Assembly: GCA_964526325.1 (NCBI GenBank)
Contig: CAZGKM010000002.1
Location: 14,725-78,724, forward strand
Reading direction: 5' to 3'
Source: an uncultured Gammaproteobacteria bacterium
GTDB lineage: Bacteria; Patescibacteriota; Patescibacteriia; Patescibacteriales; GWC2-42-12
Length of the DNA stretch: 64,000 bases
Shown here: piece after piece, positions 1-64,000 of the stretch
Position numbering within the stretch: position 1 is the first letter of the stretch
How the letters are laid out: each line of letters opens with the position of its first letter
The notes under the pieces: generated by a model
The model's database searches: none
Told to the model about the DNA's origin: nothing
What the model saw: the letters and a program-made list of their open reading frames with translations, nothing else
Program-made: the position numbers and the translations under genes

Positions 1-645
1 TCTTTTTGCCCGATAGCCACATAAATACATTTCATGTTCTGGCCTTTTTGATTAATAATTGCATCAATAGCGATAGCGCTTTTACCGATCTGGCGGTCGC
101 CGATAATCAATTCTCTTTGGCCGCGGCCGATTGGTATAATCGCATCAATAGCTTTAATGCCGGTTTGTACCGGCTGCTTGACCGATTCGCGGGTAATAAC
201 GCCCGGAGCGATTTTTTCCACCGGATAAAATTTATCCGCCCGAATTTCTCCTTTGCCGTCCAACGGCACGCCCAAAGGATTGACAACGCGTCCTATTATC
301 GCATTACCGGCCGGTACTTCCAAAATTTTATTTAAACACTTGACTTCATCGCCTTCTTTAATGCCCAGATAATCGCCTAAAATAATAGCTCCCACGCGAT
401 CTTCTTCAAGATTTAACGCCATACCATAAACCGAACCTCTAGCGGCTTTTTTATCCTCCGGAGCTTTAGCGGCAGGGGAAAATTCTAACATCTCCGACAT
501 CATAACCTCGGAAATACCTTCAATTCTGGCAATACCATCGCCAACTTCAATAACCCGGCCGATGGTTTCATGTTTGATGCCGGTTTTAAAACCGGCAATC
601 TGCTCTTTTAATTGTTCAACAATAAAATCTTTTGTATTAGACATA
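1..645 (-). CDS. atpA: F0F1 ATP synthase alpha subunit, N-terminal part (continues beyond window start)
   Basis: Reverse-strand translation from ATG at 645 gives [20 protein letters not shown]...[21 protein letters not shown] (P-loop-like GDRQIGKSA), which is typical of atpA. It lies downstream of atpH on the same strand. Confidence 0.85.
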
Positions 646-654
646 TAATTGAAA

Positions 655-765
655 TATCTAATTTTTAATTTCTAATTTCTAAACAATTTCTCAATTTTTC
701 AATTTCTAAATTTGAAAATTAATTCATTGAAAATTGTTTGAAAATTGTAAATTGAAAATTGAAAA
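655..765. repeat. atp-operon intergenic repeat block (caatttc / gaaaattg units in inverted arrangement)
   Basis: Seen directly between atpA and atpH. Similar gaaaattg(ataatt) tandem units recur at 2134-2169 (atpE-atpB) and 1714-1790 (atpF-atpE). Confidence 0.6.
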
Positions 766-1167
766 TTATTTAATTAATTTCTCTTTTAACTCAGCTAATT
801 GTGTTTTAAGGCTTCCGTCTACCACCCTGTCTCCATATCTTATAACCACTCCGCCCAATATATTTTTATCAATTTTTTCAGTTAACAAAACTTCTTTGGC
901 GCCGGACAATTCGGCAATATAATTTTCCAATAATTTAATATTGGCTTTATCTAAATTATTGGCGCTTGAGATGTTAGCTTCTATTATGCCATGTTTTTCA
1001 TTCCAAATTTTTGTAAATTCGGCTGAAATTTTATCGGCTTTTGCCAGCATTTTTTTTTCGGCTAAAAGTTTAACGAATCCGGTTATAATAGCCTTAACCT
1101 CGCTAGGCGATTTTCCGTCTACTGCTTCATATAAACTTAAAGCGAATTGTTTTGGCTTTATTTTCAT
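766..1167 (-). CDS. atpH: F0F1 ATP synthase delta (OSCP) subunit
   Basis: 133 aa with an OSCP-like sequence (…LLENYIAELSGAKEV…GGVVIRYGDRVVDGSLKTQL). It sits between atpF and atpA. Confidence 0.7.
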   Translation of the reverse strand: MKIKPKQFALSLYEAVDGKSPSEVKAIITGFVKLLAEKKMLAKADKISAEFTKIWNEKHGIIEANISSANNLDKANIKLLENYIAELSGAKEVLLTEKIDKNILGGVVIRYGDRVVDGSLKTQLAELKEKLIK

Positions 1168-1193
1168 ATTATTAACTTATTATTCCCGCGCAG

Positions 1194-1207
1194 GCCTGCC
1201 GGCAGGC
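1194..1207. repeat. GC-rich perfect palindrome GCCTGCCGGCAGGC (family; other copies at 1798-1817, 62535-62549, and a degenerate copy at 5059-5083 inside tsaC)
   Basis: Seen directly. These are GC islands in an otherwise AT-rich sequence. Confidence 0.7.
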
Positions 1208-1224
1208 GGTGATCCAAAAATTAT

Positions 1225-1713
1225 TTACTTCATCATCCTCCTGATTATTTCCTTGTCTTTTTTTTCATCAATCTTTTCTCCTAAAACTTTTTCTACGGTA
1301 AAAATAACCAAATCGGCCACTTCTTTTTTAATTTCCTTTAAAGTGGCTGCCTTTTCCGTTTGCATTTTTTGCTTTTCCAAATTTATAATCTGGCCGATCT
1401 CTTCTTTGGCGCGGACAATCATTTCCTGCTTGCGCGCGTCGGCGTCAATCGCGGCTTTTTCCAATACGGCATTAGCTTGTTTCTTGGCTTCAGACATTGC
1501 TTTATTAAATTCGACTTGCGTTTCGTTTAATTTTTCTTCAACTTTTTTAGCGTCCAGAAGCCCTTTCTCAATCTTAGCCGTTCTTTCGGACATAACCTTA
1601 GTAAGCGGTTTAAAAACAAACCAAAATAAAATCGCAAAGATGATGGCAAAATTAACCATTTGCGCAATTAATAGATGCCAATCAATATGAAATGTTTCGA
1701 TTAAACTATCCAT
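1225..1713 (-). CDS. atpF: F0F1 ATP synthase subunit b
   Basis: 162 aa with an N-terminal TM helix followed by a long charged coiled coil. Its operon position is between atpE and atpH. Confidence 0.7.
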   Translation of the reverse strand: MDSLIETFHIDWHLLIAQMVNFAIIFAILFWFVFKPLTKVMSERTAKIEKGLLDAKKVEEKLNETQVEFNKAMSEAKKQANAVLEKAAIDADARKQEMIVRAKEEIGQIINLEKQKMQTEKAATLKEIKKEVADLVIFTVEKVLGEKIDEKKDKEIIRRMMK

Positions 1714-1919
1714 AATATTTATAATTTAAAGTTGAAATATCAAAATGCAAAATGATAATGTAAAATTTGAAATTTTTAATTACTTAATTTTTACATTCCT
1801 GCCTGCCGGCAGGCAGGTTAAATTGCCATTTTGATTTTTGCACTTTAAACTTTATATTAATAATTTTACCCTTGCCCCAAAGATTTAACCCCGGGGCAAT
1901 GCGTAATACTATTAATTTT

Positions 1920-2204
<285 letters not shown>

Positions 2205-2240
2205 TCAATATTTAATAATATATTAATTATAAATTTTTAC

Positions 2241-3152
2241 CTAGTGCTCCTCTTCAGCCGTATTCATGGTTAAATATGCCAAAATCAAAATTGAAAATAT
2301 AAACGCCTGCACTAATCCGACGATAATTTCTAAAAACATAAATGGTATGGGCAAACCGAAAGCCAGTAGAGCCGACATGGAAGCAAGCAATACTTCGCCG
2401 GCGAAAATATTACCGAATAAACGAAACGATAGGCTGGCAACTTTGGCAAATTCACCTACCACTTCAATTAAACCAACAAAAACTTTAATCGGATTGACCA
2501 CAATAATAGTCGGGTCTTTCATGATTTTTTTTGGTATTTCAAGCAGGGCCTTAATATTAATAAATTTATTGATATATTTCCAAAAACCGAGGGCGGCAAC
2601 GGAAAAAATATGGCTAAAAACCACGCCTATGATAGCTAAGGCGAGCGTGGTATTCAGGTCGGCCGTGCCGCCGCGAAAAAACGGAATAAAAACTTTTTCA
2701 CCATGCTCTGCCGCTACTTGGCCGATTGAACCGACGCCGGGTAAAAGCCCAAGCCAATTATTCAGCAATATAAAGACCAAAAAACTTAAGACGAAGGGAA
2801 AGTATTTTAAAGTTTTTTCGCGTGAACCCGTTACCGAATCAAATACGTCCAAAAGCATTTCCACTATCGTTTCCATTACATTCTGAATGCCGCGCGGAAT
2901 CATTTTAATTTTTGATTTAAAAAATAAACCGAAAATAACTACCATAAAAACCACCAGCCAGGTATTAAGCAAAGAATTAGTTATGGAAAAATTATTAATT
3001 TTAAAAATCGGTTCGGCGAATAATGTATTTTCCGTTTTAATCTCGCTAATTAATTCGGCGTTATGAGCTACGGCAGAATCCGATTCAACTTGATAAATTT
3101 CCGAATGATTTAAAGTTGCTTCAGTCTTAAGTTGTTCCGTGTTTGAAGACAT
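2241..3152 (-). CDS. atpB: F0F1 ATP synthase subunit a
   Basis: 303-aa polytopic membrane protein carrying the signature LSFRLFGNIFAGEVLL motif. Confidence 0.85.
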   Translation of the reverse strand: MSSNTEQLKTEATLNHSEIYQVESDSAVAHNAELISEIKTENTLFAEPIFKINNFSITNSLLNTWLVVFMVVIFGLFFKSKIKMIPRGIQNVMETIVEMLLDVFDSVTGSREKTLKYFPFVLSFLVFILLNNWLGLLPGVGSIGQVAAEHGEKVFIPFFRGGTADLNTTLALAIIGVVFSHIFSVAALGFWKYINKFINIKALLEIPKKIMKDPTIIVVNPIKVFVGLIEVVGEFAKVASLSFRLFGNIFAGEVLLASMSALLAFGLPIPFMFLEIIVGLVQAFIFSILILAYLTMNTAEEEH

Positions 3153-3219
3153 AAATAATCACAAAATTAAAAAAATTGGCTTTTAATTTCCAAAATTTAT
3201 TTAATGTAATCGCAAAAAT

Positions 3220-3519
3220 TTACAATTTTTTATCAATTTTCCCATTTTTGCCAATTCGATCTATTTTTTTATATTCTCTTATTGCTTCTTTAGTCAGACC
3301 GATCATAGAGATAAAAAAAGCCAAACCGATGCATGTTAATAGATAGCGCGGCGCGCTATCATATCTTTTATCTAACCATTTGCCTAAATAAAGCGCGATA
3401 ATTATCGGCGCGGCAATCCAGCCTGACAGTTTTGCGAACATCATAACAGCCGGCTGCCACCAGGCCGCTTGGCTTATTTTCTCATTTGCTTTCTTTCCCG
3501 GATTTATCTCCTCTGCCAT
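3220..3519 (-). CDS. AtpI/AtpZ-like small membrane protein (first gene of atp operon)
   Basis: 99 aa with two TM helices, lying directly upstream of atpB on the same strand. This is the usual atpI position. Confidence 0.35.
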   Translation of the reverse strand: MAEEINPGKKANEKISQAAWWQPAVMMFAKLSGWIAAPIIIALYLGKWLDKRYDSAPRYLLTCIGLAFFISMIGLTKEAIREYKKIDRIGKNGKIDKKL

Positions 3520-3779
3520 ATTTTTTTAAAAAAAATAATCGGGGTTGCCGATGAATGCTTTTCCGAACATTAATTTTCATTATAATAGAAAATTTAGAAA
3601 AATTTACTGAAATTCGTAAATTTAAGTCGAATATGGCATCTAGCGGCTATTTCTAAAGGAAAGTGGCTTCTTCTAAATTGCTAAATTATCCACACCTATC
3701 AACCTACTGGCAAGGTTACCCACTTATTTTATACAGCAAAATTAAAAAATAGTCAACCCTGTAAAAATTTTATTAAAAA

Positions 3780-4619
3780 CTAAATACTAAAAAATTGTCT
3801 AGCATTATTTGTGCTAATTTCAGCTATTCTTTCAAAACTTAAATTCTTTATTTCTGCGATTCTTTCCGCTACTTTTTTAACTAACAACGGCTCATTGCGC
3901 TGCCCGCGGAATGGCTCCGGGGTCATAAAAGGACAATCGGTTTCAATCATGAATTTATCGTTAGGTATGCGGCGGATTAAATCATCCCATTTGGCGGAAA
4001 AAGTTATCAGCCCGGTAAAAGAAATATTCAAGCCTAAGCTAAAATACTGCCAGGCCAATTCTTCATCGCCGGAAAAACAATGCATTACGCCCCAGGCTTT
4101 ATCTTTAGACAGACCGGCTTTATAATCTTTCTTAAAATTTTTTAAAATTTCCAGCATATCGTCATGCGCCTGACGGCAATGAATAATAACCGGCAACTTT
4201 AAATTAACGGCTAGCCTAAGCTGTTCTTTAAAAATTTCTTTCTGTTTTTGCTTAACCGCGGCCTCGTTAGCCGTAATATCAATATTGTAATAATCCAAGC
4301 CAATTTCGCCTACCGCCACCACCTTTTTAAATTGAGCCATTTTTTCAAACACGTCATAACTAAAATCTTCTTCCCGAGTTACAAAGTTATAATCATCCCC
4401 CGAAGCTTTTTGGGCATGAGTATGCATAGGGTGCAAGCCGACTGCGGCATAAACGCCTTTCTCATATTTATTGGCGTAATCTAAGGCGCGCTTAGAAGTT
4501 TTTGTTTCCGCGCCGACTAAAATCATCCAAGTTTCACCGGCCAAAGAACGGCGTATAACCTCATCGGCATCGTCTTTAAAGGCGTTAAAATTTATATGCG
4601 CATGGGTATCGATAAGCAT
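3780..4619 (-). CDS. tatD: TatD-family metal-dependent DNase/hydrolase
   Basis: The MLIDTHAHINF N-terminus (I chose this internal Met as the start) and GLHP…H and …ETD motifs match the TatD family. Confidence 0.8.
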   Translation of the reverse strand: MLIDTHAHINFNAFKDDADEVIRRSLAGETWMILVGAETKTSKRALDYANKYEKGVYAAVGLHPMHTHAQKASGDDYNFVTREEDFSYDVFEKMAQFKKVVAVGEIGLDYYNIDITANEAAVKQKQKEIFKEQLRLAVNLKLPVIIHCRQAHDDMLEILKNFKKDYKAGLSKDKAWGVMHCFSGDEELAWQYFSLGLNISFTGLITFSAKWDDLIRRIPNDKFMIETDCPFMTPEPFRGQRNEPLLVKKVAERIAEIKNLSFERIAEISTNNARQFFSI

Positions 4620-4620
4620 A

Positions 4621-4737
4621 AATGCTAAATGACAAATGGCAAATGACCAATCAAATCTAAAATCCAAATGTCAAAAAAGTATTAGTAATTTGTCATTTGA
4701 TATTGATTTGACATTTGTCATTGGAAATTTGTCATTT
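4621..4737. repeat. palindromic AATGACAAAT/ATTTGTCATT intergenic element, copy A
   Basis: The left arm (aatgacaaatggcaaatgacc) and right arm (gatttgacatttgtcattggaaatttgtcatt) are inverted. The right 32-mer is identical to copy B. Confidence 0.7.
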
Positions 4738-4745
4738 TAATTCTA

Positions 4746-5357
4746 TTATTTTCTTAAAACCTTAATATTATTAATATCTCTTAAATCCACCAATCTCGAC
4801 GGCTTTGATCTTTTGCATTCGCCCGCATCAATTATTAAATCCGGCAGATATTTAAAATTCTTTTCGAGATTTTGCACATCGCTTAAAGTCTTTTCTCCTT
4901 TTTTATTAAGACTGGTAGAGACAATCGGTAAACCGACTCCATTAATAATTCTAATTAAAAAATCATTATCCGGCAATCTAATGCCTATACTGTTTAAACC
5001 GCCGGTCAATTCAGTCGGTAAATTTGGCCTTCTTTTTAAAATTACGGTAATCGGACCTGGCCCGCCTGCCGGTGAGGCAGGCCAAATTTTTTCCAAATAA
5101 TCCATTTGCTCTAAATTCAAAAAACAATATTTTTTTAACATCTCAAAGTCGCTAATTAAAATGAGCAACGGCTTGGCTCTTTTTTCGCCCTTGATTTTAT
5201 TTATTCTTTTTATGGCTTCGGCGTTTAATGCGTCGCAGCCCAATCCATAAACCGTATCGGTCGGATATGCCAACACTTGCCCGCGTTTTAAATAATCAAT
5301 TATTAAATTGATTTGCCCTTGGGTTATTTTATTTAAATTTACTTTTAAAATTTGCAT
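4746..5357 (-). CDS. tsaC: L-threonylcarbamoyladenylate synthase (YrdC/Sua5 family)
   Basis: YrdC signature …LAYPTDTVYGLGCDA…. The gene contains a GC-rich palindrome-derived in-frame segment (see findings). Confidence 0.8.
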   Translation of the reverse strand: MQILKVNLNKITQGQINLIIDYLKRGQVLAYPTDTVYGLGCDALNAEAIKRINKIKGEKRAKPLLILISDFEMLKKYCFLNLEQMDYLEKIWPASPAGGPGPITVILKRRPNLPTELTGGLNSIGIRLPDNDFLIRIINGVGLPIVSTSLNKKGEKTLSDVQNLEKNFKYLPDLIIDAGECKRSKPSRLVDLRDINNIKVLRK

Positions 5358-5365
5358 AATAAAAA

Positions 5366-5406
5366 TTTGTCATTCCGGCCTCCGAGCCGGAATCCATTTC
5401 CTTATA
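5366..5406. promoter_or_regulatory. conserved leader hairpin element, copy D (TTTGTCATT-CCGGC…GCCGG-AATCCATTTCCTTAT) 8 nt upstream of tsaC start
   Basis: Seen in the sequence. It is related to the element at 9526-9566 by compensatory stem changes. Confidence 0.55.
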
Positions 5407-5409
5407 ATT

Positions 5410-6084
5410 TTATAATAATTTTTTTACAATTAATTCAACGGCTTTAGCGTTTTTCTCAGCCCCGATTTTATAATCAAAATGTCCCGTAGCGCCATTCCCG
5501 TAATTATCAACCGAACTTATTGCAGCTATTGCCATGTCTGATTCAGCAGCCAAAATAACTTCCGAGGCCAAGGTCATGCCGACGACATCGGCGAATTGAG
5601 AAAACATTTTTATCTCGGCCGCGGTTTCAAATCTGGGCCCGGTCGTCTGAAGATATATCCCCTTTTTATAAATAGACAAATTTATCTGGCAGCAAATTTT
5701 TATCAGCAACTCTCTTAATTCTTGAGAAAATACCGGTGTGGTATGAACGATTTTATCGTTGAAAAAAGTCAGATTGCCGTTTAAGCTGATAAAATCATGC
5801 GGTATTAAAAAGCTTGGCACTTTTACGCTCTTTTTCAAGCTGCCTACCGAATTAAAAGAAATAATCTTTTTAACGCCGTAATCGGCTAAAGCTTGAAAAT
5901 ATGCTTTAAAATTAACCCGGTGCGGCGGTAAATTCCCCTGATGACGCTCTATGAAAAAAATATGGCCACAGCGGAAAATAACCGCTTGCCCGTATTTATT
6001 TTTTACTTTTATCGACTTAAAATTATTAAATAAGCCCGATAACTTTAAGCCGTTTCCGCCAATTAGACAAATTTTTTGTTTCAT
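5410..6084 (-). CDS. purine nucleoside / 5'-methylthioadenosine phosphorylase (PNP_UDP_1 family)
   Basis: 224 aa beginning …ICLIGGNG…. An R/H-rich phosphate-binding region and …GMTLASEV… resemble the MTAP/PNP family. Confidence 0.65.
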   Translation of the reverse strand: MKQKICLIGGNGLKLSGLFNNFKSIKVKNKYGQAVIFRCGHIFFIERHQGNLPPHRVNFKAYFQALADYGVKKIISFNSVGSLKKSVKVPSFLIPHDFISLNGNLTFFNDKIVHTTPVFSQELRELLIKICCQINLSIYKKGIYLQTTGPRFETAAEIKMFSQFADVVGMTLASEVILAAESDMAIAAISSVDNYGNGATGHFDYKIGAEKNAKAVELIVKKLL

Positions 6085-6128
6085 AAACAGTTATTTTATC
6101 ATCTTAAATAAAGAAGGTCGGGAGGTTA

Positions 6129-7670
6129 TTATTTTACTTTTTCTCTCTTTAATATTTTCACTGTTCCAATGTCCGCGTCAACTTCCACTAAATCACCGTC
6201 TTTCAATATTTGAGTAGCAAATTTAGTTCCAACAATACACGGTTTTTTCATTTCTCTTGAAACAATAGCTGCATGGCACAAAATACCACCTTCGTCAGTA
6301 ATAAATGCTGATGCTTTACGCATCGCCGGAACATAATCTGGGTTTGTCATCGGACAAACTAATATATCACCTTTTTTAATTTTATTTATATCTAAAAAAA
6401 ATGGTACTACACGAACAATTCCCCTAACTATCCCTAAATATGTTGGCTGACCTTTAATAATATTCGTTTCTTTTATTTTTATATCGGCAAGTAGCTGCAA
6501 ATGGTTGGAATTATAATTAATAAGCTCTATTGTGTGGTCATTTATTCTAATTAAAGAATAATCATTAATTCTTCTTTTAATAACCTTTTTGTCAATTTCC
6601 TTACCTTTAATTAACAGATTAATTTCATCTGCCGATAAATATAAAACTTCAAAAAATGATAAATTATGCTTTACTCCAATTAATTCAAAAAAGGAACGAA
6701 AATTATTACCACAAATTCCAACCGCATCCCAATTGTACATTTTAGCATTTATCATTTCTCTAATTATTTTTACTTCTTCTTTAAGATTCACGCTATGTTT
6801 TTCGGCGTCTTCAATAATATTTTTTATTACAAACTCCTTTTTTCCATTTTCCTCTTTTTGTTTTATTATTCCTTTATCATCGCACAATAATAACGTAATT
6901 AGCTTAAAATAATGATTTAGAGAATAAAAAGGCATATGCCAACACAAAGAGCCCATCCAACCGTAATAATCACGATGCTTTAATATATCATTATAGATTC
7001 CTCGATATTTTGTTTTGATAATATCATGCGGTTGCGATTTTTTAAAAAATTTAATCGCTTTTTTGTCTTTTTTAATTTTATTAACAATTCTATTAAATTC
7101 CAATAGCTCTTTGGCTAAAAATGATTTACTTTTTGGCGCTGTCAAATTTGTTAATATTTCCGTAGGATTGATTTGTTCCTTTTTATTCTTTACATACTCT
7201 TTAATTTTACTTTCCAACATTTTAGCTAGCAAAGAGTCAATCATAATGATGCTATAAGCTAACGCCATGTTGCGTTTTTGATATTGAATAAATTTATTAA
7301 AAATTATGATCTGCTTATTTCTATCATTAATTACTGATTTTTTTACTAATTCAGAAAAGGTTATTGCCTCTTTGCCGGTTTTCATTAATAACTTAATGTA
7401 TTTTGTTAAATAATTAAAACTTTCTTTTTTTATCTTCGACTTAAAATAATTATTAAAATCGTCATAATCTTTTTTCGTAAAATAAATAGTGCCGGATACC
7501 GTTAACATTTTTTTAAACCAAACAGGAAAACCTGTTTCTTTAAATGATTCTTTTTTTGTTGATTCCAATATTAACCAATTCATCAAAAAAGGCGTATTCC
7601 ATTTTCCAGCTTTTATCCAACTCGTCTCTTTAATTTTCTTAATGATTAATTTTTTATCAACTTTTATCAT
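6129..7670 (-). CDS. paralog 1: unknown N-terminal domain fused to C-terminal PEP-utilising-enzyme phosphohistidine swivel (mobile) domain
   Basis: The C-terminus GDILVCPMTNPDYVPAMRKASAFITDEGGILCHAAIVSREMKKPCIVGTKFATQILKDGDLVEVDADIGTV is a canonical PEP-utilisers swivel domain with a catalytic His in the GG(x)(T/C)SHAAI core. The roughly 400-aa N-terminal domain shares a YGWM motif with paralog 3. Confidence 0.6.
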   Translation of the reverse strand: MIKVDKKLIIKKIKETSWIKAGKWNTPFLMNWLILESTKKESFKETGFPVWFKKMLTVSGTIYFTKKDYDDFNNYFKSKIKKESFNYLTKYIKLLMKTGKEAITFSELVKKSVINDRNKQIIIFNKFIQYQKRNMALAYSIIMIDSLLAKMLESKIKEYVKNKKEQINPTEILTNLTAPKSKSFLAKELLEFNRIVNKIKKDKKAIKFFKKSQPHDIIKTKYRGIYNDILKHRDYYGWMGSLCWHMPFYSLNHYFKLITLLLCDDKGIIKQKEENGKKEFVIKNIIEDAEKHSVNLKEEVKIIREMINAKMYNWDAVGICGNNFRSFFELIGVKHNLSFFEVLYLSADEINLLIKGKEIDKKVIKRRINDYSLIRINDHTIELINYNSNHLQLLADIKIKETNIIKGQPTYLGIVRGIVRVVPFFLDINKIKKGDILVCPMTNPDYVPAMRKASAFITDEGGILCHAAIVSREMKKPCIVGTKFATQILKDGDLVEVDADIGTVKILKREKVK

Positions 7671-7674
7671 ACGA

Positions 7675-8562
7675 TTATTCTCGATGTAAAGATAAATAAA
7701 ATCTTTTTAATTCATCTATTTTATTTTGATCTAAATACATCTCACCATTCTGTTGTCTATTTGGATTATCAAATGTTACTACCAAGGGCAGCTTTTTTCC
7801 ATTTTGATCAGTTCTAATTCTAATATTAAACGTTTCGGAAGGATTAAACTCACCGCCTATTTCTTTAAAATCTTTAAAGCCGACTACTTGTTCATTATTA
7901 TTTTTTCTTACTAAGGCATACCGAAGTATAAATTCCATCATACCACCATGCGTTCCTGCCGGAATTAAAACTTTTGAATTTGATTTTAATCTTGCCGCCA
8001 TTTGTTGATAATGATCAATCAGATAGGCAAAAGAACCGGCCATTTCTCTTTTGTAATTTTCAGCTTCTGGCGTATCAAGCAAAACCATATATTCCAATAT
8101 TTTAGCTTGCGCTACTTTAGAAGCTTGCGCTTTTTCCTCGGGTGATAAATCTTTAAAATTTTCTGGTAAAAATGAATTATATACGGCTACATGATCATAT
8201 GGTTTTGGCGAAACAATATTCTCATAATTTAAAATTTTATTTGCTCGAGTATTAAATTTCTTATCGCCAGCAATTTCTTTCGCGTAAATATCTGCGGTTT
8301 CTAACGCTCTGCCCATATTCTTTTCTACTACAGGATTAGGATCTGCTTGAGAACCGATTGCTTTAACAGCGTCATATTCCTCGTTATTAATTCTACTTTT
8401 ATTAGCAGCTTTTTTGGTTTGTTCTCTGCCTAAATCGTTTAAAAATTTTCCATCTTTTTCTCCATGCCGAATTAATTTTAAATCAATAATAACGTCTGCG
8501 CCCTCTGGTTTTTTTATCATTTCGATTGAATTTTGATCCAATGATTCTTGATAATTTTTCAT
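7675..8562 (-). CDS. histidine phosphatase superfamily protein (PGAM-like, RHG motif)
   Basis: An LIRHGEKDG catalytic motif near the N-terminus and a downstream …AGTHGG… second His motif. Confidence 0.55.
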   Translation of the reverse strand: MKNYQESLDQNSIEMIKKPEGADVIIDLKLIRHGEKDGKFLNDLGREQTKKAANKSRINNEEYDAVKAIGSQADPNPVVEKNMGRALETADIYAKEIAGDKKFNTRANKILNYENIVSPKPYDHVAVYNSFLPENFKDLSPEEKAQASKVAQAKILEYMVLLDTPEAENYKREMAGSFAYLIDHYQQMAARLKSNSKVLIPAGTHGGMMEFILRYALVRKNNNEQVVGFKDFKEIGGEFNPSETFNIRIRTDQNGKKLPLVVTFDNPNRQQNGEMYLDQNKIDELKRFYLSLHRE

Positions 8563-8578
8563 GTGTTTATTTTAATAA

Positions 8579-9517
8579 TTACAATGTTGTTATCGGTCTG
8601 GATTGAGTAATATAAAATTTGCCTTTAGCCAACGCCCATTCTATATCCTGGGGCTTTTTATAATGCTTCTCTATATTAGTACAAATTTTGGCTAATTCAA
8701 TAATCTGTCTATCGTTTAGCTTTTGCTTTTTTTGTTTAGCTTTTGGCGCGAACGTATGCTTAACTCCACCACTGGTTTTTCTGATTATCATCATTTTCTG
8801 CGTAGCAATATTTATATCCATTATTGAAAAATTTTGCTTGTCAATAACATAAGCGTCCGGCGTTATTTGACCCGATACTATAGCTTCGCCTAATCCCCAG
8901 CCGGCTTCAATTATCATTTGATTTTTGTCTTGAGTAACCGGATGCACGGTAAAAGCAATACCGGAAACTTCCGACTCTACCATGTATTGCACAACTACGG
9001 CCACGCTTACCTTGGTTTTTAGCAATTTTCTTTCATAGCGATAAAAAATCGCTCGCGGCGTAAAAAGCGATGACCAGCATTTTTTAACGTTTTCTAATAA
9101 ATCTTTTTTGGTTGTATCTAAATAAGTTTCTAATTCTCCGGCCCAAGAAGCTACTGACGAATCTTCGGCTGTGGCGGACGAACGCACGGCCACGAATTTA
9201 GCTTTTAGCTTTTTAAATTCCGATAAAATTTCTTTTTTGATGTCGGCCGGTATAGCGCGATCATGAATTAAATCGCGGATAACATTAGACGCTTTATCTA
9301 CCGAATTAATGTCTTTATAATTTACTTTTTTTAATATGGCTGCGATATCAACATCTAAATCGGTTTCTTCTAAAAAACGATCAAAGGCCGAGACTAAAAC
9401 TACGAAGCCTGGCGGTACCGGCAACTTAGCACCGCTCATCTCGCCTAAACTCGCGCCCTTACCCCCGGCTAAACCTATGTCTTTATATGAAAGTTGTTTA
9501 AAATTTTTAGTATGCAT
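8579..9517 (-). CDS. standalone PPDK_N / PEP-synthase-type ATP-grasp nucleotide-binding domain protein
   Basis: 312 aa. GLAGGKGASLGEM…LPVPPGFVV…AVRSSATAEDS…QDIEWALAKGKFYITQSRPIT matches the ATP/pyruvate-phosphate-dikinase N-terminal domain. No swivel or PEP-binding domain is fused to it. Confidence 0.75.
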   Translation of the reverse strand: MHTKNFKQLSYKDIGLAGGKGASLGEMSGAKLPVPPGFVVLVSAFDRFLEETDLDVDIAAILKKVNYKDINSVDKASNVIRDLIHDRAIPADIKKEILSEFKKLKAKFVAVRSSATAEDSSVASWAGELETYLDTTKKDLLENVKKCWSSLFTPRAIFYRYERKLLKTKVSVAVVVQYMVESEVSGIAFTVHPVTQDKNQMIIEAGWGLGEAIVSGQITPDAYVIDKQNFSIMDINIATQKMMIIRKTSGGVKHTFAPKAKQKKQKLNDRQIIELAKICTNIEKHYKKPQDIEWALAKGKFYITQSRPITTL

Positions 9518-9525
9518 ATAATTCT

Positions 9526-9566
9526 TTTGTCATTGCGGACAATAACCCGCAATCCATTTCCTTATT
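9526..9566. promoter_or_regulatory. conserved leader hairpin element, copy E (TTTGTCATT-GCGG…CCGC-AATCCATTTCCTTATT) 8 nt upstream of the PPDK_N-domain gene start
   Basis: The flanks match copy D. The stem is GCGG/CCGC where D has CCGGC/GCCGG, so the changes are compensatory. Confidence 0.55.
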
Positions 9567-9574
9567 AATTAATT

Positions 9575-10627
9575 TTATTTTATTATTTTAACAATTCCTT
9601 TATTCGCGTCAACTTCCACTAAGTCACCATCGTGCAAAATTTTAGTGGCAATTTTAGTACCGATGATGCAGGGAATTTCCATTTCTCTTGATACGATTGC
9701 CGCATGACAAAGAATTCCACCCTCGTCGGTAATAATTCCTGATACTTTTGAGAGGATGGCTACCATATCAGGATGCGTCATATAAGTAACTAAAATGTCG
9801 CCTTTATTAATTTTCGAATAATCTGACTTATTTAATACCAGTTTAGCTATTCCTTGAGCGTTCCCTTTGTAGGCAACTAAACCACGAACTTCTTTTTTAT
9901 CGGCGGTAATATTTTCTTTTTCAAACTCAATCTTATCTAACACCATCTTTGCTCTACTGCCGAATAGCAATTCCGACTTATAATTTTCTAATTTCATTAC
10001 TGTAAGATTTTCTCTTTGGTCCAATAAACTATCATTAATTTCTTTGTCGCCGGATAATAGTTCGGAAAACTCTTTATTTATATATAGATACAACTTGTTT
10101 AAAGATATATTTTTTGTGTTAGATACCATCTCAAAAAAACCTAATAATTCTTTCCACGCCGAACTACTTTTTACTTCCGCGTCATCGTAAATCCGTTGCA
10201 GTATTTCAATTTCCTTTTCATTCCCTTGAGATTGTTTCAAAAAAGTCGCTAAATTTGAAGAATAAAGAATTATCCCGCGCGACAGTTTATAGCATGCTTC
10301 AAATTCTTTCCATGCGTAAAGATTATTCTCTCCGGCTAATCTTGTACTTGCTTTGTCAAGGTTATTAAAAAATTGCTTCATCTGGCTTATTATTTTTTCA
10401 ATTCCTATTCTATTTATATCATTTTTTATACTTTCGACTTTGGACGTAAAATCATCTGGTTTAATATATTGAGTAGTCATGCCATGACTATAAATCGCTA
10501 ATAAATCTTTTTGTTTAACGGTAAAAGGACGGGGTAACATATTTTTATATCCCTCAAAACGAAGAGTCCGCTCTAAAAGAGTGGATTCTCTTGTTACAAG
10601 CTTCTCCCATTGATTACCGTTTGACAT
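9575..10627 (-). CDS. paralog 2: unknown N-terminal domain plus C-terminal phosphohistidine swivel domain
   Basis: C-terminus GDILVTYMTHPDMVAILSKVSGIITDEGGILCHAAIVSREMEIPCIIGTKIATKILHDGDLVEVDANKGIV. Confidence 0.6.
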   Translation of the reverse strand: MSNGNQWEKLVTRESTLLERTLRFEGYKNMLPRPFTVKQKDLLAIYSHGMTTQYIKPDDFTSKVESIKNDINRIGIEKIISQMKQFFNNLDKASTRLAGENNLYAWKEFEACYKLSRGIILYSSNLATFLKQSQGNEKEIEILQRIYDDAEVKSSSAWKELLGFFEMVSNTKNISLNKLYLYINKEFSELLSGDKEINDSLLDQRENLTVMKLENYKSELLFGSRAKMVLDKIEFEKENITADKKEVRGLVAYKGNAQGIAKLVLNKSDYSKINKGDILVTYMTHPDMVAILSKVSGIITDEGGILCHAAIVSREMEIPCIIGTKIATKILHDGDLVEVDANKGIVKIIK

Positions 10628-10629
10628 AT

Positions 10630-11478
10630 CTATCGTAGATTATTATTAAAATTTTTTTTTGGAATGTTGAATAATTCGGTATCAATTTCACCTTCTTCGT
10701 TGAATTTCAGACGCAATCCTTCTGCGTTGCCAGCCATTTGTATTCCTTTTGGATCCATATTCAATTCGCTCGACATAGCCACCGTTACTCTGGGCGCATG
10801 ACTATTGGCAATCACTACCATGGACTCATCTCCTCTGTCGTTAATTCTTTTTGCCAGTTTTTGCAGACCGGCCTTCGTCTCTTCCATATATCGTCTAGCC
10901 TGAGAATATGTTTCTATTCCCTTGGGGATTTCTTCGTCAGGTGTCAGCATCCAAGCGATTACACCGTCGGCGGCTCCGAGACTTTTTTGATATTCAGGAT
11001 CATCTAATTTTTTTCGAAAATCTGGTGTGGAATCAGTCACTGTACCGATACGGCTTTTTACCCCCGGACCGGCCTTGCGATTTCTTTGTTCGATATCAGC
11101 TGAATTATAGGCAGGGTGAAGAATATATATATTCTGATCGGGGACACCATGCTGGATCAACGCTTCTTTTTCAATTTGCGCCTGTTCCATCGTTCGAGGA
11201 GTCTCGGAGTCATATATACGGAACTTTACGGTCTTGAGTATTTCTTCATTTTGTTGTTTGTTACTACCTACTGGCACAAATTCTTGCACTTGAGTAATTA
11301 TTTTTTCTATAGCTTTCTCTACTTGCCTTTTACCCTTCTCTGTCAATTCCCTACTGACATCACTTTTATTGCTCGTTGTTTCTCCATGTCGTATCAAATA
11401 AACAACTAACGTTAGCGAAATCCGCTCTTTTTTCTTTTCCAGGCCTAATGATTCAATCGCATATTTTTCCCCCGCCAT
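10630..11478 (-). CDS. histidine phosphatase superfamily protein (PGAM-like)
   Basis: VVYLIRHGETTSN catalytic motif plus a downstream …IANSHAPR… second His motif. Confidence 0.55.
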   Translation of the reverse strand: MAGEKYAIESLGLEKKKERISLTLVVYLIRHGETTSNKSDVSRELTEKGKRQVEKAIEKIITQVQEFVPVGSNKQQNEEILKTVKFRIYDSETPRTMEQAQIEKEALIQHGVPDQNIYILHPAYNSADIEQRNRKAGPGVKSRIGTVTDSTPDFRKKLDDPEYQKSLGAADGVIAWMLTPDEEIPKGIETYSQARRYMEETKAGLQKLAKRINDRGDESMVVIANSHAPRVTVAMSSELNMDPKGIQMAGNAEGLRLKFNEEGEIDTELFNIPKKNFNNNLR

Positions 11479-11487
11479 AGTTTTTAT

Positions 11488-12990
11488 TTAAATTATTTTA
11501 TTAATAATGCCTCTGCTCATATCCATTTCGATGTGGTCACCGTCTTTAAAAACAGATGTTGCGATTTTCGTCCCGACGATACATGGTTTTAAAAATTCAC
11601 GAGAAAGTAACGCGGCATGGCTCGTTATCCCGCCTTCATCCGTTACCACGCCACGCGCTTTTTTAATCAAAAAAACAGCGTCGGGCGTAGTCATAGTCGT
11701 TATGATAATATCTTCTTTTTTTACATCTCTCTTCTTGTTTTTAATTAAAATTATTTTTGCACGACCTCTTATAATTTTTTCGTCATTTGGGCGGCTGGCT
11801 ACGGTACCTGCCACAAAATTTAAATTCTTGGTATTTTTATGCGTAAAAATTCCAAATTTTTGGAATCTTTTGTGCGCATCATTTCCGCTCATAAATATTG
11901 GCTTTTTGCCAAAAATTCCCTCATAAAGTAAATATGAGCGACTTCTAATCTTATATAATTTAGCTATCTTTTGCGGGGTGTCAATAAATGATTCAATTTC
12001 CCCTATATCAAAATACTTCAGCGCCATATATTCTACTGATATTTTTTTGGCAAAAGCTTCAAGAAACTGTCTAAAAACCCAATGCAACTTAGAGGTAACA
12101 TATTTGCGGTCATCCTGAAGAATATACATACCTTGAAATGCCTCTACTTGCCTTATGACATCATCCGTCAAGCTATGCCGTTTTATCAAATACTTAATCT
12201 TTTTATTTTTTTCGTCTTCATATTTCTGAAGAGTATAAATTACTTTTTCAATTTCTTTTTTTGTTTTACTCCCCACATTTTCTTCAATTATTTTTCTATA
12301 ATGCCGGGCATCCCAATATTCGTTTGCGTCATAAGAAACCGGCATCCAGCCGTATATTTTCGATAACATTTGCGAAATATTTTCAATATCAAATTTATTT
12401 TTTTTATTAAGTTTCTTCAATGTGGCTATACATATATCCAACTCTTCTTTTAACGCCCAGGATTTTTTTATCGGCCCGATTAAATCATTGATAACTTTTT
12501 GATCGGTTATATATTTTTTAAGCGTTGTTTCCAGGTCATTTTTTATATATTCGGATCCGACAAAATATATAGGCGGACTAACAACATTGTAATCGATCCA
12601 CCTTGACTTGATTCGCTTATAAAGTTTTATAAAGCCTGCTGTATTTTTTGGTAACGTTTTATTTTCAAGCTCATTTATTAACTCAAGAAGTTCGATTTCG
12701 GCTTTTTTATGTTTTTGTTGGAGCTGCTTAAAAAATTGCTTTTTTTTCTTTATTTTTTTAACGATAAAATTCCCGAATCTATCCCAGTCAGCTTGATTAT
12801 ATACGGCAAAAACATCTCCGGAAGGTGTAAAAAAATTAACATAGAATTGAATACCTACTCCATAGGTATCAGCAACTCGCTTGTCAGTAATTGCGCTCAC
12901 ATTCCAGGAAGCCGGGATGGGAAGATATTTTCTCGATCTCTTTAAATGGTAATGATTAGGCAAATTTTGTTTTTTTTCATTTATTAGCAT
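11488..12990 (-). CDS. paralog 3: large N-terminal domain plus C-terminal phosphohistidine swivel domain
   Basis: C-terminus IIITTMTTPDAVFLIKKARGVVTDEGGITSHAALLSREFLKPCIVGTKIATSVFKDGDHIEMD. The N-terminal domain shares a YGWM-containing region with paralog 1. Confidence 0.6.
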   Translation of the reverse strand: MLINEKKQNLPNHYHLKRSRKYLPIPASWNVSAITDKRVADTYGVGIQFYVNFFTPSGDVFAVYNQADWDRFGNFIVKKIKKKKQFFKQLQQKHKKAEIELLELINELENKTLPKNTAGFIKLYKRIKSRWIDYNVVSPPIYFVGSEYIKNDLETTLKKYITDQKVINDLIGPIKKSWALKEELDICIATLKKLNKKNKFDIENISQMLSKIYGWMPVSYDANEYWDARHYRKIIEENVGSKTKKEIEKVIYTLQKYEDEKNKKIKYLIKRHSLTDDVIRQVEAFQGMYILQDDRKYVTSKLHWVFRQFLEAFAKKISVEYMALKYFDIGEIESFIDTPQKIAKLYKIRSRSYLLYEGIFGKKPIFMSGNDAHKRFQKFGIFTHKNTKNLNFVAGTVASRPNDEKIIRGRAKIILIKNKKRDVKKEDIIITTMTTPDAVFLIKKARGVVTDEGGITSHAALLSREFLKPCIVGTKIATSVFKDGDHIEMDMSRGIINKII

Positions 12991-13083
12991 GTTTTTAGTT
13001 ATATCGTTTAGCCAAATTTTAAGCGTTTTTTATACTTTTTACCACCTCTTTATACGCATCCATATTATTAGGCTATGTAACTT

Positions 13084-13872
13084 TTATTGTGCTTCCTCTG
13101 TTTTTAATCTAGCCTTTATCATTACATAAACGGGAGTTTCTTCATATTCTTCCCAAAAATCTTGACCTAATTCTTTTTTGCCTTCTCCAGAAATTTCGCT
13201 ATTAATCCACTCTATTTCAAAACCCGCTTCCTTAAAAATTTTTTCGTAAGTTTCTTTGGTCCAGTAATAATTAGTGAATTCTCCCAGCTTTTTATTTTTA
13301 AAATCTTTAAGCTCAATTTTTACTTCACTGCCTTCCTCGCCTGTTGTTGGCGTCATTTTTACGCCATAAGAATCCGAGCCTTTCATTCTTTCCGGGTTGG
13401 CGATGGAAGCATAAAAAAATCCGCCGCTTTCTAAATTATTTTTAACGCCAGAGATTATTTTCCTCATCATTTCTTCGGAATCGGAATAATGAAGCGCCAT
13501 AGCTCCGGTAATAACATCAAACTTTCCTTTTATTGGTAGATTAGCTATATCACCAATGGCATATTCTATCGACCTATCTGAATTTATTCTTTTTTCTTCC
13601 ACCGCCGCTTTACTTATTAACTTCTCTGAAATATCAACGCCAACTACTTCTTCCGCACCCAAATCTCTTAACAATCTGCTGGAAACTCCCTCGCCGCAAG
13701 CCAAATCCAAGGCTCTTTTTCCTTTTAAATCGCCTAGCAATTTAACCCAAGTATAATCAGAGGTATATTTTCTTAATTCCCTTTTAGTCGCCTGCTCGTA
13801 CCCATCGACTATTTTACTGTATTCTTGTTTGACTTTTTCAGTCGACGGCTTAATTATTTCTATATTTTCCAT
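13084..13872 (-). CDS. class I SAM-dependent methyltransferase
   Basis: Motif I ALDLACGEGVSS and …VVGVDIS…, with a typical Methyltransf_11/25 layout. Confidence 0.7.
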   Translation of the reverse strand: MENIEIIKPSTEKVKQEYSKIVDGYEQATKRELRKYTSDYTWVKLLGDLKGKRALDLACGEGVSSRLLRDLGAEEVVGVDISEKLISKAAVEEKRINSDRSIEYAIGDIANLPIKGKFDVITGAMALHYSDSEEMMRKIISGVKNNLESGGFFYASIANPERMKGSDSYGVKMTPTTGEEGSEVKIELKDFKNKKLGEFTNYYWTKETYEKIFKEAGFEIEWINSEISGEGKKELGQDFWEEYEETPVYVMIKARLKTEEAQ

Positions 13873-13883
13873 AAATTATTAAT

Positions 13884-14963
13884 TTACTTGATTATTTTTA
13901 CCACTCCTTTATCCGCATCCACTTCCACTAAATCACCATTATGCAAAACTTTAGTAGCGATTTTTGTGCCAATAACGCATGGCTTCTTTAATTCCCGTGC
14001 AACTATGGCTGCATGAGAAAGCAACCCTCCGCCGTCAGTTACAATGGCCGCTGCTTTTTTCATTAATAATAAATAATTAGGATTAGTCATACCGGTTACC
14101 AGTATTTCTCCGCTCTTAATGGTTGCACCATAATAATCTAAAATTACTTTGCATCTTCCTTTAACTTTCCCCTTAAACGCCGACGCTCCTTTTAATATCT
14201 TTTTTTCAGAATCGTTAAGCCAAATTTTTTCAATTCTATCCGTATCTATGGCCGATAAAAAATAAATTTTCTTCTTAGTAAAATAGACCGAACTTCTTTT
14301 ATGTCTTAAAAATAATTGCCTTTCATCCGGTATCTTTACATTTTCAATAAAATTCAATAATTCATCCTGAGTCATCATTAAAATATTTTCTTTAGCATAT
14401 CCAGTCTGCTCAGAAATTAATTTAGCAACCTTGGCAAATATTATCGCGTTATTCTGATAAAATGACTCGGAATATTTTCGTGCATTTGCCAATATTTTTT
14501 TAGTTTTTTTATCCAATTCATCGTACATAACATCAAACACGACTTTAGTTGCAACATTATATGCTCCAAATATTTCATATAAAGGATTAAACAATTTTAA
14601 TTTTTTTATAAAATTATTTGGGGATTGACTAATTACTGACATTATCTCGCCAGCAACTTGTTTAAAATCTTTAGCCATCTCACCCGCATAATTATTTTTT
14701 TTTAATTTTTCACCCACATGTTTACCTAAGGCTTGATATTCATTTTCTGGCAATCTGATCGTAGCAATACCTTTTTTATAATCAATAAAAAAACTAGAAA
14801 AAGACAAACCGAATATTCTTTCTAAACCATTAAAATAAACCCTATAGGAATTATAAACTTCAAGCAAAGGAAATGATCCGCTCCAATCAACGTGCCAATC
14901 AATGTCATGTATTTTTTTTATTAACTTATTATTTTTTAATTTTGATTTTCTTCCTATTATCAT
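13884..14963 (-). CDS. paralog 4: unknown N-terminal domain plus C-terminal phosphohistidine swivel domain
   Basis: C-terminus GEILVTGMTNPNYLLLMKKAAAIVTDGGGLLSHAAIVARELKKPCVIGTKIATKVLHNGDLVEVDADKGVVKIIK. Confidence 0.6.
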   Translation of the reverse strand: MIIGRKSKLKNNKLIKKIHDIDWHVDWSGSFPLLEVYNSYRVYFNGLERIFGLSFSSFFIDYKKGIATIRLPENEYQALGKHVGEKLKKNNYAGEMAKDFKQVAGEIMSVISQSPNNFIKKLKLFNPLYEIFGAYNVATKVVFDVMYDELDKKTKKILANARKYSESFYQNNAIIFAKVAKLISEQTGYAKENILMMTQDELLNFIENVKIPDERQLFLRHKRSSVYFTKKKIYFLSAIDTDRIEKIWLNDSEKKILKGASAFKGKVKGRCKVILDYYGATIKSGEILVTGMTNPNYLLLMKKAAAIVTDGGGLLSHAAIVARELKKPCVIGTKIATKVLHNGDLVEVDADKGVVKIIK

Positions 14964-15997
14964 AATTTTAATATTTTAACTACCCCCTTATCTGCATCCA
15001 CCTCCACTAAATCACCGTCATGCAAAACTTTAGTGGCGATTTTTGTGCCGATGACACAAGGCTTCTTAAGTTCGCGCGCCACAATAGCCGCATGACATAA
15101 CATGCCGCCCTCATTAGTTATAATCGCCTTAGACTTTACTATCGCGGGTAGAAAATCTGGCGAGGTCATTTCGGCTACAAGAATTTCATTATTTTTTAAA
15201 TTACCTATATCTTTTTTCTCAATTACCAATCTAACTTTACCCCGAACTGGCGATATTTTTAATACACCTACGCCTTTTAAGTTAATAATTTTATTTGATT
15301 TTATTTCTTTTTCCAATTTAATCTTTTTTCTGACTAATTCTTTCATAAGATCTTTTTCTAAAAAAATCTTACCGTTAAACAAGCCAAAGCCTTTTAATCT
15401 ATTTTTTATCTCTCTCAATTTTTTCAGTGGTAAGCTATGCTTGTCGATTAAAACCGCTTCTTCGGGAGTTACAACATATTTATATCGTGAAAAGTCGGGA
15501 TAATTTTTCTGCCAATATGAGAAAAATACTTCATCCATTTTATCGGAAAATTTTTCTCCCCCTTGCCGTAATACAATAGCTTTTTCTTTTAAATCTTCTT
15601 TAACGCCCTTGAGGTCGGGAATATAAAATATGATGGACATAGCCGACCACCAGCGGATGACACAATTATAATATTTTTTAAATTCTTTAATATTTTTTAT
15701 CTGCCGACCGGTCGTTATAAACGGCCTTAAAAATTTCCATTCCTTATCCAGAGTAGCACTTAATTTATCCAAAAATTTTTTATCACTCTGTGTTTTAGTT
15801 TTTATTTTTTTAAAAATAATTTTAAACTCATCGTTATTATGCCAAATATAAGTACGATTGCCATTTTTTTTTAAAAAAAGCGAGTCTTTTAATTTATAAT
15901 TAAGCCACTTACGAAAACTAAGTTGATTGGACTTATAAAACATGAAAAAATAAAAAAGTGAACGTTCGCGCGAGAAATGTAAAGTTAATTTTGTCAT
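14960..15997 (-). CDS. paralog 5: unknown N-terminal domain plus C-terminal phosphohistidine swivel domain
   Basis: C-terminus NEILVAEMTSPDFLPAIVKSKAIITNEGGMLCHAAIVARELKKPCVIGTKIATKVLHDGDLVEVDADKGVVKIL. It overlaps paralog 4 by 4 nt, indicating operonic coupling. Confidence 0.6.
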   Translation of the reverse strand: MTKLTLHFSRERSLFYFFMFYKSNQLSFRKWLNYKLKDSLFLKKNGNRTYIWHNNDEFKIIFKKIKTKTQSDKKFLDKLSATLDKEWKFLRPFITTGRQIKNIKEFKKYYNCVIRWWSAMSIIFYIPDLKGVKEDLKEKAIVLRQGGEKFSDKMDEVFFSYWQKNYPDFSRYKYVVTPEEAVLIDKHSLPLKKLREIKNRLKGFGLFNGKIFLEKDLMKELVRKKIKLEKEIKSNKIINLKGVGVLKISPVRGKVRLVIEKKDIGNLKNNEILVAEMTSPDFLPAIVKSKAIITNEGGMLCHAAIVARELKKPCVIGTKIATKVLHDGDLVEVDADKGVVKILKL

Positions 15998-16134
15998 TTT
16001 ATCTTAAATTTTATCATTATAAAAATAAAGTTTCTTTATATTTTCCCTAAAAAATTTGCCCAATTATTTTTCGCTTTTTGGCCGATAATTTAATTGATTT
16101 CATTCTTTCTTTAAGCTATCTTTTATTTAATTTT

Positions 16135-16635
16135 TTACATCATCCCCTTAATCCGATCGAGCAGCCCGGGTAAAAGCGGCATGATAACCTTAGCGTAATT
16201 GATTAAAAACGGCGCTACTTTTAAATTATTAAGCCAGACGCTAAAAATAGTTTGTGAAATAAACAATAAAACCAAGCCTAAAACCAAACCGCCTTCTATA
16301 AAACCAAGAACCGCGCCGGCTAACCGGTTAATTGTTTTTAAAAATGGAATAATAGAAATTAGGTCAAAAGTCCGGTCAATCAAAATAAAAATAAAACCTA
16401 TCAGCCGGTTGATTAATGTAAACAAGACAAAAAAAGTAATTATTTTTCCTGATAATTCATGGCCGAAAAATAAATTTTTTATCCAGCCGAAAACATCTAA
16501 ATAAAAAATAAGCGTCAGCCACAAGCCGCCGACCATGCCGAATAGAGAACCGACTGTTCTGATTAAGCCGAAAAATAAACCATAAAAAATAAACCCGGCT
16601 AAAATTAAAAGAATAATTATGTCAAGAATTAGCAT
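16135..16635 (-). CDS. CvpA-family membrane protein
   Basis: 166-aa polytopic membrane protein with a CvpA-like N-terminus (MLILDIIILLILAGFIFYGLFFGLIR…). Confidence 0.5.
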   Translation of the reverse strand: MLILDIIILLILAGFIFYGLFFGLIRTVGSLFGMVGGLWLTLIFYLDVFGWIKNLFFGHELSGKIITFFVLFTLINRLIGFIFILIDRTFDLISIIPFLKTINRLAGAVLGFIEGGLVLGLVLLFISQTIFSVWLNNLKVAPFLINYAKVIMPLLPGLLDRIKGMM

Positions 16636-16648
16636 ATTGTTGCTTTAT

Positions 16649-18079
16649 TTATATTCTTGGAAATAACTGATCGCCTTTTTTAATTTGTTTGGCGCTAAAC
16701 TGCTTAATAATTTTTTCGGCTATTATCGGCATAAACGGCTTTAATAAGCAAGCTACGTTTAATAAATCTTGCGCTAACGGCTCTAAAATATTTTTTATTT
16801 CTTTCTTATCTTTAATTTTCCACGGCTTTTTTTCGCTTAAAATTTCATCGGCGGTCCGCAATTTATGCCAAAGACATTTTAATGCTTCGTCAAATTTAAA
16901 ATCTTGCATATAAGCTTCATGGGCTTTTGCTAACTTTCTATCGCTACCGACACGTAAATTTAATTCAATCTTATTTGTTTCCAATAAATTTGAAACCCGC
17001 GCCGTTAAATTACCTAAACCATTAGCCAAATCGGCATTATATTTATCGTCAAATTTTTCCCAGCCGATATCGCCGTCTTGGCCGAAAACAGCGGCGCTCA
17101 TTATTAAATAACGAGTGGCGTCGACTCCATACTTTTTTATTAAATCTCGGGGCGCGATCGCGTTGCCTAAAGATTTGCTCATTTTCTGTTCGTTAACTTG
17201 GAAATAGCCGTGAACAAATATTGTTTCGGGCAAAGGCAAATTTAATGACAATAACATAGCCGGCCAAATGGTTGAATGCACGCGTAAAATATCTTTACTC
17301 ATAAGCTGCACCGATGCCGGCCAAAACTTCATATTACCCCCTTTTTTAAAGGGGGTAGTGCCGTCCCAGCCCAAACCGGTTAAGTAGTTTAAAAAAGCAT
17401 CGGCCCAGACATAAACCGTGTGCGGCTTATCCCAGGGAATCGGTATGCCCCAATTAACGTTTTTGCGGGAAAATGATATATCGGACAATCCTTCTTTTTC
17501 GTAAAAGCTGATAATTTCATTTTTACGCACGTCCGGCAGAATTTTTAATTTATCTTTTTTTATCAGCCTTAACAATTCATCCTGATATTTTGAAAGTTTA
17601 AAATTATAGCATTCTTCGCTCATTTTTTCCGGAACGGTTTTATGGTCAGGGCATTCGCCATTAACTAAATCCCGCTCATTTTTATATTGTTCGCAGCCGC
17701 GGCAATACAAACCTTCATATTTGCCTAAATAAATATCGCCTTTATCGCACATAGACTGCAAAGCATTTTGCACGGCTGTCATATGGGCTTGGTCCGTAGT
17801 TCTTAAAAAATTATCATTGGAAATATTTAAATCTTTCCAGGCTCGTTTAAAAGCATCCGCAATTTCGTCGGCATATTGCTTCGGCGCCAATTTCATTTCT
17901 TTGGCCTTAGCTTCAATTTTTGCTCCATGCTCGTCCGTACCGGTCAAAAAGAAAGTTTCATTGCCGATTAAGCGATGCCAGCGCGCCAAAACATCGGCCG
18001 CCACTGTTGTATAAGTATGGCCGATATGCGGTACATCGTTAACGTAATAAACCGGCGTTGTTATGTAGAATTTTTTCAT
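16649..18079 (-). CDS. metG: methionine--tRNA ligase (short form)
   Basis: HIGH motif (PHIGHTYT), KMSKS motif (KMSKSLGN) and a zinc knuckle CPDH…C…C. At 476 aa it has no C-terminal tRNA-binding extension. Confidence 0.85.
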   Translation of the reverse strand: MKKFYITTPVYYVNDVPHIGHTYTTVAADVLARWHRLIGNETFFLTGTDEHGAKIEAKAKEMKLAPKQYADEIADAFKRAWKDLNISNDNFLRTTDQAHMTAVQNALQSMCDKGDIYLGKYEGLYCRGCEQYKNERDLVNGECPDHKTVPEKMSEECYNFKLSKYQDELLRLIKKDKLKILPDVRKNEIISFYEKEGLSDISFSRKNVNWGIPIPWDKPHTVYVWADAFLNYLTGLGWDGTTPFKKGGNMKFWPASVQLMSKDILRVHSTIWPAMLLSLNLPLPETIFVHGYFQVNEQKMSKSLGNAIAPRDLIKKYGVDATRYLIMSAAVFGQDGDIGWEKFDDKYNADLANGLGNLTARVSNLLETNKIELNLRVGSDRKLAKAHEAYMQDFKFDEALKCLWHKLRTADEILSEKKPWKIKDKKEIKNILEPLAQDLLNVACLLKPFMPIIAEKIIKQFSAKQIKKGDQLFPRI

Positions 18080-18122
18080 ATAGACACTAACTTAACGAAT
18101 AAATACTAAATAAACGAATGTA

Positions 18123-18524
18123 TTATTTAATTTTTCTTTCGTTAGTTAAAATTATTCTTTTTATATATAATTTTAGGCTTCTAAAATTTACAAAAATACC
18201 CAACTCAAAATCGCTAACTTTTAAATAACTATAAATCTGATCAATAAAATTTTTTGGAATAATATCTACCGCCTTAATTTCTAAAATAATTTTATTTTCA
18301 ATCACAAAATCTGGCCTATATACTCCTAATTTTCTACCAGTTAATTTTGATATTATATTAAAACTAGCTTCTCTTTTATATTTAATATTACTCGCTACCA
18401 AAAACTCTTCAATTATATTGCAATAAACTTTTTCTTTATGCCCTGGACCATAAATTTTTCTAGTTTTTATTAAAATTCCTTGAACTTTATAACTTAAATC
18501 TTTGAATAATATTTTATCCTCCAT
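18123..18524 (-). CDS. GxxExxY-family protein (PD-(D/E)xK fold)
   Basis: …YRPDFVIENKIILEIKAV…QIYSYLKVSDFELGIFVNF matches the GxxExxY family pattern. Confidence 0.6.
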   Translation of the reverse strand: MEDKILFKDLSYKVQGILIKTRKIYGPGHKEKVYCNIIEEFLVASNIKYKREASFNIISKLTGRKLGVYRPDFVIENKIILEIKAVDIIPKNFIDQIYSYLKVSDFELGIFVNFRSLKLYIKRIILTNERKIK

Positions 18525-18568
18525 AAATTATTTTCGTTTAATTCGTTTTATATTCGTTTCTTTTGTGT

Positions 18569-19297
18569 CTACTTCCCCACAATTACCACAAACTCCCCCT
18601 TCTGATCGTTAGTATTGGCTTTTATTTTCTCAATAATTTTATTAATCTCTCCGCGATAAACCGTTTCATGCATTTTTGAAAGCTCGCGGCAAACTACGAC
18701 TGATGTTAAATTTATCGGCTTATTTTCCACTTCACCTTTTTTATTCATTTCCGTATTTTCTTCAGCCGCTTTTTTTAATTCTTCAAGAAAATGCACAATC
18801 CGATGTTTTGATTCATAAACTACTACTGGGTAATCGCTTTTTAAAATACGCCTGGTAAAAGTCTGGCGGCCTTTTTTATGGGGAGGAAAACCCATAAAAA
18901 TAAACTTATCGGTCGGCATGCCGGAAATTGAAAGCGATGCAGTTACGGCCGACGGTCCGGGAACCGATTCTATCTCTACGGAGTTATCCAAACTTTCTAA
19001 AACAGCTTGTATTAATCTTCCTCCGGGATCGGAAATTCCTGGCGTGCCGGCGTCCGAAACCAGTGCCAAATTCTTGCCGCCGGATAATAAACCGATTACT
19101 TCCTCCACCTTATTTTCGTTAGAATGCTGATGATAAGAAATAGTCGGCGTATTAATCTTATAATGCGAGAGTAATTTCCTGGTCACGCGCGTATCTTCGC
19201 ATAAAATAAAATCAACTTCGCCTAAAATGCGAAGCGCTCTTAAACTTATATCTTCTAAATTGCCGATTGGCGTGCCAACAATATATAAAGTAGACAT
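18569..19297 (-). CDS. rsmI: 16S rRNA (cytidine1402-2'-O)-methyltransferase
   Basis: LYIVGTPIGNLEDISLRAL…ILCEDTR…LVSDAGTPGISDPG is the tetrapyrrole-methylase-like RsmI signature. I chose the internal Met (MSTLYIVG) as the start. Confidence 0.8.
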   Translation of the reverse strand: MSTLYIVGTPIGNLEDISLRALRILGEVDFILCEDTRVTRKLLSHYKINTPTISYHQHSNENKVEEVIGLLSGGKNLALVSDAGTPGISDPGGRLIQAVLESLDNSVEIESVPGPSAVTASLSISGMPTDKFIFMGFPPHKKGRQTFTRRILKSDYPVVVYESKHRIVHFLEELKKAAEENTEMNKKGEVENKPINLTSVVVCRELSKMHETVYRGEINKIIEKIKANTNDQKGEFVVIVGK

Positions 19298-19299
19298 AA

Positions 19300-19405
19300 A
19301 AAATGACAAATGACTAATTTCCAATGTCAAATAAAATTCAAAACGTAAATATTAAAATAAAATTATATTTACATTTGCCATTTGACATGGGAAATTTGTC
19401 ATTAT
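19300..19405. repeat. palindromic AATGACAAAT/ATTTGTCATT intergenic element, copy C
   Basis: aaaatgacaaatgactaatttccaatgtcaaat … atttgccatttgacatgggaaatttgtcatt. Confidence 0.6.
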
Positions 19406-19407
19406 TC

Positions 19408-21060
19408 TTACATGATTTCTTCCTTCCTCTCTTTCACGTATTTGGTCCATTCTTCGGCGATATCGACAAAAATTTTAAACGGCGCTTCAATAATAAAATC
19501 CAAAATGAAAACGAAAAAATTGATGCGGGAAAATTTTTCATTAAGCCATTTGCCAACTTCAATTATCGGCACATAGAAAAAATCCGTAATAAAGGAAAAG
19601 ATGTTTTCCCGGCTCTCGACAATATACATTTCGCGCGCCACCTTCCTGATTCTTAAACTAAAAAAGCTGACTAAGGTTAAAAAGAAAAGGAAAATTATAA
19701 TACTGACAAAATTAAAATGAATTCTATCCAAAAGATAAATTACCAGCCCGAAAGTTATAAAAAAAGTAATAGTATAAATCGCGGTAAAAGTGGCGCTAAC
19801 GCCTTGGCCGCGCTTTGACGGCTGCCTTAATACTATCGGTTCTTTACGCTCTTTTTCTTTAAATACTATTTCTTCAACGCCTTGGACAATTTTTTGAGTG
19901 TTGACTTCCGACGGCGTCCTGGTGCAAAGCACTATTAAAAATAATAACAGGGGCGGAAAAGTTATATTTATGGCCAAAGAATTATAATTTAATATCTCGC
20001 CCATCCAAATTGTAACCGGCACTTCAAGTATAAAGGCTAAAACCATTTTGGTTAAAAATATATAAATAATGCTTCTGACCGCGGCTCGGCGTAATTTTAT
20101 CTTGGCTTCATGATACCTTTTTTGCGTAAACTTTTTAACTAAACGAGGAAAAGCTTTGGGATCGTTTTTAAAACTTTCGTAAACTCCCACCGGATCATCG
20201 CTTACCACGTCATTTAAAATCGTAAAATAAACCGCGTAGCGATTAACGATTTTATTTAACTGCGCGATTAGCGGATGATTCATCTGCGCGTCGATTTCCG
20301 ACTTCATGGCTTCCAAGCGGTTGGCTAAATATTGTATTTCTTTATCAGTAGCTTTAGACCAATTGGCATTATAATATTTAAGCAATAAAAACTCCAGCAT
20401 GTCGTTGTCGAATTTCATAAAAATCCGATTGATGCTAAGATATATTTGAATTTCTCTGTCCGGTTGGTAAGTTGAGCCGTCCGGCAATGCGATGTGTTCG
20501 GACAATAATTCGTAGATATTGCCAATAGCGGTTTGCATAACCGGATTAACATCTAATTTTTCTTCAATTTCCGCCGCCGCTAAAGTAAAAATCCAGCGGC
20601 CGATTTTATTTCTGGTTTTTTCATCGGCGATCCCCGGCAAGCCTAAAGTTCTTAAGCTTAAATATTTTTTTATAACAATGGCCGTTTCGCTAATCTTAGT
20701 TTCCGGTAATTTATTATTCGGCAAATAACCGGCTCTAATTAATTCAAGCAGTAAATTTTTAGCGACCTCCTCGGCATTAATAGCTTTTAACGAACCTTCT
20801 ATTACGACTTGTCTCTTTAAATTTCTTAAAATAGAATTTTTTCTTAATAAATATTCCTCTTTATAATCAACCGAATTACGAATTTTTTCATAATAAAAAG
20901 CCAGCCGGGAAATCAACTCGGAAACTTTTATTTTTGGCATATCATTATCTTCTTCTGGCTTGTTCTTTTCGCGGTAGATTACTTGAAATAATTTTTTAGC
21001 GCTTTCATTGGGAGTAAAAATCACTTCTTCTTTCTTTGAAATAGTTGGATTTAAAGGCAT
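19408..21060 (-). CDS. hypothetical protein with C-terminal multi-pass membrane region
   Basis: 550 aa with a soluble helical N-terminal half and four or more TM helices in the C-terminal third. I recognise no confident family. Confidence 0.4.
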   Translation of the reverse strand: MPLNPTISKKEEVIFTPNESAKKLFQVIYREKNKPEEDNDMPKIKVSELISRLAFYYEKIRNSVDYKEEYLLRKNSILRNLKRQVVIEGSLKAINAEEVAKNLLLELIRAGYLPNNKLPETKISETAIVIKKYLSLRTLGLPGIADEKTRNKIGRWIFTLAAAEIEEKLDVNPVMQTAIGNIYELLSEHIALPDGSTYQPDREIQIYLSINRIFMKFDNDMLEFLLLKYYNANWSKATDKEIQYLANRLEAMKSEIDAQMNHPLIAQLNKIVNRYAVYFTILNDVVSDDPVGVYESFKNDPKAFPRLVKKFTQKRYHEAKIKLRRAAVRSIIYIFLTKMVLAFILEVPVTIWMGEILNYNSLAINITFPPLLLFLIVLCTRTPSEVNTQKIVQGVEEIVFKEKERKEPIVLRQPSKRGQGVSATFTAIYTITFFITFGLVIYLLDRIHFNFVSIIIFLFFLTLVSFFSLRIRKVAREMYIVESRENIFSFITDFFYVPIIEVGKWLNEKFSRINFFVFILDFIIEAPFKIFVDIAEEWTKYVKERKEEIM

Positions 21061-21196
21061 ATTATTTATCTACAAATTTATTCTATGGCTAATAACTATA
21101 ATATATAATAGCATTTATCACCTGAAAAATCAATCTAAACAAAAATTAAAGCGGGATAATTTTCCCGCCTTAATGGTTGGTTATTTAACTGTTTTG

Positions 21197-21424
21197 TTAA
21201 AATTTAAAATGCTTTTCGATTTCTTTTTTTACCCACCAGGCCTTATAGGCCAGATAAAAAAACATATAAGCAACGATTATAACCAAAAGACCTATAATAA
21301 GCCTTAGAAAAAAATCCGTCCAAACGATTAAAATTGCGGACATAATTAAAATTAAACCGGACACGACAAAATGAATAACCACGCCGTTTGCTGCCATCTT
21401 GATTTTTTTAAATAAATTTTGCAT
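21197..21424 (-). CDS. small hypothetical membrane protein
   Basis: 75 aa with two TM helices. The call rests only on ORF structure and position. Confidence 0.3.
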   Translation of the reverse strand: MQNLFKKIKMAANGVVIHFVVSGLILIMSAILIVWTDFFLRLIIGLLVIIVAYMFFYLAYKAWWVKKEIEKHFKF

Positions 21425-21465
21425 AAATTTTAAAAATACATTTTAGAGAATATATTTATAAGAAA

Positions 21466-21840
21466 TTATTTATTAAGTAATAAGTCTAAAAAATAAGGAA
21501 AAAATATAATTGCGCCGGTGATAATCGCCGCTAAAGACGCCAACAACACTCCGGCCGCCATAATATCTTTAATTTCTTTGACATAAGTATTAATCCTGGG
21601 CTTTAAAACATCGGTGATGCGTTCTACCGCGCTGTTGGCAATCTCCGCCACTAATACCAGACATACTACTAGCGTTAAAATCGCCCATTCAATCCGGTTA
21701 ATGGAAAAATAAAAACCTAAAATTAAAACAGCCAAGCTGGCGAAAGTTTGAATTTTTAAATTTTGTTCTTCGCGAAAAGTTTTAAATAATCCCTTATAAG
21801 CGTAGCCGAAACTTTTAAACAATCTGGTTATTTTTATCAT
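21466..21840 (-). CDS. dgkA: diacylglycerol kinase / undecaprenol kinase family
   Basis: 124 aa with three TM helices. …VVCLVLVAEIANSAVERITD… matches the prokaryotic DAGK motif. It follows ybeY, as is common. Confidence 0.7.
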   Translation of the reverse strand: MIKITRLFKSFGYAYKGLFKTFREEQNLKIQTFASLAVLILGFYFSINRIEWAILTLVVCLVLVAEIANSAVERITDVLKPRINTYVKEIKDIMAAGVLLASLAAIITGAIIFFPYFLDLLLNK

Positions 21841-22316
21841 AAATATTTTTTTATAAATTTCTCCCCGATTTTTATCATTTCCTCCCGATCTTTTTCCGTT
21901 TCATCGTTATAACCCAATAGATGCAATAGGCCATGCACCAAGATAAAAATCATTTCTTTTTTTGCGCTGTTATTAAAACGGGCGGCTTGCCTTTTAATTT
22001 GGCTATAATCAATGATAATTTCTCCGAAATAATCGCCATCGCCGGCTTGCCCAATTAAATCGCCCTCGGCGCTATTTAACGGGGAGAATGACAGAACGTC
22101 GGTTGCTTTGCTTAAGCCGCGATAAGTAAGATTTAATTTTTTCATTTCAGCATCGTCAACAAAGGCTAAAGAAATTTCCTTATTTTTATTTATTTTATAA
22201 ACTCTGGCAAAAATTTTAATAACATTTTCCGCCAATTTTAAATCAATTTTATCATCAGTCTGATTATTAATTCCGATTTTCACCCCGTTAGAATTTTTAT
22301 TTTGTTCTTTCATCAC
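21837..22316 (-). CDS. ybeY: rRNA maturation RNase YbeY
   Basis: Metal-binding motif HGLLHLLGYNDE (the H3xH5xH family signature). Confidence 0.8.
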   Translation of the reverse strand: MMKEQNKNSNGVKIGINNQTDDKIDLKLAENVIKIFARVYKINKNKEISLAFVDDAEMKKLNLTYRGLSKATDVLSFSPLNSAEGDLIGQAGDGDYFGEIIIDYSQIKRQAARFNNSAKKEMIFILVHGLLHLLGYNDETEKDREEMIKIGEKFIKKYL

Positions 22317-22363
22317 ATTAATATTTTATTTTAATAAATTTCAACGGGGTTCATATCAGATTC

Positions 22364-23395
22364 TTAATCTTTTAAATTAAACGATTTAACCATCATCTGA
22401 AAAATATTAAAATATTCCAAAACGTTTCCGCCGCCAGGATTATAAGTTAAGCTGAATATATAATTTTGTTTATTATCGATTAAATATATATTTAAACCAT
22501 CAGGGCTTTTAATGCCCAGCCAATTAGAACCGCTTACCCTATCCGCATCACTAATAGTTAAAACTCCAAGCTGTTCAATGTACCACTGATCAAGCATCTG
22601 CTTATCAACATTAGGCTGGACTATAACCTGCACAAACTGATTATCGTCTGTTTTAAACATTAATGAATCGTCTCCGCCGTTTATGCTGGTTTGCCAGGCG
22701 GAGGGATAAAGCAAGCCATAAGCAAAAGTTTTATTCTCATAAAGAGAAATATTGGAATTAGCGGTTAATTCTCCCGCGCCGGCCGGATTATATAAATTAA
22801 TAAGTTCGGAGCCGTCCAAATAACCATCGCCGTCGGTATCGGGCGTAGTTGAACTGGTGTTTAGAAGAATCTCTTCAATATCTGTTAAGCCGTCATTATC
22901 GCCATCCGTACCAACGCGTAAACTAAGCTCTGCTGTTCCCGGGCCAATCTCGACAGTGGTAGTAGCTATGGTTGTTGTTGCGATTTCATCGTCAAGAAGT
23001 AAAGTTGTTGGCTGGGTACCGGTAGCGGTTGCGGTTATGGTGCTAGGAGCTTCGGATTTTTGTTCAACTTTTTCTTCTATCTGATTACTCTGCTCTGGCT
23101 GATTATTTTCCGTAATTAAAGACGGTTCTTGGGTTATTACTACGGTAGGCTTTCTAAATAAAAAATAATATATTGCCGCTGAAGCTACCAATAAGATTAC
23201 CGCTCCACCGATAATTATTATTAAACCTGTAGTTTTAGCGCTATCCTGTTTAACCGGCTGATTACGAAAAGTGTCCGGCATAACATGAATAGCTATTTTA
23301 TCGTCTTTAATCTGCTCCTTTTGCTCCGGCTCGGTAACTTTTTCTTTGATTTCTTTCAACTCTTCAGGCTTGTTTTTTTTGAAAAAATTAAACAT
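22364..23395 (-). CDS. single-pass membrane protein with extracellular Ca-binding TSP3-like repeats
   Basis: Cytoplasmic N-terminus, TM helix (GLIIIIGGAVILLVASAAIYYFLF), a Thr/Pro-rich linker, then DGDNDGLTDIEE and DTDGDGYLDGSE motifs. Confidence 0.5.
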   Translation of the reverse strand: MFNFFKKNKPEELKEIKEKVTEPEQKEQIKDDKIAIHVMPDTFRNQPVKQDSAKTTGLIIIIGGAVILLVASAAIYYFLFRKPTVVITQEPSLITENNQPEQSNQIEEKVEQKSEAPSTITATATGTQPTTLLLDDEIATTTIATTTVEIGPGTAELSLRVGTDGDNDGLTDIEEILLNTSSTTPDTDGDGYLDGSELINLYNPAGAGELTANSNISLYENKTFAYGLLYPSAWQTSINGGDDSLMFKTDDNQFVQVIVQPNVDKQMLDQWYIEQLGVLTISDADRVSGSNWLGIKSPDGLNIYLIDNKQNYIFSLTYNPGGGNVLEYFNIFQMMVKSFNLKD

Positions 23396-23442
23396 ATTAT
23401 ATTAAATAACCCCAACGCGAGCGAATAGGGCGTTTGATTAAT

Positions 23443-24129
23443 TTATTCTTTTATTTCATACAGCTTCCCCTGACCATTAGGATTAAAATTATTTTTAATT
23501 TCTTCTCCATCATTAAAACCGTCTCCGTCAGTATCCGCCTTTAAAGGATCCGTTAAATACACTTTTACTTCTTCGCGGTCAGTCAATCCGTCATGATCGG
23601 TGTCAGGATCGTTTGGATTAATGCCAAGCCCAACCTCTTCTTCGTCGGATAAGCCGTCCTGGTCGCTGTCGACCGGCTGAATAACCTCAGGCTGAATCGG
23701 CTGATTAATAACATTATTATTTTCTACCGGCTCCGGAATTTCCGGAGTAACCGGAACTTCTGGCGCAATTTGATTATTATTAATTTCTTCTTTAATCTCA
23801 TTATTAACCGCCGCTGCATCCCTATTCATCAGCCTATAGCCAAAATAACCGCCGCCAATCAGAATAACCAAACCGACCAATATAAAACCGGCAATCAAGC
23901 CTTTGTTTTTTAGCCAGCTGTCATCTGGCGGTATAACCGTCCCTATTGTCGGTGAAGAATTATTTTCTTTTGGTCTAAGCACTTCGGGCTTAACGATCTT
24001 ATCCACCTCGGAAAAAATGTCTTCGGTTTTAGGCGGCAAAGTCTTCGCCACGAGATCTGGCCGAGGGACGCCGGTCGGTTGAGCGTCGCTCCCCGACATA
24101 GCATTCTGATTATCTAATTCGTCAAACAT
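23443..24129 (-). CDS. single-pass membrane protein with Pro-rich linker and TSP3-like Ca-binding repeats
   Basis: TM helix, a PEVPVTPEIPEP linker, then DSDQDGLSDEEE, DTDHDGLTDREE and DTDGDGFNDGEE repeats. Confidence 0.5.
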   Translation of the reverse strand: MFDELDNQNAMSGSDAQPTGVPRPDLVAKTLPPKTEDIFSEVDKIVKPEVLRPKENNSSPTIGTVIPPDDSWLKNKGLIAGFILVGLVILIGGGYFGYRLMNRDAAAVNNEIKEEINNNQIAPEVPVTPEIPEPVENNNVINQPIQPEVIQPVDSDQDGLSDEEEVGLGINPNDPDTDHDGLTDREEVKVYLTDPLKADTDGDGFNDGEEIKNNFNPNGQGKLYEIKE

Positions 24130-24140
24130 AAAATTATTTA

Positions 24141-24306
24141 AGGGACTATCACCGAATGCTCTTTCGAGTATAAATTTTCATAATTTTGAAAAAATTTTTT
24201 ATAAAATTTTAGAAACGATATAAACTATATCGTCGAATAAATTTTATATAAAAATTTACCGAAATTTGGAAATTTAGGCCGAATACGGCATTCGGCGATA
24301 GTCCCT
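24141..24306. repeat. 19-bp inverted repeat pair (agggactatcaccgaatgc … gcattcggcgatagtccct, 18/19 complementary) flanking a ~130-bp AT-rich segment
   Basis: Seen directly. It sits between the giant surface-protein gene stop and the start of the downstream TSP3-repeat gene. The enclosed segment has nested palindromes (acgatata-aac-tatatcgt; ccgaat-acggc-attcgg). Confidence 0.6.
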
Positions 24307-24315
24307 AATTATAAA

Positions 24316-27300
24316 TTATAATATTGTTAAATTAATTTCCTCCGACTTATCGCTTTCGTTAGCCTTAAGGTCTAAAGATGAAACCGCGAAATAATATGTA
24401 ACTCCGGCGCTTAAATTATTTATGGTAATTTCGCATTGTCCGGTTGCAGCCGAGCACTTATTTTTTTCAAGATTAACCGATGCGCCTAAAGAACCGCTCT
24501 CGGCGCCGAAATAAATTTTATAAATTGCCGTATCGTCCGTATTGGCTTGCCAAGTAATTACCGCTTTGCCGGCGCCGGCCGTACCGGCTAAATTTTGCGG
24601 AATCTGCGGCGGCCAAACATCCGCCGGAATAAAATTAGTTTCATTGGAATAGCTGCTCTCGGCGCCGCTTTTGTATTTAGCCGTAACCGCGAAATAATAT
24701 TTAACGCCATTGGTTAGATTGCTTATAACAACCGGGTTGGCGATTGTACCAGGATCGGCAACCGAAATCGACTGGCTATAGCCGCCTGATTTAGTGCCGT
24801 AATAAACCAAATATTTATCGAAAATTTGTCCGGTGGGTACAGAAATAGCCTGCCAAGTCAAACCGGCTTTACCGCCTTGCTTAATCGTATCATTAGTCGT
24901 AGTGGCTAAATTTGATGCGATATCCGGCGTATCTTCTCTGAAAAAATAAAACTCTTTTATAATATTCTGCTCGGCTGAAGAACCGCGGATTACGGCCTTG
25001 TCACTTAAAATAGGCGGGAAATCGTCGGCCGTTCCGGCTTCCCCGGTATCACGGCAATAATATAATTCAAAATTAGTGCCCGAACAACCACCGGCTACGG
25101 TAGTGCAATTACTTGACGCATCGCGCCACGGCTCCCAACTGCCATCATCTTTAAACGGCGGCCAAGGATTAGCGCATAAAAAGACATAAACATCCGCAGC
25201 ATTTTCTTTAAATTGACCAACGGTTGATATCTTGCCAACCGCATCCTGCGTAATGGTAGTTTTGACATGAAGCAAGGTATTAGCTTCCTTGACGTTTTGA
25301 GCAACCAGCGTTTGAACAGGATTGTCATCAAGAGCATTTTCTCCATTTATAAACTTAGCTACCGACTTATCGTCTATCAACCAATCCCAGCGCCAGTTAT
25401 AAACATTTTCAATCGGCATGACCGGCTGAGTGGGCGAAAAATATGCCGTAGCGCGGAAAACTTTATCAACATCTCTTATGGTATCATAAGCGGCATTAGC
25501 CGAATCGTCATCGGCCGGATCGTTCACTACGGTATTAAATAAATAACCCGACGGATTAATGGCGACATAATTAACAAAACAAACTCCTTTGTTATCCGCC
25601 GTTTCCGCTTTAGTGGTGAACGACCAAATTTTTCCTTTAAAATTTACGCCGTTAAAAATTTCTTCATCGGTAGTTTTTAAGCCTATGCCCGACTGGCTTA
25701 AAACTCCGTTGTTCATAGCGTCAGAAACATCGGAGTCGCCTTTAATTATAACATAATATTTTCGATTTGCCTCTAAAATTTTCTGCAGCCTAAATTCCAA
25801 TACGGTTGTTTCATTGGCTTGAATATAACCCTTGACCATCCCCGGAACAGCGCAAAAATTTCCTGCCATAGCTTGGGCTTGATTAATAAAAAATTTATTG
25901 AATATCGGTAGGCCGGCCAACCAGTTGGTTAATTTAACAAACAGTCCCGGCTTATAAATCGCGGTTAAATATTTAGTATTGGCCGGGCATTGGTCAGAGC
26001 CATATTCGCCGGCCACGATAATATTACCGTTAAAAGTGTCGGTCCTCATGGGCTGATCAAAAGTAACTTTTACCAGGCTGTTGCGGCAAACATCAACGGC
26101 TCCGGCGGCCGGTACGGTTTCAATCACGTTCGGCCTGGCATGGCAGCAGGTATCGTTGCCGCAACCAACAGAATTAGCATCTCCGCATTCGCTGTCTTGA
26201 CTGCAACCGCAGCAAAGCCCGCGCTTATCGCCGCTGCAAGGCGCTTGGTTGGGTTTGCAAATTAAGGAGGAGTTCAAGCTTGCGCAGCTATCTAGCGCCG
26301 CGAAAGGATCGCAACAGCAAGTACCGCAATTTGAAGGCACCGGACCGGTACCATCCTCGTTTAAACAAGCAAAGCCGACGCATTTATTGATATCGCAACT
26401 TTGCGTTGTCATGGCGCTCTCAAAGCAAGTATTGCCGAATTGCGCGGCAGGCTTACATTTATTATCACATTCGGCTAAAGTAGCGTAACTCGGCGAACTG
26501 GAGGAAGCGACGGCTATATTGGAGCAGCTGCCGGCGCCGCATTCATAATAAGCGCAATAATTATAGGCCGGAAGGCCGGTGGCATATGGCGCTTCCCCGC
26601 CGCGGCAAGCATTTTTATTTTTAGCATCAACACAGCAAGTACCCACGCCTAAACCGCTGCATGTAGCCGCGCTGCTAATCTGAGCGCAGTCTTGGCAAAC
26701 GCCGCTCGGATTAGCGCTGTCAATCAAGCAAAATTTACCGCTGGTACCGCTACAATTGCATGCTTCGTTATGTTCTATTTGAGTCGTGCCAACGCCGGCG
26801 CAGCCGGAACAACGGCCGTAAGTATTGGTATTGGCGGTTATATCACTGCCACATTTACCTTCGCATTTTAAAGGCGAGCAGCAATCTTCGCCGTCATGGC
26901 CGATGCGGCAGCAGCATTCGCAGCTGGCACTGTCGCTTTTTGTGCATTTATTATCACTGCCGCAAATTGAACCGATAGGACAAAGGCTTTGTTCAACCGC
27001 GCAGATACCGACAATCGCGCCGGACGTTTCCTTTATGCATTTAAAGCCGGTATCGCAAGCCGAACAGGTTGTATTATTTTCCATGCAGCGTCCGCCGAAA
27101 ATACTCGTCCACCCGCTGGGACAAGAGGTGCTAATCGTTATAATCCATCTATTTTCTCCGCCATAAGCCAGACAACTGGCCGTGGAAGTTGCGGCAATAT
27201 CGCTAAGCGTATAATTAACTACTTTAGGCAGACCGCAAGTTTGATTCTTTTTAGCGCATTTATCTACATTTAATTTATATTCGCACAAATCGGTTTTACA

Positions 27301-29661
27301 AACATTGAAATTATTACAGCTATAATCACAGGTGCCGGTTTCACTAACTTCCCCGCCGCCGTAAGTTGAGCATTTGCCGGGCGAGTTTGGACAAAAATAA
27401 CTGCTTGAGCATTGGCTTAAGCCATAATTTGAGCAGGCCTGCCCATCGGAACATTCGGTTTTTCCGTCACTGTCCAAATCTTTACAGCCGCCGGTGGAAC
27501 AGCATTGCAGATCGCCGTCGCATTGATCCGGTTTATTGACGGGACAGCTATCACATTGGCCGGTAAGATGGTTGCATTGATTGGGAGCGCAACAGTTGAA
27601 GGTAATGGCACTGCCCTGCTGGACATTGGGTATATCGCATTTTTCTTGATTAACCGAACATTCACCTGACTTAGTGGAAAATGTCCAGCCAAAACCGCAG
27701 CCTCCTGGCGAACCCTGAGCGCAAGTCCCGGTTGCGCGGCAGATGCCTGACCAATAAGTGCCGCCGCCGCAACATTCTTCTCCCAACTCGCATTCGGAGC
27801 TGGAAGAACATTTGCCTACGCGAAAAGGCAAAGGATTGCTGATATATCCTTGGCTATCAATTATTCTGAACGGACCGCTGATTGAATCCACAGGCACATT
27901 ATTATCAACTTTTTGATCACCCCAGCTTCGTATTGAAGCTTCCTTATTATTAAAATATTGGGCGCGGCCGCTTCCCTGATTAACGCCGAATCTTTCGCCA
28001 TTTGCGGTTACCGGCCAGCCAACCGGACCGTTATTCGGATTTAACAGACAAAGGCCCGGAGTAGGCGTCTTGTTATTGATCGTAAAGTTGGCCGGCAAGC
28101 TGGTTTTATCATAAGAGTTGGTAACTTCAACTTTATAATCGCCCAGATTATTTACCTTTGGCACTTTAACAACAATATAAGTATCATGCCACCAATTATT
28201 GCGGCAGGCCTCGGGAAAATCAATATCGGCGTTGATTTTTGTATTCGGATCAGCCGGCCAATAAAATTTTACCGAACTTTTTTGCGCGTTGTAAATTTTA
28301 AAATTACGGCCGTAAATAGTTATATACTGGCCGGGCGGACCGTTATCCGGCTCGATATAGTCAATTGCCGGATTAGTATCAATATTATTAATCACCGTAA
28401 AAACAAGATCATTGGAATTGACATTATTCGTTTGAACAAACACCGAATTCCTGCCGTCTTGAATATTGGGTACGGTAGCGTCAACAGAAGTATTGGTCCA
28501 ATTGGCAATATTATTAGCTTCAATGGCGTTAGCGCTATTGCCGAATAAAACCGAATGAGGAGAAAGATTAAAGGCCGTGCCCTGGACATTAAAGTCATCG
28601 TCCAAACCGCCTCTGGACGGGTCAATCTGGCAGACTCCCGGACGCTTAATATTGTTTACCAAAAAATCATTAATCCGCGCGCCGCGGTTATTATCGGTCG
28701 TATCGTAATAATTTTTACTGTCGATTACTTTAATCGGACCGCTAACGGCTCCGTTAGGCACAGCGACTATAATCTGATTATCCTGCCAAAAACTAGTGCA
28801 GAGCGGATTAACTTCGTTCGGGAAAGTCGCAATTTTATCGTCGCTTGTATTATTGGGGTCGCCCATAAAAACTACTTGGCCGGTGGTTGTGCCGAAATAT
28901 CTGCCGCCTATGGTAATAAAATTTCCCACAGCGCCATTAGGCGTACTTGAAGCATCGATCGGGCTTACCCAGGCGATTAAAGGCGTTTTAATACAAGTAC
29001 AATTATCGTTAGACGAACAAACTAAATTATCCGCGCAATCAACCGCTTGGCAGCCGGCCAGATCGGTATCGGCGTCGCAACTTTGGCCGTCTGACGGCTG
29101 AGTTGATTTTTGGCAGGTACAGGTAGAACTAACGCAATCTAGACCGGACGCGCAGTCGCCGTTCGCGCATTGAGTATCTTGTAAATCAACCAAGCAAGGA
29201 TCGCCTTCTCCGGGCAAACCTCCGCCGCCCGGAGGTACGGTGCCTCCGCCGCCCGGAGGTACGGTGCCTCCGCCGCCGGTAGCATCTAGCAAACTGTTTA
29301 AAACAAAGCTGGCGATAGCGAATGAAGCCAAACAAATCAATAAGCCGATAACAGCGCCGATTAACACTTTTTTGGCTTTTTCAACTTTATCCGCCTCGCC
29401 TTCAGCCGTCATCCAAAGCCAGCCGGCATACATTATTAAGCCCACGGCGATAATTCCTAAAAAGCCCAATATTATTCTTATTATTCTGGCCGCGATAATT
29501 CTCGGATCGCTGGCCGCGCTTAAGCCCGTGCCTTCAGCGTAGTTTAAGCCAATATCAGGACCGGTAGCGGCCAAAACAAAATTAGCCACAGCAAAAACGG
29601 CTATTGCTAAAAAAATTAATAATAATAATTTCTTGATTACTTTATTCATGAGTGAAAACAA
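24316..29661 (-). CDS. giant (1781 aa) cysteine-rich surface protein with VirB2/TrbC-like N-terminal double-TM anchor and C-terminal FN3 domains
   Basis: Signal-like leader, the conserved ATGPDIGLNYAEGTGLS segment, two TM helices flanking a charged loop, and a (GGGGTVPP)x2 linker. A cysteine-rich region of about 1000 aa with EGF/CxxC-like spacing follows, then Ig-like segments and two C-terminal FN3-like domains (…VKYYFAVTAKY… and …VTYYFAVSSLD…). Confidence 0.7.
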   Translation of the reverse strand: MFSLMNKVIKKLLLLIFLAIAVFAVANFVLAATGPDIGLNYAEGTGLSAASDPRIIAARIIRIILGFLGIIAVGLIMYAGWLWMTAEGEADKVEKAKKVLIGAVIGLLICLASFAIASFVLNSLLDATGGGGTVPPGGGGTVPPGGGGLPGEGDPCLVDLQDTQCANGDCASGLDCVSSTCTCQKSTQPSDGQSCDADTDLAGCQAVDCADNLVCSSNDNCTCIKTPLIAWVSPIDASSTPNGAVGNFITIGGRYFGTTTGQVVFMGDPNNTSDDKIATFPNEVNPLCTSFWQDNQIIVAVPNGAVSGPIKVIDSKNYYDTTDNNRGARINDFLVNNIKRPGVCQIDPSRGGLDDDFNVQGTAFNLSPHSVLFGNSANAIEANNIANWTNTSVDATVPNIQDGRNSVFVQTNNVNSNDLVFTVINNIDTNPAIDYIEPDNGPPGQYITIYGRNFKIYNAQKSSVKFYWPADPNTKINADIDFPEACRNNWWHDTYIVVKVPKVNNLGDYKVEVTNSYDKTSLPANFTINNKTPTPGLCLLNPNNGPVGWPVTANGERFGVNQGSGRAQYFNNKEASIRSWGDQKVDNNVPVDSISGPFRIIDSQGYISNPLPFRVGKCSSSSECELGEECCGGGTYWSGICRATGTCAQGSPGGCGFGWTFSTKSGECSVNQEKCDIPNVQQGSAITFNCCAPNQCNHLTGQCDSCPVNKPDQCDGDLQCCSTGGCKDLDSDGKTECSDGQACSNYGLSQCSSSYFCPNSPGKCSTYGGGEVSETGTCDYSCNNFNVCKTDLCEYKLNVDKCAKKNQTCGLPKVVNYTLSDIAATSTASCLAYGGENRWIITISTSCPSGWTSIFGGRCMENNTTCSACDTGFKCIKETSGAIVGICAVEQSLCPIGSICGSDNKCTKSDSASCECCCRIGHDGEDCCSPLKCEGKCGSDITANTNTYGRCSGCAGVGTTQIEHNEACNCSGTSGKFCLIDSANPSGVCQDCAQISSAATCSGLGVGTCCVDAKNKNACRGGEAPYATGLPAYNYCAYYECGAGSCSNIAVASSSSPSYATLAECDNKCKPAAQFGNTCFESAMTTQSCDINKCVGFACLNEDGTGPVPSNCGTCCCDPFAALDSCASLNSSLICKPNQAPCSGDKRGLCCGCSQDSECGDANSVGCGNDTCCHARPNVIETVPAAGAVDVCRNSLVKVTFDQPMRTDTFNGNIIVAGEYGSDQCPANTKYLTAIYKPGLFVKLTNWLAGLPIFNKFFINQAQAMAGNFCAVPGMVKGYIQANETTVLEFRLQKILEANRKYYVIIKGDSDVSDAMNNGVLSQSGIGLKTTDEEIFNGVNFKGKIWSFTTKAETADNKGVCFVNYVAINPSGYLFNTVVNDPADDDSANAAYDTIRDVDKVFRATAYFSPTQPVMPIENVYNWRWDWLIDDKSVAKFINGENALDDNPVQTLVAQNVKEANTLLHVKTTITQDAVGKISTVGQFKENAADVYVFLCANPWPPFKDDGSWEPWRDASSNCTTVAGGCSGTNFELYYCRDTGEAGTADDFPPILSDKAVIRGSSAEQNIIKEFYFFREDTPDIASNLATTTNDTIKQGGKAGLTWQAISVPTGQIFDKYLVYYGTKSGGYSQSISVADPGTIANPVVISNLTNGVKYYFAVTAKYKSGAESSYSNETNFIPADVWPPQIPQNLAGTAGAGKAVITWQANTDDTAIYKIYFGAESGSLGASVNLEKNKCSAATGQCEITINNLSAGVTYYFAVSSLDLKANESDKSEEINLTIL
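29223..29270. repeat. 24-nt perfect tandem duplication (ccgccgcccggaggtacggtgcct x2), in-frame in the giant gene, encoding the Gly/Pro linker
   Basis: The direct tandem repeat is seen in the sequence. It translates (minus strand) to GGGGTVPPGGGGTVPP. Confidence 0.8.
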
Positions 29662-29690
29662 ATTTTAATTTTTAATTTTTAAATAATTTT

Positions 29691-31457
29691 TTACCAACAA
29701 CTGCTATTACTGCTCGGCGTGCCATCGCAACAAGAAGGATTGCCGTTTACGCCAAGGCCGGAGCAAGGCGTATAACAATTCTGATAAATGTCTTTAATGC
29801 CGGAATTCAACTCAACCGAGTAATTGGTGTCTTCATTAAACTGATCATGATTAACGTAAGCGGTCGTTTTACTGTCGCTAAAATTATCGCTTTTGGTTAT
29901 CCAGTAGTTATAAAGAGTGGCCGCGCTTTTTAAATTTATGCTTGAGCTATTTAACGATGAGCTCATTAAAAATTTATTAAAAGTAGCTTCCGGTACGGCC
30001 GATAAATCCACTCCGCTGATGCCGACCGACGGATTTATCTGATCTACCTTTGGCGGTATAATATCAATCGTATTGTTAGTATTGAACAACCAATAATAAT
30101 CATCGCCTTGGCCATCGTGCGTTTGGCTGTTGGCGTTATAGGGCACTAAATTGCTTTGCGACTCCGGCCCCTGAGACGTGCCATCGCTATTGCCGTCAAA
30201 CGAATTATCCGCCATATCAACTACGCCGTCGTAAGGGAAAACGGCCGAAGCAATATTAACGTCAAAAGTCGCGGCATTAATAAAAGCTTTAATTTGCTTA
30301 TTGCCGGGCAAGCAATAAATCGTCTGACCGCAAGAATTAATGCCGCAAGCGTCAAAAGTTAAATATTCCACGGTTTTATACTGGTTGGAAATATAAAAAA
30401 TACCCTCGATTATGACGCTATCGGTATTATTTAAAACCTTGATATTATCAAATCCGTCACCATCTTTAAAAAATCCACTGGCCGAAATCGGGTCAACCGC
30501 CTCGGAAAAATTTATTTGCACGACGACGTTTCTCGGTTCGGTAGTGCTGGGCTGTGGAATTATGCTTTCTACTTTCGGCGGCGTGGTATCAATAAAAGTT
30601 CCGACTTCAAACATCCAGTCATAAGCTATTTCGCCTAACACGGCGCCAAAAGCCAAATCGCCATTGGCTTTTTTTATGTTCTTGCTTAAGCCGACCGTGT
30701 ACCAAATTTTTTCCGTGGGCGAGCCTAAATATTGCGTCGGCTTAAAAACAAAAGTTTTATTATCGTCGGTTTTAAACGCGCTGACATCAAAAGTCACCGC
30801 GCCGGCTACGCCGTCTACGGTTTTATAAATTTTAATATTTTGCTGGTTGATCTTGCCATCGGTTATAATAGTGGCCGGATCGATAGCCTCTTTAAAAGTA
30901 ACCGCGATTTTGGTGTTTCTCGGAACGTCTTTTTGGTTGCGTGCCGGATAATGGGAATTGATTATGCCTGAACCTAAAGCTGAAATTCCGCCGCCGGCGC
31001 CTCCGCCCGGAGGTCCGGCAACGTTGCCGTCAACTATGCCCATTAATTTATTAAGAATAAAGCTGACTATCGCGAAAGCCGCTAAAATAATTAATAGACC
31101 GATAACCGCGTTGGTTAACGTCTTTTTGGCCTGCGCGATTTTTTCTTCATTGCCTTCGCTTGTCATCCAGAGCCAGCCGGCATACATTATTAAACTCACC
31201 GCTATAATGCCAAGAAAACCGATAATTATTCTGATAATTTTAGCGATAGTTACTCTTATATCCTGGGAATTGCTTAAGCCCGTGCCTTCAGCGTAGTTTA
31301 AGCCAATTTCAGGTCCGGTCGCGGCCAAAACAAAATTTGACAACAAAAAAATAGCCAATAGCATAAATAAACATACGCCGGCTATTTTATAAAGCCTATT
31401 AAATTTTCCGTTTTTTAGCATGGTAAAAAATAAGTTTAAAAACTTTGACTTTTGCAC
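29691..31457 (-). CDS. 588-aa surface protein sharing the VirB2/TrbC-like N-terminal module, with Ig-like domains and a Cys-rich C-terminus
   Basis: The N-terminal roughly 130 aa are about 70% identical to the giant protein (FVLAATGPEIGLNYAEGTGLS…IIRIIIGFLGIIAVSLIMYAGWLWMTSEG…). A GPPGGGAGGG linker follows, then TPPKV- and IPPKVDQ-type Ig-like segments and a C-terminal CYTPCSGLGVNGNPSCCDG. Confidence 0.65.
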   Translation of the reverse strand: MQKSKFLNLFFTMLKNGKFNRLYKIAGVCLFMLLAIFLLSNFVLAATGPEIGLNYAEGTGLSNSQDIRVTIAKIIRIIIGFLGIIAVSLIMYAGWLWMTSEGNEEKIAQAKKTLTNAVIGLLIILAAFAIVSFILNKLMGIVDGNVAGPPGGGAGGGISALGSGIINSHYPARNQKDVPRNTKIAVTFKEAIDPATIITDGKINQQNIKIYKTVDGVAGAVTFDVSAFKTDDNKTFVFKPTQYLGSPTEKIWYTVGLSKNIKKANGDLAFGAVLGEIAYDWMFEVGTFIDTTPPKVESIIPQPSTTEPRNVVVQINFSEAVDPISASGFFKDGDGFDNIKVLNNTDSVIIEGIFYISNQYKTVEYLTFDACGINSCGQTIYCLPGNKQIKAFINAATFDVNIASAVFPYDGVVDMADNSFDGNSDGTSQGPESQSNLVPYNANSQTHDGQGDDYYWLFNTNNTIDIIPPKVDQINPSVGISGVDLSAVPEATFNKFLMSSSLNSSSINLKSAATLYNYWITKSDNFSDSKTTAYVNHDQFNEDTNYSVELNSGIKDIYQNCYTPCSGLGVNGNPSCCDGTPSSNSSCW

Positions 31458-31507
31458 AATCTTGTAATAATATTATAACATAAACAAAATAACAAAAGCA
31501 AATAATC

Positions 31508-32974
31508 ATGACCATAAATCAAATTATAAACAACTTTAAGCAAAATTACCCGAAAGCTGATACGACCATGATTCAGCTGGCTTATGAATTCGCCGTTAAG
31601 GCCCACTCGGGCCAAAAAAGAAAAAGCGGCGAACCTTATATCCAGCACTCTTTACATACGGCTTTTGTTTTAGTTCAGATTAAAGCTGACATGGAAACTA
31701 TTATTGCCGGTCTTTTGCATGATATCCCGGAAGATAGCGAATATACTTTGGCGGATATAGAAAAAAATTTTGGCAAAGAGATAGCCGATCTGGTGGAAGG
31801 CATAACCAAATTAAGTAAAATTAAATACCGCGGCATTGAACGCTACCGCGAAAGTCTGCGCAAGATGTTTTTAGCCATGGCGCAAGACTTAAGAGTTATT
31901 TTGATAAAATTCGCCGACCGCCTGCATAACCTAAGAACGCTGGAATCCCTGCCTTTGGAAAAACGCCAACGCATCGCCCGCGAAACTTTGGAAATTTACG
32001 CTCCGATCGCTGGCCTTCTGGGTATCTGGAGATTAAAATGGCAGATGGAAGATATCTGCTTTAAGCATCTCCACCCGGAAGACTATAAAAAAATAGCTTA
32101 TAAATTTGAAGTGGAAAAAAAACTTGAGCACAATCAATATATCCAAAGAGTTAAAAACATGCTGGGCGCGAAACTCCGAGAGGCAAAAATTTCTTTCCAT
32201 ATTATCAGCCGTTTTAAGCATCTTTACAGCATCTATTTAAAACTGCAGAAAAAAGACAGAAAATTCGACGAAATTCACGATGTTTTTGCCTTGCGGATTA
32301 TTGTATCCAACGTTGCCGATTGTTACAAAACATTAGGCATAATTCATTCTTTATGGCGGCCCAACCCGGGAAGGTTTAAAGATTACATCGCCGTGCCAAA
32401 GCCTAACGGCTATCGAGCTCTTCATACTACTGTTTACGGCCCGGAAGGCAAATCCACTGAATTTCAAATCAGAACCGAAGAAATGGATGACGTGGCCAAA
32501 TACGGCATAGCCGCCCATTGGTCCTATAAAATGAGCGGCGGCCGCAGCGAAAATTCAAAAAAACAGCCGGATTGGGTAAAAGAAGTCTTGCAAATTCAAA
32601 AAGAAACCGAAAACACCTCTGATTTTATCAAGCAAATAAAATTCGACGTTTTCCGCGACCGTATTTTTATTTTTACGCCCAAAGGCGACGTCTTTGATTT
32701 GCCGGAAGGAGCTACGCCGATTGATTTCGCTTATTATGTACATTCGGATATCGGCAACCAAGCGGTCAGCGCTTTAGTTAATGATAATATCGCTCCTTTA
32801 AGTCAAGAACTGAAAAACGGCGACTTGGTGGAAATTATCACTGAAAAAAAACGCCAAGGCCCGAGCCGCGACTGGCTTAAATTCGTTAAAACCGCCACGG
32901 CCAGAAATAAAATCAAACAAAATTTAAAAAATACCATGATGGATAATATTAAAAGATTCATACCAAAGATATAA
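31508..32974 (+). CDS. rel: (p)ppGpp synthetase/hydrolase, short RelA/SpoT homolog (HD + synthetase + TGS)
   Basis: HD motif (…HSLHTAFVL…LLHDIPED), a RelA_SpoT synthetase region and a TGS-like C-terminus. At 488 aa it lacks the ACT/RRM tail. Confidence 0.85.
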   Translation: MTINQIINNFKQNYPKADTTMIQLAYEFAVKAHSGQKRKSGEPYIQHSLHTAFVLVQIKADMETIIAGLLHDIPEDSEYTLADIEKNFGKEIADLVEGITKLSKIKYRGIERYRESLRKMFLAMAQDLRVILIKFADRLHNLRTLESLPLEKRQRIARETLEIYAPIAGLLGIWRLKWQMEDICFKHLHPEDYKKIAYKFEVEKKLEHNQYIQRVKNMLGAKLREAKISFHIISRFKHLYSIYLKLQKKDRKFDEIHDVFALRIIVSNVADCYKTLGIIHSLWRPNPGRFKDYIAVPKPNGYRALHTTVYGPEGKSTEFQIRTEEMDDVAKYGIAAHWSYKMSGGRSENSKKQPDWVKEVLQIQKETENTSDFIKQIKFDVFRDRIFIFTPKGDVFDLPEGATPIDFAYYVHSDIGNQAVSALVNDNIAPLSQELKNGDLVEIITEKKRQGPSRDWLKFVKTATARNKIKQNLKNTMMDNIKRFIPKI

Positions 32975-32991
32975 AATAGAAACACACAAAA

Positions 32992-33024
32992 AACACCGCG
33001 GCTTAAGCGGTGTTTTATGTTATT
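32992..33024 (+). terminator. rho-independent terminator after rel
   Basis: aacaccgc-ggcttaa-gcggtgtt stem-loop followed by a T-rich tract. Confidence 0.6.
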
Positions 33025-33084
33025 TTGGCAGTTTAATTTTTTCTTTTAATTTCTTTCAACAGTTTTTATCCTCGCTTTAGATTT

Positions 33085-33270
33085 TTATTTTAAAATTTTT
33101 TGATAGCATGGAAAACAATATGACCTATTCCCAGAAATTACGGTTCCGCATTTTTTGCATTTACGCCGCCCAAAACTAACAAAACTTCTGCTTTTATTTT
33201 TTTCGTGGCACGAATAACATGCAGAAAATATTCCTGGTGTAACTCTGCCACATTTGCCACATTTCCCCAT
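33085..33270 (-). CDS. small zinc-ribbon protein
   Basis: 61 aa with two CxxC…CxxC pairs (CGKCG…CYSC; CKKCG…CFPC). It is co-directional with, and immediately downstream of, the ImmA-like gene. Confidence 0.35.
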   Translation of the reverse strand: MGKCGKCGRVTPGIFSACYSCHEKNKSRSFVSFGRRKCKKCGTVISGNRSYCFPCYQKILK

Positions 33271-33271
33271 A

Positions 33272-33880
33272 TTATTTATTTAAATCGGCTAAAGCTATTT
33301 CAAGTGGCGTAGGGCTAACGCCAAAATATTTTGCTATCGGTCCGGCCATATATTCATTAAGCGTCTTAGGATCTATTTTTGAAATATCAATGTTATTATC
33401 AAACAAAAATTTATTTAATACTTTAATTTTTATTTCTCTTAATTTATCCCTGGGTATCAATAAATAATTGGCAAAATTATTTGCTTGCACTTCTATAAAA
33501 TGGTGTTGATCGCCGGTTAATTCGTCATGAAATTTAGTAATATCGTCAGAATCTTTGATTTTAAACCGTTCAAAAAGATTTTTATGCAAAATTAAATGGC
33601 CCACTTCGTGAGCATAGGAAAATCTTAATCTGTTGTTTCCAGCTCTATACGACTCATCATCCACTACCATGTGTTGCCAATCAGATGTTATAAATGCATC
33701 AAAACCTTTTAATTTAAGTAGCTCGGGCTTTGTTACGATATTAATTTTCAACTTTACATCAATGATTGTCTCTATATCTACAGGAATTGTATTATTCCAA
33801 TATTTTTCTCTGAATATTTCTGCCGCTTTATAAATATCAGCCTTGGACAAATAAGGCACCATGAAATTTTGAAAATTCAT
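33272..33880 (-). CDS. ImmA/IrrE-family zinc metallopeptidase
   Basis: HEXXH motif in YAHEVGHLILH with the DUF955/ImmA layout. It overlaps or abuts the XRE gene upstream. Confidence 0.7.
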   Translation of the reverse strand: MNFQNFMVPYLSKADIYKAAEIFREKYWNNTIPVDIETIIDVKLKINIVTKPELLKLKGFDAFITSDWQHMVVDDESYRAGNNRLRFSYAHEVGHLILHKNLFERFKIKDSDDITKFHDELTGDQHHFIEVQANNFANYLLIPRDKLREIKIKVLNKFLFDNNIDISKIDPKTLNEYMAGPIAKYFGVSPTPLEIALADLNK

Positions 33881-33884
33881 TTTT

Positions 33885-34265
33885 TTATTTGTTATTTTTT
33901 ATTAACTTGAATAAATCTTCAATTTCTTCCTTTGTCGGCTTTTCATTTCTGACAGTTCTAAAAAATGCCGGCATTAATTTTAATGCTTCCGCGTCCGAAA
34001 GAATGTCTTGCGGAATTATCCCCTGAGCAATTTGTGCTTCATCTATAAATTCACGCATTTCTTCACTCCCGTTTTTTAGCCCTAATATTTTCGCCCATCT
34101 CGCCAATATTTTTTCATCCGCCGGCGGCGGAATTAAGCCTCTTTCAACTTTACTCCAGTTGCTTGGATCATATCCAGTTTCTTTACAAACATTCCTTAAG
34201 CTTAATTCTTGCTTAATTCTTAAATCTTTAAGCATTTCGCCGAATTTTTGTAGATTTTTTTTCAT
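33885..34265 (-). CDS. XRE-family helix-turn-helix transcriptional regulator
   Basis: N-terminal HTH (…FGEMLKDLRIKQELSLRNVCKETGYDPSNWSKVERG…). Confidence 0.7.
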   Translation of the reverse strand: MKKNLQKFGEMLKDLRIKQELSLRNVCKETGYDPSNWSKVERGLIPPPADEKILARWAKILGLKNGSEEMREFIDEAQIAQGIIPQDILSDAEALKLMPAFFRTVRNEKPTKEEIEDLFKLIKNNK

Positions 34266-34301
34266 TGATTCACCACCTTTCTAGTTTTTTATAAATTAAA
34301 T

Positions 34302-34327
34302 AAGTGTGGTATTATTTTACCACACTT
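34302..34327. promoter_or_regulatory. perfect 10-bp inverted repeat operator (aagtgtggta-ttattt-taccacactt) in the divergent promoter region
   Basis: Seen directly in the sequence. It lies between the XRE gene start (34265) and the TTGACA -35-like box at 34349. A strong RBS aaggagga sits at 34409-34416, before the ATG at 34421. Confidence 0.6.
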
Positions 34328-34420
34328 AAAATATTTGTAAAGTTATTATTGACATTTATATTGTATTGATATAACATCAATAATTAAACAAAATTTTGTT
34401 CATTTCATAAGGAGGAAATT

Positions 34421-34918
34421 ATGGCATCGTTAGAAAACGTGAAAGGCAGAATAGCGGAAATGGCGGTTGAAGCAATCTTTATGGCGTCAGGACATACTAT
34501 ATACCAAACCGGCATAGAGTATCGTATGCCATCGCTTTTTCATTGCGAAGTTAAACCGAAAAAAAATTTCTATGACAAGACAACGGATAAGCTGTGTGAC
34601 ATTCCTGACTTTGCTTTACCTGGTTTCAACGGAGAATTAGAATATATTGAGGTAAAATTTAGGCAATATGGGAACTTCTACAAAGAAGATAAACCCCTGC
34701 TTGAAAAACTCGCCAAATTCTGGGAACCTACTATTATTATAGTTTCATTAAAGAACGGCCAAGCTCATTTTACGAAAGTTGAACCACCCTACATAAAAGA
34801 TGGCAGTTGTGCACCGCTAAACGGAATATCAATTTTTGAAGTTGTTCGTTGGGCGCTTGATCCTTTATTACTTCCGTATTGTACAAAATTTGTAGAGATG
34901 TTGAATGAAATAAAATAG
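34421..34918 (+). CDS. hypothetical protein with Hjc-like / restriction-endonuclease-like PD-(D/E)xK motif arrangement
   Basis: N-terminal GRIAEMAVEAIFMASGH (G-x-x-x-E helix), then …DIPDFAL… and ELEYIEVKFRQ (a D…E-x-K arrangement). It has a strong SD and sits downstream of the operator palindrome. Confidence 0.4.
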   Translation: MASLENVKGRIAEMAVEAIFMASGHTIYQTGIEYRMPSLFHCEVKPKKNFYDKTTDKLCDIPDFALPGFNGELEYIEVKFRQYGNFYKEDKPLLEKLAKFWEPTIIIVSLKNGQAHFTKVEPPYIKDGSCAPLNGISIFEVVRWALDPLLLPYCTKFVEMLNEIK

Positions 34919-34934
34919 CAAACAGTTGCTACTC

Positions 34935-34970
34935 GCGTCTTGAATTAAATTTCGAGACGCTTTTTATTTT
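34935..34970 (+). terminator. rho-independent terminator
   Basis: gcgtcttgaa-ttaaat-ttcgagacgc stem followed by tttttatttt. Confidence 0.55.
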
Positions 34971-35514
34971 ATTTAAATTAGAATATTTCTTATAAAATTA
35001 TTTAATATTAGCTAATATTGTAACTTATAATTAATATATTTATCCGCAACTATTTGACATATTTTTTTCAATAAAATCAATTATTTTAGCTAATTTTAGA
35101 AAAAAACAGCAATTTTTAATTAAAAATAGAAAAAAACAGCATGCTATAATATTAATAGAGTACTTTCTCGTTCCTCGGAAACGAGCTAATTAACCCGATC
35201 TGTAGTCTGAGGCGTAGATCGAAAAAATATATACGTATGGGGAAAGAGTCAAAAACTTTTCTTATCGGTCGCAAAGCTGACAAAGGAACTTTAGTCAGTG
35301 TTGAATACGCTCGAGCTCATAAAAAAAGTTGTATTGTAGAAAGAATGCCAAAAAAAGGATTCGGCGACACAAAATAATTATTCAACTATCAAACGGTTAG
35401 AAGAAAGGCTTGGTACCAAACGAGCGACTCACCTCGAGAAAATATTAAAGTTAAGTAATTCCAGATTTGAGAGGGTTAAAAGATTGCTTGTGTTATAGCT
35501 CCTGACTCTACCAT

Positions 35515-35548
35515 AAAGCCCGCCAATAAAAGGCGGGCTTTAAAATTT
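35515..35548. terminator. bidirectional stem-loop terminator
   Basis: aaagcccgcc-aataaaa-ggcgggcttt followed by T-rich sequence. It lies directly after the stop of the minus-strand J-domain gene and at the end of an ORF-poor plus-strand segment. Confidence 0.55.
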
Positions 35549-36168
35549 TAGAATCTTCTTTTAAACTTTCTTTCTATTTCTTCCTGCATTTTTCTAATTC
35601 TTTCGCTCGCATCATTTAAAGTTTTATTAACTCTTACATTTTCACTGCTGTGATTTAATTTTCTTATTAAATCTTCCTTCATTTTATCTATGCGCGCCTG
35701 AGCTTCATCAATAGTTTTTTGAGTATTTACATAACCGCTACCGCCCCTCACTCGCTCATGAATTTCTCTTTGGATGGCTTCCATTTTTTCTTTGTGTTTC
35801 CTCTCGGTTTCCCTTAAACTTTCTTCGGCTTTTCTTAGTTCTTCTTTCGCTTTTTGAGCTTTTTCCACGGCCTTAAAATAATCTTGAAAAAAATCATCAA
35901 ATTTTTTTTCTGGTTTCGCTTTTTCAAGCTTTAAATTATAATTTTTTCTTTTATTAGGATCGCTCAATACTTCATAAGCTCCGCTTATCTCCCTAAATTC
36001 GTCTTCCCTGCCTTTATTTTCCGGAATATCCGGGTGGGTTTCTTTAACGCGTGTTCTGTAGGCTAATTTAATTTCGTCGTCCGTAGCGTCCGGCAAAACG
36101 CCAAGAATCTCATAATAATTTTTTGGCTGTCTTACTTCTCTATTTGATTCAAAATTTTCATGCCCCAT
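35548..36168 (-). CDS. J-domain (DnaJ-like) protein with long coiled-coil tail
   Basis: YYEILGV…AYR…HPD…E…F…I…AYEVLSD is the J-domain HPD signature. The rest is a charged coiled coil. It is 16 nt downstream of the Type IIG gene on the same strand. Confidence 0.7.
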   Translation of the reverse strand: MGHENFESNREVRQPKNYYEILGVLPDATDDEIKLAYRTRVKETHPDIPENKGREDEFREISGAYEVLSDPNKRKNYNLKLEKAKPEKKFDDFFQDYFKAVEKAQKAKEELRKAEESLRETERKHKEKMEAIQREIHERVRGGSGYVNTQKTIDEAQARIDKMKEDLIRKLNHSSENVRVNKTLNDASERIRKMQEEIERKFKRRF

Positions 36169-36183
36169 ATTGTTATTTAAAAT

Positions 36184-38730
36184 TTATTTTCCTTCTATAA
36201 TTTTTATCTCCCCCTCCCCCAACCCATACAACTTATAAACTTCTTCATCAATTTTTTTATCAGTTTTAGAAATTTCATCTTTAATTTTCTGCCATTGGTC
36301 GGAATTTTCGGCTATTTTTCTAAACTCTTTATTTAAGTCTAAAATTTTATCAACCAATAGCACAATTTTCTTTTGCCCTAACTCTGACACTTTAATTAAA
36401 GGCAATTTTTCAACTTGAAAAACTCTCAGCTCAATAAAGCCACCCCTTAATGCAGTTTCGGAATATTTTTGCCTTACATAATAAGTTAGTAATTTAGAAT
36501 TGAGTAAACCCAAAATATATTTATTATCAGTATCATCTTCTGTCTTAATACAATAAGTAGTATTAATAGGATAATAACCAAATTCGTCTATACCAGCTTC
36601 CAAATTATAACAAAGTTTTTTCATTATTATTTTATTTTTAGAAAAATCCATTTCTCGCGCATTGCTCAAACTACCTTTATTATGTGTATTCAGATAATAT
36701 CTGCTTACTTGACGATTGCTAATAATAATATGATCTCCATCAATAATATTGCTTGAAGCGGCTAGCGGTCTCCATGCCTTAATTTTTATCACTTCTTTTA
36801 TATTTTCGCATTTTGAAATAATCGAATTTTTTTTCGTGAATCCGAAAGTTTCTAAAAGATTATAATCACCAACAACTTTTAATTTAGAATTTTTTATTTT
36901 ATTCAAAACTATGACCACGGGGTATACACTTGCATCTGGAAAAACGTTGAAACCAGAATAATCCTGAAAAGCAGATAAAATTGAATTTTCTAAAATTACT
37001 TTTCTTAATTCTAGGCCATATTTTGTAATCAAAAATTTATTAGGAGTAATAAAACTTAAAAAGCCAGCCGCTTTTAAAATACCCAATGATTTTTCTATAA
37101 ACAATATATATAAATCATATTGTTCCTTGGCTGTTAAATACTTTTTTTCAAAAAATATTTTATCATCCTGCGCTAATTCCCTTGCCCCGACATACGGCGG
37201 ATTACCAATCACACAATCAAATCCTCCCTGTTTAAAAACCTCCGGAAATTCTTCCTGCCAGTTAAAGGGATTTTTATCACGATAATTCTTGCCAAAATAT
37301 TTTTCCAGCTCCTCGTCCGTTCCGGAAATTAAAGAATTGCCGCATTCTATGTTATGGCCTAAATTAGGCAGCTTGGTCTGGCTGTCAAAAGTATTTAAGA
37401 GCAAATTCAGGCGCGCTAGTTCCACGGCCTGCTGGTCCAAATCCACGCCGTAAATGTTATTCTCTAAAATCTGAATCTTTAAATAGCCATCCGGCTTGGC
37501 GCCAAATTCTTCGTACTTTTTTATTAAAAAATTCATGGCCGCGACTAAAAACGAGCCCGAGCCGCAGGCCGGATCTAAAATCTTTATTTTTTGCAGATCG
37601 TTTATGCTTTGGCACTTATCCAGTACCGGACCGAGAGCGTTAGCTACGATATAATCCACAATATATTTAGGCGTATAATAAATTCCCTGCTCTTTGCGCT
37701 TTTTTAAATTTTTTCCGGTAGTTTCTTTTTCTTTGGATTTTTTTAACTGATGCCCTAAATAATTTTCATAAACATTGCCTAAAACGTCGGCCGGAATAAC
37801 CGAAAAGTCATATTCAAAATAATTCTTTTTGCCATATAAAATATTAATTACTTTTTCCGTGGCGCCGCCAAACTCTTCCCATTTTTCAAATGGGTGCTCG
37901 TCAAACATGTTGGAATTATATATTTTATCCAATTCTCTGAATTTTTTTATCATTGCCTGATAAGGGCTTACCTGCCCGGCTTTACCGCTTGATTTATATT
38001 CATGGATTAACGGCATTAAAGTCGGCGGTTCAATTTTTTTATCTTCGGCGCTGCGGATAAAAATTAAACGATTTAATAATTTTTGTACACCTTCATCTAT
38101 TAGATGCGGATCAACTTTTTCATTCCATTGAATAAAGGCATCGGTCAAAATTTCCCGGCAGTCGTTTAAATCTTTAGCTAAAGTTTCCGTAACCGATATT
38201 TTCTGCAATTTTTTGCCGACTTTTTCCGCTTCTTTATCTAAAATATCGTCGCCAAACGCTTCTTTGGAAAGCCGCCACAGTTCGTCAAAACGGGTTAAAT
38301 ATTCTTCGTAATTAAAAGATAAGTATTTCTTACCTGCTAAAGTTTTTTCCGGCGACAAAGCGTTAAAAATAATCAAACTTTCAAAATCGGTTAATACCGC
38401 CCAAGTCACGCCCTTATTCCAAGAATAGCGGATGGCCTGTTTAGCGAATTCTTCGCGGTGCAAATCAACCGATAATTTTTTAGCCTCCAAATAAAATTTT
38501 ATCCGGCCGTTTAAATAAAAACCGTAGTCTACGCGGTCGCCGGAAATCTGCTCTTCTAAAGTTATTTCTTCTTTACTTGAAAAATTCCACCCTAGCGCCT
38601 CAAACAACGGCTCAATAAAACCTCTCTTAGTTTCCTCTTCGCTATATCGTGAAATCTTCCCGGTGGCCTTCTCGACTTCGTATTTACTGATTAAATCTTG
38701 AATTTTAATTTTAGCCTGATCTTTATTCAT
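36184..38730 (-). CDS. Type IIG restriction-modification enzyme (MmeI-like: N-terminal nuclease + gamma-class N6-adenine methyltransferase + TRD)
   Basis: The N-terminus …EEETKRGFIEPLFEALGWNF… is MmeI/HsdR-N-like (D…E-x-K follows). Motif I is ILDPACGSGSFLVAA and motif IV is GNPPYVG. At 848 aa it is a single polypeptide. Confidence 0.75.
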   Translation of the reverse strand: MNKDQAKIKIQDLISKYEVEKATGKISRYSEEETKRGFIEPLFEALGWNFSSKEEITLEEQISGDRVDYGFYLNGRIKFYLEAKKLSVDLHREEFAKQAIRYSWNKGVTWAVLTDFESLIIFNALSPEKTLAGKKYLSFNYEEYLTRFDELWRLSKEAFGDDILDKEAEKVGKKLQKISVTETLAKDLNDCREILTDAFIQWNEKVDPHLIDEGVQKLLNRLIFIRSAEDKKIEPPTLMPLIHEYKSSGKAGQVSPYQAMIKKFRELDKIYNSNMFDEHPFEKWEEFGGATEKVINILYGKKNYFEYDFSVIPADVLGNVYENYLGHQLKKSKEKETTGKNLKKRKEQGIYYTPKYIVDYIVANALGPVLDKCQSINDLQKIKILDPACGSGSFLVAAMNFLIKKYEEFGAKPDGYLKIQILENNIYGVDLDQQAVELARLNLLLNTFDSQTKLPNLGHNIECGNSLISGTDEELEKYFGKNYRDKNPFNWQEEFPEVFKQGGFDCVIGNPPYVGARELAQDDKIFFEKKYLTAKEQYDLYILFIEKSLGILKAAGFLSFITPNKFLITKYGLELRKVILENSILSAFQDYSGFNVFPDASVYPVVIVLNKIKNSKLKVVGDYNLLETFGFTKKNSIISKCENIKEVIKIKAWRPLAASSNIIDGDHIIISNRQVSRYYLNTHNKGSLSNAREMDFSKNKIIMKKLCYNLEAGIDEFGYYPINTTYCIKTEDDTDNKYILGLLNSKLLTYYVRQKYSETALRGGFIELRVFQVEKLPLIKVSELGQKKIVLLVDKILDLNKEFRKIAENSDQWQKIKDEISKTDKKIDEEVYKLYGLGEGEIKIIEGK

Positions 38731-38835
38731 GTTTTTACTTTATCATTTCTCCGCTAATATTTCAACTTTACAAAACTTACCTTGTAAGATATTATTAATA
38801 TATGAAAGCTAACAATCATTGAGAGGAGGCAGGCT

Positions 38836-39402
38836 ATGGGGAAAGTGATTGATTTAAGCACCTTAAAAAATCGGCGGACAAGTTCGGAAACAGAGAATAT
38901 TCAAGGAGGCGACTTAACCGAACTGCTTAAAACGGCGACAACTTTGAGGCAAGAAGCGGTAGAAATTAAAGAAACCATTGTGGTCATGAATTTTGGTAAA
39001 TTTAAACGCCTACTGGAGGCCAGGCTTTCGGCCATTATTCTGAAAAGAAAAAATATCGGAGTTGATTTTTTTCTATGCAGCAATTATATCGCAGCCTTGC
39101 TGTCCGACCTCGGCAAAACCCCTCCCGAAAGCTGGTACGCGGTTGATTACTTTATGAAAGCCGCAACCGAAGACAAACCGACCGCCTTAAGAGAAGGAGC
39201 GAACATCTGTTTTTTAATTTGTGCCGTTTTCCCGGAAAAAGGCAAGGTCAGATGCATGAAACTGACAGATTACGAAACTCTTGGCCAAGGGTTATACTAC
39301 AATTATTACGGTCAAACCGGAGCGATTGTCGCCTATTTCATGAGTAAGCAATTTCAGCCGATGGTTGAAATAACTAAGGAATGCCTTCATGAACTAAAAT
39401 AA
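38836..39402 (+). CDS. hypothetical protein
   Basis: 188-aa ORF with a plausible SD (gagaggagg) and a terminator immediately downstream. I recognise no family. Confidence 0.4.
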   Translation: MGKVIDLSTLKNRRTSSETENIQGGDLTELLKTATTLRQEAVEIKETIVVMNFGKFKRLLEARLSAIILKRKNIGVDFFLCSNYIAALLSDLGKTPPESWYAVDYFMKAATEDKPTALREGANICFLICAVFPEKGKVRCMKLTDYETLGQGLYYNYYGQTGAIVAYFMSKQFQPMVEITKECLHELK

Positions 39403-39417
39403 ATCCATACACTCTAT

Positions 39418-39479
39418 ATCAGCACTTTATGTGCTGATTTTTTTATAAAAAAACACCGCTTAAAAAGCGGTGTTTTTTT
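39418..39479. terminator. two adjacent stem-loop terminators (convergent genes)
   Basis: atcagcac-tttat-gtgctgat+T7 and aacaccgc-ttaaaaa-gcggtgtt+T7. The second resembles the terminator at 32992. Confidence 0.65.
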
Positions 39480-39488
39480 GTATATTTT

Positions 39489-39938
39489 TTATTCGGCTAA
39501 TAATTTTTTTACTATCTCTCCGACTTTTCCGCCGTCGGCCTTGCCTTTGACGCGCGCCATTACCTGCCCCATAACTTTACCGAAATTATCATCCCCGGCC
39601 GCGATTACTTCCTTAATAATTTTCTCAAGCTCATCTTCCGACATCTGTTCCGGCAAATATTTTCCTAAAATCTTTATTTCGTTGTTCTCTTTATCAACTA
39701 AATCCTGCCGTCCGCCGGCCGCATAAGCCTCGGCCGAATCGCGGCGCTTTTTTATCTCGCTGGATAAAACTTCAAGCGCTATCTCGTCGGTCAGCTCGAC
39801 TGCGCCTTTATCGCGCAAAGCGATTTCTTTATTGCGCATAGCCGCGATCAGCATCCTTAAAACCGACGTGGTCTCCGCGTCTTTGCTTTTCATAGCAAGC
39901 ACCAAATCCTGATTTATTTGCTCCAATAATTTTGGCAT
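39489..39938 (-). CDS. GatB/YqeY domain protein
   Basis: 149 aa. …LVLAMKSKD…LRML…A… and a C-terminal …GKVMGQVMARVKGKADGGKV… are characteristic of YqeY. Confidence 0.7.
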   Translation of the reverse strand: MPKLLEQINQDLVLAMKSKDAETTSVLRMLIAAMRNKEIALRDKGAVELTDEIALEVLSSEIKKRRDSAEAYAAGGRQDLVDKENNEIKILGKYLPEQMSEDELEKIIKEVIAAGDDNFGKVMGQVMARVKGKADGGKVGEIVKKLLAE

Positions 39939-40090
39939 AACTTATTATGCCATTGCGAGCGACTGGAAGGAACGAAGCAATCTCACATACTCGGAGCTTA
40001 ACCAGAGATTGCCGCGTCGCCCCGTAAATGCAGGGCTCCTCACAATGACAACTAATAATCTTTATACTTTATACTTTATACTTTTTTTAT

Positions 40091-40327
40091 TTACCAGCGT
40101 TTTCTCGGCTCTTCTTCAAGCTTGCCGATTTTTTTTAAATATTCCCTTTTTGATCTTAATTTCATGCCGACAAGCGCGCGTTTTTTCTGCTGGGTTTTAT
40201 TTATTTTTGGCTTAACATGCTGAATTTGGCGGGCTAAATATAATTTGCCGCTTTGCTGGAGTTTCTTATTGAATCTTCTCAAAAAACTTTCGAAACTTTC
40301 TCCTTTTTTTCTTTTGAATTCTGCCAT
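40091..40327 (-). CDS. rpsU: 30S ribosomal protein S21
   Basis: 78-aa basic protein (MAEFKRKKGESFESFLRRFNKKLQQSGKL…KREYL). Start chosen at an internal Met. The pattern is S21-like. Confidence 0.55.
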   Translation of the reverse strand: MAEFKRKKGESFESFLRRFNKKLQQSGKLYLARQIQHVKPKINKTQQKKRALVGMKLRSKREYLKKIGKLEEEPRKRW

Positions 40328-40388
40328 GAGTCCACCTACCTCTCTAGATATGTTATTTTCTATGTCAAAATTATTCGACAAAGTTAAT

Positions 40389-41774
40389 TTATAATTTACT
40401 CGACGGCTTGCCCAATCTTTTTTCAATTTCCGCCACGATCTTTTTATAATCCACTATTTCCTGGATGCCCGACTCCATATCCCGGATTAAAATAGTGCCG
40501 TCCATAATTTCTTTTTGTCCTAAAATTAAAGTGTATCTTACTCCGGCCTGATTAGCCATTTCCAACTGGCTCTTTAAGCTGTCTTTAGTAAAAGCCTGGC
40601 GGACTTTAAAACCGTTTTTCCTTAATTCTTCAAACAAAACCATTATTTTTTTTCTGGCTTGTTCGCCTAAATGAGCTAAAAACAAATCGCCTTTTTCTTC
40701 ATCGCGCAAAGGAATGCTCTTTTCTTTTATTTTTAAAATCACCCTTTCTATGCCGATAGCGAAACCGCAAGCCGGAGTCGGCCGGCCGCCCATATATTCA
40801 ACCAATCCGTCGTAGCGTCCGCCGCCGCCCATGGCGTTCTGCCGTGATTGCTCTTCGGCCGACTTACCCTCCGCAGCCTCGGCAGAGGAAGGCCAAACTT
40901 CAAATACGGTTTTATTATAATAATCCAAACCCCTGACTAGGGTTGGGTTTAAATTATAAGGTATATTCAATTCATCCAAATACTCCAAAACTTTAATAAA
41001 ATGATTGCGGCAGTCATCGCACAAGCTATCGACTATCTGCGGCGCCTCAGCGGCAATTTTTTGACACTGCTTTTCCTTGCAATCAAGCAAGCGCAAAGGA
41101 TTTTTCACCAATCTTTTTTTGCAATCAATGCATAATTTTGCTCTGCGCCCGCGCTCTTTGTAAAAATTTTCCAGCTTTCCTAAATATTCCTTGCGGCATA
41201 AAGGGCAGCCGACGCTATTTATCTGAATTACGACTTCAAGCTGTAATTCGCTGAAAAAATAATAAGTTATGGCAATAAGTTCGGCGTCAGCGACCGGGCT
41301 GGCTTCACCGATATTTTCCAAATTAAACTGGCTGAATTGGCGAAAACGCCCTGCCTGCGGCTTGTCATGCCTAAAAACCTGACCGAGCCAAAATAACTTT
41401 ACCGGCTGGGGCAGATTAAACATGCCGTGCTCTATATATGACCTGACTATGCCCGGAGTTGCTTCCGGCCTAAGAGCGATCTTCTCGCCGTTCTTATCGA
41501 TGAAAGAAAACATTTCTTTAGTGACAATATCCGAACCGCGGCCGCTTGAACGCTCAAATAATTCTAAATTTTCAAGCACCGGCGTATCCATCCGCCTAAA
41601 GCCATAAGACCTTGAAAGTTCGGTAGCTTTTTTAATAACCAAATTCCAATATTTATATTCGTCGGGTAAAATATCTTTTGTGCCTCTTAAGCGCGAAATA
41701 AATCTGTTTTTTCTTGACCTGGAAGCTTTTTCTTCAGCTTCTTTATTGTCTTTTTTCTTAAAAAATTTTGGCAT
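40389..41774 (-). CDS. hisS: histidine--tRNA ligase
   Basis: Class II motifs, including …FRHDKPQAGRFRQFSQFNLE… (motif 2-like) and GGGRYDGL (motif 3 region). Confidence 0.85.
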   Translation of the reverse strand: MPKFFKKKDNKEAEEKASRSRKNRFISRLRGTKDILPDEYKYWNLVIKKATELSRSYGFRRMDTPVLENLELFERSSGRGSDIVTKEMFSFIDKNGEKIALRPEATPGIVRSYIEHGMFNLPQPVKLFWLGQVFRHDKPQAGRFRQFSQFNLENIGEASPVADAELIAITYYFFSELQLEVVIQINSVGCPLCRKEYLGKLENFYKERGRRAKLCIDCKKRLVKNPLRLLDCKEKQCQKIAAEAPQIVDSLCDDCRNHFIKVLEYLDELNIPYNLNPTLVRGLDYYNKTVFEVWPSSAEAAEGKSAEEQSRQNAMGGGGRYDGLVEYMGGRPTPACGFAIGIERVILKIKEKSIPLRDEEKGDLFLAHLGEQARKKIMVLFEELRKNGFKVRQAFTKDSLKSQLEMANQAGVRYTLILGQKEIMDGTILIRDMESGIQEIVDYKKIVAEIEKRLGKPSSKL

Positions 41775-41804
41775 AAATATTATGATTTTAAATTTTATTC
41801 TAGA

Positions 41805-42368
41805 TTAATAACTGTAATGCGGCGCGGAAAAAACATCAATTCTATTAAACGGCCAGCCTCTGAGCAAGACTCTGCCGGTTATTAATTTTCTATCCACCGG
41901 ACCGAAACTCCTTGAATCTTTTGATGAATTTCTATTATCGCCCAAAACATAATACTCACTATCGCTTAAAGTTATAATTTCTTCATTTAGGCCGTAAGTT
42001 TTATCGCCTGATTGCAAATATGTTTCTTCCAGCTTTACGCCCAGCGGATTTTCTTGATTATAAACATAAGCGTACCCGTCTTTAATTTGAATTTTTTCTC
42101 CCGGCAAGCCGATAATTCTTTTTATAAAATATTCTTCCTGATTTCTCGGATAGCGAAAAACAATTATATCGCCTCGCGCCGGCTCATGAAAACGATAGCT
42201 AATTTCATCAATAATTAAATATTCTTTATCGTAAAAATTAGGCTCCATAGAAGCTCCTTTAACATAAAACGGCTGGATTAAATAATACCTGACAGGAATA
42301 ATAATGGCCAAAGATACCGCCACCACCTTGATTAATTCAAATACATAGCTGAAAAAATTTTTCACCAT
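41805..42368 (-). CDS. lepB: signal peptidase I
   Basis: GASMEPN (catalytic Ser box), …GDIIVFRYP…, and YYVLGDNRNSSKDSR (box E). Confidence 0.8.
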   Translation of the reverse strand: MVKNFFSYVFELIKVVAVSLAIIIPVRYYLIQPFYVKGASMEPNFYDKEYLIIDEISYRFHEPARGDIIVFRYPRNQEEYFIKRIIGLPGEKIQIKDGYAYVYNQENPLGVKLEETYLQSGDKTYGLNEEIITLSDSEYYVLGDNRNSSKDSRSFGPVDRKLITGRVLLRGWPFNRIDVFSAPHYSY

Positions 42369-42713
42369 AAATTAAGTTTAATAGTTGCGTAATTCATCCT
42401 GTTAAATATAGCTCTTATCGCCAAATAATTCAAGTATTAGAATAAAAGCCAAAAAAAGCTATTTAGCATGAATAAACAAGCATGTAACTTTAGTTAATAT
42501 TTTGTCTACCCATTATTATAACAGCTTATCGTAAAAAAGACAAAAATATTTAAAACTGCGAACCGGTTGACAAAATTGGAATAAAAGATAATAATAAACT
42601 GGGCAACGAACCGCCGAAGTTGTCAAAATCCGTAAACAAATATATAATTATTACGTAATTAACCCCGTTAGATATTCATTATTAACGGGTATAAATAAAA
42701 TATCATTACAATC

Positions 42714-44222
42714 ATGAAAATATCTAACGGGGTGGATAAAAAAATTGATTTATTAAACCCAAGATCAGCCCAACCTGAAATTGCCGGAAAAACCGCAATC
42801 AAAACAAATAAAAATCTTAATACCAGACAATTTAAACCCATAGGGTTTATTTTAATTTTTCTCTTGGTTATTTATATAATTTTTTCTTTTAATAAAACGT
42901 CCAAAGAAGAATCGTCTTGGTTTTATAACCTGCCGATTATAAACCAGATTAAACATCTGGTAGAAAGCGCGGATACTAAATTAAAAGGCGAATCGGATGA
43001 CCGGATAAATATTCTGCTCTTGGGCATCGGCGGAAAAAATCATGACGGCGGCCTTCTGACCGATACTATTATGTTAGTCAGCCTAAAACCGAGTGAAAAA
43101 AAAGTGTCTTTTCTTTCCATTCCGCGCGACTTAGCCGTACCAATCGAAAATATGGGCTGGAGAAAAATTAATAGCGTCAACGCTTATGCCGAAATGAAAA
43201 ATCCGGGCACGGGCGGATTGGCGATAAGCCAAACAATAAGCGATATTTTTCAAATCCCGATTGACTATTATATAACCGTGGATTTTGCCGGCTTTGAAAA
43301 AATTATTGATGATTTAGGAGGTGTTAAAATTGATGTAGAAAACACTTTTGATGACTACGCATATCCAATATTGGGAAACGAAGATGCGCCGTGGAAAGAA
43401 AGATTCGAGCATTTGCACATAGAAAAAGGAGAACAAATCATGGACGGCGAATTAGCCTTGAAATATGTCCGCTCAAGGCATGCTTATGGCATTGAAGGTT
43501 CTGATTTCGCGCGCTCGCGTAGGCAGCAAAAAGTCTTGGAAGCAATCAAAGAAAAAGCTCTATCGCTTAATTTTTTATTTAAACCCAGCATGATTTCCAA
43601 AATAATTTCCGATATTAACGAAAATCACAGTACAAATTTAAAAATTTGGGAAATTATCAAGCTCTGGGGAATGGCGAAAGAAATAAAGAATGAAAATATA
43701 TCAAGCCGCGTTCTTGATAACAGCCCGAGCGGTCTTTTAGTAGATATAATCGGAGAAGACGGCGCCTACCTTCTCTCGCCCAGAAGCGGCGACTTCTCGG
43801 AAATAAAATATTTAGTAAATAATATTTTTACCGACGCGCCGGCAACCGATAAAGAAAAAGTAAAAATAGAAAAAGCTACTGTTGAAATCAGAAACGGCAC
43901 CTGGATAAACGGCCTGGCCAATAAAGCGGCTCTGGATTTAGAAAAATACGGCTTCAGCATTGTGCGCATCGGCAACACCGCGCAGAAAAATTTTGAAAAA
44001 TCGGTTATCTACGATTTAACCTACGGCGAAAAAATTCAAGCTTTATCTATTTTAAAAAATAAAACCGACGCTAATGTAGCTTTAGGCATGCCACAATGGT
44101 TGATAGACGACCTGGCTAAAGAAATTCAAGGCCGAATAAATCCGGTACAGCCTGATTTTATTTTAATTCTCGGCCAAGACGCGGATGAAACCCAATCCGG
44201 CGCAGTTAATACGCAACAGTAA
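42714..44222 (+). CDS. LytR-CpsA-Psr (LCP) family cell-envelope phosphotransferase with C-terminal LytR_C-like domain
   Basis: N-terminal TM, then ILLLGIGG…DTIMLVSL…SIPRD…GGV motifs. Confidence 0.7.
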   Translation: MKISNGVDKKIDLLNPRSAQPEIAGKTAIKTNKNLNTRQFKPIGFILIFLLVIYIIFSFNKTSKEESSWFYNLPIINQIKHLVESADTKLKGESDDRINILLLGIGGKNHDGGLLTDTIMLVSLKPSEKKVSFLSIPRDLAVPIENMGWRKINSVNAYAEMKNPGTGGLAISQTISDIFQIPIDYYITVDFAGFEKIIDDLGGVKIDVENTFDDYAYPILGNEDAPWKERFEHLHIEKGEQIMDGELALKYVRSRHAYGIEGSDFARSRRQQKVLEAIKEKALSLNFLFKPSMISKIISDINENHSTNLKIWEIIKLWGMAKEIKNENISSRVLDNSPSGLLVDIIGEDGAYLLSPRSGDFSEIKYLVNNIFTDAPATDKEKVKIEKATVEIRNGTWINGLANKAALDLEKYGFSIVRIGNTAQKNFEKSVIYDLTYGEKIQALSILKNKTDANVALGMPQWLIDDLAKEIQGRINPVQPDFILILGQDADETQSGAVNTQQ

Positions 44223-44231
44223 TCAACTGAA

Positions 44232-44340
44232 AATGACTAATGTCAAATGACAAATCAAATCCTAATATCAAAAAATTAATTAATTTTTTATTTAGTCATT
44301 TGACATTGATTTGACATTTGTCATTGGAAATTTGTCATTA
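44232..44340. repeat. palindromic AATGACAAAT/ATTTGTCATT intergenic element, copy B
   Basis: aatgactaatgtcaaatgacaaatcaaat … tagtcatttgacattgatttgacatttgtcattggaaatttgtcatt. The 32-mer is identical to copy A. Confidence 0.7.
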
Positions 44341-44350
44341 AAAATATTTT

Positions 44351-45805
44351 ATGGCAGTAACAGAAGAAAAAATGAATACCCTCCTTCCTCTCGTCGTTAT
44401 CTTCGGCCGAGCTAACGTTGGCAAATCAACTTTATTTAATTGCCTGACCGAAAAAAGGCAAGCCCTTATTTCCAATATCGCCGGCACTACCCGCGACAGC
44501 AATCTCGGCTTGGTCAATTGGAACGGCCGCAGCTTTGAAATTGTGGATACCGGCGGCATTATTGATTTAAAACATTTAACTAAAAAAACCGTTTCTGCCG
44601 ACGATATCTCCGATCAAGTGCAAAGTCAAGCCAGCCGATATCTGAAGCGGGCCGATTTGGTCATATTTTTAGTTGACAATAAAACCGGCTTACTGCCCCA
44701 GGATAAAGAAATGGCTCTTCTGATTAAAAAAAACGTTAACTCCGATAAGGTTATTTTAACTATTAATAAGGTTGATGCTCCGCGCGACCATTTAAAAATA
44801 TCTGAATTCTACAAATTATCGTTTGGCGAACTTTGCCCGATTTCCGCGGCTAACGGCTCCGGTACCGGCGATTTACTTGATATTATAATCAATAAATTAA
44901 TATTTAAAGACAAAAAAGGCTCTTCGGCTAATTCAAGGCAAGACGAGGAAGAAAAAGAAAGCCAAGCGCTTAAAATTAAAACTGATGAAGAAAATTTAAT
45001 CAAAGTCTGCATCATCGGTAAGCCTAACGTAGGAAAATCCAGCCTCCTAAATTCCCTTTTAGGTTACGAGCGGGTGCTTGTCAGCCCGAAGCCTCATACC
45101 ACGCGCGAACCCCAGCACACAAAAATAATTTATCAAGATCAGCCCATATTATTGATTGACACGGCCGGCATAAGCAAAAGAGGAACTAAAACAAAAGGTC
45201 TGGAAAAATTCGGCATTACTAAATCATTATCCGCCCTGGCAAAAAGCGATATCGCTTTAATGACCTTTGATATTAGCCAGGAAATTACTCATCAAGACGC
45301 CAGATTGATTGAGGAAATAGTTAATGCCCAAAAAAGTTTTATTTTTATCGCCAATAAATGGGATAAAATCGAAGAGCGGGACACAAAAAAATACACCGAT
45401 TATATTTACGGTAAACTGCCTTTCGCCCGTTTCGCGCCCATCCAATTTACTTCGGCTCTGACTGGAGAAAAAATAAAAAAAATCCTGGATTTAATTTTGC
45501 AAATAGCCAAAGAAAGAAAATTACGACTTAGCGATTCCCAGCTTAATAAATTTTTGTCTCGCATAGTTAAAATCCATCGGCCGGCCAAAGGCAAAGGCGT
45601 TAAGCACCCAAGAATCAGGGAATTTAAGCAAATCCAAGCTAACCCGCCAAAATTTGAAATGAAAATCGGCGCCAAAGAAGATTTGCATTTTTCCTATGTG
45701 CGCTTTATTGAAAATCGTTTGCGCGAAACTTACGGCTTCTTAGGCACTCCGCTTCATATTAACGTAGCAAAAAATAAAAATGTCCACGGTCTCCATAAAG
45801 ACTAA
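44351..45805 (+). CDS. der: ribosome-associated GTPase Der (EngA), tandem GTPase domains + KH-like domain
   Basis: Two G1 motifs (GRANVGKSTLFN and GKPNVGKSSLLN), DTGG/DTAG G3 motifs and NKVD/NKWD G4 motifs. The start may be the internal Met at 44372. Confidence 0.85.
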   Translation: MAVTEEKMNTLLPLVVIFGRANVGKSTLFNCLTEKRQALISNIAGTTRDSNLGLVNWNGRSFEIVDTGGIIDLKHLTKKTVSADDISDQVQSQASRYLKRADLVIFLVDNKTGLLPQDKEMALLIKKNVNSDKVILTINKVDAPRDHLKISEFYKLSFGELCPISAANGSGTGDLLDIIINKLIFKDKKGSSANSRQDEEEKESQALKIKTDEENLIKVCIIGKPNVGKSSLLNSLLGYERVLVSPKPHTTREPQHTKIIYQDQPILLIDTAGISKRGTKTKGLEKFGITKSLSALAKSDIALMTFDISQEITHQDARLIEEIVNAQKSFIFIANKWDKIEERDTKKYTDYIYGKLPFARFAPIQFTSALTGEKIKKILDLILQIAKERKLRLSDSQLNKFLSRIVKIHRPAKGKGVKHPRIREFKQIQANPPKFEMKIGAKEDLHFSYVRFIENRLRETYGFLGTPLHINVAKNKNVHGLHKD

Positions 45806-45966
45806 AGAATTTTTAATTTTATAATTTTAAAATAATATTTTAATATCTTAATTTTAATATTAAAAATTTAATAATTATTTAAAAATTAAAAATTGGAAAT
45901 AAAAATTTTCTATTATCATAAATTAATAAATTCAATATAATTTATAATATAAGCAAATTCAATTAT

Positions 45967-46518
45967 ATGCTCAAAGTCATAATAGGCTTGGGAAACCCGG
46001 GCGAACAATATAAATTAACCAGACATAATGCCGGATTTATGGCGGTTGACGCTTTAGCCGAGCGTCTCGGCCTAGTATGGGAAACTAATAAAAAATTCAA
46101 AGCTGAAACGGCCAAGGGTCAAAATCTCATATTAATAAAACCGCAGGATTTTATGAATAACTCCGGCTTCTCGGTCAGCGCTGTTTTTCAATATTATAAA
46201 TTACTGCCAAAAAAATTAGGTATAATAAAAATTAAAAATGCCGATTTATCGAATACTTTAACCGTTATTCATGATGATTTAGATATTGAACTTGGCAAAT
46301 ATAAAATTTCCGTAGATTCAAGAAGCGCCGGACATCGGGGCGTTGAATCAATAATCAACCATTTAAAAACCAAAAATTTCAAACGCATTAGAATCGGCAT
46401 TAAAACGCCGCATTTAGAAAAAATTCCGGCTGATAAATTTGTTTTGCAAAAATTAAATGATGAAGAAAAAAATATAATTCACCGATTAATACTAAAAATA
46501 ATTAGTGAAATAAAATAA
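45967..46518 (+). CDS. pth: peptidyl-tRNA hydrolase
   Basis: MLKVIIGLGNPGEQYKLTRHNAGF… is the classic Pth N-terminus. Confidence 0.85.
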   Translation: MLKVIIGLGNPGEQYKLTRHNAGFMAVDALAERLGLVWETNKKFKAETAKGQNLILIKPQDFMNNSGFSVSAVFQYYKLLPKKLGIIKIKNADLSNTLTVIHDDLDIELGKYKISVDSRSAGHRGVESIINHLKTKNFKRIRIGIKTPHLEKIPADKFVLQKLNDEEKNIIHRLILKIISEIK

Positions 46519-46523
46519 ACAAA

Positions 46524-46556
46524 AAATATCCGGAATTAACCGGATATTTTATATTA
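46524..46556 (+). terminator. rho-independent terminator after pth
   Basis: aatatccgg-aattaa-ccggatatt followed by a T-rich tract. Confidence 0.6.
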
Positions 46557-46967
46557 TTCACAATTCTGCCTAGAAGCCTAGGGATAACCCCGATTTAAGG
46601 CTCCGGCCAAACCAGGAGGGAGGTTTAACTTTCGCCGCTCCTAGACAAAATTCTAAATAATATCTGTCGAGTCTGTATAAAATATGTTATCATGAAAAAA
46701 GATAATTGCCAAAAAATTTGATAGTAATAAAATAGCGCCCAATATGCTACTTGCTTAGAAGGGATGCAAAATTTATAAATAATTAAGGAGGAAAACTATT
46801 TATTAATTAGGCCCTTAAGCAAGTAACAGACTGAACGCTATCAATATAAAAAAATTAAATATCATAGTATATTATCACAAATAAACCTTCGTGTCAAGGC
46901 TTAAACGCCTAACTGGTTTCTACTGATAAATTATATATTTTAAGCAATATAAAACAAAATTATAAAT

Positions 46968-48059
46968 ATGAACGATCTTAAATATTGGCTGGCCTTAAGC
47001 CATTTTTATAAATTTGGCCCGGCTAAATTTAAAAAATTGAAAAATTATTTTTCCGATATACCCAGCGCCTATAAAGCTTCGCAAAAGGATTATGTTCGAG
47101 CCGGCATTGAAGAAAAAGTAGCTGAAGAATTCATGATTTATAAGCATCAGGTCGAGCCGGAAAAATTATTGGAAAATTTATACAAAGAAAAATTAAATGC
47201 TTTGACTATAGAAGACCCATCTTACCCGAAGCTTTTAAAACAAATTTACGACCCGCCTTTTATTCTGTATTACAGCGGTTCGCTAGAAGCTTTTAACGGA
47301 TTCCTTTTAGCCGTGGTAGGCGCCAGAAAATATAGCGCTTACGGAGCGCAAGTTACGGAAAAATTAGTCAGAGAGCTGGCTTTTAATAAACTAACTATTG
47401 TTAGCGGCCTGGCTTTAGGCATAGATACTTTGGCTCATTCGGCCGCCATAGGGGCAAACGGAAAAACCATAGCGGTTTTAGGTTCAGGCTTGGATAAACA
47501 AAATATTTATCCTTCACAAAACCGCTACTTGGCTGATAAAATTCAAGCTCACGGCGGACTGATTTTATCGGAATATCCTATCGGCACCATGCCTTTGAAG
47601 CATCATTTTCCGCAGCGAAACCGCATAATTTCCGGTTTATCCAGCGCTACTTTAGTGATAGAGGCCGGTGAAAAATCGGGCGCGCTTATTACGGCTTTTC
47701 ATGCCTTAGAGCAAAACCGAGAAGTATTCGCCGTGCCCGGGAGTATTTATTCCGGCTCCTCGGAAGGCACCAACCGTTTAATCACTATGGGAGCTAAGCT
47801 TGTAGCCGGCGTCAAAGATATTATTGAAACTCTTAATTTAGCGGAGGCGGCTTCCTATATTGAAAATAAAAAAATAATTCCAGAAACAGCCGAAGAGGAA
47901 TTAATTTTCGCCCACCTGTCTTACGAACCGGTGCATATTGACGAACTTAAGCAATTGACAAAACTTGACACATCAATTATAAATAGTACACTTACTATCA
48001 TGGAAATGAAAGGAATGGTAAAAAATCTAGGCAATATGCAATATGTGTTAGCGCGATAA
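46968..48059 (+). CDS. dprA: DNA processing protein DprA (Smf)
   Basis: Rossmann-like DprA core (…AVVGARKYSAYG…IVSGLALGIDTLAH…) plus a C-terminal DML1-like winged helix. Confidence 0.8.
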   Translation: MNDLKYWLALSHFYKFGPAKFKKLKNYFSDIPSAYKASQKDYVRAGIEEKVAEEFMIYKHQVEPEKLLENLYKEKLNALTIEDPSYPKLLKQIYDPPFILYYSGSLEAFNGFLLAVVGARKYSAYGAQVTEKLVRELAFNKLTIVSGLALGIDTLAHSAAIGANGKTIAVLGSGLDKQNIYPSQNRYLADKIQAHGGLILSEYPIGTMPLKHHFPQRNRIISGLSSATLVIEAGEKSGALITAFHALEQNREVFAVPGSIYSGSSEGTNRLITMGAKLVAGVKDIIETLNLAEAASYIENKKIIPETAEEELIFAHLSYEPVHIDELKQLTKLDTSIINSTLTIMEMKGMVKNLGNMQYVLAR

Positions 48060-48100
48060 TTTTCAATTGAAAATTTATTTTTTTATAACTTTATAAATTC

Positions 48101-50326
48101 ATGAAACTCGTAATTGTCGAATCTCCAACCAAAGCAAAAACTATAGCTAAATTTTTAGGCTCTGATTTTAATATTGAGTCTTCTTTCGGCCATATTCGCG
48201 ATCTTCCCGTGAGTAAAATGGGCATTGATATTGAACATGGCTTTGAACCTAATTATGTCGTGCCGGTAAAAGCTAAAAAAAATCTTAAAAAACTCCAGGA
48301 ATTAGCTAAAAAATCAGATAAAATTATCTTGGCTACCGACGAAGACCGCGAAGGCGAAGCTATTGCCTGGCATTTAGTTGAAGCTCTTAAGGTTGATCTT
48401 GAAAATACTGACCGCATTGTCTTCCATGAAATCACTAAATCGGCGATTGAGCAAGCCTTGGAAAATCCGAGAAAAATTGATATGAAGCTGGTTAATGCCC
48501 AGCAAGCCAGAAGAATTCTTGACCGGCTGGTCGGCTACGAGCTATCCCCTTTCTTATGGAAAAAAGTGGCTAAAGGTTTGTCGGCCGGACGCGTGCAATC
48601 GGTGGCGGTTCGTTTAATCGTTGAACGGGAACGAGAAATAAAAAAATTTATTACCGAGGAATACTGGTCGGTTTCGGCCAAACTGCAAAATACCGAACAT
48701 CTGCCGTTTTTAGCCAGACTGAATAAAATTGATAATAAGACTATCAATAAGCTGGAAATTAAAAACGAGGAGCAGGCAAAAAAAATATTATCCGAGCTAA
48801 ACGGCGCCGAATATATAGTGGCAAATTTAGAAAAAAAACAAACTAAAAAACAGCCCCCTAAGCCTTTTACTACTTCAACTCTGCAGCAAACCGCCAACCG
48901 TTGGCTCGGTTTCTCGGCCAAACAAACTATGATGGTGGCGCAGCAGCTTTATGAAATGGGTTTTATAACTTACATGAGAACTGATTCTCTGAATTTAGCG
49001 GATAAATTTTTGCATGATGCGGCCAAGTATTTAACCGCTAATTTAGGCGCTACTTACGCACTTTCGTCGCCGCGACGCTTTAAAACCAAATCCAAAAGCG
49101 CCCAAGAAGCGCATGAAGCCATTCGGCCATCCGAAGCCTCGCGCACTCCGGAATCGGTTGAGAGTGATTTAAATCCTAATCAAAATAAATTATACAAATT
49201 AATCTGGCAAAGAGCTTTAGCCTCGCAGATGAGCGAAGCTATAGTTGATGCTACGGTAGTTGATATTGACGCCGGAAATACGCCCTACCAATTCCGAGCC
49301 AACGGCCAAATTTTAAAATTCAACGGTTATCTTAAAATCTACCCTGAAAAGAGCCAAGAGATTGAACTGCCGGAATTAAAAATAAAAGAAAAACTTGATT
49401 TAGAAGAAATAAAAAAAGAACAGCATTTTACTAAACCGCCAGCCAGATATTCTGATGCCGGTCTGGTCAAAGAACTGGAAAAATACGGCATCGGCCGGCC
49501 CTCAACCTATGCTCCGACCATAGCTACGATTGTTGACAGAAATTACGTCCAACGCGACGAGAACAAACGCTTAGGTCCGACCGATATTGCTTTTATAGTT
49601 ATTGATTTGCTGGTAGAGCACTTCCCTAAAATCGTCGATTATCAATTTACCGCCAAACTGGAAAATGACCTGGATAGAGTCGCCGACGGGAATGTTAAAT
49701 GGCAGCCGATAATTAAAGAATTTTACGAACCATTTCACGCTAATTTAGAAAATAAATACGAAATTATAAATAAAAATGATATTATGCCTGAAGAAAAATC
49801 AACCGAGGTATGCGATAAATGCGGTGCTCCCATGATCATTAAAACCGGCCGTTACGGAAAATTTTTAGCCTGCAGCGCTTTTCCTGAATGTAAAAACATT
49901 AAATCAATGCCCGGCACGGACAAAAACGGGAACGGCCAAACCGATAGCGAAGAAATCAAAGAGTTAAAAGAAAAATATAAAGGCGAAATTTGCGAAAAAT
50001 GCGGCGCGCCCATGGCGATAAAAGTCGGAAAATTCGGCCCATTTCTAGCCTGTACCGGTTACCCAAAATGCAAAAATTTAAAAAATATCAGCGGCGGAAA
50101 TAACTCGACCGGCATAACCTGCCCGGTTTGCGGTAAAGGAGAAGTTGTGCAAAAACGCAGCCGCCGCGGCATCTTTTACGCTTGCAATCAATACCCGGAT
50201 TGCAAAACCGCTTTCTGGGGAAAACCTACCGGCGAAAAATGCCCTGACTGCGATAGCCTATTAATTGAAGACGCGAAAAAGGGTGAAATTAAATGTTCCA
50301 ATAAAGACTGCGGATACATAAAATAA
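48101..50326 (+). CDS. topA: DNA topoisomerase I with C-terminal zinc-ribbon repeats
   Basis: Toprim N-terminus MKLVIVESPTKAKTIAKFLG, an active-site Tyr region, and three CxxC…C zinc ribbons at the C-terminus. Confidence 0.9.
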   Translation: MKLVIVESPTKAKTIAKFLGSDFNIESSFGHIRDLPVSKMGIDIEHGFEPNYVVPVKAKKNLKKLQELAKKSDKIILATDEDREGEAIAWHLVEALKVDLENTDRIVFHEITKSAIEQALENPRKIDMKLVNAQQARRILDRLVGYELSPFLWKKVAKGLSAGRVQSVAVRLIVEREREIKKFITEEYWSVSAKLQNTEHLPFLARLNKIDNKTINKLEIKNEEQAKKILSELNGAEYIVANLEKKQTKKQPPKPFTTSTLQQTANRWLGFSAKQTMMVAQQLYEMGFITYMRTDSLNLADKFLHDAAKYLTANLGATYALSSPRRFKTKSKSAQEAHEAIRPSEASRTPESVESDLNPNQNKLYKLIWQRALASQMSEAIVDATVVDIDAGNTPYQFRANGQILKFNGYLKIYPEKSQEIELPELKIKEKLDLEEIKKEQHFTKPPARYSDAGLVKELEKYGIGRPSTYAPTIATIVDRNYVQRDENKRLGPTDIAFIVIDLLVEHFPKIVDYQFTAKLENDLDRVADGNVKWQPIIKEFYEPFHANLENKYEIINKNDIMPEEKSTEVCDKCGAPMIIKTGRYGKFLACSAFPECKNIKSMPGTDKNGNGQTDSEEIKELKEKYKGEICEKCGAPMAIKVGKFGPFLACTGYPKCKNLKNISGGNNSTGITCPVCGKGEVVQKRSRRGIFYACNQYPDCKTAFWGKPTGEKCPDCDSLLIEDAKKGEIKCSNKDCGYIK

Positions 50327-50388
50327 ATTATTTAATTTTAAATTAAAAAAAGAAGGCCACTTGGCTTTCTTTTTATTTTTAATATATC

Positions 50389-50691
50389 TTATTCGCTCTT
50401 TTTACTACGCTTCTTTTTTTCCGCTCTATTTTTCATAATCTCAACCAATTTTTTCACTCCTTCGCCGATTAAGGGCAGATAGGAAGCGCTGTGCTCAATT
50501 TTTTCTTTTATCATTTTAACTAATTCATCAAATTTATTAAGCCGCTCGCGAGTTTCTTTAAGCACTTTAAAAAACTGCTGCAAAATTCTGGCTAAATAAT
50601 ATATCGCCCAGCAAGAAAATATGGTAAACAGTAAAACCGACAAAGCAATAATTATATTTAATAAATCGTGGCTATCATTGATCGGCGGCAT
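50389..50691 (-). CDS. hypothetical small membrane protein
   Basis: 100 aa with one TM helix and a coiled-coil tail. I recognise no family. Confidence 0.3.
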   Translation of the reverse strand: MPPINDSHDLLNIIIALSVLLFTIFSCWAIYYLARILQQFFKVLKETRERLNKFDELVKMIKEKIEHSASYLPLIGEGVKKLVEIMKNRAEKKKRSKKSE

Positions 50692-50815
50692 AAATTTATA
50701 AAATTAAAATTAATTAATAAAATATTAATTTGTCTTTCTTTGTCAAAATCGAAATCGCCGGCTAATTTAAATCAGTAACGCATTAATCCAGAGTCTACCC
50801 TATTATAACATCAAT

Positions 50816-51649
50816 TTATTTTAAACCCAATTGTTTTTTTATTTTTTCAACAATCTCTTCGGTAGTAAAATGCGCTTTAACAAGATAATCGCTCGCTCCT
50901 AAATCTAAAGCTTTTCTATTATCTTCTTCCTGGCCTAAATTAGTCAGCATGATAACCGGCACATTTTTAATCGTTTTATTACTATTGGAACGAATTGCTT
51001 TTAATACTTCGAAGCCATCCATAGCCGGTAAAATAATATCCAATAAAATAACCGCCGGATTAAATTCACTGACTTTTTTTATGGCATCTTCTCCGTTAGT
51101 CGCCACAATAACATTAAAACCTTCTTTCTTTAATTTTTTGTTGCAAAGATCGCTTAAAAACGGATCGTCTTCAACTAATAATATTTTAATACCATGGTTA
51201 ATATCTTCTTCTTTCTCGATATTTTTTTCTTTTTCGTTATTAGCCCCAGCCTGAAAATTTAAAAATTTTTTTGCTTTTTCCACAACCTCTCCGGGATTAA
51301 TCTGGGTTTTGATTATATAATCGACTGCTCCCAATTTTTTTATTTTTTCTATCTCAACATCCTGCCCGGAATTGGAAATTACAACTATCGGAATTTTATT
51401 ATCCTTTTTTTGTAAATCTTCCATAACTTCATAACCATTCATTACCGGCATAATTATATCCAGTAAAATCAAATCCGGCTGCCATTCTTCAATTTCCTTT
51501 AAACCGCTTTCCCCATTATTCTCTATTAACACATCAAATCCTTCTAATTTGAATTTTGACGCTAAAACGCTGGCTAACGCATCTTCGTCTTCAATTATTA
51601 GAATTTTTTTGTTTTCCCCGTCAAAAATTTTATTTTTTTTGGTTTGCAT
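50816..51649 (-). CDS. response regulator with two tandem receiver (REC) domains and no output domain
   Basis: KILIIEDEDAL…LILLDIIMPVMNGYEV and KILLVEDDPFL…ILLDIILPAMDGFEV. Each has the conserved Asp and a K near its end. Confidence 0.75.
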   Translation of the reverse strand: MQTKKNKIFDGENKKILIIEDEDALASVLASKFKLEGFDVLIENNGESGLKEIEEWQPDLILLDIIMPVMNGYEVMEDLQKKDNKIPIVVISNSGQDVEIEKIKKLGAVDYIIKTQINPGEVVEKAKKFLNFQAGANNEKEKNIEKEEDINHGIKILLVEDDPFLSDLCNKKLKKEGFNVIVATNGEDAIKKVSEFNPAVILLDIILPAMDGFEVLKAIRSNSNKTIKNVPVIMLTNLGQEEDNRKALDLGASDYLVKAHFTTEEIVEKIKKQLGLK

Positions 51650-51667
51650 ATAATTTTATATTATAAA

Positions 51668-53788
51668 TTATAAATTAGTTGTTTTTTTAATGGGTATATA
51701 AAAACTTATTTCCGTACCCTTGCCTTCTTCGCTTTTCAAGCTAACTTTGCCGTTATGTTTTTCAATAATATTCTTTACTAAAAATAGGCCCAATCCGGTT
51801 CCGTCAGTTTCCAATTTAATTACATTAGTCGCCCTAAAAAATTTAGAAAAAAGCTTTGGCTGATCTTCCGCCGGAATTCCGACTCCCTGATCATTAATTT
51901 TAACATGAAGATATTGTTTGTCAACTTCAATAAGCACTCGGATTTTACCATATTCCGGAGTATACTTGATTGCATTACTCAATAAATTTTGCATAACCAT
52001 AACCATTCTTTCTTTATCTAAAAATACTTTTGGCAATTTAGACGGTTTTTTGATTGTCAGCTCTTGATGATTTTTTGTTGCCAAACTTTCAACGTTGCTG
52101 ATTGCCGCGTCCAAAATTTCTTGAAAATCAGCTTTTTCAAAATTAAATCCAAATTTGCCTTCCTCAATGCGAGAAACATTTAATAAATCATTAACCAGCC
52201 TGATAATTCTTTCGTTGCTTAAATAGCCTTTATTTAATAACTCCTGCTGTTCCACGGATAACTTTCCGGCGTCACCATCCAAAATCATTTTAATCACCCA
52301 TTTAATGGCTGACAGAGGAGTTCTTAACTGATGGGCGGCAATGGAAATAAATTCAGATTTCATTTTATCAATCGCTTTTTCGCGCGTAGTATCATAAAAT
52401 ATTTTCATCGTGCCAAGCGGTTCATTATTAAGGCTTAAAACTTTAGCCGTAATTACTTTATATGTGGCTCCTCGGACATTTTCTTTTAAATTGGCGTCTT
52501 TTAAAGTAATTTCTTCGGACACAAAATGCTGATCCTTGCCTTCTTCGCTGATTTGCTTGATTTCATAATCAATTTTTATAATCGGCTTAAAATTGGACAT
52601 GCTGAATTTATCTTTCGTAGCCACCTGCCGGCCTAAATCAGCGCTGCTTAAACCAAAAATCCTGGAAGCGGCCGGATTAATCATGCTGATTTTATAATCC
52701 TTATCCAAAACAATAATCGGATCGGTAAAATTAGCGATAATGGCTAAAGTTTTATTTTCTTCTTCCTCCATCTCTCTCCTGGCCTCGGTGTTATCTTCCA
52801 ATATATTAATCAGCGCTCTTTTTGATTGATCCAGCTCCTTGATTTTAAGCTGCAATTCATCGGTTTTTTTATTTACTATTTTTTCTAAACTTAAATTCAA
52901 TTCTTCAAGTTTTTTAGCCAATTCTTCGGTTTTTTCTTCTTTCTCAATTTCTTTATTGGTTGATTTGACCAATAGATAACCGATCATTAAATAAAGTAAG
53001 AATACGATAATATTAACCGCTTTTGCCTGCATGCTCTGGGTTAAAAATATTTGAGCCAATAAGATTAAGCCGATTAAGGCCACAAGCAATTCGGTAAGAA
53101 TAACTTTAATTTCAAACAGTTTTCTTTTGATAATCGCGTAAGTGGCTAAGCCCAGCCAGACAATCGAAAAATAAACTGGAGCGTCAAGGTAAGAAAAAAA
53201 CTTTTCGGGAAAAAGAAGCGGCAGAATTCCGTAAAAAAGAAAAGAGCCAAAAAAATAAACCGCAATACCGGTTATGAAATATTTCATTTGCAATCTTTTA
53301 GCGCCGATGCTTTTACTATAAAAACTGATTAAATAATAAAATGGGATAATCAGCATCGGTAAAATAATAATTCTGGCCAGCTGGTTTAAAGGCCCGGCCG
53401 TTTCAAGGCTGATAAACGGATATTGATCGGAAACTTTATAAATTATATAAGGCGTAGTAAAAGAAACTATGGCTAAGGCCGCCGCTAAACCATGCCAAAA
53501 AATTAATTTTAATCTAAAAAAATTAGTTTTCCCTGTAAAGTAATAAATAAAAATCACATAAGAGCTAGCCGCTAAAGCGGCCAGCCAGGTAGCTTTAGTC
53601 CAAAATAATTTATTTTCAAAAAAGAACACCCCTGCCCAAGCAAAGGCGTTAATCGCTGAAAAAAAAGCCACCCAGCCTAAATAAAAAGCTTCTTTACTCT
53701 TGCCTTTTGACCAAATTAAAAAAGTAAAAATGCATTGCAAAAAAGCCGCAAGAAACAACGCAATCGGTCTAAGCTGGGCTAAATCCAT
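51668..53788 (-). CDS. sensor histidine kinase (multi-TM sensor, coiled coil, PAS-like, HisKA, HATPase_c)
   Basis: H-box ISIAAHQLRTPLSAIKW, N-box NLLSNAIKYT, G-boxes DQGVGI and GTGLGL, and a six- or seven-TM N-terminal region. Confidence 0.8.
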   Translation of the reverse strand: MDLAQLRPIALFLAAFLQCIFTFLIWSKGKSKEAFYLGWVAFFSAINAFAWAGVFFFENKLFWTKATWLAALAASSYVIFIYYFTGKTNFFRLKLIFWHGLAAALAIVSFTTPYIIYKVSDQYPFISLETAGPLNQLARIIILPMLIIPFYYLISFYSKSIGAKRLQMKYFITGIAVYFFGSFLFYGILPLLFPEKFFSYLDAPVYFSIVWLGLATYAIIKRKLFEIKVILTELLVALIGLILLAQIFLTQSMQAKAVNIIVFLLYLMIGYLLVKSTNKEIEKEEKTEELAKKLEELNLSLEKIVNKKTDELQLKIKELDQSKRALINILEDNTEARREMEEEENKTLAIIANFTDPIIVLDKDYKISMINPAASRIFGLSSADLGRQVATKDKFSMSNFKPIIKIDYEIKQISEEGKDQHFVSEEITLKDANLKENVRGATYKVITAKVLSLNNEPLGTMKIFYDTTREKAIDKMKSEFISIAAHQLRTPLSAIKWVIKMILDGDAGKLSVEQQELLNKGYLSNERIIRLVNDLLNVSRIEEGKFGFNFEKADFQEILDAAISNVESLATKNHQELTIKKPSKLPKVFLDKERMVMVMQNLLSNAIKYTPEYGKIRVLIEVDKQYLHVKINDQGVGIPAEDQPKLFSKFFRATNVIKLETDGTGLGLFLVKNIIEKHNGKVSLKSEEGKGTEISFYIPIKKTTNL

Positions 53789-53796
53789 AAAAATTA

Positions 53797-54612
53797 TTAA
53801 TTACTTCTTAATTTATTTTCCAAGCTTTTTATCTTATTCTTCAACTCTATCATTTTTAACTCTCTGCCTACGGTCTGTTTCTGAAACCTTTCCAGCTCGT
53901 CGACTTTATCGTCTAATTCCCGGTTGGCCGCGGTTAACTCCTTGCCCCGCCTGGCTAAACTTTTTGTTTGCTCATCAAGCTGCTGCATTTTTTCTTCAAA
54001 TGATTTTTCCCGCTTAAATAGCATTTTAGCGCCATAGCCGGAGAATGACCCTACTATCACATAAAAAATAGCAATGGTTATAGTTTTAGTCAAAGCTATG
54101 GACAAACTTTGAAATTCTATGGTTGTTGCGCCATAGCGGGGAATATGGCTGATAAATCCGTAATATTCCGCGATAACAAGCAAATTAATTAAAACACCGG
54201 AAGCTAAGGCAGTTAAAATTGAACCCGTTGAGCCAAAAATTAACGAAGCTGAAACTACCGTCAAAAAAAAGAAAACCATGGAAACGCTTTCAACTCCGCC
54301 GGCCGAATGCATAATGATGGTAAAAAAGACCAATTCAATAATAATTTGAGTATAACTGATAAAGGACAATAACGTTTTGGAAAAAACTTTTTCCACTCTT
54401 TTTTGCGCAAAATGCAACATTATGTTTACGGCGGAAAAAGTTACAAACAAAAAAACCATGGCGGTGAAAGAAAATTCAACATTAGATTCGCTGATAGTTT
54501 TAGTTAAAATTCCTATTAAAAGAATGCCGACCGTATAAAACCAGCGAATCTTAATAATCCACCCGTTAGTAACGATTCTTCTTTCTAAATTGACATCAAA
54601 ATTTTTTAACAT
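53797..54612 (-). CDS. membrane protein: multi-TM sensor-like domain + C-terminal coiled coil, no kinase core
   Basis: 271 aa with six or seven TM helices, then the MQQLDEQTKSLARRGKELTAANRELDDKVDELER coiled coil. It lies immediately upstream of the histidine kinase gene on the same strand. Confidence 0.35.
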   Translation of the reverse strand: MLKNFDVNLERRIVTNGWIIKIRWFYTVGILLIGILTKTISESNVEFSFTAMVFLFVTFSAVNIMLHFAQKRVEKVFSKTLLSFISYTQIIIELVFFTIIMHSAGGVESVSMVFFFLTVVSASLIFGSTGSILTALASGVLINLLVIAEYYGFISHIPRYGATTIEFQSLSIALTKTITIAIFYVIVGSFSGYGAKMLFKREKSFEEKMQQLDEQTKSLARRGKELTAANRELDDKVDELERFQKQTVGRELKMIELKNKIKSLENKLRSN

Positions 54613-54633
54613 AAATTAAAATAGCGAAAACCA

Positions 54634-55470
54634 CTAAAAATTAGCGAATAGCTTAAGCCAATCTTCAACCGATAGCTCCTGCGCCCTGATTTTCGGATTA
54701 AAGCCGGCATCGGTTATTTTATTCTCGGCTTCAGCCTGATTAATCCTTAAGCCGGACGCCAAATTATTCTTTAACATTTTTCTTTTAGCGCTAAAGCCGA
54801 ATTTTACCAGCCTAAAAAAATCTCTTTCCTTGTCCGAGCTAAGTTTTACTTTTAACTTTTTACTTTCAACTTTTAACTTAACTATAGCGCTATCGACTTC
54901 CGGCTTAGGCCAAAAACAATCCTTAGAAACTAGCTTAATTATTTCCGGTTGGGCATAAAATTGCGCCGACACGGCGAGTAAACTCATTTTGCCGGGCTTA
55001 GCCGTTATGCGCTTAGCCACTTCTTCCTGTAGCATCAGCACCATTGACTTAGGCTTTATTTCAATTTCAGATAAAAATTTTCTTAAAAAAAACGAAGTAA
55101 TATTATAAGGTAAATTTGCTACAACCTTATACCCATCTTTAGCAAAAGAGGGTAGGGAGGATTTTAATATATCATCGTTTACCACTTCAACGTTATTAAT
55201 CCCCTTGGCCACCAGCCCAATCTTCAGCACTTCGGCCAATTTATCATCAAGCTCAACGGCGATTACCCGACCGGCCTTTTGGGCCAATTTGACTGTTAAA
55301 AAACCTAAGCCCGGTCCGACTTCTAAGACCGTGTCGTTAGATGTAAGCCCGGCCGCGTCAGCAATCTGACAATAAATTTCTTCTTTTATCAAAAAATTCT
55401 GTCCTTTAGAACGCGCCGGCTTAATATCATAGAGACGGCAAAGTTCTTTGGTTTGTTCGAGTAAATCCAT
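54634..55470 (-). CDS. rsmA: 16S rRNA (adenine1518/1519-N6)-dimethyltransferase
   Basis: …KGQNFLIKEEI…VLEVGPGLGFLT…NLPYNIT… is the KsgA signature. Confidence 0.8.
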   Translation of the reverse strand: MDLLEQTKELCRLYDIKPARSKGQNFLIKEEIYCQIADAAGLTSNDTVLEVGPGLGFLTVKLAQKAGRVIAVELDDKLAEVLKIGLVAKGINNVEVVNDDILKSSLPSFAKDGYKVVANLPYNITSFFLRKFLSEIEIKPKSMVLMLQEEVAKRITAKPGKMSLLAVSAQFYAQPEIIKLVSKDCFWPKPEVDSAIVKLKVESKKLKVKLSSDKERDFFRLVKFGFSAKRKMLKNNLASGLRINQAEAENKITDAGFNPKIRAQELSVEDWLKLFANF

Positions 55471-55482
55471 TTCTTGTTTTTC

Positions 55483-55977
55483 TTATTTAATCTTATCTCT
55501 AAATCCTGCTATAATATAATTAGTAATATTTGCAATTCTGTCCAGTAAACTTGAATCGGCCTTGCCCATGCCGCAGCCGGAACAACCGCCTGGCGTTGCC
55601 AAAACTCCCTGATCCATCTCAGTCATACTCATACCTCCGGCTATAATTGAATCGCCTGGCTTATATCCGGACATTGAAGTTTGGGTCGTTGAAAACAAAG
55701 CCATTGTGCCAGAGCCGCCGGACATAGTACCGCTTATTTCAGAATATGTCGTGCAAATACCAGCGGCTTTAGTAGTACAAAGCGAACCGCCGGTACAACA
55801 ACCGCCATTGCATGAAATAGTGCAAAAAATTTGTTTTGTGCTTGTTAAGCCAAGCTGATATGCATAACCGCCGGCAGCTTGCACGGCTTTCTGCCAGCGC
55901 ACTTTTGGTAAATAAAAATAATACCCGCTCACTAAAACAATTACTATTAATAATAAAGTTAAAAATAATTTCTTCAT
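55483..55977 (-). CDS. small secreted/anchored Cys- and Gly/Ser/Thr-rich protein
   Basis: N-terminal hydrophobic anchor followed by CTISCNGGCCTGGSLCTTKAAGICTT…PGGCSGCGMG. I recognise no family. Confidence 0.35.
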   Translation of the reverse strand: MKKLFLTLLLIVIVLVSGYYFYLPKVRWQKAVQAAGGYAYQLGLTSTKQIFCTISCNGGCCTGGSLCTTKAAGICTTYSEISGTMSGGSGTMALFSTTQTSMSGYKPGDSIIAGGMSMTEMDQGVLATPGGCSGCGMGKADSSLLDRIANITNYIIAGFRDKIK

Positions 55978-56075
55978 AGTAACTTTATTATACCATTTTT
56001 TTATAAAATATTCACCCCATTAGAAATTAATCTATATTAACGGTTTGCAAATTACGCTTATATCTATATAACTTT

Positions 56076-57038
56076 ATGAATAATACTACTAGCGATGTAA
56101 AAAAAATCCTACTGACCAGTTTAATATTTTATATAATATTCCCTGCTTTTGCCTTAGGCGATGCCACGCTAACCGGCAGAATATTGCTGCAAATAGAAGA
56201 AAAAGGCCAGGCCTGGTATGTTCACCCGGAAAATAAAACCAGATATTACCTCGGAACGCCGACCGACGCTTTTAATCTAATGCAAAAATTAAGCGTTGGT
56301 ATCAGCGATAAAGATTTGGAAAAAATACCGATCGGCATTTCGGTTAGCAATTATACCGACAGCGATGCCGACGGCATCTATGATAGCTTAGAAAACGCTA
56401 TCGGCACAAATAAGCAAAACAAAGACACTGATAATGATGGCTATGGAGATAAAGAAGAATTGGATAATGGATATAATCCGCTTAATGGCGGAAAACAACC
56501 TATTGATAAAAAATTTACTCAAAAAAATTCCGGAAAAATATTTTTGCAGGTGGAAAAAAATGGCGAAGCTTGGTATGTCGAGCCCATGACTCAAAAGCGA
56601 TATTTTTTAGGACGGCCGAACGATGCCTTTCAAATAATGAAAAACTTCGGTCTAGGTATTACCAACGCTGATTTACAAAAAATTCCGATTAGTATTTTAT
56701 TAATTACTAAAATTCAAAATACGGATAATCCTGCGCCCGTTACAACTACCGGAGATATTATGCAATTGGCGGCAGCGGCTATAAGAAAAATTGATATAGA
56801 ACAAACGTTGTTATATTTTACGCCAAATATGCATAAATCAATTACATATTCTCTACAAAATATGAGAAAAGAAGATTTGCTTATACTGGCCAATATACTT
56901 TCCGGCAGCGTCCTGCAATCGTCTACTGAAATTAAAAAAACTTATTTTAACGAAGTATACTTCCGAGACGAAAAACACCAACTTTATTTTTATGTCGAGA
57001 AACAGCCTGATGGCAATTGGTTAATAACGAACTTATAG
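56076..57038 (+). CDS. secreted protein with internally duplicated domain and TSP3-like Ca-binding repeats
   Basis: Signal peptide present. Repeats GRILLQIEEKGQAWYVHPENKTRYYLGTPTDAFNLMQKLSVGISDKDLEKIP and GKIFLQVEKNGEAWYVEPMTQKRYFLGRPNDAFQIMKNFGLGITNADLQKIP are separated by DSDADGIYD…DTDNDGYGDKEE. Confidence 0.45.
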   Translation: MNNTTSDVKKILLTSLIFYIIFPAFALGDATLTGRILLQIEEKGQAWYVHPENKTRYYLGTPTDAFNLMQKLSVGISDKDLEKIPIGISVSNYTDSDADGIYDSLENAIGTNKQNKDTDNDGYGDKEELDNGYNPLNGGKQPIDKKFTQKNSGKIFLQVEKNGEAWYVEPMTQKRYFLGRPNDAFQIMKNFGLGITNADLQKIPISILLITKIQNTDNPAPVTTTGDIMQLAAAAIRKIDIEQTLLYFTPNMHKSITYSLQNMRKEDLLILANILSGSVLQSSTEIKKTYFNEVYFRDEKHQLYFYVEKQPDGNWLITNL

Positions 57039-57153
57039 TACCTGCTATTTCGAGGAGCCTACCAGTAGGCAGTCAGGCGCTTACGACGAAATAGTTTCAT
57101 AAACGTAAACAAAAAACACACTTACATTAAGCTAAGCGTGTTTTTATTTTTCT

Positions 57154-57576
57154 TTATTTAGCCGTCAATAAAATTATGCTTACCGTCCCCAAAATCATGC
57201 CGGCTAAAACCGTCGGACTGACGGCTTCTTTAAAAATAAAAATTCCGGCCAGCGCGCCGACTATAAGGCTGCCGATTCCGTAAACCGGCATAGCTACGGA
57301 TAAGGGCGCGCCTAATTTAATGGTATAAAAGAAAAAAATAGTTCCGGCGGCGAGTAAAACGCCCATTAAACCGGAAATACAATAACCTCTAACCGAAGAA
57401 TTCAATCCTCCGCTATAAAAAGCATAAATTAAAAAAGGAATGGCTATGAATAATTGGCCCAGCGAGATAATAAATAACGCTAAAAAATAATTTATTTCAT
57501 TACCTATTAATTTAAAAAAAACATCGTAAGAAGTCCAGGCCAAAGTCGCCAATATTAAAAACAACAGCCAAAGCAT
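57154..57576 (-). CDS. small DMT-superfamily (EamA/SMR-like) 4-TM transporter
   Basis: 140 aa with four TM helices and EamA-like half-transporter topology. Confidence 0.45.
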   Translation of the reverse strand: MLWLLFLILATLAWTSYDVFFKLIGNEINYFLALFIISLGQLFIAIPFLIYAFYSGGLNSSVRGYCISGLMGVLLAAGTIFFFYTIKLGAPLSVAMPVYGIGSLIVGALAGIFIFKEAVSPTVLAGMILGTVSIILLTAK

Positions 57577-57586
57577 AATTTTATTT

Positions 57587-60067
57587 TTATTGAATTACAA
57601 TATTTATCAGCTTCCCTTTAACAAAAATTATTTTTATCACTTCTTTGCCTTTAAGCCATTTTTTAATTTTTTCGCTTGCTAAAGCGATTTTTTTTGCTTC
57701 ATTTTCACTAATGTCGGAGGAAACTTCAATCATATCGCGCACCTTGCCGTTAATTTGAATCACTAAATTTATGGTTTCGTCTTTAACCAGCGCCGGATCA
57801 TACTCTGGCCATTTTTCTTTAAAAATACTTTGTTTATGCCCTAGACCGGTCCAGAGCTCTTCGGTTAAATGCGGCGCGAACGGACTTAAAATAATCAAAA
57901 ATTTTTCCGCAGCCACCCGGGGCATGGTTTTAAACTTATCGACAAAATTGATGAAAATCATCATCTGCGAAATCGCCGTATTAAAGCGCAAATTATCTAT
58001 ATCTTCGCCGACTTTCTTAATAGTTTTATGAAGTAGCTGCGGCAGGCCTGATTCTTTCATCTGGCAGTTGCCCCCGCAATCAATAAATTTTTTGCCTTGG
58101 TATAAATTCCAAGTTTTTTCCAAAAACCTAACCTGGCCGATTATGCCTTTGGTATTCCACGGCTTCATGTCTTCAAGCGGCCCCATAAACATCTCAAACA
58201 AGCGCAACGCGTCAGCGCCGTATTGTTTTACCACGTCATCAGGATTAACCACATTGCCCAAAGATTTGGACATCTTGCGGCCGTCTTCGGCTAAAATTAT
58301 GCCCTGATGCCTTAATTTTTTAAACGGCTCGTCAAAATCAATATAACCTAAATTATGCAAAACTTTGGTAAAAAATCGGGAATAAAGCAAATGTAAAACC
58401 GTATGCTCGGCTCCGCCGACATATAAATCAACCGGCAGATATTTTTTTATCATGGCTTTGTCCGCAAATTCTTTTTCGTTATTCGGGTCACTGAAGCGGA
58501 AATAATACCATGATGAGCAGACGAAAGTATCCATGGTATCCGCTTCCCGCCTGGCCGGTTCGCCGCACTTCGGGCATTTTACATCATGGAATTTCTTGGA
58601 TTTCATTAAAGGCGACTCGCCGGTCGGCATAAAATCAACGTCGGTCGGAAGTTCTACCGGCAAATCTTTTTCCGGTACCGGCCATTCGCCTTGTCCGCCG
58701 AAGCCTTGGCGAAGGCGGGCGCATTTAGCGCAATAAATTATCGGTATCGGCGCGCCCCAATAGCGCTGGCGCGATACCAGCCAATCGCGGATTTTATAAT
58801 TTACTTTTTTACAACCGATTTTCTTCTCTTCAAGCCATTCGGTAATTTTCTCTCTCGCTTCTTCCGAAGTTAATCCGTTATACTCGCCGGAATTCAATAA
58901 TATGCCGTCGTCAGTAAACGATTCTTTTTCGATAGAAGATTTGCCGTCAATACTCTTAATAACTTCGCGAATCTCAAGATTATATTTTTTGGCGAATTCA
59001 AAATCACGCTCGTCATGCGCCGGCACAGCCATGACCGCTCCTGTGCCGTAATGGGCTAAAATATAATCGCCAACAAAAAGCGGTATGGTCTGATTATTAA
59101 ACGGATTGATTAATTCCACGCCTTCAAGCTTAACTCCGGTTTTTTCTCTTGTCTCTGCCATTCTTTGTAATTCGGTTTTTTTCTTTGATTCTGCAATATA
59201 TTCGCTAACTTCAGATAAATTTTTAATATCACTTTTTAACTTTTCCATGGCCGGATGTTCCGGAGCCATAACCGCGTAAGTCATGCCAAAAACCGTATCT
59301 ATGCGAGTAGTATAAAATTCTATTGCTAAATCACTGCCTTTTATTTTCATTTTAAACTGCGCGCCGTCCGACCGTCCGATCCAATTTTTCTGCGCCGCCT
59401 TTGTTGATTCCGGCCAGTCAACTTTATCTAAACCGCTAATCAGGCCGGAGGTCTTACCTTTGTCCTCTATAAAATCAGTAATTTTAAAAAACCATTGCTC
59501 CAAATCTTTTTGCCTTACCGGATTTTTACAACGATCGCAAACTCCGCCTTCGGCCTGCTCATTGGCTAAAACCGTTTGGCAATTACCGCACCAATTAACT
59601 TTGGCCTTGCTTTTATAGGCCAAGCCGTTTTTATAAAGCAAAAGAAAAAACCACTGCGTCCATCTATAATAATCCGGGTCGGAAGAATTTACTTCCCTGG
59701 ACCAATCGTAAGAAAAGCCCATCATATTCATCTGCTTGGTAAAATTTTCTATGGCTTTTTTAGTGGTAATTTTAGGATGAGTTTTGGTTTTAACCGCATA
59801 ATTTTCCGCCGGTAAACCGAAAGCGTCCCAGCCTTGTGGATGTAAAACATTCTTGCCTTTCATTCTTAAATAGCGCGAAATAATATCCGTTGCCGTATAG
59901 CTTTCTACGTGGCCGGCGTGCAAACCATTTGAAGACGGATAAGGAAACATGTCTAAAATAAATTGTTTTTCCGCCTGGCTTTTATCATCTGCCTGAAAAA
60001 GATCTGAATGTTTCGCCCAAAATTTTTGCCATTTAGCTTCTATTTTTTTGTGATTATACTTTTCCAT
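57587..60067 (-). CDS. leuS: leucine--tRNA ligase
   Basis: HIGH motif (…NGLHAGHVESYT…), KMSKS motif (KMSKSLGN), and a CP1 editing region. Length 826 aa. Confidence 0.9.
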   Translation of the reverse strand: MEKYNHKKIEAKWQKFWAKHSDLFQADDKSQAEKQFILDMFPYPSSNGLHAGHVESYTATDIISRYLRMKGKNVLHPQGWDAFGLPAENYAVKTKTHPKITTKKAIENFTKQMNMMGFSYDWSREVNSSDPDYYRWTQWFFLLLYKNGLAYKSKAKVNWCGNCQTVLANEQAEGGVCDRCKNPVRQKDLEQWFFKITDFIEDKGKTSGLISGLDKVDWPESTKAAQKNWIGRSDGAQFKMKIKGSDLAIEFYTTRIDTVFGMTYAVMAPEHPAMEKLKSDIKNLSEVSEYIAESKKKTELQRMAETREKTGVKLEGVELINPFNNQTIPLFVGDYILAHYGTGAVMAVPAHDERDFEFAKKYNLEIREVIKSIDGKSSIEKESFTDDGILLNSGEYNGLTSEEAREKITEWLEEKKIGCKKVNYKIRDWLVSRQRYWGAPIPIIYCAKCARLRQGFGGQGEWPVPEKDLPVELPTDVDFMPTGESPLMKSKKFHDVKCPKCGEPARREADTMDTFVCSSWYYFRFSDPNNEKEFADKAMIKKYLPVDLYVGGAEHTVLHLLYSRFFTKVLHNLGYIDFDEPFKKLRHQGIILAEDGRKMSKSLGNVVNPDDVVKQYGADALRLFEMFMGPLEDMKPWNTKGIIGQVRFLEKTWNLYQGKKFIDCGGNCQMKESGLPQLLHKTIKKVGEDIDNLRFNTAISQMMIFINFVDKFKTMPRVAAEKFLIILSPFAPHLTEELWTGLGHKQSIFKEKWPEYDPALVKDETINLVIQINGKVRDMIEVSSDISENEAKKIALASEKIKKWLKGKEVIKIIFVKGKLINIVIQ

Positions 60068-60210
60068 AATTTACCCCAACATTATTAATTTTTTATAATT
60101 TTTATCCTTAATCAATGCTTATTACTGTTTATAAACAACCTATTAATATTAATTTATGATGTAAGGGGTGCGTTTATTTTATACTAAAATTGGCGAAAAG
60201 GCAAGTAAAA

Positions 60211-60654
60211 CTACTTTTTATAAATCAGCCAATTTTTTTTGTCTTTCAACCTGACTAAAACATACTCGCCTTTTAATTTTTTACCGGCCAGATTAAATTT
60301 CATACTGCCATGCTCTAGACTTCCGTCAAGCGCTTGCCATTTGCCTTTGTCATAAATTTCTACCGTACCGGCGCCGTATTCGCCTTTAGGTATGCAGCCG
60401 GAAAAATTTATGTAATCAACCGGATGATCTTCAACTTCAATCGCCAATCTTTTAACGCCTATTTTTTCCGGCACGCCTTTAGGCACGGCCCAAGATTTTA
60501 AAACACCTTGCCGTTCTAAACGAAAATCATAATGCAAATGGCTGGCTTGATGCTTTTGCACCACAAAACGCGACAAGCCCTGATTTTTTACCGCACCTTT
60601 AGGCTCGGGTGTTACGGAAAATTTTCTTTTGGCTTGATATTTTTCTAAAGCCAT
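60211..60654 (-). CDS. LigD 3'-phosphoesterase-like domain protein (standalone)
   Basis: …FVVQKHQASHLHYDFRLERQGVLKSWAVPKG… matches the LigD-PE / DNA ligase D polymerase-ligase N-terminal domain family. Confidence 0.55.
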   Translation of the reverse strand: MALEKYQAKRKFSVTPEPKGAVKNQGLSRFVVQKHQASHLHYDFRLERQGVLKSWAVPKGVPEKIGVKRLAIEVEDHPVDYINFSGCIPKGEYGAGTVEIYDKGKWQALDGSLEHGSMKFNLAGKKLKGEYVLVRLKDKKNWLIYKK

Positions 60655-60737
60655 ATATTTTTACAAAAGCAGGCTTAATCCGGAAAAAGGACTAAGCCTG
60701 TTTTAAATATAAACGGAGATTAACCGTTTTCGCGGTT

Positions 60738-61352
60738 TTACTTTTTGCCGTTGCCGTTTTGTATTTCATCTTTAATCATCGGAGCAAACACATCTTTATG
60801 AAAATTAAAATCGCAAAAAACCGCCACGGCAATGACGGTAGTCCATAAACCGTCTTTGTTGCCTTCGGCCGATTGGCAAAAATGCGTGGTCTTAAAAATA
60901 TTGCCGCTGGAAATATAAATCTGCTTTCTTTCGTCCCAGGCCTTATCCGGATCAAACTCAATGCCTAAAGTCGTAGCAAGCATGGTTGCGGCCAAATCTT
61001 CGGCGTATTCTCCGGTCTTTTTGGCAACTTCGCCGAAAGAATGGTGCTCCGACAAATAACCATAATTATTTCCATCACTCGGCTTGGCTAAACCAATAGC
61101 GGCCGAAACCAAACGATTAGGCTCGTTAGTCTCGCTTCTGGCCATTACGCAAAAAACTATTTGGCCTGGATAAAGCATTTTTTCTCCTTTTTCTTTGGAA
61201 ATAATCTGGCAATTAGGCGGTAGAATACTGGAAACTGTCACTAAATTGCATTTTTCAATGCCGGCATTTCTTAAAGCTCGCTCAAAAGAAGCCAGTTTGT
61301 CTTTATGGACGCCGACTCCTTTAGTAAAAAACATTTTCTTGGGTGTAAACAT
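60738..61352 (-). CDS. pyruvoyl-dependent arginine decarboxylase (PvlArgDC family)
   Basis: About 200 aa. The …[10 protein letters not shown]… Ser-Ser self-cleavage site context and overall layout resemble archaeal-type PdaD. Confidence 0.5.
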
Positions 61353-61834
61353 ACTTTTTTTCTTCTGTTGTTAAAAATTAAGTAAACTCCGTTAAATCTG
61401 CATCGCTTATTAGTACCTTTAGGCCACTAACTGCGATTGATTTATAGCCACCTATTTCATTAGAGACTTTATTTAACGAGGTAAAAAATAAAACGCCTGA
61501 CAGCGTGATTTAATTATACAACTTTCCAGTTATTTTGCAATAATAATTTTTTGAAGTTTTTTTACCGTGGATCCGCTTACTTTCATGCATTTTCTTTTTC
61601 TTTTTTCGCGTATTTTTAGCTGTTTTTCTATATCCAGCTCAAGTTTATCTAAATTTTGTTTATTCGTCCCGTTAGAAGTTATCATAAATTATATTATTGT
61701 ATATAAATAAAACATAATCAAGGGTAGCCAAAGTGCGATGGTAAATGTTATAATATTTATATCCATGAAATCACTGATTGTATCGCCTGCCAATAAGCCT
61801 TACTATATAATAAAACTATTTTTCATATTATTCA

Positions 61835-62512
61835 ATGGATTCATTTAAAAAACCTTGGTTTAAAACCTGGTGGGGCGTTGGCTTAACAATTCTCGCAACT
61901 GTAACTTTAATTTTAATAACGGCAGTCGGTTTTTATTTTTTTGCCAGTCTAAAAAAATCAAAATCAGAATTAAGCCAAGCCGATATAAAATTAAACGGAC
62001 AAAAATACCAAGCCGCGGATAATGATCACTACTGGCTAGGCTCGGCTAAAGCAAATATAACCATAGTGGAATTTGGCGATTTCTCTTGTCCATACTGTAA
62101 AAAAGCTTTTTCCACTATCAGAGAAATTAGCTTAAAATATAAAAATGATATAAAATACATTTGGCGGGATTACCCGGTCGTGCATGAATATTCGGCTACT
62201 CTGGCGTTAGCCGCCAGATGCGCCGGCGAACAAGGTTTATTCTGGCCTATGCATGATAAATTATTTCAAAATCAAAGTATTAATACAGCTGATCAGCTCA
62301 TAGCCGTGGCTAACCAAATTGGCGCAGACATAACAAGATTTAACGACTGCCTTAACAAGCAAAAATATCTGCCGCAAATTCAAAAAGATTTGAATGACGG
62401 CCAAAAATTCGGCATTACCGGCACGCCAACCTATTTTATCAACGGTTACAAAATTGAAGGCGATATTCCATATGATTTTTTTGTAAAAATTATTGAGGAA
62501 CTAAAAAAATAA
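61835..62512 (+). CDS. DsbA-family thiol:disulfide oxidoreductase with N-terminal membrane anchor
   Basis: CPYC active site within a thioredoxin fold (…EFGDFSCPYCKKAF…). A TM helix follows the N-terminus. Confidence 0.7.
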   Translation: MDSFKKPWFKTWWGVGLTILATVTLILITAVGFYFFASLKKSKSELSQADIKLNGQKYQAADNDHYWLGSAKANITIVEFGDFSCPYCKKAFSTIREISLKYKNDIKYIWRDYPVVHEYSATLALAARCAGEQGLFWPMHDKLFQNQSINTADQLIAVANQIGADITRFNDCLNKQKYLPQIQKDLNDGQKFGITGTPTYFINGYKIEGDIPYDFFVKIIEELKK

Positions 62513-62515
62513 CAT

Positions 62516-62563
62516 CTTTTGTCATTCCGGCGAAGGCCTGCCGGCAGGCAGTTTGAGGATGAC
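62516..62563. promoter_or_regulatory. related palindromic leader element, copy F (tttgtcattccggc-gaaggcctgccggcaggcag-…gatgacaaa) upstream of porG
   Basis: Shares TTTTGTCATTCCGGC with copy D and contains the GCCTGCCGGCAGGC palindrome. It ends 11 nt before the porG ATG. Confidence 0.5.
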
Positions 62564-62574
62564 AAATAAAAAAT

Positions 62575-63120
62575 ATGATACAAATCAGAATTCACGGCCG
62601 CGGCGGCCAGGGCGTAGTAACTGCCGCGGAATTAATCGCGATTGCCGCTTTCAAAAACGGAAAGCAAGCCCAAGCTTTTCCTTCTTTTGGAGTAGAAAGA
62701 ACCGGCGCTCCGGTAGAGTCATATGTTAGAATTGACGACCAGCCGATTATTTTAAGAGAACAAATTAGCAAGCCGGATATCTTAATCATTCAAGATGCCA
62801 CCTTGCTTGAAAGCAATGACTTAGCTAAAGGCGCTGATAAAAAAACTATTGCCATTATTAACACGGCAAAAACTAAACAGAGCTTAAAGATAAGCCTGGC
62901 TCAAGCCAATATTTATACGATTGATGCCACTAAAATCGCCTTGGAAATAATCGGTAAAAATATCGTTAATACTGTTATTTTGGGCGCTTTTGCCAAAATA
63001 AGCGGTCTAGTTGATTTAGTTTCGCTTAAACAGGCGATTGAAGAAAAATTTTCCGGCAATCAAAATTTAATCGATAAAAATATAAAAGCCATAGAACAAG
63101 CTTACCGGAATAATTTTTAA
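62575..63120 (+). CDS. porG: pyruvate/2-oxoacid:ferredoxin oxidoreductase gamma subunit
   Basis: MIQIRIHGRGGQGVVTAAELIAIAAF… is the classic POR_N gamma-subunit start. Confidence 0.75.
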   Translation: MIQIRIHGRGGQGVVTAAELIAIAAFKNGKQAQAFPSFGVERTGAPVESYVRIDDQPIILREQISKPDILIIQDATLLESNDLAKGADKKTIAIINTAKTKQSLKISLAQANIYTIDATKIALEIIGKNIVNTVILGAFAKISGLVDLVSLKQAIEEKFSGNQNLIDKNIKAIEQAYRNNF

Positions 63121-63141
63121 TAATTAAACTTAAAACTACAT

Positions 63142-63399
63142 ATGGAAATTGTTTCTAAACCCAACACCTCAAATATCAATAAAACCGGTTCTTGGCGCAC
63201 AAACCGGCCGAAATTTATATATGAAAAATGTACTGCTTGCGGAACTTGCGCGCGCGTTTGTCCGGAAGGTATAATTGAAAAATTTACGGATAAAACTAAG
63301 CCTTATTATAATTGTGACCTTAATTTTTGCAAAGGCTGCGGACTGTGCGCCCAAGAGTGCCCGTTCAAAGCCATAGAGATGGAATTAGACGAAAAATAA
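63142..63399 (+). CDS. porD: PFOR delta subunit, 2x[4Fe-4S] ferredoxin
   Basis: Two CxxCxxCxxxCP motifs (CTACGTCARVCP and CKGCGLCAQECP). Confidence 0.75.
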   Translation: MEIVSKPNTSNINKTGSWRTNRPKFIYEKCTACGTCARVCPEGIIEKFTDKTKPYYNCDLNFCKGCGLCAQECPFKAIEMELDEK

Positions 63400-63542
63400 A
63401 AATCTTTGAAAACTTTTTCAAAAAAAGTTTTCTCCCACAAGGGGATGATAAATACTTTCAAAAATTATATCGTATCAAATAAAATTTTATAGCGAGCAAA
63501 CTCTACGGCCATAAAATTTTATTTGATTATGAATCTATTATT

Positions 63543-64000
63543 ATGAATAATAAACAGCAGATTCTTGAGGGTTCGCGCGCTATTGCTCTAACCGTTAAAA
63601 ACATCCAACCAGCGGTAATCTCCGCCTACCCGATTACCCCGCAAACCCATATAGTTGAAGATTTAGCTAAATTTAAAGCCGACGGCGAGGCTAATTATGA
63701 ATACGTGCGCGCCGAATCCGAATTCGCGGCCGCTTCTATCGTGGCCGGAGCCAGCGCCGCCGGCGTACGCGCTTATAGCGCCACTAGCTCGCAAGGGCTT
63801 CTCTTAATGGCTGAGGTAATTTATAATATCGCCGGTATGCATTTGCCCGTAGTTATAACTTGCGCCAACCGCGCTATAAGCGCGCCCATCAATATTTGGA
63901 ACGACCAGCAGGACGTTATGGCGATCCGGGACGCGGGCTGGATTTTACTTTTCGCGGAAAACCACCAAGAGGCGGTTAATCAGCATATTATGGCTTTTAA
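63543..64000 (+). CDS. porA: PFOR alpha subunit, N-terminal part (runs off window end)
   Basis: ATG at 63543 gives MNNKQQILEGSRAIALTVKNIQPAVISAYPITPQTHIVEDLA…SSQGLLLMAEV…, the POR alpha N-terminus. No stop occurs before the window end. Confidence 0.7.
   Translation, partial: MNNKQQILEGSRAIALTVKNIQPAVISAYPITPQTHIVEDLAKFKADGEANYEYVRAESEFAAASIVAGASAAGVRAYSATSSQGLLLMAEVIYNIAGMHLPVVITCANRAISAPINIWNDQQDVMAIRDAGWILLFAENHQEAVNQHIMAF

What the first reader, a model, noticed from the sequence alone, without database searches (positions are those of the whole stretch)
4621..4737. Family of palindromic intergenic elements built from AATGACAAAT / ATTTGTCATT units (copies at 4621-4737, 19300-19405, 44232-44340)
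Three elements of about 110 bp share inverted arms rich in aatgacaaat on the left and atttgtcatt on the right. A 32-mer, gatttgacatttgtcattggaaatttgtcatt, is identical in copies A and B, which lie 39 kb apart. Each element ends within about 7-15 nt of a start codon (tatD, rsmI, der). The 9-mer TTTGTCATT or its complement occurs at least nine times in intergenic DNA here. That is far more than expected for a 64-kb AT-rich sequence. This suggests a MITE-like mobile repeat, or a repeated regulatory site or operator for a global regulator, placed at gene starts.
Basis: seen in the sequence. Interest (0 to 1): 0.55.

Follow-up and report, generated by a model that had tools for sequence, protein, structure and literature searches.

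The report
Gene-less remnants of rRNA-IVS-type hairpin cassettes
The three ~110-base palindromes are real and are insertions: gene-less copies of a hairpin-flanked cassette that normally carries a small "23S rRNA intervening-sequence" (four-helix-bundle) gene and is scattered through many uncultured bacteria, so they are not control sites for tatD, rsmI or der.

Summary
Three imperfect palindromes (4627-4737, 19301-19404, 44231-44340) fill the spacers before tatD, rsmI and der. TTTGTCATT occurs 13 times against 1.2 expected. The arms are built from 7-base units (AATGNCA / TGNCATT).

They belong to a family found in about 50 metagenome-assembled genomes, mostly Patescibacteria: 42 full-length copies and about 60 half copies in the fetched DNA.

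In four loci, from four genomes, the same two arms flank a ~130-aa four-helix-bundle gene (TIGR02436 / PF05635, 23S_rRNA_IVP), whose first ~19 codons (MTNDKFPMTNQxQNPN.K) are the arm itself. Two further loci keep only the two ends of that gene. The window copies keep the cassette's 5'-arm/3'-arm asymmetry (88-92% identity).

In relatives with 79-89% identical flanking proteins, the same spacers are empty (4-26 nt) or hold other palindromes. The elements are therefore insertions, not conserved operators.

No target-site duplication, transposase, compensatory base changes, or convincing promoter or terminator was found.

The closest described relative is the Coxiella 23S rRNA intervening sequence, which has the same gene family, tandem ATGACAG heptamers and RNase III cleavage.

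How the elements move is unknown, and RNase III processing here is inferred. I rate this a new variant of a known kind, of moderate interest.

The parts
4627..4737 (.). Element A. It is a gene-less palindromic cassette remnant between the stop of the Sua5/YrdC-like gene (4746-5357, -) and the start of tatD (3780-4619, -). The 5'-type arm is 4627-4676, the loop about 4677-4688, and the 3'-type arm 4689-4737.
   Evidence: Sequence. nhmmer score 102 bits. Fold -32.5 / -33.2 kcal/mol. Arms match cassette arms 37/42 and 44/49. In relative L135 the same spot, between AATTAA and AGCATTT-ATG, holds a different short hairpin.
4620..4626 (-). Native spacer (AGCATTT on the - strand) directly upstream of the tatD start codon.
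   Evidence: The same AGCATTT-ATG is present in L135, which lacks element A.
19301..19404 (.). Element B, the most diverged copy. It lies between the stop of a 550-aa ORF (19408-21060, -) and the start of rsmI (18569-19297, -).
   Evidence: Sequence. nhmmer 73.9 bits. Fold -28.1 / -34.0 kcal/mol. Arms match cassette arms 37/42 and 39/44. The orthologous spacer is only 4-10 nt in L135, L137, L139 and L141, and holds other palindromes in L140 and L142.
44231..44340 (.). Element C, between the stop of the LytR/CpsA/Psr-family gene (42714-44222, +) and the start of der (44351-45805, +).
   Evidence: Sequence. nhmmer 94.5 bits. Fold -29.5 / -30.3 kcal/mol. Arms match cassette arms 34/42 and 45/49. 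The orthologous spacer is empty in L101, L102 and L120. L098 holds a related element with an identical 17-nt loop. Other palindromes occupy the spacer in L099 and L103-L109.
18093..18568 (-). A gene-carrying palindromic cassette of a sister kind, in the same window. It holds a GxxExxY / PD-(D/E)XK gene (18123-18524) flanked by inverted arms built from ACGAATA-type units. It is inserted between rsmI and the Cys-tRNA-synthetase-like gene.
   Evidence: TIGR04256 at 4.9e-25 and PF13366. The orthologous spacer is 1-39 nt without the cassette in L135, L137, L139 and L142, and the native AGTTAGTGTCTAT-ATG is retained.
1714..1870 (.). A gene-less palindrome of a second four-helix-bundle cassette subfamily, with CAAAATG-type units. 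It has a G+C hairpin (CCTGCCTGCCGGCAGGCAGG) in its centre.
   Evidence: Bases 1714-1773 match the 5' arm of the gene-carrying cassette in L013 at 51/60. Fold -37.8 kcal/mol.

Best explanation
The three elements are gene-less, decayed copies of a palindromic cassette. In its full form the cassette carries a ~130-aa four-helix-bundle gene. This is the 'S23p / 23S rRNA intervening-sequence protein' family (TIGR02436, PF05635).

**Structure (shown).**
- The full cassette runs AATGACAAATGACAAATTTCCAATGACAAATCAA... (5' arm, which also supplies the start codon and the first ~19 codons), then the gene body, then a 3' arm that is roughly the reverse complement of the 5' arm.
- Losing the gene body leaves a ~110-nt imperfect palindrome with 7-nt-periodic arms.
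- The window copies share the cassette's arms, including the difference between its 5' and 3' arms.
- Deletion intermediates exist.

**Insertion (shown).** The copies sit in the short spacers between genes that run in the same direction. Close relatives have these spacers empty or filled with other palindromes.

**Decay (inferred from shown data).** After insertion the copies are inherited vertically and diverge at about the rate of neighbouring DNA. They show no compensatory changes.

**Effect on RNA (inferred).** Because they lie inside operons they are co-transcribed. They would fold into a ~45-bp A/U-rich hairpin, which RNase III would probably cut. RNase III does cut the Coxiella 23S rRNA intervening sequence, whose stem is also built from tandem ATGACAG heptamers. 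The likely effect on tatD, rsmI and der is incidental: cleavage or uncoupling of the transcript, not regulation.

**Unknown.** What moves the cassettes is not known. No transposase and no target duplication were found. The candidates are the four-helix-bundle protein itself, or a hairpin-specific enzyme acting in trans.
For: **The family is real and widespread.**
- A 22-specified-base arm pattern hits 96 stretches in about 50 genome assemblies.
- nhmmer seeded with the window copies finds 42 full-length and about 60 half copies.
- The consensus is a defined, non-periodic order of units.

**The same arms flank a four-helix-bundle gene.**
- This is seen in L004, L024, L035 and L080. L094 holds the gene with one recognisable arm at a locus edge.
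- L008 and L084 retain only the two ends of the gene.
- At least 7,900 database homologues exist. All 39 sequences I read begin with an arm-like peptide, and most start MTNDKFPMTNQxQNPN.K or, from the second Met, MTNQxQNPN.K. This is the translation of the arm consensus.
- The left arms of the window copies best match cassette 5' arms (34-37/42). Their right arms best match 3' arms (39/44, 44/49, 45/49).

**Insertion polymorphism.**
- LytR-to-der spacer: empty in L101, L102 and L120.
- ORF550-to-rsmI spacer: empty in L135, L137, L139 and L141.
- Sua5-to-tatD spacer: a different hairpin at the same spot in L135.
- The window's GxxExxY cassette is likewise an insertion.

**Old insertion, gene-like decay rate.** Element C and the element in L098 share the site and a 17-nt loop. 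They are about 78% identical, against 81% for der DNA.

**Position.**
- 31 of 35 gene-less copies lie between co-directional genes, and none lies inside an ORF.
- All 5 gene-carrying cassettes are co-oriented with their neighbours.

**Published precedent.** The Coxiella intervening sequence has an S23p ORF, 2-3 tandem GACAGAT heptamers before the start codon, and an RNase III cut at the first repeat (PMC4990558).
Against: - No target-site duplication: 24 of 44 junctions have none and the rest have 1-3 nt, as expected by chance in A/T-rich flanks.
- No transposase or other known mobility enzyme is present in the cassette.
- No four-helix-bundle gene of this subfamily lies in the 64-kb window, so a partner in this genome is unproven.
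- There is no covariation between the arms: 87.8% of cells are paired, equal to the shuffle mean, and the variable TGACA/TGTCA centres are not matched. RNAalifold finds no consensus structure. Selection for the hairpin is therefore not shown.
- RNase III cleavage and transcription are not tested, and no RNase III signature motif was found in the window.
- Copies within a genome are barely more alike than copies between genomes (0.75 against 0.71), so there is no sign of a recent burst in this genome.
- Non-Patescibacteria labels rest on MAG record titles, and I did not check the binning.
Confidence: 0.75

Rival explanations
1. The elements are repeated operators or binding arrays for a global regulator, placed at gene starts.
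For: The motif is strongly enriched and intergenic. The elements end 4-11 nt from start codons. Regulatory roles have been speculated for heptamer repeats upstream of genes in Nostoc and Beggiatoaceae (10.1101/2022.06.06.494920; PMC4679880).
Against: - The orthologous spacers are empty in 3 (der) and 4 (rsmI) close relatives, or hold unrelated palindromes.
- The elements abut upstream stop codons just as closely.
- Cassette orientation is sense for der but antisense for tatD and rsmI.
- Promoter-like matches are weak (9-10 of 12). They are near the shuffle expectation around der and rsmI and only modestly above it around tatD (7 found against 2.8 +/- 1.8).
- Half copies occur in frame inside recG-like ORFs.
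Confidence: 0.05
2. The elements are a classical MITE: a deletion derivative of a DDE-type insertion sequence, moved in trans by its transposase.
For: Small size, long terminal inverted repeats, multiple copies and insertion polymorphism.
Against: No target-site duplication. The only longer relatives carry a four-helix-bundle gene, not a transposase. The pattern has no match in IMG/VR, and element C has no match in PLSDB plasmids.
Confidence: 0.07
3. The elements are hairpin-recognised single-strand DNA elements, like REP/REPIN (moved by RAYT) or the palindrome-associated derivatives of IS200/IS605. A Y1/HUH enzyme encoded elsewhere would move them, and the four-helix-bundle gene would be a passenger.
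For: Lack of target duplication and a palindromic structure fit this chemistry. The sharply conserved termini AATGNCA...TGNCATT (position -1 is A in 44 of 44 copies) could be a cleavage motif. Several unrelated palindromes in these genomes also begin with TGTCATT or end with AATGACA.
Against: The arms are A/T-rich heptamer arrays, not 20-40-nt G+C-rich REPs with a GTAG head. I did not look for a RAYT or TnpA gene, and none was seen. The arm doubles as the coding start of the gene, which argues the gene is not a mere passenger.
Confidence: 0.12
4. The elements are local simple-sequence expansions, arising from heptamer slippage as in cyanobacterial STRR repeats. They would have become palindromic in place and would not be insertions.
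For: - The arms have a 7-nt period.
- Heptamer number varies between Coxiella strains.
- Simple tandem AATGNCA arrays occur in viral contigs without any cassette.
- Heptanucleotide repeats are reported as the commonest long simple repeats in prokaryotes (PMC4679880).
Against: The units follow a fixed, non-periodic order (ATGACAA, ATGACAA, ATTTCCA, ATGACAA, ATCAA, ATCCAAA...) shared by 40 or more copies in many genomes. The boundaries are sharp. Clean empty sites exist in relatives. Slippage probably does modulate arm length, but it does not explain the origin.
Confidence: 0.04
5. The elements are host-selected RNA hairpins, such as a terminator, an mRNA stabiliser or a processing site. Any palindrome would serve, which would explain why different families occupy the same spacer.
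For: Seven of the 13 relatives with a syntenic LytR-der spacer hold some palindrome there, and these belong to at least 4 unrelated types. The same is seen at the rsmI spacers. The folds are stable on both strands.
Against: Several relatives have empty spacers. There is no U-tract or terminator-like match. There are no compensatory changes. Recurrent hits are expected if only a few spacers of a ~1-Mb genome tolerate insertions.
Confidence: 0.1

Closest known systems
23S rRNA intervening sequences (IVS) carrying an S23p / four-helix-bundle ORF, for example the 428-444-nt IVS of Coxiella burnetii (Warrier et al. 2016, PMC4990558)
   Same: [quoted passage not shown]
- The gene family inside is the same (PF05635 / TIGR02436).
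- The 5' arm next to the ORF start is made of tandem heptamers (Coxiella GACAGAT = ATGACAG units; here ATGACAA).
- Heptamer number is variable.
- The ORF is decaying or deleted in some copies.
- Distribution is sporadic and looks horizontally acquired.
   Different: - The elements here are not in rRNA. They sit in spacers between protein genes.
- The window copies have lost the ORF completely.
- There are many copies per genome rather than one per rrn operon.
- The ORF start codon lies inside the first heptamer.
- RNase III cleavage is untested here.
MITEs and other small palindromic bacterial repeats (Correia/NEMIS, ERIC, RUP, Coxiella QMITE1/2)
   Same: About 100-nt non-coding elements with terminal inverted repeats. 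They are dispersed in intergenic DNA, are insertion-polymorphic, derive from a longer element, and are co-transcribed with neighbouring genes.
   Different: There is no target-site duplication. The longer relative encodes no transposase. The arms are 7-nt-periodic.
REP / BIME / REPIN elements with RAYT transposases
   Same: Intergenic palindromes without target duplication, clustered at gene ends, with conserved terminal motifs.
   Different: These are not G+C-rich 20-40-mers, they have no GTAG head, and no RAYT link has been shown.
Heptanucleotide tandem repeats: cyanobacterial STRR (STRR2 = TTGGTCA, i.e. AATGACC units; recalled from Mazel et al. 1990, not checked here), TAACTGA repeats of Beggiatoaceae (PMC4679880), and TTTTGAA repeats of Nostoc 7120 (10.1101/2022.06.06.494920)
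   Same: Seven-base units, intergenic, often immediately upstream of start codons, scattered across phyla with suspected horizontal spread, and of unknown function.
   Different: Those are described as direct tandem arrays of one unit. Here different units follow a fixed order, form two inverted arms, and are tied to a gene cassette.
Rickettsia palindromic elements (RPE)
   Same: Palindromic repeats that can sit in frame inside protein genes. Half copies of this family do so in recG-like ORFs of L066 and L072.
   Different: There is no sequence relation. The full-length copies here are all intergenic.

Membership tests
rRNA intervening sequence (IVS) | Inserted in a helix of a 16S or 23S rRNA gene | tested here: not met
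   The window has no Rfam match at gathering thresholds. All three copies lie between protein genes. No arm-bearing locus has an ORF-free stretch next to an arm that could be rRNA.
rRNA intervening sequence (IVS) | Bordered by complementary sequences that form an extended stem-loop | tested here: met
   Arms of 49-52 nt, 71% complementary. Folds of -28 to -34 kcal/mol, z = -4 to -6.
rRNA intervening sequence (IVS) | Carries, or derives from an element that carries, an S23p / four-helix-bundle ORF (true of some IVSs only) | tested here: met
   The same arms flank PF05635/TIGR02436 genes in L004, L024, L035 and L080. Window arms are 88-92% identical to them, except the left arm of element C (34/42, 81%). 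The window copies themselves have no ORF.
rRNA intervening sequence (IVS) | Excised from the transcript by RNase III without religation | not testable with these tools
   This needs RNA end mapping or an in vitro RNase III assay.
MITE | Short, non-coding, with terminal inverted repeats, in multiple dispersed copies | tested here: met
   Three copies in 64 kb and 42 full-length copies in the fetched loci.
MITE | Flanked by a target-site duplication | tested here: not met
   24 of 44 junctions have no shared bases and the rest share 1-3 nt. The filled-versus-empty comparison at the rsmI site shows a clean insertion into GAAT|TTTT.
MITE | Shares its termini with an autonomous element that encodes a transposase | tested here: not met
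   The only longer elements with these termini encode a four-helix-bundle protein.
MITE | Presence/absence polymorphism at orthologous sites | tested here: met
REP / REPIN | G+C-rich imperfect palindrome of 20-40 nt with a conserved GTAG-type head, associated with a RAYT gene | tested here: not met
   The arms are A/T-rich heptamer arrays with termini AATGNCA...TGNCATT. I did not search for RAYT genes.
Integron attC / gene cassette | Imperfect palindrome with RYYYAAC ... GTTRRRY core sites on one side of a promoterless ORF | tested here: not met
   The termini are AATGNCA/TGNCATT, and the two arms lie on opposite sides of the ORF.
Tandem heptamer repeats (STRR-type) | Head-to-tail arrays of a 7-nt unit in non-coding DNA | tested here: inconclusive
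   The 7-nt period is clear (lag-7 identity 0.58-0.60). However, the units differ, follow a fixed order and form two inverted arms.

The most novel reading that the evidence does not exclude
The AATGNCA-heptamer arms are the recognition sites of the four-helix-bundle protein they flank. That protein belongs to the same Pfam family as the DGR accessory protein Avd. Together, arm and protein would form a previously unrecognised, transposase-less class of mobile palindromic cassette. It would insert without target duplication into operon spacers and rRNA helices, leave gene-less 'MITE-like' remnants, and spread across bacterial phyla and possibly into DPANN archaea. This would finally give a function to the 'S23p / IVS protein' family.
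Probability: 0.15. Interest if true: 0.8.

Novelty: new variant of a known kind. Interest (0 to 1): 0.55.

Why it matters
Intervening sequences of rRNA and their S23p/four-helix-bundle genes have been described for decades. Neither their function nor their means of movement is known (PMC4990558).

This window and its relatives show the same kind of cassette outside rRNA, in three states: gene-carrying, internally deleted, and gene-less. Clean filled-versus-empty sites exist between close relatives. That provides the material for working out insertion rules and for testing whether the protein binds its own arms.

In practice:
- These palindromes occupy roughly a quarter of the spacers in this window.
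- The Logan contig carrying der (L001) begins inside element C, 37 nt upstream of the der start codon, which suggests the repeat may break short-read assemblies.
- They add spurious N-terminal extensions such as MTNDKFPM... to gene calls.
- They should not be mistaken for regulatory sites.

Tried and rejected
- **Rfam.** The gathering-threshold scan of the whole window found nothing, and there are no tRNAs.
- **Promoter and terminator scans** around all three elements gave only weak 9-10 of 12 promoter-like matches. These are near the shuffle expectation around der and rsmI and modestly above it around tatD (7 against 2.8 +/- 1.8). There is no terminator within the elements.
- **Structure.** RNAalifold on 28 full-length copies predicted no consensus structure. 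With a hand-made mirror structure, pairing (87.8%) equals the shuffle mean and there is no excess of compensatory changes.
- **Target-site duplication.** Searched for and not found.
- **Phages and plasmids as vectors.** The arm pattern and the coding-arm 26-mer have no hit in IMG/VR. Element C has no hit in PLSDB. Only simple tandem AATGNCA arrays occur in viral contigs, without the gene.
- **Arms inside rRNA genes.** No ORF-free stretch adjoins any arm in the fetched loci.
- **Four-helix-bundle gene in the window.** None found by tblastn.
- **RNase III signature motif in the window.** None found. This is uninformative for the whole genome.
- **Source genome.** It is not among the GTDB representatives scanned. 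The nearest is a Falkowbacteria MAG at about 72% DNA identity.
- **Literature.** Searches for palindromic or MITE-like repeats in Patescibacteria, and for S23p cassettes outside rRNA, found no description of this family.
- **Integron attC and REP** were considered and rejected on their core motifs.

Full report
**1. What is in the window**

The window is A/T-rich (37% G+C) and tightly packed with genes. At the three places named there are imperfect palindromes of 104-111 nt.

- Element A (4627-4737) lies between the stop of a Sua5/YrdC-like gene and the start of tatD.
- Element B (19301-19404) lies between a 550-aa ORF and rsmI.
- Element C (44231-44340) lies between a LytR-family gene and der.

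The gene identities come from Pfam.

TTTGTCATT or its complement occurs 13 times, against 1.17 expected. The 32-mer is identical between the first and third copies.

Each element folds into a long hairpin on either strand: -28 to -34 kcal/mol, z = -4 to -6.

The arms are built from 7-nt units (AATGNCA on the left, TGNCATT on the right), not 10-nt units. Self-identity at lag 7 is about 0.6.

The elements end 4-11 nt from the downstream start codons, but also 3-9 nt from the upstream stop codons. They simply fill the spacers. Bases 4621-4626 are native spacer.

**2. A widespread family**

A degenerate 23-mer shared by all three copies hits 96 stretches in about 50 genome assemblies.

- Most are Patescibacteria of many lineages.
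- Some records are titled Bdellovibrionales, Gammaproteobacteria, Saganbacteria/WOR-1, Margulisiibacteriota, Omnitrophota, Chlamydiae, Desulfobacterales or Negativicutes, and one is titled Nanoarchaeota.
- These labels are those of MAG records, and I did not verify the binning.

An HMM seeded with the three window copies finds 42 full-length copies and about 60 half copies in that DNA.

The 28-sequence alignment gives a consensus in which the units follow a fixed order:

ATGACAAATGACAAATTTCCAATGACAAATCAAATCCAAAATCCAAATGTCAAA - loop - ...TTGACATTGATTTGNCATTTGTCATTGGAAATTTGTCATT

This is therefore a defined element, not a generic simple repeat. The source genome is not among the GTDB representatives. 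Its nearest relative there is a Falkowbacteria MAG at about 72% DNA identity.

**3. The arms belong to a gene cassette**

In L004, L024, L035 and L080 the same two arms stand 435-490 nt apart and enclose one ORF. L094 holds the gene with one recognisable arm at a locus edge.

The ORF is a four-helix-bundle protein: TIGR02436 at 1e-20 to 2e-22, and PF05635 '23S rRNA-intervening sequence protein'. The only solved structure found at the E-value cut-off used is PDB 2RLD.

L008 and L084 carry the two arms with only the first ~17 codons and the last few codons of that ORF between them. They are internal-deletion intermediates.

A database search with the L035 protein returns at least 7,900 relatives. 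All 39 sequences I read begin with an arm-like peptide. Most start MTNDKFPMTNQxQNPN.K or, from the second Met, MTNQxQNPN.K, followed by ...YDL. This is the literal translation of the left-arm consensus. The 5' arm therefore doubles as the start of the gene.

The 5' and 3' arms of the cassette differ slightly in unit order. The window copies keep this asymmetry:

- Their left arms best match cassette 5' arms (34-37 of 42).
- Their right arms best match 3' arms (39/44, 44/49, 45/49).

By this criterion the 'sense' strand of all three window copies is the + strand. That is the same direction as der, but opposite to tatD and rsmI.

Other four-helix-bundle subfamilies have their own heptamer-type arms (L015, L008, L013). 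The window holds a gene-less copy of one of these at 1714-1870, matching at 51/60.

The window also holds a gene-carrying cassette of a sister kind at 18093-18568. It is a GxxExxY / PD-(D/E)XK gene between inverted ACGAATA-type arms.

**4. They are insertions**

Relatives with 79-85% identical Der protein were fetched and their LytR-to-der spacers read.

| Loci | LytR-to-der spacer |
|---|---|
| L101, L102, L120 | Only 9-26 nt, no element |
| L098 (closest relative) | A family member at the same spot |
| L099, L103, L105 | TGTCATTGCGAGG...CGCAATGACA palindrome |
| L104, L106, L107 | GAAAATT-type heptamer palindromes |
| L108, L109 | Yet another palindrome |

The L098 element shares an identical 17-nt loop with element C and is about 78% identical overall, against 81% for der DNA. 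This fits an old, vertically inherited insertion.

Relatives with 76-89% identical RsmI show the same pattern.

- **ORF550-to-rsmI spacer.** It is 4-10 nt in L135, L137, L139 and L141. It holds unrelated palindromes in L140 and L142.
- **rsmI-to-cysS spacer.** It is 1-39 nt in four relatives and holds TGTCATTGCGAG-type palindromes in two. The window has the GxxExxY cassette there.
- **Sua5-to-tatD spacer.** In L135 a short G+C hairpin ending in ATGACAAA sits exactly where element A sits, between AATTAA and AGCATTT-ATG.

The filled-versus-empty junction at rsmI reads TAA-GAAT[element]TTTT-ATG, against TAA-CTTAATTT-ATG in L135. This is a clean insertion with no duplication.

Over 44 copies there is no target duplication beyond chance. 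The base outside the left ATG is always A, so the termini are AATGNCA...TGNCATT.

**5. What the elements do not show**

- Promoter-like matches are weak, and there is no terminator-like signal within the elements.
- There is no Rfam family.
- There is no consensus structure by RNAalifold.
- With a hand-drawn mirror structure, 87.8% of cells pair, exactly the shuffle mean. At the variable centre of the unit (TGACA versus TGTCA) the two arms vary independently. Pairing therefore comes from the conserved sequence of each arm, and selection on the hairpin itself is not demonstrated.
- Copies within one genome are hardly more alike (0.75) than copies from different genomes (0.71). Element A is closer to a copy in a Parcubacteria MAG (86%) than to elements C (81%) or B (69%). 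This pattern is expected if the gene-less copies decay independently from a conserved master cassette.
- Full-length copies lie between co-directional genes in 31 of 35 cases, and never inside an ORF.
- All five gene-carrying cassettes are co-oriented with their neighbours.
- The arm pattern has no match in IMG/VR, and element C has no match in PLSDB plasmids.

**6. Comparison with what is known**

The closest described object is the intervening sequence of 23S rRNA. The Coxiella element (PMC4990558) has these features:

- It is 428-444 nt and bordered by complementary sequences that form a stem.
- It contains an S23p (four-helix-bundle) ORF.
- It has two or three tandem GACAGAT heptamers just upstream of the ORF start. 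In another register these are ATGACAG units, one base different from ATGACAA.
- RNase III cuts it at the first repeat.
- The ORF is decaying, and one strain has a 176-bp deletion.

A CPR study also found 23S_rRNA_IVP ORFs in rRNA insertions (10.1101/2024.02.27.582315).

The elements here share the architecture and the gene family, but they are not in rRNA. They therefore fail the defining feature of an IVS. They work like MITEs but fail the target-duplication and transposase criteria.

Heptamer repeats near start codons are known from cyanobacteria and Beggiatoaceae, with no established function. The STRR2 unit TTGGTCA (recalled from memory, not checked here) is AATGACC in another register, and that unit is used in these arms.

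**7. Most likely mechanism, and confidence**

*Shown:*
- Homology to the cassette.
- The direction of derivation, from the deletion intermediates.
- Insertion polymorphism.
- Absence of target duplication.
- Absence of conservation with the downstream genes.

*Inferred:*
- Co-transcription, from the position between co-directional genes.
- Hairpin formation in RNA and RNase III cleavage, by analogy with rRNA IVSs.
- Only an incidental effect on tatD, rsmI and der.

*Unknown:*
- The mobility machinery. The four-helix-bundle protein, which shares its Pfam family with the DGR accessory protein Avd, is the obvious candidate because its gene starts inside the arm. There is no direct evidence for this.

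My confidence is about 0.75 that the elements are gene-less remnants of this cassette and not regulatory sites. It is about 0.4 for the RNase III step.

**8. Verdict**

The 'mobile repeat' reading is supported in substance, and the 'operator' reading is rejected. This is a new variant of a known kind (IVS-type four-helix-bundle cassettes), of moderate interest.

Noticed in passing
window 18093-18568: A GxxExxY / PD-(D/E)XK gene (18123-18524, - strand) lies between inverted arms built from ACGAATA-type units. It is inserted between rsmI and the Cys-tRNA-synthetase-like gene. Relatives L135, L137, L139 and L142 lack it, with spacers of 1-39 nt.
   Followed up: yes
window 1714-1870: A second gene-less palindrome, with CAAAATG-type units and a central CCTGCCTGCCGGCAGGCAGG hairpin (fold -37.8 kcal/mol). 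Bases 1714-1773 match the 5' arm of another four-helix-bundle cassette in L013 at 51/60.
   Followed up: partly
window 655-765 and 2130-2240; L104, L106, L107: Palindromes built from GAAAATT / AATTTCT heptamers lie in the ATP-synthase operon spacers. The same type occupies the LytR-to-der spacer in three relatives. They resemble the TTTTGAA repeats reported upstream of Nostoc genes.
   Followed up: partly
window 24141-24306: A 166-nt long-stemmed palindrome (AGGGACTATCACCGAATGC ... GCATTCGGCGATAGTCCCT; fold -67.6 kcal/mol) lies in the spacer before the 1781-aa ORF. Its family was not identified.
   Followed up: no
window 1177-1215, 5366-5400, 9526-9560, 39939-40090, 62518-62570: Short G+C hairpins begin with TTTGTCATT (for example TTTGTCATTCCGGC...GCCGGAATCC), and there is one GCCATTGCGAGCG...CGAAGCAATC-type element. 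Longer TGTCATTGCGAGG...CGCAATGACA palindromes occupy the orthologous der and rsmI spacers in relatives. The shared TGTCATT/AATGACA end across unrelated families is unexplained.
   Followed up: partly
L066 4660-4794 and L072 7238-7366: A single arm (MSNDKFPMSNQCQNPNDKK) is read in frame inside a recG-like helicase ORF, just before the DIIIGTHALIQ motif, in two different genomes. This is reminiscent of Rickettsia palindromic elements.
   Followed up: no
L143-L165 (IMG/VR contigs): Simple tandem arrays of AATGACA, AATGTCA or AATGGCA (4-9 units) occur in 23 stretches of viral contigs. These include giant-virus MAGs and phage contigs of 60-68% G+C. Some lie directly upstream of a Shine-Dalgarno sequence plus ATG (L150). 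There is no four-helix-bundle gene nearby.
   Followed up: partly
window 5410-16134: A block of about 10.7 kb separates the CvpA-like gene from Sua5-tatD in the window. The block holds roughly nine genes, including paralogous PEP-utilising / PPDK-like genes (repeat family D1). In relatives L135, L140 and L142, CvpA is directly followed by Sua5. Both edges of the block carry a TTTGTCATT motif (5366 and 15990).
   Followed up: no
L001: The Logan contig carrying der (L001) begins inside element C, 37 nt upstream of the der start codon. This suggests the repeat may break short-read assemblies.
   Followed up: no

What the first reader, a model, noticed from the sequence alone, without database searches (positions are those of the whole stretch)
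5366..5406. Conserved hairpin leader motif with compensatory stem changes, 8 nt upstream of tsaC and of the PPDK_N gene (second copy at 9526-9566; related copy at 62516-62563)
In mRNA orientation, copies D and E read UAAGGAAAUGGAUU-[stem-loop]-AAUGACAAA-8nt-AUG. The stem is CCGGC/GCCGG in D and GCGG/CCGC in E. The base-pair swaps preserve pairing while the flanks stay identical. That is the signature of a selected RNA (or DNA cruciform) structure rather than a chance repeat. It sits where a Shine-Dalgarno would normally be. The AAGGAAA stretch lies upstream of the stem, so folding could bring it next to the AUG. Copy F, upstream of porG, shares the TTTTGTCATTCCGGC half.
Basis: seen in the sequence. 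Interest (0 to 1): 0.58.

Follow-up and report, generated by a model that had tools for sequence, protein, structure and literature searches.

The report
Dispersed DNA hairpin repeat, not leader
The two "leader hairpins" are copies of a short DNA hairpin repeat found scattered through many bacterial phyla (the dRS3/NTS/"Ssn-related motif" family, which small GIY-YIG nucleases cut as single-stranded DNA), so they are ordinary repeats inserted into tiny gene spacers and not a translation control element.

Summary
Copies D (5366-5406) and E (9526-9566) share identical flanks, TTTGTCATT and AATCCATTTCCTTAT, around different GC stems. Each lies 8 nt from a minus-strand start codon.

The interpretation does not hold. 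On the + strand both read GTC-ATT[stem-loop-stem]AAT-CCA. This is the architecture of the Neisseria NTS/dRS3 repeat and its generalisation, the Ssn-related motif (PMC11893778).

- **Spread.** 98 had stems of 5 bp or more, although only S-S ends were required.
- **Close relatives.** A metagenome scan with the full D/E flanks found 40 copies with over 20 different stems.
- **Independent model.** A covariance model built without D or E scores them at 37.6 and 32.0 bits, and nothing else in the window.
- **Position.** Copies occur in both orientations relative to transcription (25 sense, 15 antisense), after stop codons, in inverted pairs and in a 7-unit array.
- **Orthologues.** Some orthologous junctions lack them.
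- **Partner gene.** A Patescibacteria GIY-YIG gene is flanked by such hairpins.
- **Shine-Dalgarno.** Most genes in the window have no Shine-Dalgarno sequence.

Copy F is a degenerate chimera. Verdict: a new member of a known repeat family, of low interest.

The parts
5365..5406 (+). Copy D: an intact SRM/NTS-type hairpin repeat, forward orientation on the + strand (antisense to tsaC). The 5' flank is TTTGTCATT (GTC at 5369-5371). Stem arms are 5372-5379 and 5386-5393, with the loop at 5380-5385. The 3' flank is CCATTTCCTTAT (5394-5405). It fills the 52-nt gap between the PNP_UDP_1 gene (5410..6084, -) and tsaC (4746..5357, -).
   Evidence: sequence, fold. Model R2, built without window sequences: 37.6 bits, E 7e-8, + strand; the reverse strand scores only 15.6 bits. 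An identical hairpin, CCGGCCTCCGAGCCGG, sits after ftsZ in Parcubacteria contigs.
9525..9566 (+). Copy E: an intact SRM/NTS-type hairpin repeat with the same orientation and flanks as D. Stem arms are 9532-9538 and 9547-9553, with the loop at 9539-9546. It fills the 57-nt gap between a PEP-utilizers gene (9575..10627, -) and the PPDK_N gene (8579..9517, -).
   Evidence: R2: 32.0 bits, E 2e-6. The stem belongs to the widespread GCGG(G/A)CTTGA(C/T)CCGC subtype. It is absent at the orthologous junction in L208.
62518..62566 (+). Copy F: a degenerate or chimeric relative. It starts with the first 18 nt of an SRM (GTCATTCCGGCGAAGGCC), continues with the GC palindrome GCCTGCCGGCAGGC (62536-62549), and ends in ATGACAAA 8 nt before porG (62575..63120, +). 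Overall it is an inverted repeat, TTTGTCAT...ATGACAAA.
   Evidence: (family D16). Not detected by R1 or R2. porG = PF01558.
1180..1216 (+). A probable decayed SRM derivative: TTATTCCCGCGCAGGC-CTGCCGGCAGGC-GGTGATCCA. It lacks GTC and carries the same GC palindrome in its loop.
   Evidence: (D16), by inspection only. It falls below the model thresholds. The L208 orthologue of D has a CCTGCC...GGCAGG hairpin nested in its loop.
1793..1817 (+). A probable decayed relative: ACATT-CCTGCCTGCC/GGCAGGCAGG, a 10-bp perfect palindrome.
   Evidence: (D16), by inspection only.

Best explanation
D and E are two copies of a dispersed DNA hairpin repeat of the dRS3/NTS/Ssn-related-motif (SRM) kind. Its layout is an oriented 5' flank (T)GTC, an imperfect palindrome that starts ATT and ends AAT, and a 3' flank CCA.

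Shown here:
- D and E fit a sequence-plus-structure model of the family that was built only from other genomes.
- The family occurs in more than 15 phyla with the same flanks and many different complementary stems.
- Copies are almost always intergenic and lie in either orientation.
- Copies are gained or lost at orthologous junctions.
- In a Patescibacteria genome, such hairpins flank a 98-aa single-domain GIY-YIG gene on both sides.

Inferred:
- The element works at the DNA level. When the + strand is single-stranded (during replication, transformation or repair) it folds into the hairpin. A small GIY-YIG Ssn-type nuclease then binds it and cuts a few bases 5' of GTC, as shown for Neisseria SsnA (PMC11893778).
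- Copies spread or are exchanged between sites by a process linked to that protein or to recombination between copies.
- D and E landed in AT-rich spacers of about 10-17 nt in a compact genome. That is why both ends lie within 8-20 nt of a coding boundary.
- Their different stems reflect two widespread subtypes of the family (CCGGCCTCCGAGCCGG and GCGGRCTTGAYCCGC), not compensatory evolution of one leader.
- Any effect on the tsaC or PPDK_N mRNA (an intercistronic stem-loop) would be incidental.
For: **Family membership**
- 98 of the 120 have at least 5 Watson-Crick pairs next to ATT/AAT. About 1 in 128 would be expected by chance given the S constraint.
- A viral-contig scan without the stem constraint gave 47 matches, of which one had a stem.
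- On the 52-sequence alignment, 99.8% of cells are paired and 5 of 8 pairs show changes on both sides. Versions slid by 1-3 columns give 14-55% paired.
- Model R2, built without window sequences, scores D at 37.6 bits and E at 32.0 bits on the + strand only, and nothing else in 64 kb.
- 64 extra copies not selected by the pattern show C, A and T/G after AATC and then no conservation. This matches the NTS consensus ...GGGAATCYRG (PMC11893778).

**The exact D/E subfamily**
- 40 metagenome copies carry GTCATT...AATCCATTTCCTTAT with more than 20 different stem-loops, all on low-GC contigs.

**Not tied to a gene start**
- Between co-directional genes there are 25 sense and 15 antisense copies.
- The D-type hairpin sits 10 nt after the ftsZ stop in sense orientation, followed by a canonical terminator.
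- There is an inverted pair between atpH and atpA in L210.
- There is a 7-unit same-orientation array with no genes in L170.

**Presence and absence at orthologous junctions**
- E is missing at the L208 junction (8-nt gap, PPDK_N 82% identical).
- The tsaC-proximal copy is present in L208 and L211 with other hairpins, and absent in L209 and L210.

**Partner protein in the phylum**
- P0185 is a 98-aa PF01541 protein from a Patescibacteria MAG. It is flanked by five model hits within 600 bp.

**Other checks**
- No Rfam family matches.
- Most genes in the window lack a Shine-Dalgarno sequence.
Against: - No GIY-YIG gene lies in the 64-kb window or in the roughly 160 fetched repeat loci. The rest of the source genome could not be read.
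- D and E each need 2 substitutions to fit the strict published SRM search string. Only 27 of 105 distinct pattern hits fit it.
- For Neisseria SsnA, changing the stem sequence while keeping the hairpin abolished activity (PMC11893778). D and E may therefore not both be substrates of one enzyme.
Membership of P0185 in cd10448 was not checked.
- In this lineage, three different gene starts (tsaC, tatD in L209/L211, PPDK_N) all have the copy in the antisense orientation. AATGACAAA lies 5-9 nt before the ATG and a TAAGGAAN-TGGATT flank lies upstream. This is a regularity that compact spacers explain only loosely.
- How these repeats multiply is not known, even for Neisseria.
Confidence: 0.78

Rival explanations
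1. The minus-strand transcript carries a cis-acting leader in which the hairpin brings the upstream UAAGGAAA (Shine-Dalgarno-like) next to the AUG, or otherwise tunes translation of tsaC and PPDK_N. This would be a split ribosome-binding site, as in phage T4 genes 25 and 38.
For: - The hairpin and flanks are conserved, and the spacing is 8 nt in D, E and F.
- In relatives, TAAGGAA(C/G)TGGAT(T)-hairpin-(A)ATGACAAA lies 5-7 nt before the tatD ATG, and GGATT-hairpin-AATGACAAA lies 9 nt before the tsaC ATG.
- UAAGGA is complementary to the usual 16S 3' end (from general knowledge).
Against: - The family-wide conserved, asymmetric flanks read on the other strand. The model scores 37.6 bits on + against 15.6 bits on -.
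- Copies with the identical flanks occur in sense orientation after stop codons, in arrays and in inverted pairs.
- Orthologous junctions lack the element, with no replacement.
- Most genes here have no Shine-Dalgarno sequence at all.
- With the stem closed, AAGGA is still about 19 nt from the AUG, outside the usual 5-9 nt range.
- The RNA fold of E is no better than shuffles, z = -0.94.
Confidence: 0.05
2. The hairpins are REP/REPIN-type elements mobilised by a RAYT (an IS200/IS605-like Y1 transposase), not Ssn targets. Under this view the GIY-YIG association is secondary.
For: - The same Neisseria 21-mer, ATTCCCGCGCAGGCGGGAATC, is treated as the REPIN of a Group-2 RAYT in bioRxiv 10.1101/2021.07.10.451892.
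- Inverted pairs (L210, L212) and BIME-like arrays (L170) exist.
Against: - No Y1-transposase gene was seen in any fetched locus, although no systematic search was made.
- The only protein found flanked by the hairpins here is a GIY-YIG.
- PMC11893778 reports biochemical cleavage by SsnA and a gene-repeat association across phyla.
Confidence: 0.1
3. The copies have been co-opted at the RNA level as intercistronic stem-loops. They would protect the upstream message from 3' exonucleases, mark a processing site, or (on the + strand) stop antisense transcription, much as E. coli REP sequences do.
For: - Both sit between co-transcribed-looking genes.
- The terminator-like scan flags D and E on the + strand, as a hairpin followed by CCATTTCCTT.
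Against: - There is no U-run after the hairpin on the mRNA strand.
- The sense copy after ftsZ is followed by a separate canonical terminator.
- Orientation is not fixed.
- Nothing here tests RNA stability.
Confidence: 0.07

Closest known systems
Neisseria Transformation Sequence (NTS) / Ssn-related motif (SRM), the target of SsnA-family GIY-YIG ssDNA nucleases (PMC11893778)
   Same: - The layout matches: (C/T)GTC + ATT-stem-loop-stem-AAT + CC(A)(T/G).
- The positions shown to matter for SsnA (the three bases 5' of the palindrome and the C just 3' of it) are present in D and E.
- Copies are intergenic, occur in many copies across phyla, and form clusters.
- They flank a small single-domain GIY-YIG gene, seen here in a Patescibacteria MAG.
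   Different: - The stems are CCGGC and GCGG instead of CCCGCG, with longer loops.
- D and E miss the strict published SRM string by 2 positions each.
- They carry an extra conserved 3' flank, TTTCCTTAT, and a 5' TTT, shared by a low-GC (CPR-like) subfamily.
- No ssn gene lies in the window.
- The paper does not mention Patescibacteria.
dRS3 repeats / neisserial intergenic mosaic elements (ATTCCC-N8-GGGAAT)
   Same: The core is the same ATT..AAT-bounded palindrome. dRS3 is the palindromic core of the NTS (PMC11893778).
   Different: dRS3 is defined as ATTCCC...GGGAAT in Neisseria. It is known there as a phage integration target and a marker of variable genes. D has ATTCCGG and E has ATTGCGG.
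REP/REPIN-RAYT systems and BIME clusters
   Same: These are also short oriented hairpin repeats in intergenic DNA, occurring as singlets, inverted pairs and arrays. They are thought to act as single-stranded DNA hairpins bound by a dedicated protein.
   Different: Classical REPs have a GTAG-type 5' tetranucleotide and are linked to Y1 transposases. No such gene was seen here.
Split ribosome-binding sites bridged by a hairpin (phage T4 genes 25 and 38)
   Same: A hairpin lies between a Shine-Dalgarno-like sequence and the AUG.
   Different: Here the residual distance is too long. The host mostly does not use Shine-Dalgarno sequences, and the element is a dispersed repeat found in both orientations.

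Membership tests
NTS/SRM (Ssn-related motif) hairpin repeats | An oriented motif: GTC immediately 5' of a palindrome and C immediately 3' of it (the bases critical for SsnA cleavage and binding) | tested here: met
   D is TGTC-ATTCCGGC...GCCGGAAT-CCA and E is TGTC-ATTGCGG...CCGCAAT-CCA. The requirements come from PMC11893778.
NTS/SRM (Ssn-related motif) hairpin repeats | Match to the published degenerate search string HGTCWYN(0-2)YYVSBRHN(0-5)WNVSBRGN(0-2)RNCYNB | tested here: not met
   D and E each need 2 substitutions. Only 27 of 105 distinct family-pattern hits match strictly and 28 more match with 1 substitution, so the string is narrower than the family seen here.
NTS/SRM (Ssn-related motif) hairpin repeats | Fit to a sequence-plus-structure profile of family members from other genomes | tested here: met
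   Model R2 (48 seeds, none from the window): D 37.6 bits, E 32.0 bits, on the forward strand only, with no other hit in the window.
NTS/SRM (Ssn-related motif) hairpin repeats | Forms a hairpin as single-stranded DNA | tested here: met
   DNA-parameter folds give -8.0 and -6.3 kcal/mol, z = -3.5 and -3.6. This is a prediction only.
NTS/SRM (Ssn-related motif) hairpin repeats | Multi-copy, mostly intergenic, enriched over chance in the genome | tested here: inconclusive
   Only 64 kb of the genome could be read. It holds 2 intact copies and 3 decayed ones, all intergenic. In low-GC loci from other genomes, about 50 of 55 copies are intergenic.
NTS/SRM (Ssn-related motif) hairpin repeats | The genome encodes a small single-domain GIY-YIG (cd10448) Ssn homologue, often flanked by the repeats | tested here: inconclusive
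   None is present in the window. One was found in another Patescibacteria MAG: P0185, 98 aa, PF01541, with five flanking hairpins. The cd10448 assignment was not checked, and NCBIfam gives no specific family.
NTS/SRM (Ssn-related motif) hairpin repeats | Cut as ssDNA, on the forward strand only, by the cognate Ssn | not testable with these tools
   This needs biochemistry.
REP/REPIN-RAYT | Association with a RAYT (Y1 transposase) gene flanked by the repeat | not tested
   No systematic search was made. No such gene appears among the Pfam calls of the fetched contigs.
Cis-regulatory RNA leader (any Rfam family) | Match to a curated RNA family, or fixed orientation and position relative to the regulated gene | tested here: not met
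   Rfam gives no hit at the gathering threshold and only E>1 noise. Orientation is mixed, 25 sense to 15 antisense.

The most novel reading that the evidence does not exclude
In this Patescibacteria lineage, a subfamily of the repeat carries the extra flank CCANTTCCTTA(T). It may have been co-opted, or preferentially retained, in the antisense orientation directly upstream of start codons in genes that lack a Shine-Dalgarno sequence. Examples are tsaC, PPDK_N and tatD in relatives, each with AAUGACAAA 5-9 nt before the AUG. In that position the transcribed hairpin plus UAAGGAA would act as a 5'-proximal RNA element. A related reading is that the repeat marks the recombination boundary where the ~10.8-kb PEP-utilizer/PPDK_N/PNP gene block entered next to tsaC.
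Probability: 0.07. Interest if true: 0.55.

Novelty: new member of a known kind. Interest (0 to 1): 0.2.

Why it matters
For annotation, the point is that conserved flanks with 'compensatory' stems can come from a family of DNA hairpin repeats and not from a regulatory RNA. The result also extends the recently described Ssn-related hairpin repeats, and their GIY-YIG-flanking arrangement, to reduced Patescibacteria (CPR) genomes. The source paper does not discuss these genomes, and here the repeats must squeeze into spacers of a few tens of bases. It does not open a new biological question.

Tried and rejected
- **Rfam.** Scans of the whole window (gathering threshold) and of the D region (E up to 10) found nothing.
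- **Literature.** A search for the peptide strings these repeats produce when translated (RFRGND, AFAGMT and others) found no papers. A DNA-string search led to the two relevant papers.
- **Upstream AUG.** I considered whether the AUG inside GGAAAUGG starts a small ORF or the real gene. It is out of frame with tsaC, it sits 1 nt after the Shine-Dalgarno-like core, and the base is A, C or G in relatives. Rejected.
- **Intrinsic terminator for the upstream genes.** There is no U-run on the mRNA strand. Rejected.
- **Promoter inside the element.** No convincing -35/-10 pair lies at D or E, and promoter-like sites are barely above the shuffle level in this AT-rich DNA.
- **GIY-YIG search.** Regex and Pfam searches of the window and about 160 loci found none.
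- **Solved structure for the Patescibacteria GIY-YIG.** No meaningful match.
- **Is TTTCC(TTA) conserved family-wide?** No. Unselected copies lose conservation after AATCCA(T/G). It is a subfamily trait.
- **Model seeds.** The first covariance model included D and E among its seeds. I rebuilt it without them.

Full report
**Observation**

- On the minus strand, D reads ATAAGGAAATGGATT-CCGGC-TCGGAG-GCCGG-AATGACAAA, then 8 nt, then the ATG of a Sua5/YciO/YrdC (tsaC) gene.
- E reads ATAAGGAAATGGATT-GCGG-GTTATTGT-CCGC-AATGACAAA, then 8 nt, then the ATG of a PPDK_N gene.
- The 14-mer AATCCATTTCCTTA occurs exactly twice in the window.
- The stems extend through ATT/AAT to 8 and 7-8 pairs. They differ at two pairs, and both stay paired.
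- Each element almost fills a short gap (52 and 57 nt) between co-directional minus-strand genes.
- F shares only TTTGTCATTCCGGCGAAGGCC. It then runs into a GC palindrome and ends in ATGACAAA, again 8 nt before an ATG (porG, PF01558).

**What it is**

Read on the + strand, both copies are (T)GTC-ATT[stem-loop-stem]AAT-CCA.

I scanned one genome per bacterial species for GTCATT-SSS-N(4-24)-SSS-AATCCATTTCC. They came from Bradyrhizobium, Adiutrix, Pirellulales, Nitrospirota, Chloroflexota, Bacteroidota, Spirochaetota, Elusimicrobiota, Patescibacteria and more.

The pattern only required three C/G bases at each end of the gap. Even so, 98 of the 120 have at least five Watson-Crick pairs, against about 1 in 128 expected. 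As a control, a viral-contig scan with the same flanks and no stem constraint gave 47 matches, of which one had a stem. That contig carried two adjacent elements of this kind.

On an alignment of 52 distinct copies, 99.8% of cells pair and five of eight pairs show changes on both sides. Slid controls give 14-55% pairing. Those seeds were chosen for having stems, so the unbiased figure is the 98 of 120.

A covariance model built only from other genomes scores D at 37.6 bits and E at 32.0 bits, both on the + strand. Nothing else in the window reaches significance. The reverse strand of D reaches only 15.6 bits, through the palindromic core. Rfam has no matching family.

**Literature**

A full-text search for the DNA strings found PMC11893778. 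The paper reports the following.

- It defines the Neisseria Transformation Sequence, CGTCATTCCCGCGMAVGCGGGAATCYRG, which contains the dRS3 palindrome. It generalises this to the 'Ssn-related motif' (SRM).
- A 94-aa single-domain GIY-YIG protein, SsnA, binds the hairpin and cuts a few bases upstream. It does so only on single-stranded DNA of the forward strand, not on dsDNA or RNA.
- The three bases 5' of the palindrome and the C just 3' of it matter most.
- ssn genes are often flanked by the repeats.
- Only 2% of Neisseria copies lie in genes.

A second paper treats the same Neisseria 21-mer as a REPIN of a RAYT transposase.

D and E have the GTC and the C in place. Unselected extra copies in the fetched loci are conserved as AATC-C-A-(T/G) and no further, as in the NTS consensus. 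D and E miss the strict published SRM string by two positions each. Only 27 of 105 distinct pattern hits fit it, so the string is narrower than the family seen here.

**The D/E subfamily**

A metagenome scan for GTCATT...AATCCATTTCCTTAT returned 40 copies on low-GC, CPR-like contigs, with more than 20 different stem-loops.

- D's hairpin, CCGGCCTCCGAGCCGG, recurs 10 nt after the ftsZ stop codon of Parcubacteria contigs. There it is in the same orientation as transcription and is followed by a canonical terminator.
- E belongs to the common GCGGRCTTGAYCCGC subtype.
- A hybrid, GCGGCCTCCGAGCCGC, also exists.

The D/E stem difference therefore reflects two widespread subtypes, not compensatory change in one leader.

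**Tests of the leader idea**

1. **Orientation.** Between co-directional genes I counted 25 copies in sense orientation and 15 in antisense.
2. **Position.** Distances to the next start codon range from 5 to hundreds of nt. Copies also form an inverted pair between atpH and atpA (L210) and a seven-unit same-orientation array with no genes (L170).
3. **Orthologues.** The window comes from an 81-kb Patescibacteria contig, and four relatives were fetched.
   - In L208 (TsaC and PPDK_N 82% identical), the PEP-utilizer/PPDK_N gap is 8 nt with no element.
   - The tsaC-proximal copy in L208 has a different, longer hairpin plus a 39-nt GC insert.
   - L211 has GGATT-GCGGGTCAAGCCCGC-AATGACAAA 9 nt before tsaC.
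   - L209 and L210 have 9-nt and 3-nt gaps and no element.
4. **Shine-Dalgarno use.** Most genes in the window have plain AT-rich upstream regions and no Shine-Dalgarno sequence. With the stem closed, AAGGA would still be about 19 nt from the AUG.
5. **RNA fold.** The RNA fold of E is no better than shuffles (z = -0.94).

**Partner protein**

No GIY-YIG gene lies in the window or in the repeat loci.

It found thousands of proteins of about 95 aa with PF01541, including one named for a Patescibacteria MAG. On its contig the 98-aa gene has a forward and a reverse hairpin just upstream and three more just downstream. This is the repeat-gene-repeat arrangement the paper describes. I could not confirm that this protein belongs to cd10448, and NCBIfam and the PDB gave nothing specific.

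**Mechanism**

Shown:
- family membership by sequence and structure
- distribution across phyla
- mixed orientation
- gain or loss at orthologous sites
- flanking of a GIY-YIG gene within the phylum

Inferred:
- The hairpin acts as single-stranded DNA recognised by an Ssn-type nuclease.
- Copies spread or are exchanged by an unknown route.
- D and E sit 8 nt from start codons because they landed in spacers of roughly 10-17 nt.

**Loose ends**

- In this lineage the copies next to tsaC, PPDK_N and (in relatives) tatD are all antisense. AATGACAAA lies 5-9 nt before the ATG and a TAAGGAAN-TGGATT flank lies upstream.
- More generally, the GTCATT end often lies 7-12 nt from an ORF boundary in either orientation.
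- Compact spacers probably explain this, but I did not model it.

**Verdict**

The feature is genuine but ordinary. It is a new member (a low-GC, CPR-type subfamily) of a known hairpin-repeat family. The translational-leader reading is not supported.

Noticed in passing
window 4621-4745, 19298-19407, 44223-44350: There are three copies (67-88% alike) of an AT-rich inverted-repeat element of about 110-125 bp, built from AAATGACnAAT / ATTTGTCATT units. Each folds into one long hairpin (DNA z-scores -3.9 to -6.0) and each sits in an intergenic gap next to a gene start. They share the word TTTGTCATT with the 5' flank of D, E and F. Logan contigs of the same organism end inside one of them. In relatives the tsaC-tatD gap holds an SRM hairpin or a CCCCC hairpin instead.
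   Followed up: partly
window 1180-1216, 1793-1817, 62536-62549: The GC palindrome GCCTGCCGGCAGGC (or CCTGCCTGCCGGCAGGCAGG) occurs three times, each time embedded in ATTCC...-type flanks. These look like decayed or chimeric derivatives of the hairpin repeat. The L208 orthologue of copy D has a CCTGCC...GGCAGG hairpin nested in its loop.
   Followed up: partly
window 5410-15997: This is a block of about 10.6 kb holding five PEP-utilizers-domain genes, a stand-alone PPDK_N gene, a methyltransferase and a PNP_UDP_1 gene. The 3' ends of four of these genes form a 193-nt repeat family (6126, 9557, 13866, 14945). The block lies between cvpA and tsaC. In three relatives (L209-L211) cvpA abuts tsaC directly, so the block is an insertion or a variable island. 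Its first gene starts ATGACAAAA (15990), the same word that ends copy D at the other boundary.
   Followed up: partly
whole window (upstream of about 56 genes): Nearly all genes lack a Shine-Dalgarno sequence and have AT-rich upstream regions. Only a few (for example 34421, 38836, 33885) have GGAGG-like sites.
   Followed up: partly
L212 4900-5500 (Patescibacteria MAG GCA_043798585.1); also L213, L214: A 98-aa single-domain GIY-YIG gene is flanked by five hairpin repeats with three different stems, next to T4SS-like, Fic and ClpB-like genes. The 95-aa family is 70-80% identical across very distant phyla, which suggests horizontal spread.
   Followed up: partly
L170 6090-6380 (JGI Ga0265296_1000941): A tandem array of seven hairpin repeats in one orientation, mixing ATTCC/ATTGC stems with the longer GTCATTGCGAG...GCAATC class. 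Several carry the ATAAGGAAATGGATT flank of D and E.
   Followed up: partly
genome and metagenome loci: The GTCATT end of the repeat lies 7-12 nt from an ORF boundary unusually often. This holds after stop codons in sense copies (ftsZ and others) and before start codons in antisense copies. It may reflect compact spacers or a target preference, and it is not explained.
   Followed up: no
window 18123-18524: A small PD-(D/E)XK nuclease gene (PF13366, PDDEXK_3) lies about 770 bp from one of the AT-rich palindromes.
   Followed up: no
window 29219-29266 and 29297-29597 vs 31051-31351: A perfect 24-nt tandem duplication (CCTCCGCCGCCCGGAGGTACGGTG x2) lies near the 5' end of a 1781-aa ORF. Stretches of about 300 nt (73-89% identical) are shared between that ORF and the neighbouring 588-aa ORF, so the N-terminal regions are paralogous.
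   Followed up: no
L208 5853-5891: In the orthologue of copy D, a 39-nt GC-rich hairpin (CCGCGCCCGC...GCGGGCGG) is inserted between ATAAGGAAATG and GGATT. It splits the flank that D and E share.
   Followed up: no

What the first reader, a model, noticed from the sequence alone, without database searches (positions are those of the whole stretch)
6129..15997. Split, multi-paralog RPH/PEP-synthase-like phosphotransferase cluster: one standalone ATP-grasp (PPDK_N) protein, five swivel-His-domain proteins with divergent N-terminal domains, two histidine phosphatases and a methyltransferase
Nine consecutive minus-strand genes form the cluster.
- Five paralogs (513, 350, 500, 359 and 345 aa) each end in a near-identical PEP-utilising-enzyme phosphohistidine swivel domain (…MT.PD…ITDEGG(I/L)(L/T)(C/S)HAAIV(S/A)RE…PC(I/V)(I/V)GT…GD.VE(V/M)D…). 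Their N-terminal domains are unrelated or only distantly related. Paralogs 1 and 3 share a YGWM region.
- The ATP-binding domain that normally charges this histidine (PPDK_N, as in PEP synthase, pyruvate phosphate dikinase and rifampin phosphotransferase) is encoded once, as a separate 312-aa protein at 8579-9517.
- Two RHG-motif histidine phosphatases (7675-8562, 10630-11478) and a SAM methyltransferase (13084-13872) are interleaved.

In characterised rifampin phosphotransferase (RPH), the ATP-grasp, substrate-binding and His domains are one polypeptide. Here the architecture suggests one ATP-charging module serving five different carrier/substrate-binding modules, with dedicated phosphatases for reset or product processing. 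This could be a modular small-molecule (antibiotic or metabolite) phosphorylation/inactivation system or a phosphohistidine relay. I know of no described system with this organisation. The lack of precedent is my inference, not a database result.
Basis: partly seen in the sequence, partly recalled or inferred. Interest (0 to 1): 0.88.

Follow-up and report, generated by a model that had tools for sequence, protein, structure and literature searches.

The report
One-charger, many-carrier dikinase gene array
An ultrasmall (Patescibacteria-type) bacterium has a gene cluster in which one ATP-using 'charger' protein appears to serve five different, fast-evolving phosphate-carrier/substrate-binding proteins; this is a one-to-many version of a two-part kinase first characterised recently, it is widespread in ultrasmall bacteria and archaea, and it has not been studied.

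Summary
Nine co-directional minus-strand genes (6129-15997) encode:
- one standalone PPDK_N ATP-grasp protein;
- five proteins ending in an intact PEP-utilizers phospho-histidine swivel domain;
- two divergent histidine-phosphatase-fold proteins;
- a class-I SAM methyltransferase.

They are not fragments of a ppsA gene, and no PEP/pyruvate-binding domain is present.

The split itself has precedent in the two-component dikinases HpeHI, CreHI and PpsAB, which are 1:1.

The new feature is the one-to-many layout, and it is conserved:
- Of 60 related loci with a standalone ATP-grasp gene, 49 have at least one adjacent swivel gene, 31 have two or more, and the maximum is seven.
- Some loci fuse one ATP-grasp to 2-4 carrier modules in a single ORF.
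- ATP-grasp (median 64% identity) and swivel (54%) are conserved, but substrate domains are hypervariable (23%).
- The array turns over inside a conserved housekeeping frame.
- Histidine-phosphatase genes accompany large arrays (13/16).

Best reading: a hub-and-spoke small-molecule dikinase system. The substrates are unknown. It is a new variant of a known kind.

The parts
8579..9517 (-). AG: standalone ATP-grasp (PPDK_N) 'charger' subunit, 312 aa; HpeI/PpsB-like
   Evidence: PF01326 E 1.5e-99. Matches RPH 5fbs residues 8-316 (E 1e-65) and HpeI 9goj (E 7e-54). Motifs GGKG18, VRSSA112, AGELETYL126, DIEWA291 and QSRPIT305 are intact. Thousands of ~312-aa homologues at 70-85% identity.
6129..7670 (-). 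S1: long-class carrier subunit, 513 aa; RPH-type substrate-binding domain plus C-terminal phospho-His swivel (His466)
9575..10627 (-). S2: short-class carrier subunit, 350 aa; swivel His308
   Evidence: PF00391 E 2e-25. Residues 130-350 align to S1 269-508, E 3e-43. NCBIfam RPH model aligned over 184-348.
11488..12990 (-). S3: long-class carrier subunit, 500 aa; swivel His458
   Evidence: PF00391 E 6e-21. Full-length alignment to S1, E 4e-35. RPH-like NCBIfam models aligned over 245-497.
13884..14963 (-). S4: short-class carrier subunit, 359 aa; swivel His317
   Evidence: PF00391 E 9e-25. Aligns to S5 over 257 residues and to S1 283-508. RPH models aligned over 175-357.
14960..15997 (-). S5: short-class carrier subunit, 345 aa; swivel His302; first gene of the array, overlaps S4 by 4 nt
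   Evidence: PF00391 E 9e-26. Aligns to S3 226-496 and S4 119-359. The 43 residues after the histidine are 95% identical to S4, but third codon positions are only 51% identical, which indicates purifying selection.
7675..8562 (-). HP1: capped histidine-phosphatase-fold protein, 295 aa; the recurrent phosphatase partner of these arrays
10630..11478 (-). HP2: second, divergent histidine-phosphatase-superfamily protein, 282 aa; rare family
   Evidence: PF00300 24.6 bits against a cutoff of 21.7. 16 of 18 family members hit PF00300. R30, H31 and R95 invariant, H227 nearly invariant. hhalign to the HP1 family gives probability 85%. Only 32 representative clusters among 1.84 billion proteins.
13084..13872 (-). 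MT: class-I SAM-dependent methyltransferase, 262 aa; locus-specific accessory gene
   Evidence: Methyltransf_31, _25 and _11, E 1e-13 to 1e-15. No homologue in any of the 80 related loci at E <= 1e-5.
5410..6084 (-). PNP_UDP_1-family phosphorylase, 224 aa; lies inside the variable segment, membership of the system uncertain
   Evidence: PF01048 E 3.5e-32. Sits between S1 and the conserved Sua5/TatD flank. Absent from the syntenic loci L004, L006 and L007 and from all other loci.

Best explanation
The cluster encodes a hub-and-spoke, multi-specificity version of the two-component RPH-type small-molecule dikinase.

Proposed mechanism:
1. The single ATP-grasp protein (AG) binds ATP.
2. AG acts in trans on the conserved histidine of the C-terminal swivel domain of each of five carrier proteins (S1-S5). 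It pyrophosphorylates that histidine, and the gamma-phosphate is then lost to water, giving AMP + Pi + His-P.
3. Each swivel domain swings back onto its own divergent RPH-like helical substrate-binding domain.
4. There it transfers the phosphate to a different acceptor, most likely a hydroxyl or enol group of a small molecule.

Because the substrate domains are hypervariable and the array turns over rapidly inside a fixed housekeeping frame, I think the acceptors are environment- or host-derived compounds, not core metabolites.

Because a capped histidine phosphatase accompanies most large arrays, I think phosphorylation is a transient activating or trapping step (as in the Hpe pathway) and not a terminal inactivation. 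On this view HP1 and HP2 remove the phosphate later. The methyltransferase is a locus-specific add-on.

Shown computationally: domain identities, intact catalytic motifs, the RPH-like fold, synteny, the fusions and the conservation pattern.

Inferred: trans-charging, dikinase stoichiometry, small-molecule acceptors and the phosphatase role.
For: - Domain calls and intact motifs.
- Trans-acting two-component homologues are biochemically proven: HpeHI, CreHI and PpsAB (PMC12167813). AG matches HpeI (9goj) at E 7e-54.
- One-to-many layout: among 60 loci with standalone AG, 49 have at least one swivel gene within 10 kb, 31 have two or more, and the maximum is 7. Almost all are on the same strand.
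- Rosetta-stone ORFs carry one PPDK_N plus 2, 3 or 4 PEP-utilizers modules (L060, L077, L062). L060 lies in a genuine archaeal context, next to MCM and a PolD small subunit.
- Interacting parts are conserved: AG median 64% identity, swivel 54%. Only 14% of N-domain pairs are alignable, at a median of 23%.
- The post-His segment of S4 and S5 is 95% identical at protein level but only 51% at third codon positions.
- The closest relatives share flanks at 70-84% identity but have different arrays.
- HP-like genes occur in 13 of 16 large arrays versus 9 of 64 others.
- No PEP-utilizers_C anywhere in the window.
Against: - There is no biochemical evidence for any member of this CPR/DPANN group, and no substrate clue from conserved neighbours.
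- In the window's own paralogs the RPH R666/E667/K670 equivalents are only partly conserved: S1 has K..N, S3 has Q-D..R, S4 has R-K..S. S2 and S5 could not be aligned there. Some paralogs may therefore use different chemistry or be inactive.
- There is usually one phosphatase per array of many carriers. That could equally mean it acts on the common swivel phospho-histidine and not on diverse products.
- AG copy number per whole genome was not measured.
- Taxon labels are those of the submitters. The flanks of L062 are ambiguous (AspRS with a GAD domain).
Confidence: 0.65

Rival explanations
1. The same hub-and-spoke dikinase, but its role is terminal inactivation of antibiotics or toxins. On this view it is an RPH-like resistance array, a 'chemical immunity' repertoire.
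For: RPH is the closest solved full-length structure. RPH-family enzymes are described as a large group, some of which act on antibiotics (PMC4844700; PMC12167813). The substrate domains are hypervariable, copy number ranges from 0 to 7, and the array turns over as a hot-spot, all typical of conflict genes. A CPR resistome survey counted rph-like hits (PMC8651080).
Against: A tightly linked phosphatase (13 of 16 large arrays) would undo inactivation if it acted on the products. NCBIfam RPH models score far below their cutoffs. There are no PADLOC or viral links. No rifamycin-binding residues were tested.
Confidence: 0.25
2. A phospho-histidine relay or regulatory system. AG acts as the kinase, the S proteins as ligand-sensing phospho-carriers that pass phosphate to proteins (as in PTS EI to HPr), and HP1/HP2 as SixA-like phospho-histidine phosphatases that reset the carriers.
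Against: No HPr-like, response-regulator or other acceptor genes recur near the arrays. HP1 is 295 aa with a large helical cap and matches acid phosphatases and phytases best, not the 156-aa open SixA. The TIGR00249 score is 25 against a cutoff of 74.5. The whole N-domain superimposes on a small-molecule-binding domain.
Confidence: 0.1
3. Only one S protein is the true partner of AG (an ordinary 1:1 two-component dikinase). The other swivel paralogs are charged otherwise, or are non-catalytic or decaying duplicates.
For: All characterised split systems are 1:1. The catalytic-site equivalents in the substrate domain vary among the window paralogs. A sister population carries a split S1 of 431 + 73 aa.
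Against: All five keep the phospho-His motif and a strongly constrained post-His surface. Single polypeptides carry one ATP-grasp with 2-4 carrier modules. No other ATP-grasp or PEP-binding domain exists in the window. Multi-copy arrays are the rule across lineages.
Confidence: 0.07
4. A split or fragmented PEP synthase / PPDK used in gluconeogenesis (as public annotations imply), or pseudogene debris from one disrupted ppsA.
For: JGI names homologues 'pyruvate, water dikinase' or 'phosphoenolpyruvate synthase/pyruvate phosphate dikinase'. The best NCBIfam and PDB hits for the ATP-grasp and swivel modules are PEP synthases.
Against: No PEP-utilizers_C (PF02896) domain is found in the window or in 79 of 80 loci. 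A real PEP synthase (L045) shows what one looks like. All scores are far below the PEP synthase cutoffs. The five genes are parallel paralogs, each with a complete swivel domain, not ordered fragments. Their lengths match those of homologues. They are under purifying selection.
Confidence: 0.02

Closest known systems
Two-component small-molecule dikinases HpeHI (Rhodococcus), CreHI (Corynebacterium) and PpsAB phenylphosphate synthase (Thauera/Aromatoleum); PMC12167813
   Same: A separate ATP-grasp subunit (HpeI = PDB 9GOJ; AG matches it at E 7e-54). A second subunit made of an RPH-like substrate-binding domain plus a C-terminal swivel with T/SxxGGxxxH. No PEP-binding TIM barrel. The Hpe pathway also pairs the kinase with a dedicated phosphatase.
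   Different: The known systems are 1:1, sit in aromatic-catabolism operons with carboxylases, and have ~70-kDa H subunits about 45% identical to each other. Here one ATP-grasp gene sits with five carriers (up to seven elsewhere) of 345-513 aa with hypervariable substrate domains. The context is CPR/DPANN housekeeping genes with no carboxylase. The phosphatase is histidine-phosphatase fold, not HAD/NagD. Poly-module fusions exist.
Rifampin phosphotransferase RPH (PDB 5FBS/5HV1; NCBIfam NF041857)
   Different: RPH is one 865-aa chain. Here the modules are split and multiplied. Scores are far below the RPH model cutoff. Identity is about 17%. There is no evidence for rifamycin binding.
Prodiginine/tambjamine condensing enzymes PigC, RedH, HapC
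   Same: RPH-type architecture (NCBIfam hits at E 1e-17 to 1e-24 to the C-terminal parts of the S proteins, 1e-75 to AG). They show that the family can use phosphorylation to activate a substrate for a following reaction.
   Different: They are single-chain, sit in pigment biosynthetic clusters, and score far below cutoff here. No biosynthetic partners are present.
PEP synthase / pyruvate phosphate dikinase
   Same: The ATP-grasp and swivel modules are the most similar at sequence level (8a8e: AG E 2e-73; S1 swivel E 2e-24).
   Different: In PEPS/PPDK the swivel is central and is followed by a PEP/pyruvate TIM barrel (PF02896), which is absent here. The substrate domain here is the RPH-type helical domain.
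PTS Enzyme I with SixA (phospho-histidine phosphatase acting on NPr/HPt)
   Same: A swivel phospho-His domain, and a histidine-phosphatase-superfamily enzyme that could remove phosphate from a phospho-histidine protein.
   Different: There is no PEP-binding domain and no HPr/NPr-like acceptor. HP1 and HP2 are about twice the size of SixA, and HP1 is capped like the acid phosphatases.

Membership tests
Two-component RPH-type small-molecule dikinase (HpeHI/CreHI/PpsAB subfamily) | Standalone ATP-grasp (PPDK_N) subunit homologous to HpeI and to the RPH ATP-grasp domain | tested here: met
   PF01326 E 1.5e-99. 9goj E 6.9e-54 and 5fbs E 1e-65 over the full length. ATP-binding motifs intact.
Two-component RPH-type small-molecule dikinase (HpeHI/CreHI/PpsAB subfamily) | Second subunit consists of an RPH-like substrate-binding domain followed by a C-terminal swivel domain with a conserved T/SxxGGxxxH histidine | tested here: met
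Two-component RPH-type small-molecule dikinase (HpeHI/CreHI/PpsAB subfamily) | No PEP/pyruvate-binding TIM-barrel domain | tested here: met
   No PF02896 in the nine proteins. No window ORF matches the PF02896 region of a genuine PEP synthase.
Two-component RPH-type small-molecule dikinase (HpeHI/CreHI/PpsAB subfamily) | Both components are required for ATP-dependent phosphorylation of a small molecule, with dikinase stoichiometry (AMP + Pi) | not testable with these tools
   Needs enzyme assays.
Two-component RPH-type small-molecule dikinase (HpeHI/CreHI/PpsAB subfamily) | One ATP-grasp gene paired with one carrier gene, in an aromatic-catabolism operon | tested here: not met
   1:5 here and up to 1:7 elsewhere. 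Flanks are TatD, Sua5/YciO, PNP, CvpA and MetRS. No carboxylase is present.
Rifampin phosphotransferase (RPH) | Single polypeptide ATP-grasp + RIF-binding + swivel that reaches the NCBIfam NF041857 cutoff (999 bits) | tested here: not met
   The modules are on separate proteins. AG scores 283.9 bits and the S proteins 53-76 bits.
Rifampin phosphotransferase (RPH) | Arg666-Glu667 (and Lys670) catalytic network in the substrate domain | tested here: inconclusive
   Family-wide, the R666 equivalent is K in 44, R in 42 and Q in 22 sequences, and the K670 equivalent is R in 90. The E667 equivalent is D in only 49. The window has S1 K-M..N, S3 Q-D..R and S4 R-K..S. S2 and S5 are not alignable there.
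PEP synthase / PPDK | Central swivel domain followed by the PEP-utilizers_C TIM barrel; TIGR01418/NF005057 cutoffs | tested here: not met
   PF02896 is absent. AG scores 326-340 bits against cutoffs of 598-740. The S proteins score 87-122 bits.
Histidine phosphatase superfamily (HP1, HP2) | Catalytic RHG histidine, second arginine and second histidine | tested here: met
   HP1 family: R32, H33, G34 and H205 invariant, R85 nearly invariant. HP2 family: R30, H31 and R95 invariant, H227 nearly invariant.
Histidine phosphatase superfamily (HP1, HP2) | Alpha/beta phosphoglycerate-mutase-like fold | tested here: met
SixA phospho-histidine phosphatase | Small (~155 aa) uncapped enzyme reaching the TIGR00249 cutoff (74.5 bits) | tested here: not met
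   HP2 scores 25.4 bits on its first 33 aligned residues and HP1 has no hit. The proteins are 282 and 295 aa. HP1 has a large helical cap and matches acid phosphatases best.

The most novel reading that the evidence does not exclude
CPR bacteria and DPANN archaea share a combinatorial phosphorylation system. A single, highly conserved ATP-grasp 'charger' services a rapidly diversifying library of substrate-recognition/phospho-carrier modules, encoded as separate genes or strung on one polypeptide. A dedicated histidine phosphatase accompanies it. The system is used to capture, activate or neutralise a changing spectrum of host- or community-derived small molecules. On this reading it is a lifestyle-defining metabolic interface of ultrasmall symbionts, and a one-to-many enzyme architecture without described precedent in the dikinase superfamily.
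Probability: 0.3. Interest if true: 0.8.

Novelty: new variant of a known kind. Interest (0 to 1): 0.66.

Why it matters
1. It would extend the just-recognised two-component dikinase subfamily from 1:1 aromatic-catabolism enzymes to a hub-and-spoke design. One ATP-grasp would charge many carriers, a different logic for building substrate range.
2. The family is very large in organisms with about 1-Mb genomes. There are thousands of ATP-grasp homologues, and each array occupies up to roughly 1% of a genome. This implies an important function that is currently unknown.
3. Public annotations call these genes 'pyruvate, water dikinase' or 'PEP synthase'. No PEP-binding domain is present, so gluconeogenic inferences in CPR/DPANN metabolic reconstructions that rest on these genes are probably wrong.
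4. The hypervariable substrate domains are a ready-made library of small-molecule kinases for biocatalysis.
5. The high ATP-grasp identity between bacterial and archaeal carriers points to cross-domain exchange among ultrasmall symbionts.

Tried and rejected
- Pseudogene or fragmented ppsA: rejected. The genes are parallel paralogs with complete swivel domains and are under purifying selection.
- Split PEP synthase: rejected. PF02896 is absent, and a genuine PEP synthase in L045 served as a positive control.
- Anti-phage defence system or phage origin: no relevant PADLOC hits, only generic domain hits in PHROGs, and no relatives on IMG/VR contigs.
- Recent gene conversion between S4 and S5 as the cause of their near-identical C-termini: rejected. 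Third-position identity is only 51%.
- Methyltransferase, HP2 and PNP as conserved partners: they do not recur in 80 loci.
- Unbiased neighbourhood clustering for substrate clues: it yielded only clade-specific synteny, namely RecG/RadA-like ORFs, a Walker-A ATPase cluster, and ORFs that look like MetK, AhcY and riboflavin genes. None is general.
- Rfam scan of the window: no hits.
- Promoter and terminator scans: not above shuffled expectation.
- Aligning the short-class paralogs through the R666/K670 region: unreliable, so not used.
- Sequence-only PDB search with the HP1 profile: nothing found, so structure prediction was needed.
- Source names for the nine proteins: none on record.
- Literature searches for a CPR/DPANN description: none found. 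Subscription-journal papers are not searchable, so absence is not proven.

Full report
**What is there.**
Nine ORFs lie head to tail on the minus strand from 15997 down to 6129, with gaps of -4 to 93 nt. In order of transcription they are S5 (345 aa), S4 (359), MT (262), S3 (500), HP2 (282), S2 (350), AG (312), HP1 (295) and S1 (513).

- Pfam finds the PEP-utilizers swivel domain (PF00391) at the C-terminus of all five S proteins, at E 6e-21 to 5e-26.
- AG is a full-length PPDK_N ATP-grasp (PF01326, E 1.5e-99).
- MT hits class-I SAM methyltransferase families.
- HP2 has a borderline His_Phos_1 hit.
- All five S proteins keep the phospho-histidine motif T-x-x-G-G-x-x-x-H.
- AG keeps the GGKG, VRSSA, AGELETYL, DIEWA and QSRPIT motifs typical of this ATP-grasp.
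- The window holds no other copy of any of these modules and nothing resembling the PEP/pyruvate-binding TIM barrel.
- The flanks are housekeeping genes: ATP synthase a, TatD, Sua5/YciO and a PNP-family phosphorylase on one side, and CvpA, MetRS and an RsmI-like methylase on the other.
- No source names the organism. The closest loci are labelled Patescibacteria/Falkowbacteria.

**The two phosphatases.**

HP2 belongs to a rare family of 32 representative clusters among 1.84 billion proteins. Of 18 family members, 16 hit PF00300. R30, H31 and R95 are invariant and H227 is nearly invariant. The family is linked to the HP1 family only distantly, at hhalign probability 85%.

**The 'divergent N-terminal domains'.**
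They are homologous to one another. S1 and S3 align end to end (E 4e-35). S1/S2, S4/S5 and S3/S5 align over 240-300 residues.

The short class (S2, S4, S5) corresponds to roughly the C-terminal 60% of the long class.

RPH's R666 and K670 belong to the network needed for the second phosphotransfer (PMC4844700). They align to a family motif, LRxxRxD, that is basic at both positions in most array proteins. The motif is only partly kept in the window's S1, S3 and S4, and it could not be placed in S2 or S5.

**Precedent.**
The split is not new. PpsAB (phenylphosphate synthase), CreHI and HpeHI are two-component dikinases. In each, a separate ATP-grasp subunit and a subunit carrying the RPH-like substrate domain plus the swivel are both required. 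HpeH alone can shuttle phosphate between substrates. The crystal structure of HpeI is PDB 9GOJ (PMC12167813), and AG matches 9GOJ at E 7e-54.

The Hpe pathway also contains a dedicated phosphatase that acts after an intervening carboxylation, but it is a NagD/HAD enzyme (PMC9618137). All described systems are 1:1.

**What is new: one charger, many carriers.**
Standalone AG homologues of about 312 aa number in the thousands and are 70-85% identical across many Patescibacteria lineages.

I fetched 80 genomic loci through AG (58-84% identity). They include MAGs labelled Woese-, Nano-, Aenigm- and Micrarchaeota, and I annotated them myself.

- Sixty loci have a standalone AG. Of these, 49 have at least one swivel gene within 10 kb, 31 have two or more, and the maximum is seven. 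Almost all are on the same strand.
- Swivel-gene lengths are bimodal, at about 330-390 aa and about 450-540 aa.
- Twenty loci have RPH-like AG-S fusions.
- Three ORFs carry one PPDK_N followed by several [variable domain + swivel] modules: two in L060 (1318 aa), at least three in L077 (1905 aa, cut by the contig end), and four in L062 (2217 aa). Pfam confirms the counts for L060 and L062.
- L060 sits next to an archaeal MCM and a PolD small subunit, so the system really does cross domains. The flanks of L062 are ambiguous.

**Conservation pattern.**
Across loci, all AG pairs align, with a median identity of 64%. Swivel domains have a median of 54%. Only 14% of N-domain pairs align at all, at a median of 23%. 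The 134 N-domains fall into 80 clusters at 30% identity, and no two paralogs in one locus exceed 35%.

S1's best non-strain homologue is 38% identical.

The 43 residues after the catalytic histidine are 95% identical between S4 and S5, yet third codon positions are only 51% identical. This is selection and not gene conversion, as expected for a surface that must dock to a common partner.

The closest relatives (L004, L006, L007) share the frame x550-RsmI-MetRS-CvpA-[array]-AG-(Sua5)-TatD-ATPa at about 50-84% identity (75-84% in L004 and L007). They carry only one or two S genes, about 33% identical to any S gene here, and they lack HP1, HP2, MT and PNP. The array is therefore a turnover hot-spot at a fixed chromosomal site.

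**Partners.**
An iterated profile finds HP-like genes in 22 of 80 loci. They occur in 13 of 16 loci with four or more swivel genes, against 9 of 64 others (Fisher p = 6e-7). Contig length partly confounds this. There is usually one HP gene per array, and it also occurs next to single-chain fusions.

MT, HP2-family and PNP genes do not recur. Unbiased clustering of neighbours gave only clade-specific synteny.

**Interpretation.**
I conclude that this is a hub-and-spoke version of the two-component RPH-type dikinase.

1. AG charges the swivel histidine of each S protein in trans.
2. Each S protein delivers the phosphate to its own acceptor, which is bound in a divergent RPH-like pocket.

The hypervariability and turnover point to environment- or host-derived small molecules. 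The linked capped phosphatase suggests that phosphorylation is transient (activation or trapping) and not terminal inactivation.

That role assignment is inference. An antibiotic-inactivation repertoire and a phospho-relay with SixA-like reset remain open. A split PEP synthase and pseudogene debris are excluded.

No defence-system or viral link was found. I found no paper describing the one-to-many arrangement. A CPR resistome survey merely counts rph-like hits.

**Verdict.**
This is a new variant of a known kind. Interest is moderate to high, because the architecture is conserved, abundant in CPR/DPANN, currently mis-annotated as PEP synthase, and directly testable.

Noticed in passing
window 9527-9565 (-) and 5367-5405 (-): A two-copy 5'-UTR element, each copy ending about 14 nt before a start codon (the AG gene and the Sua5/YciO-like gene). 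The flanks are identical (ATAAGGAAATGGATT ... AATGACAAA) around a hairpin whose stem differs by compensatory changes (GCGG/CCGC versus CCGGC/GCCGG). The exact 13-mer occurs only at these two places in 64 kb, and otherwise only in contigs of the same organism.
   Followed up: partly
L003 1904-3445 (Logan SRR14492170): In a sister population the S1 gene is called as two ORFs (431 + 73 aa). The swivel domain is separated from the substrate domain. This is either a frameshift variant or an assembly error.
   Followed up: no
window 24000-32000: A G+C-rich stretch (0.42-0.50, against about 0.35 elsewhere) coincides with a 1781-aa ORF (24316-29661, -) and a 588-aa ORF (29691-31457, -). Not examined.
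   Followed up: no
L020-L030 and others, about 1-6 kb downstream of AG: In 12-14 related loci a conserved block follows AG. It contains a ~490-aa proline/alanine-rich ORF, ORFs of ~139, ~207 and ~226 aa (at least two with hydrophobic stretches), and a ~633-aa ORF with a Walker-A motif. It looks like a secretion or conjugation-type ATPase cluster, but it was not tested against any family library.
   Followed up: no
L020, L021, L023 and others: ORFs that by eye resemble SAM synthetase, SAH hydrolase, a small cytidylyl/FAD-synthetase-like nucleotidyltransferase (9 loci, directly upstream of AG in L020), riboflavin kinase and lumazine synthase recur near some arrays. These identifications are from sequence appearance only and were not tested.
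   Followed up: no
L024 190-786 (-), L027 496-1353 (+): Two further small families with an N-terminal R-H-G/S motif recur near arrays (7 and 4 loci). My iterated HP profile did not capture them. The phosphatase association may therefore be undercounted.
   Followed up: partly
record titles (e.g. L007, L017, L018, L029): Several MAGs carrying typical Patescibacteria-type loci, with flanks 70-84% identical to the window, are labelled 'uncultured Gammaproteobacteria' by the submitter. L062 is labelled Woesearchaeota but has a bacterial-looking AspRS with a GAD domain. Taxon labels in this set are unreliable.
   Followed up: partly
window 11488-12990 (S3): S3 alone has G-G-I-T-S-H, a Thr two residues before the catalytic His. 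This is the position of the regulatory phospho-Thr of PEP synthase/PPDK mentioned in PMC12167813. The other four paralogs have Leu there.
   Followed up: no
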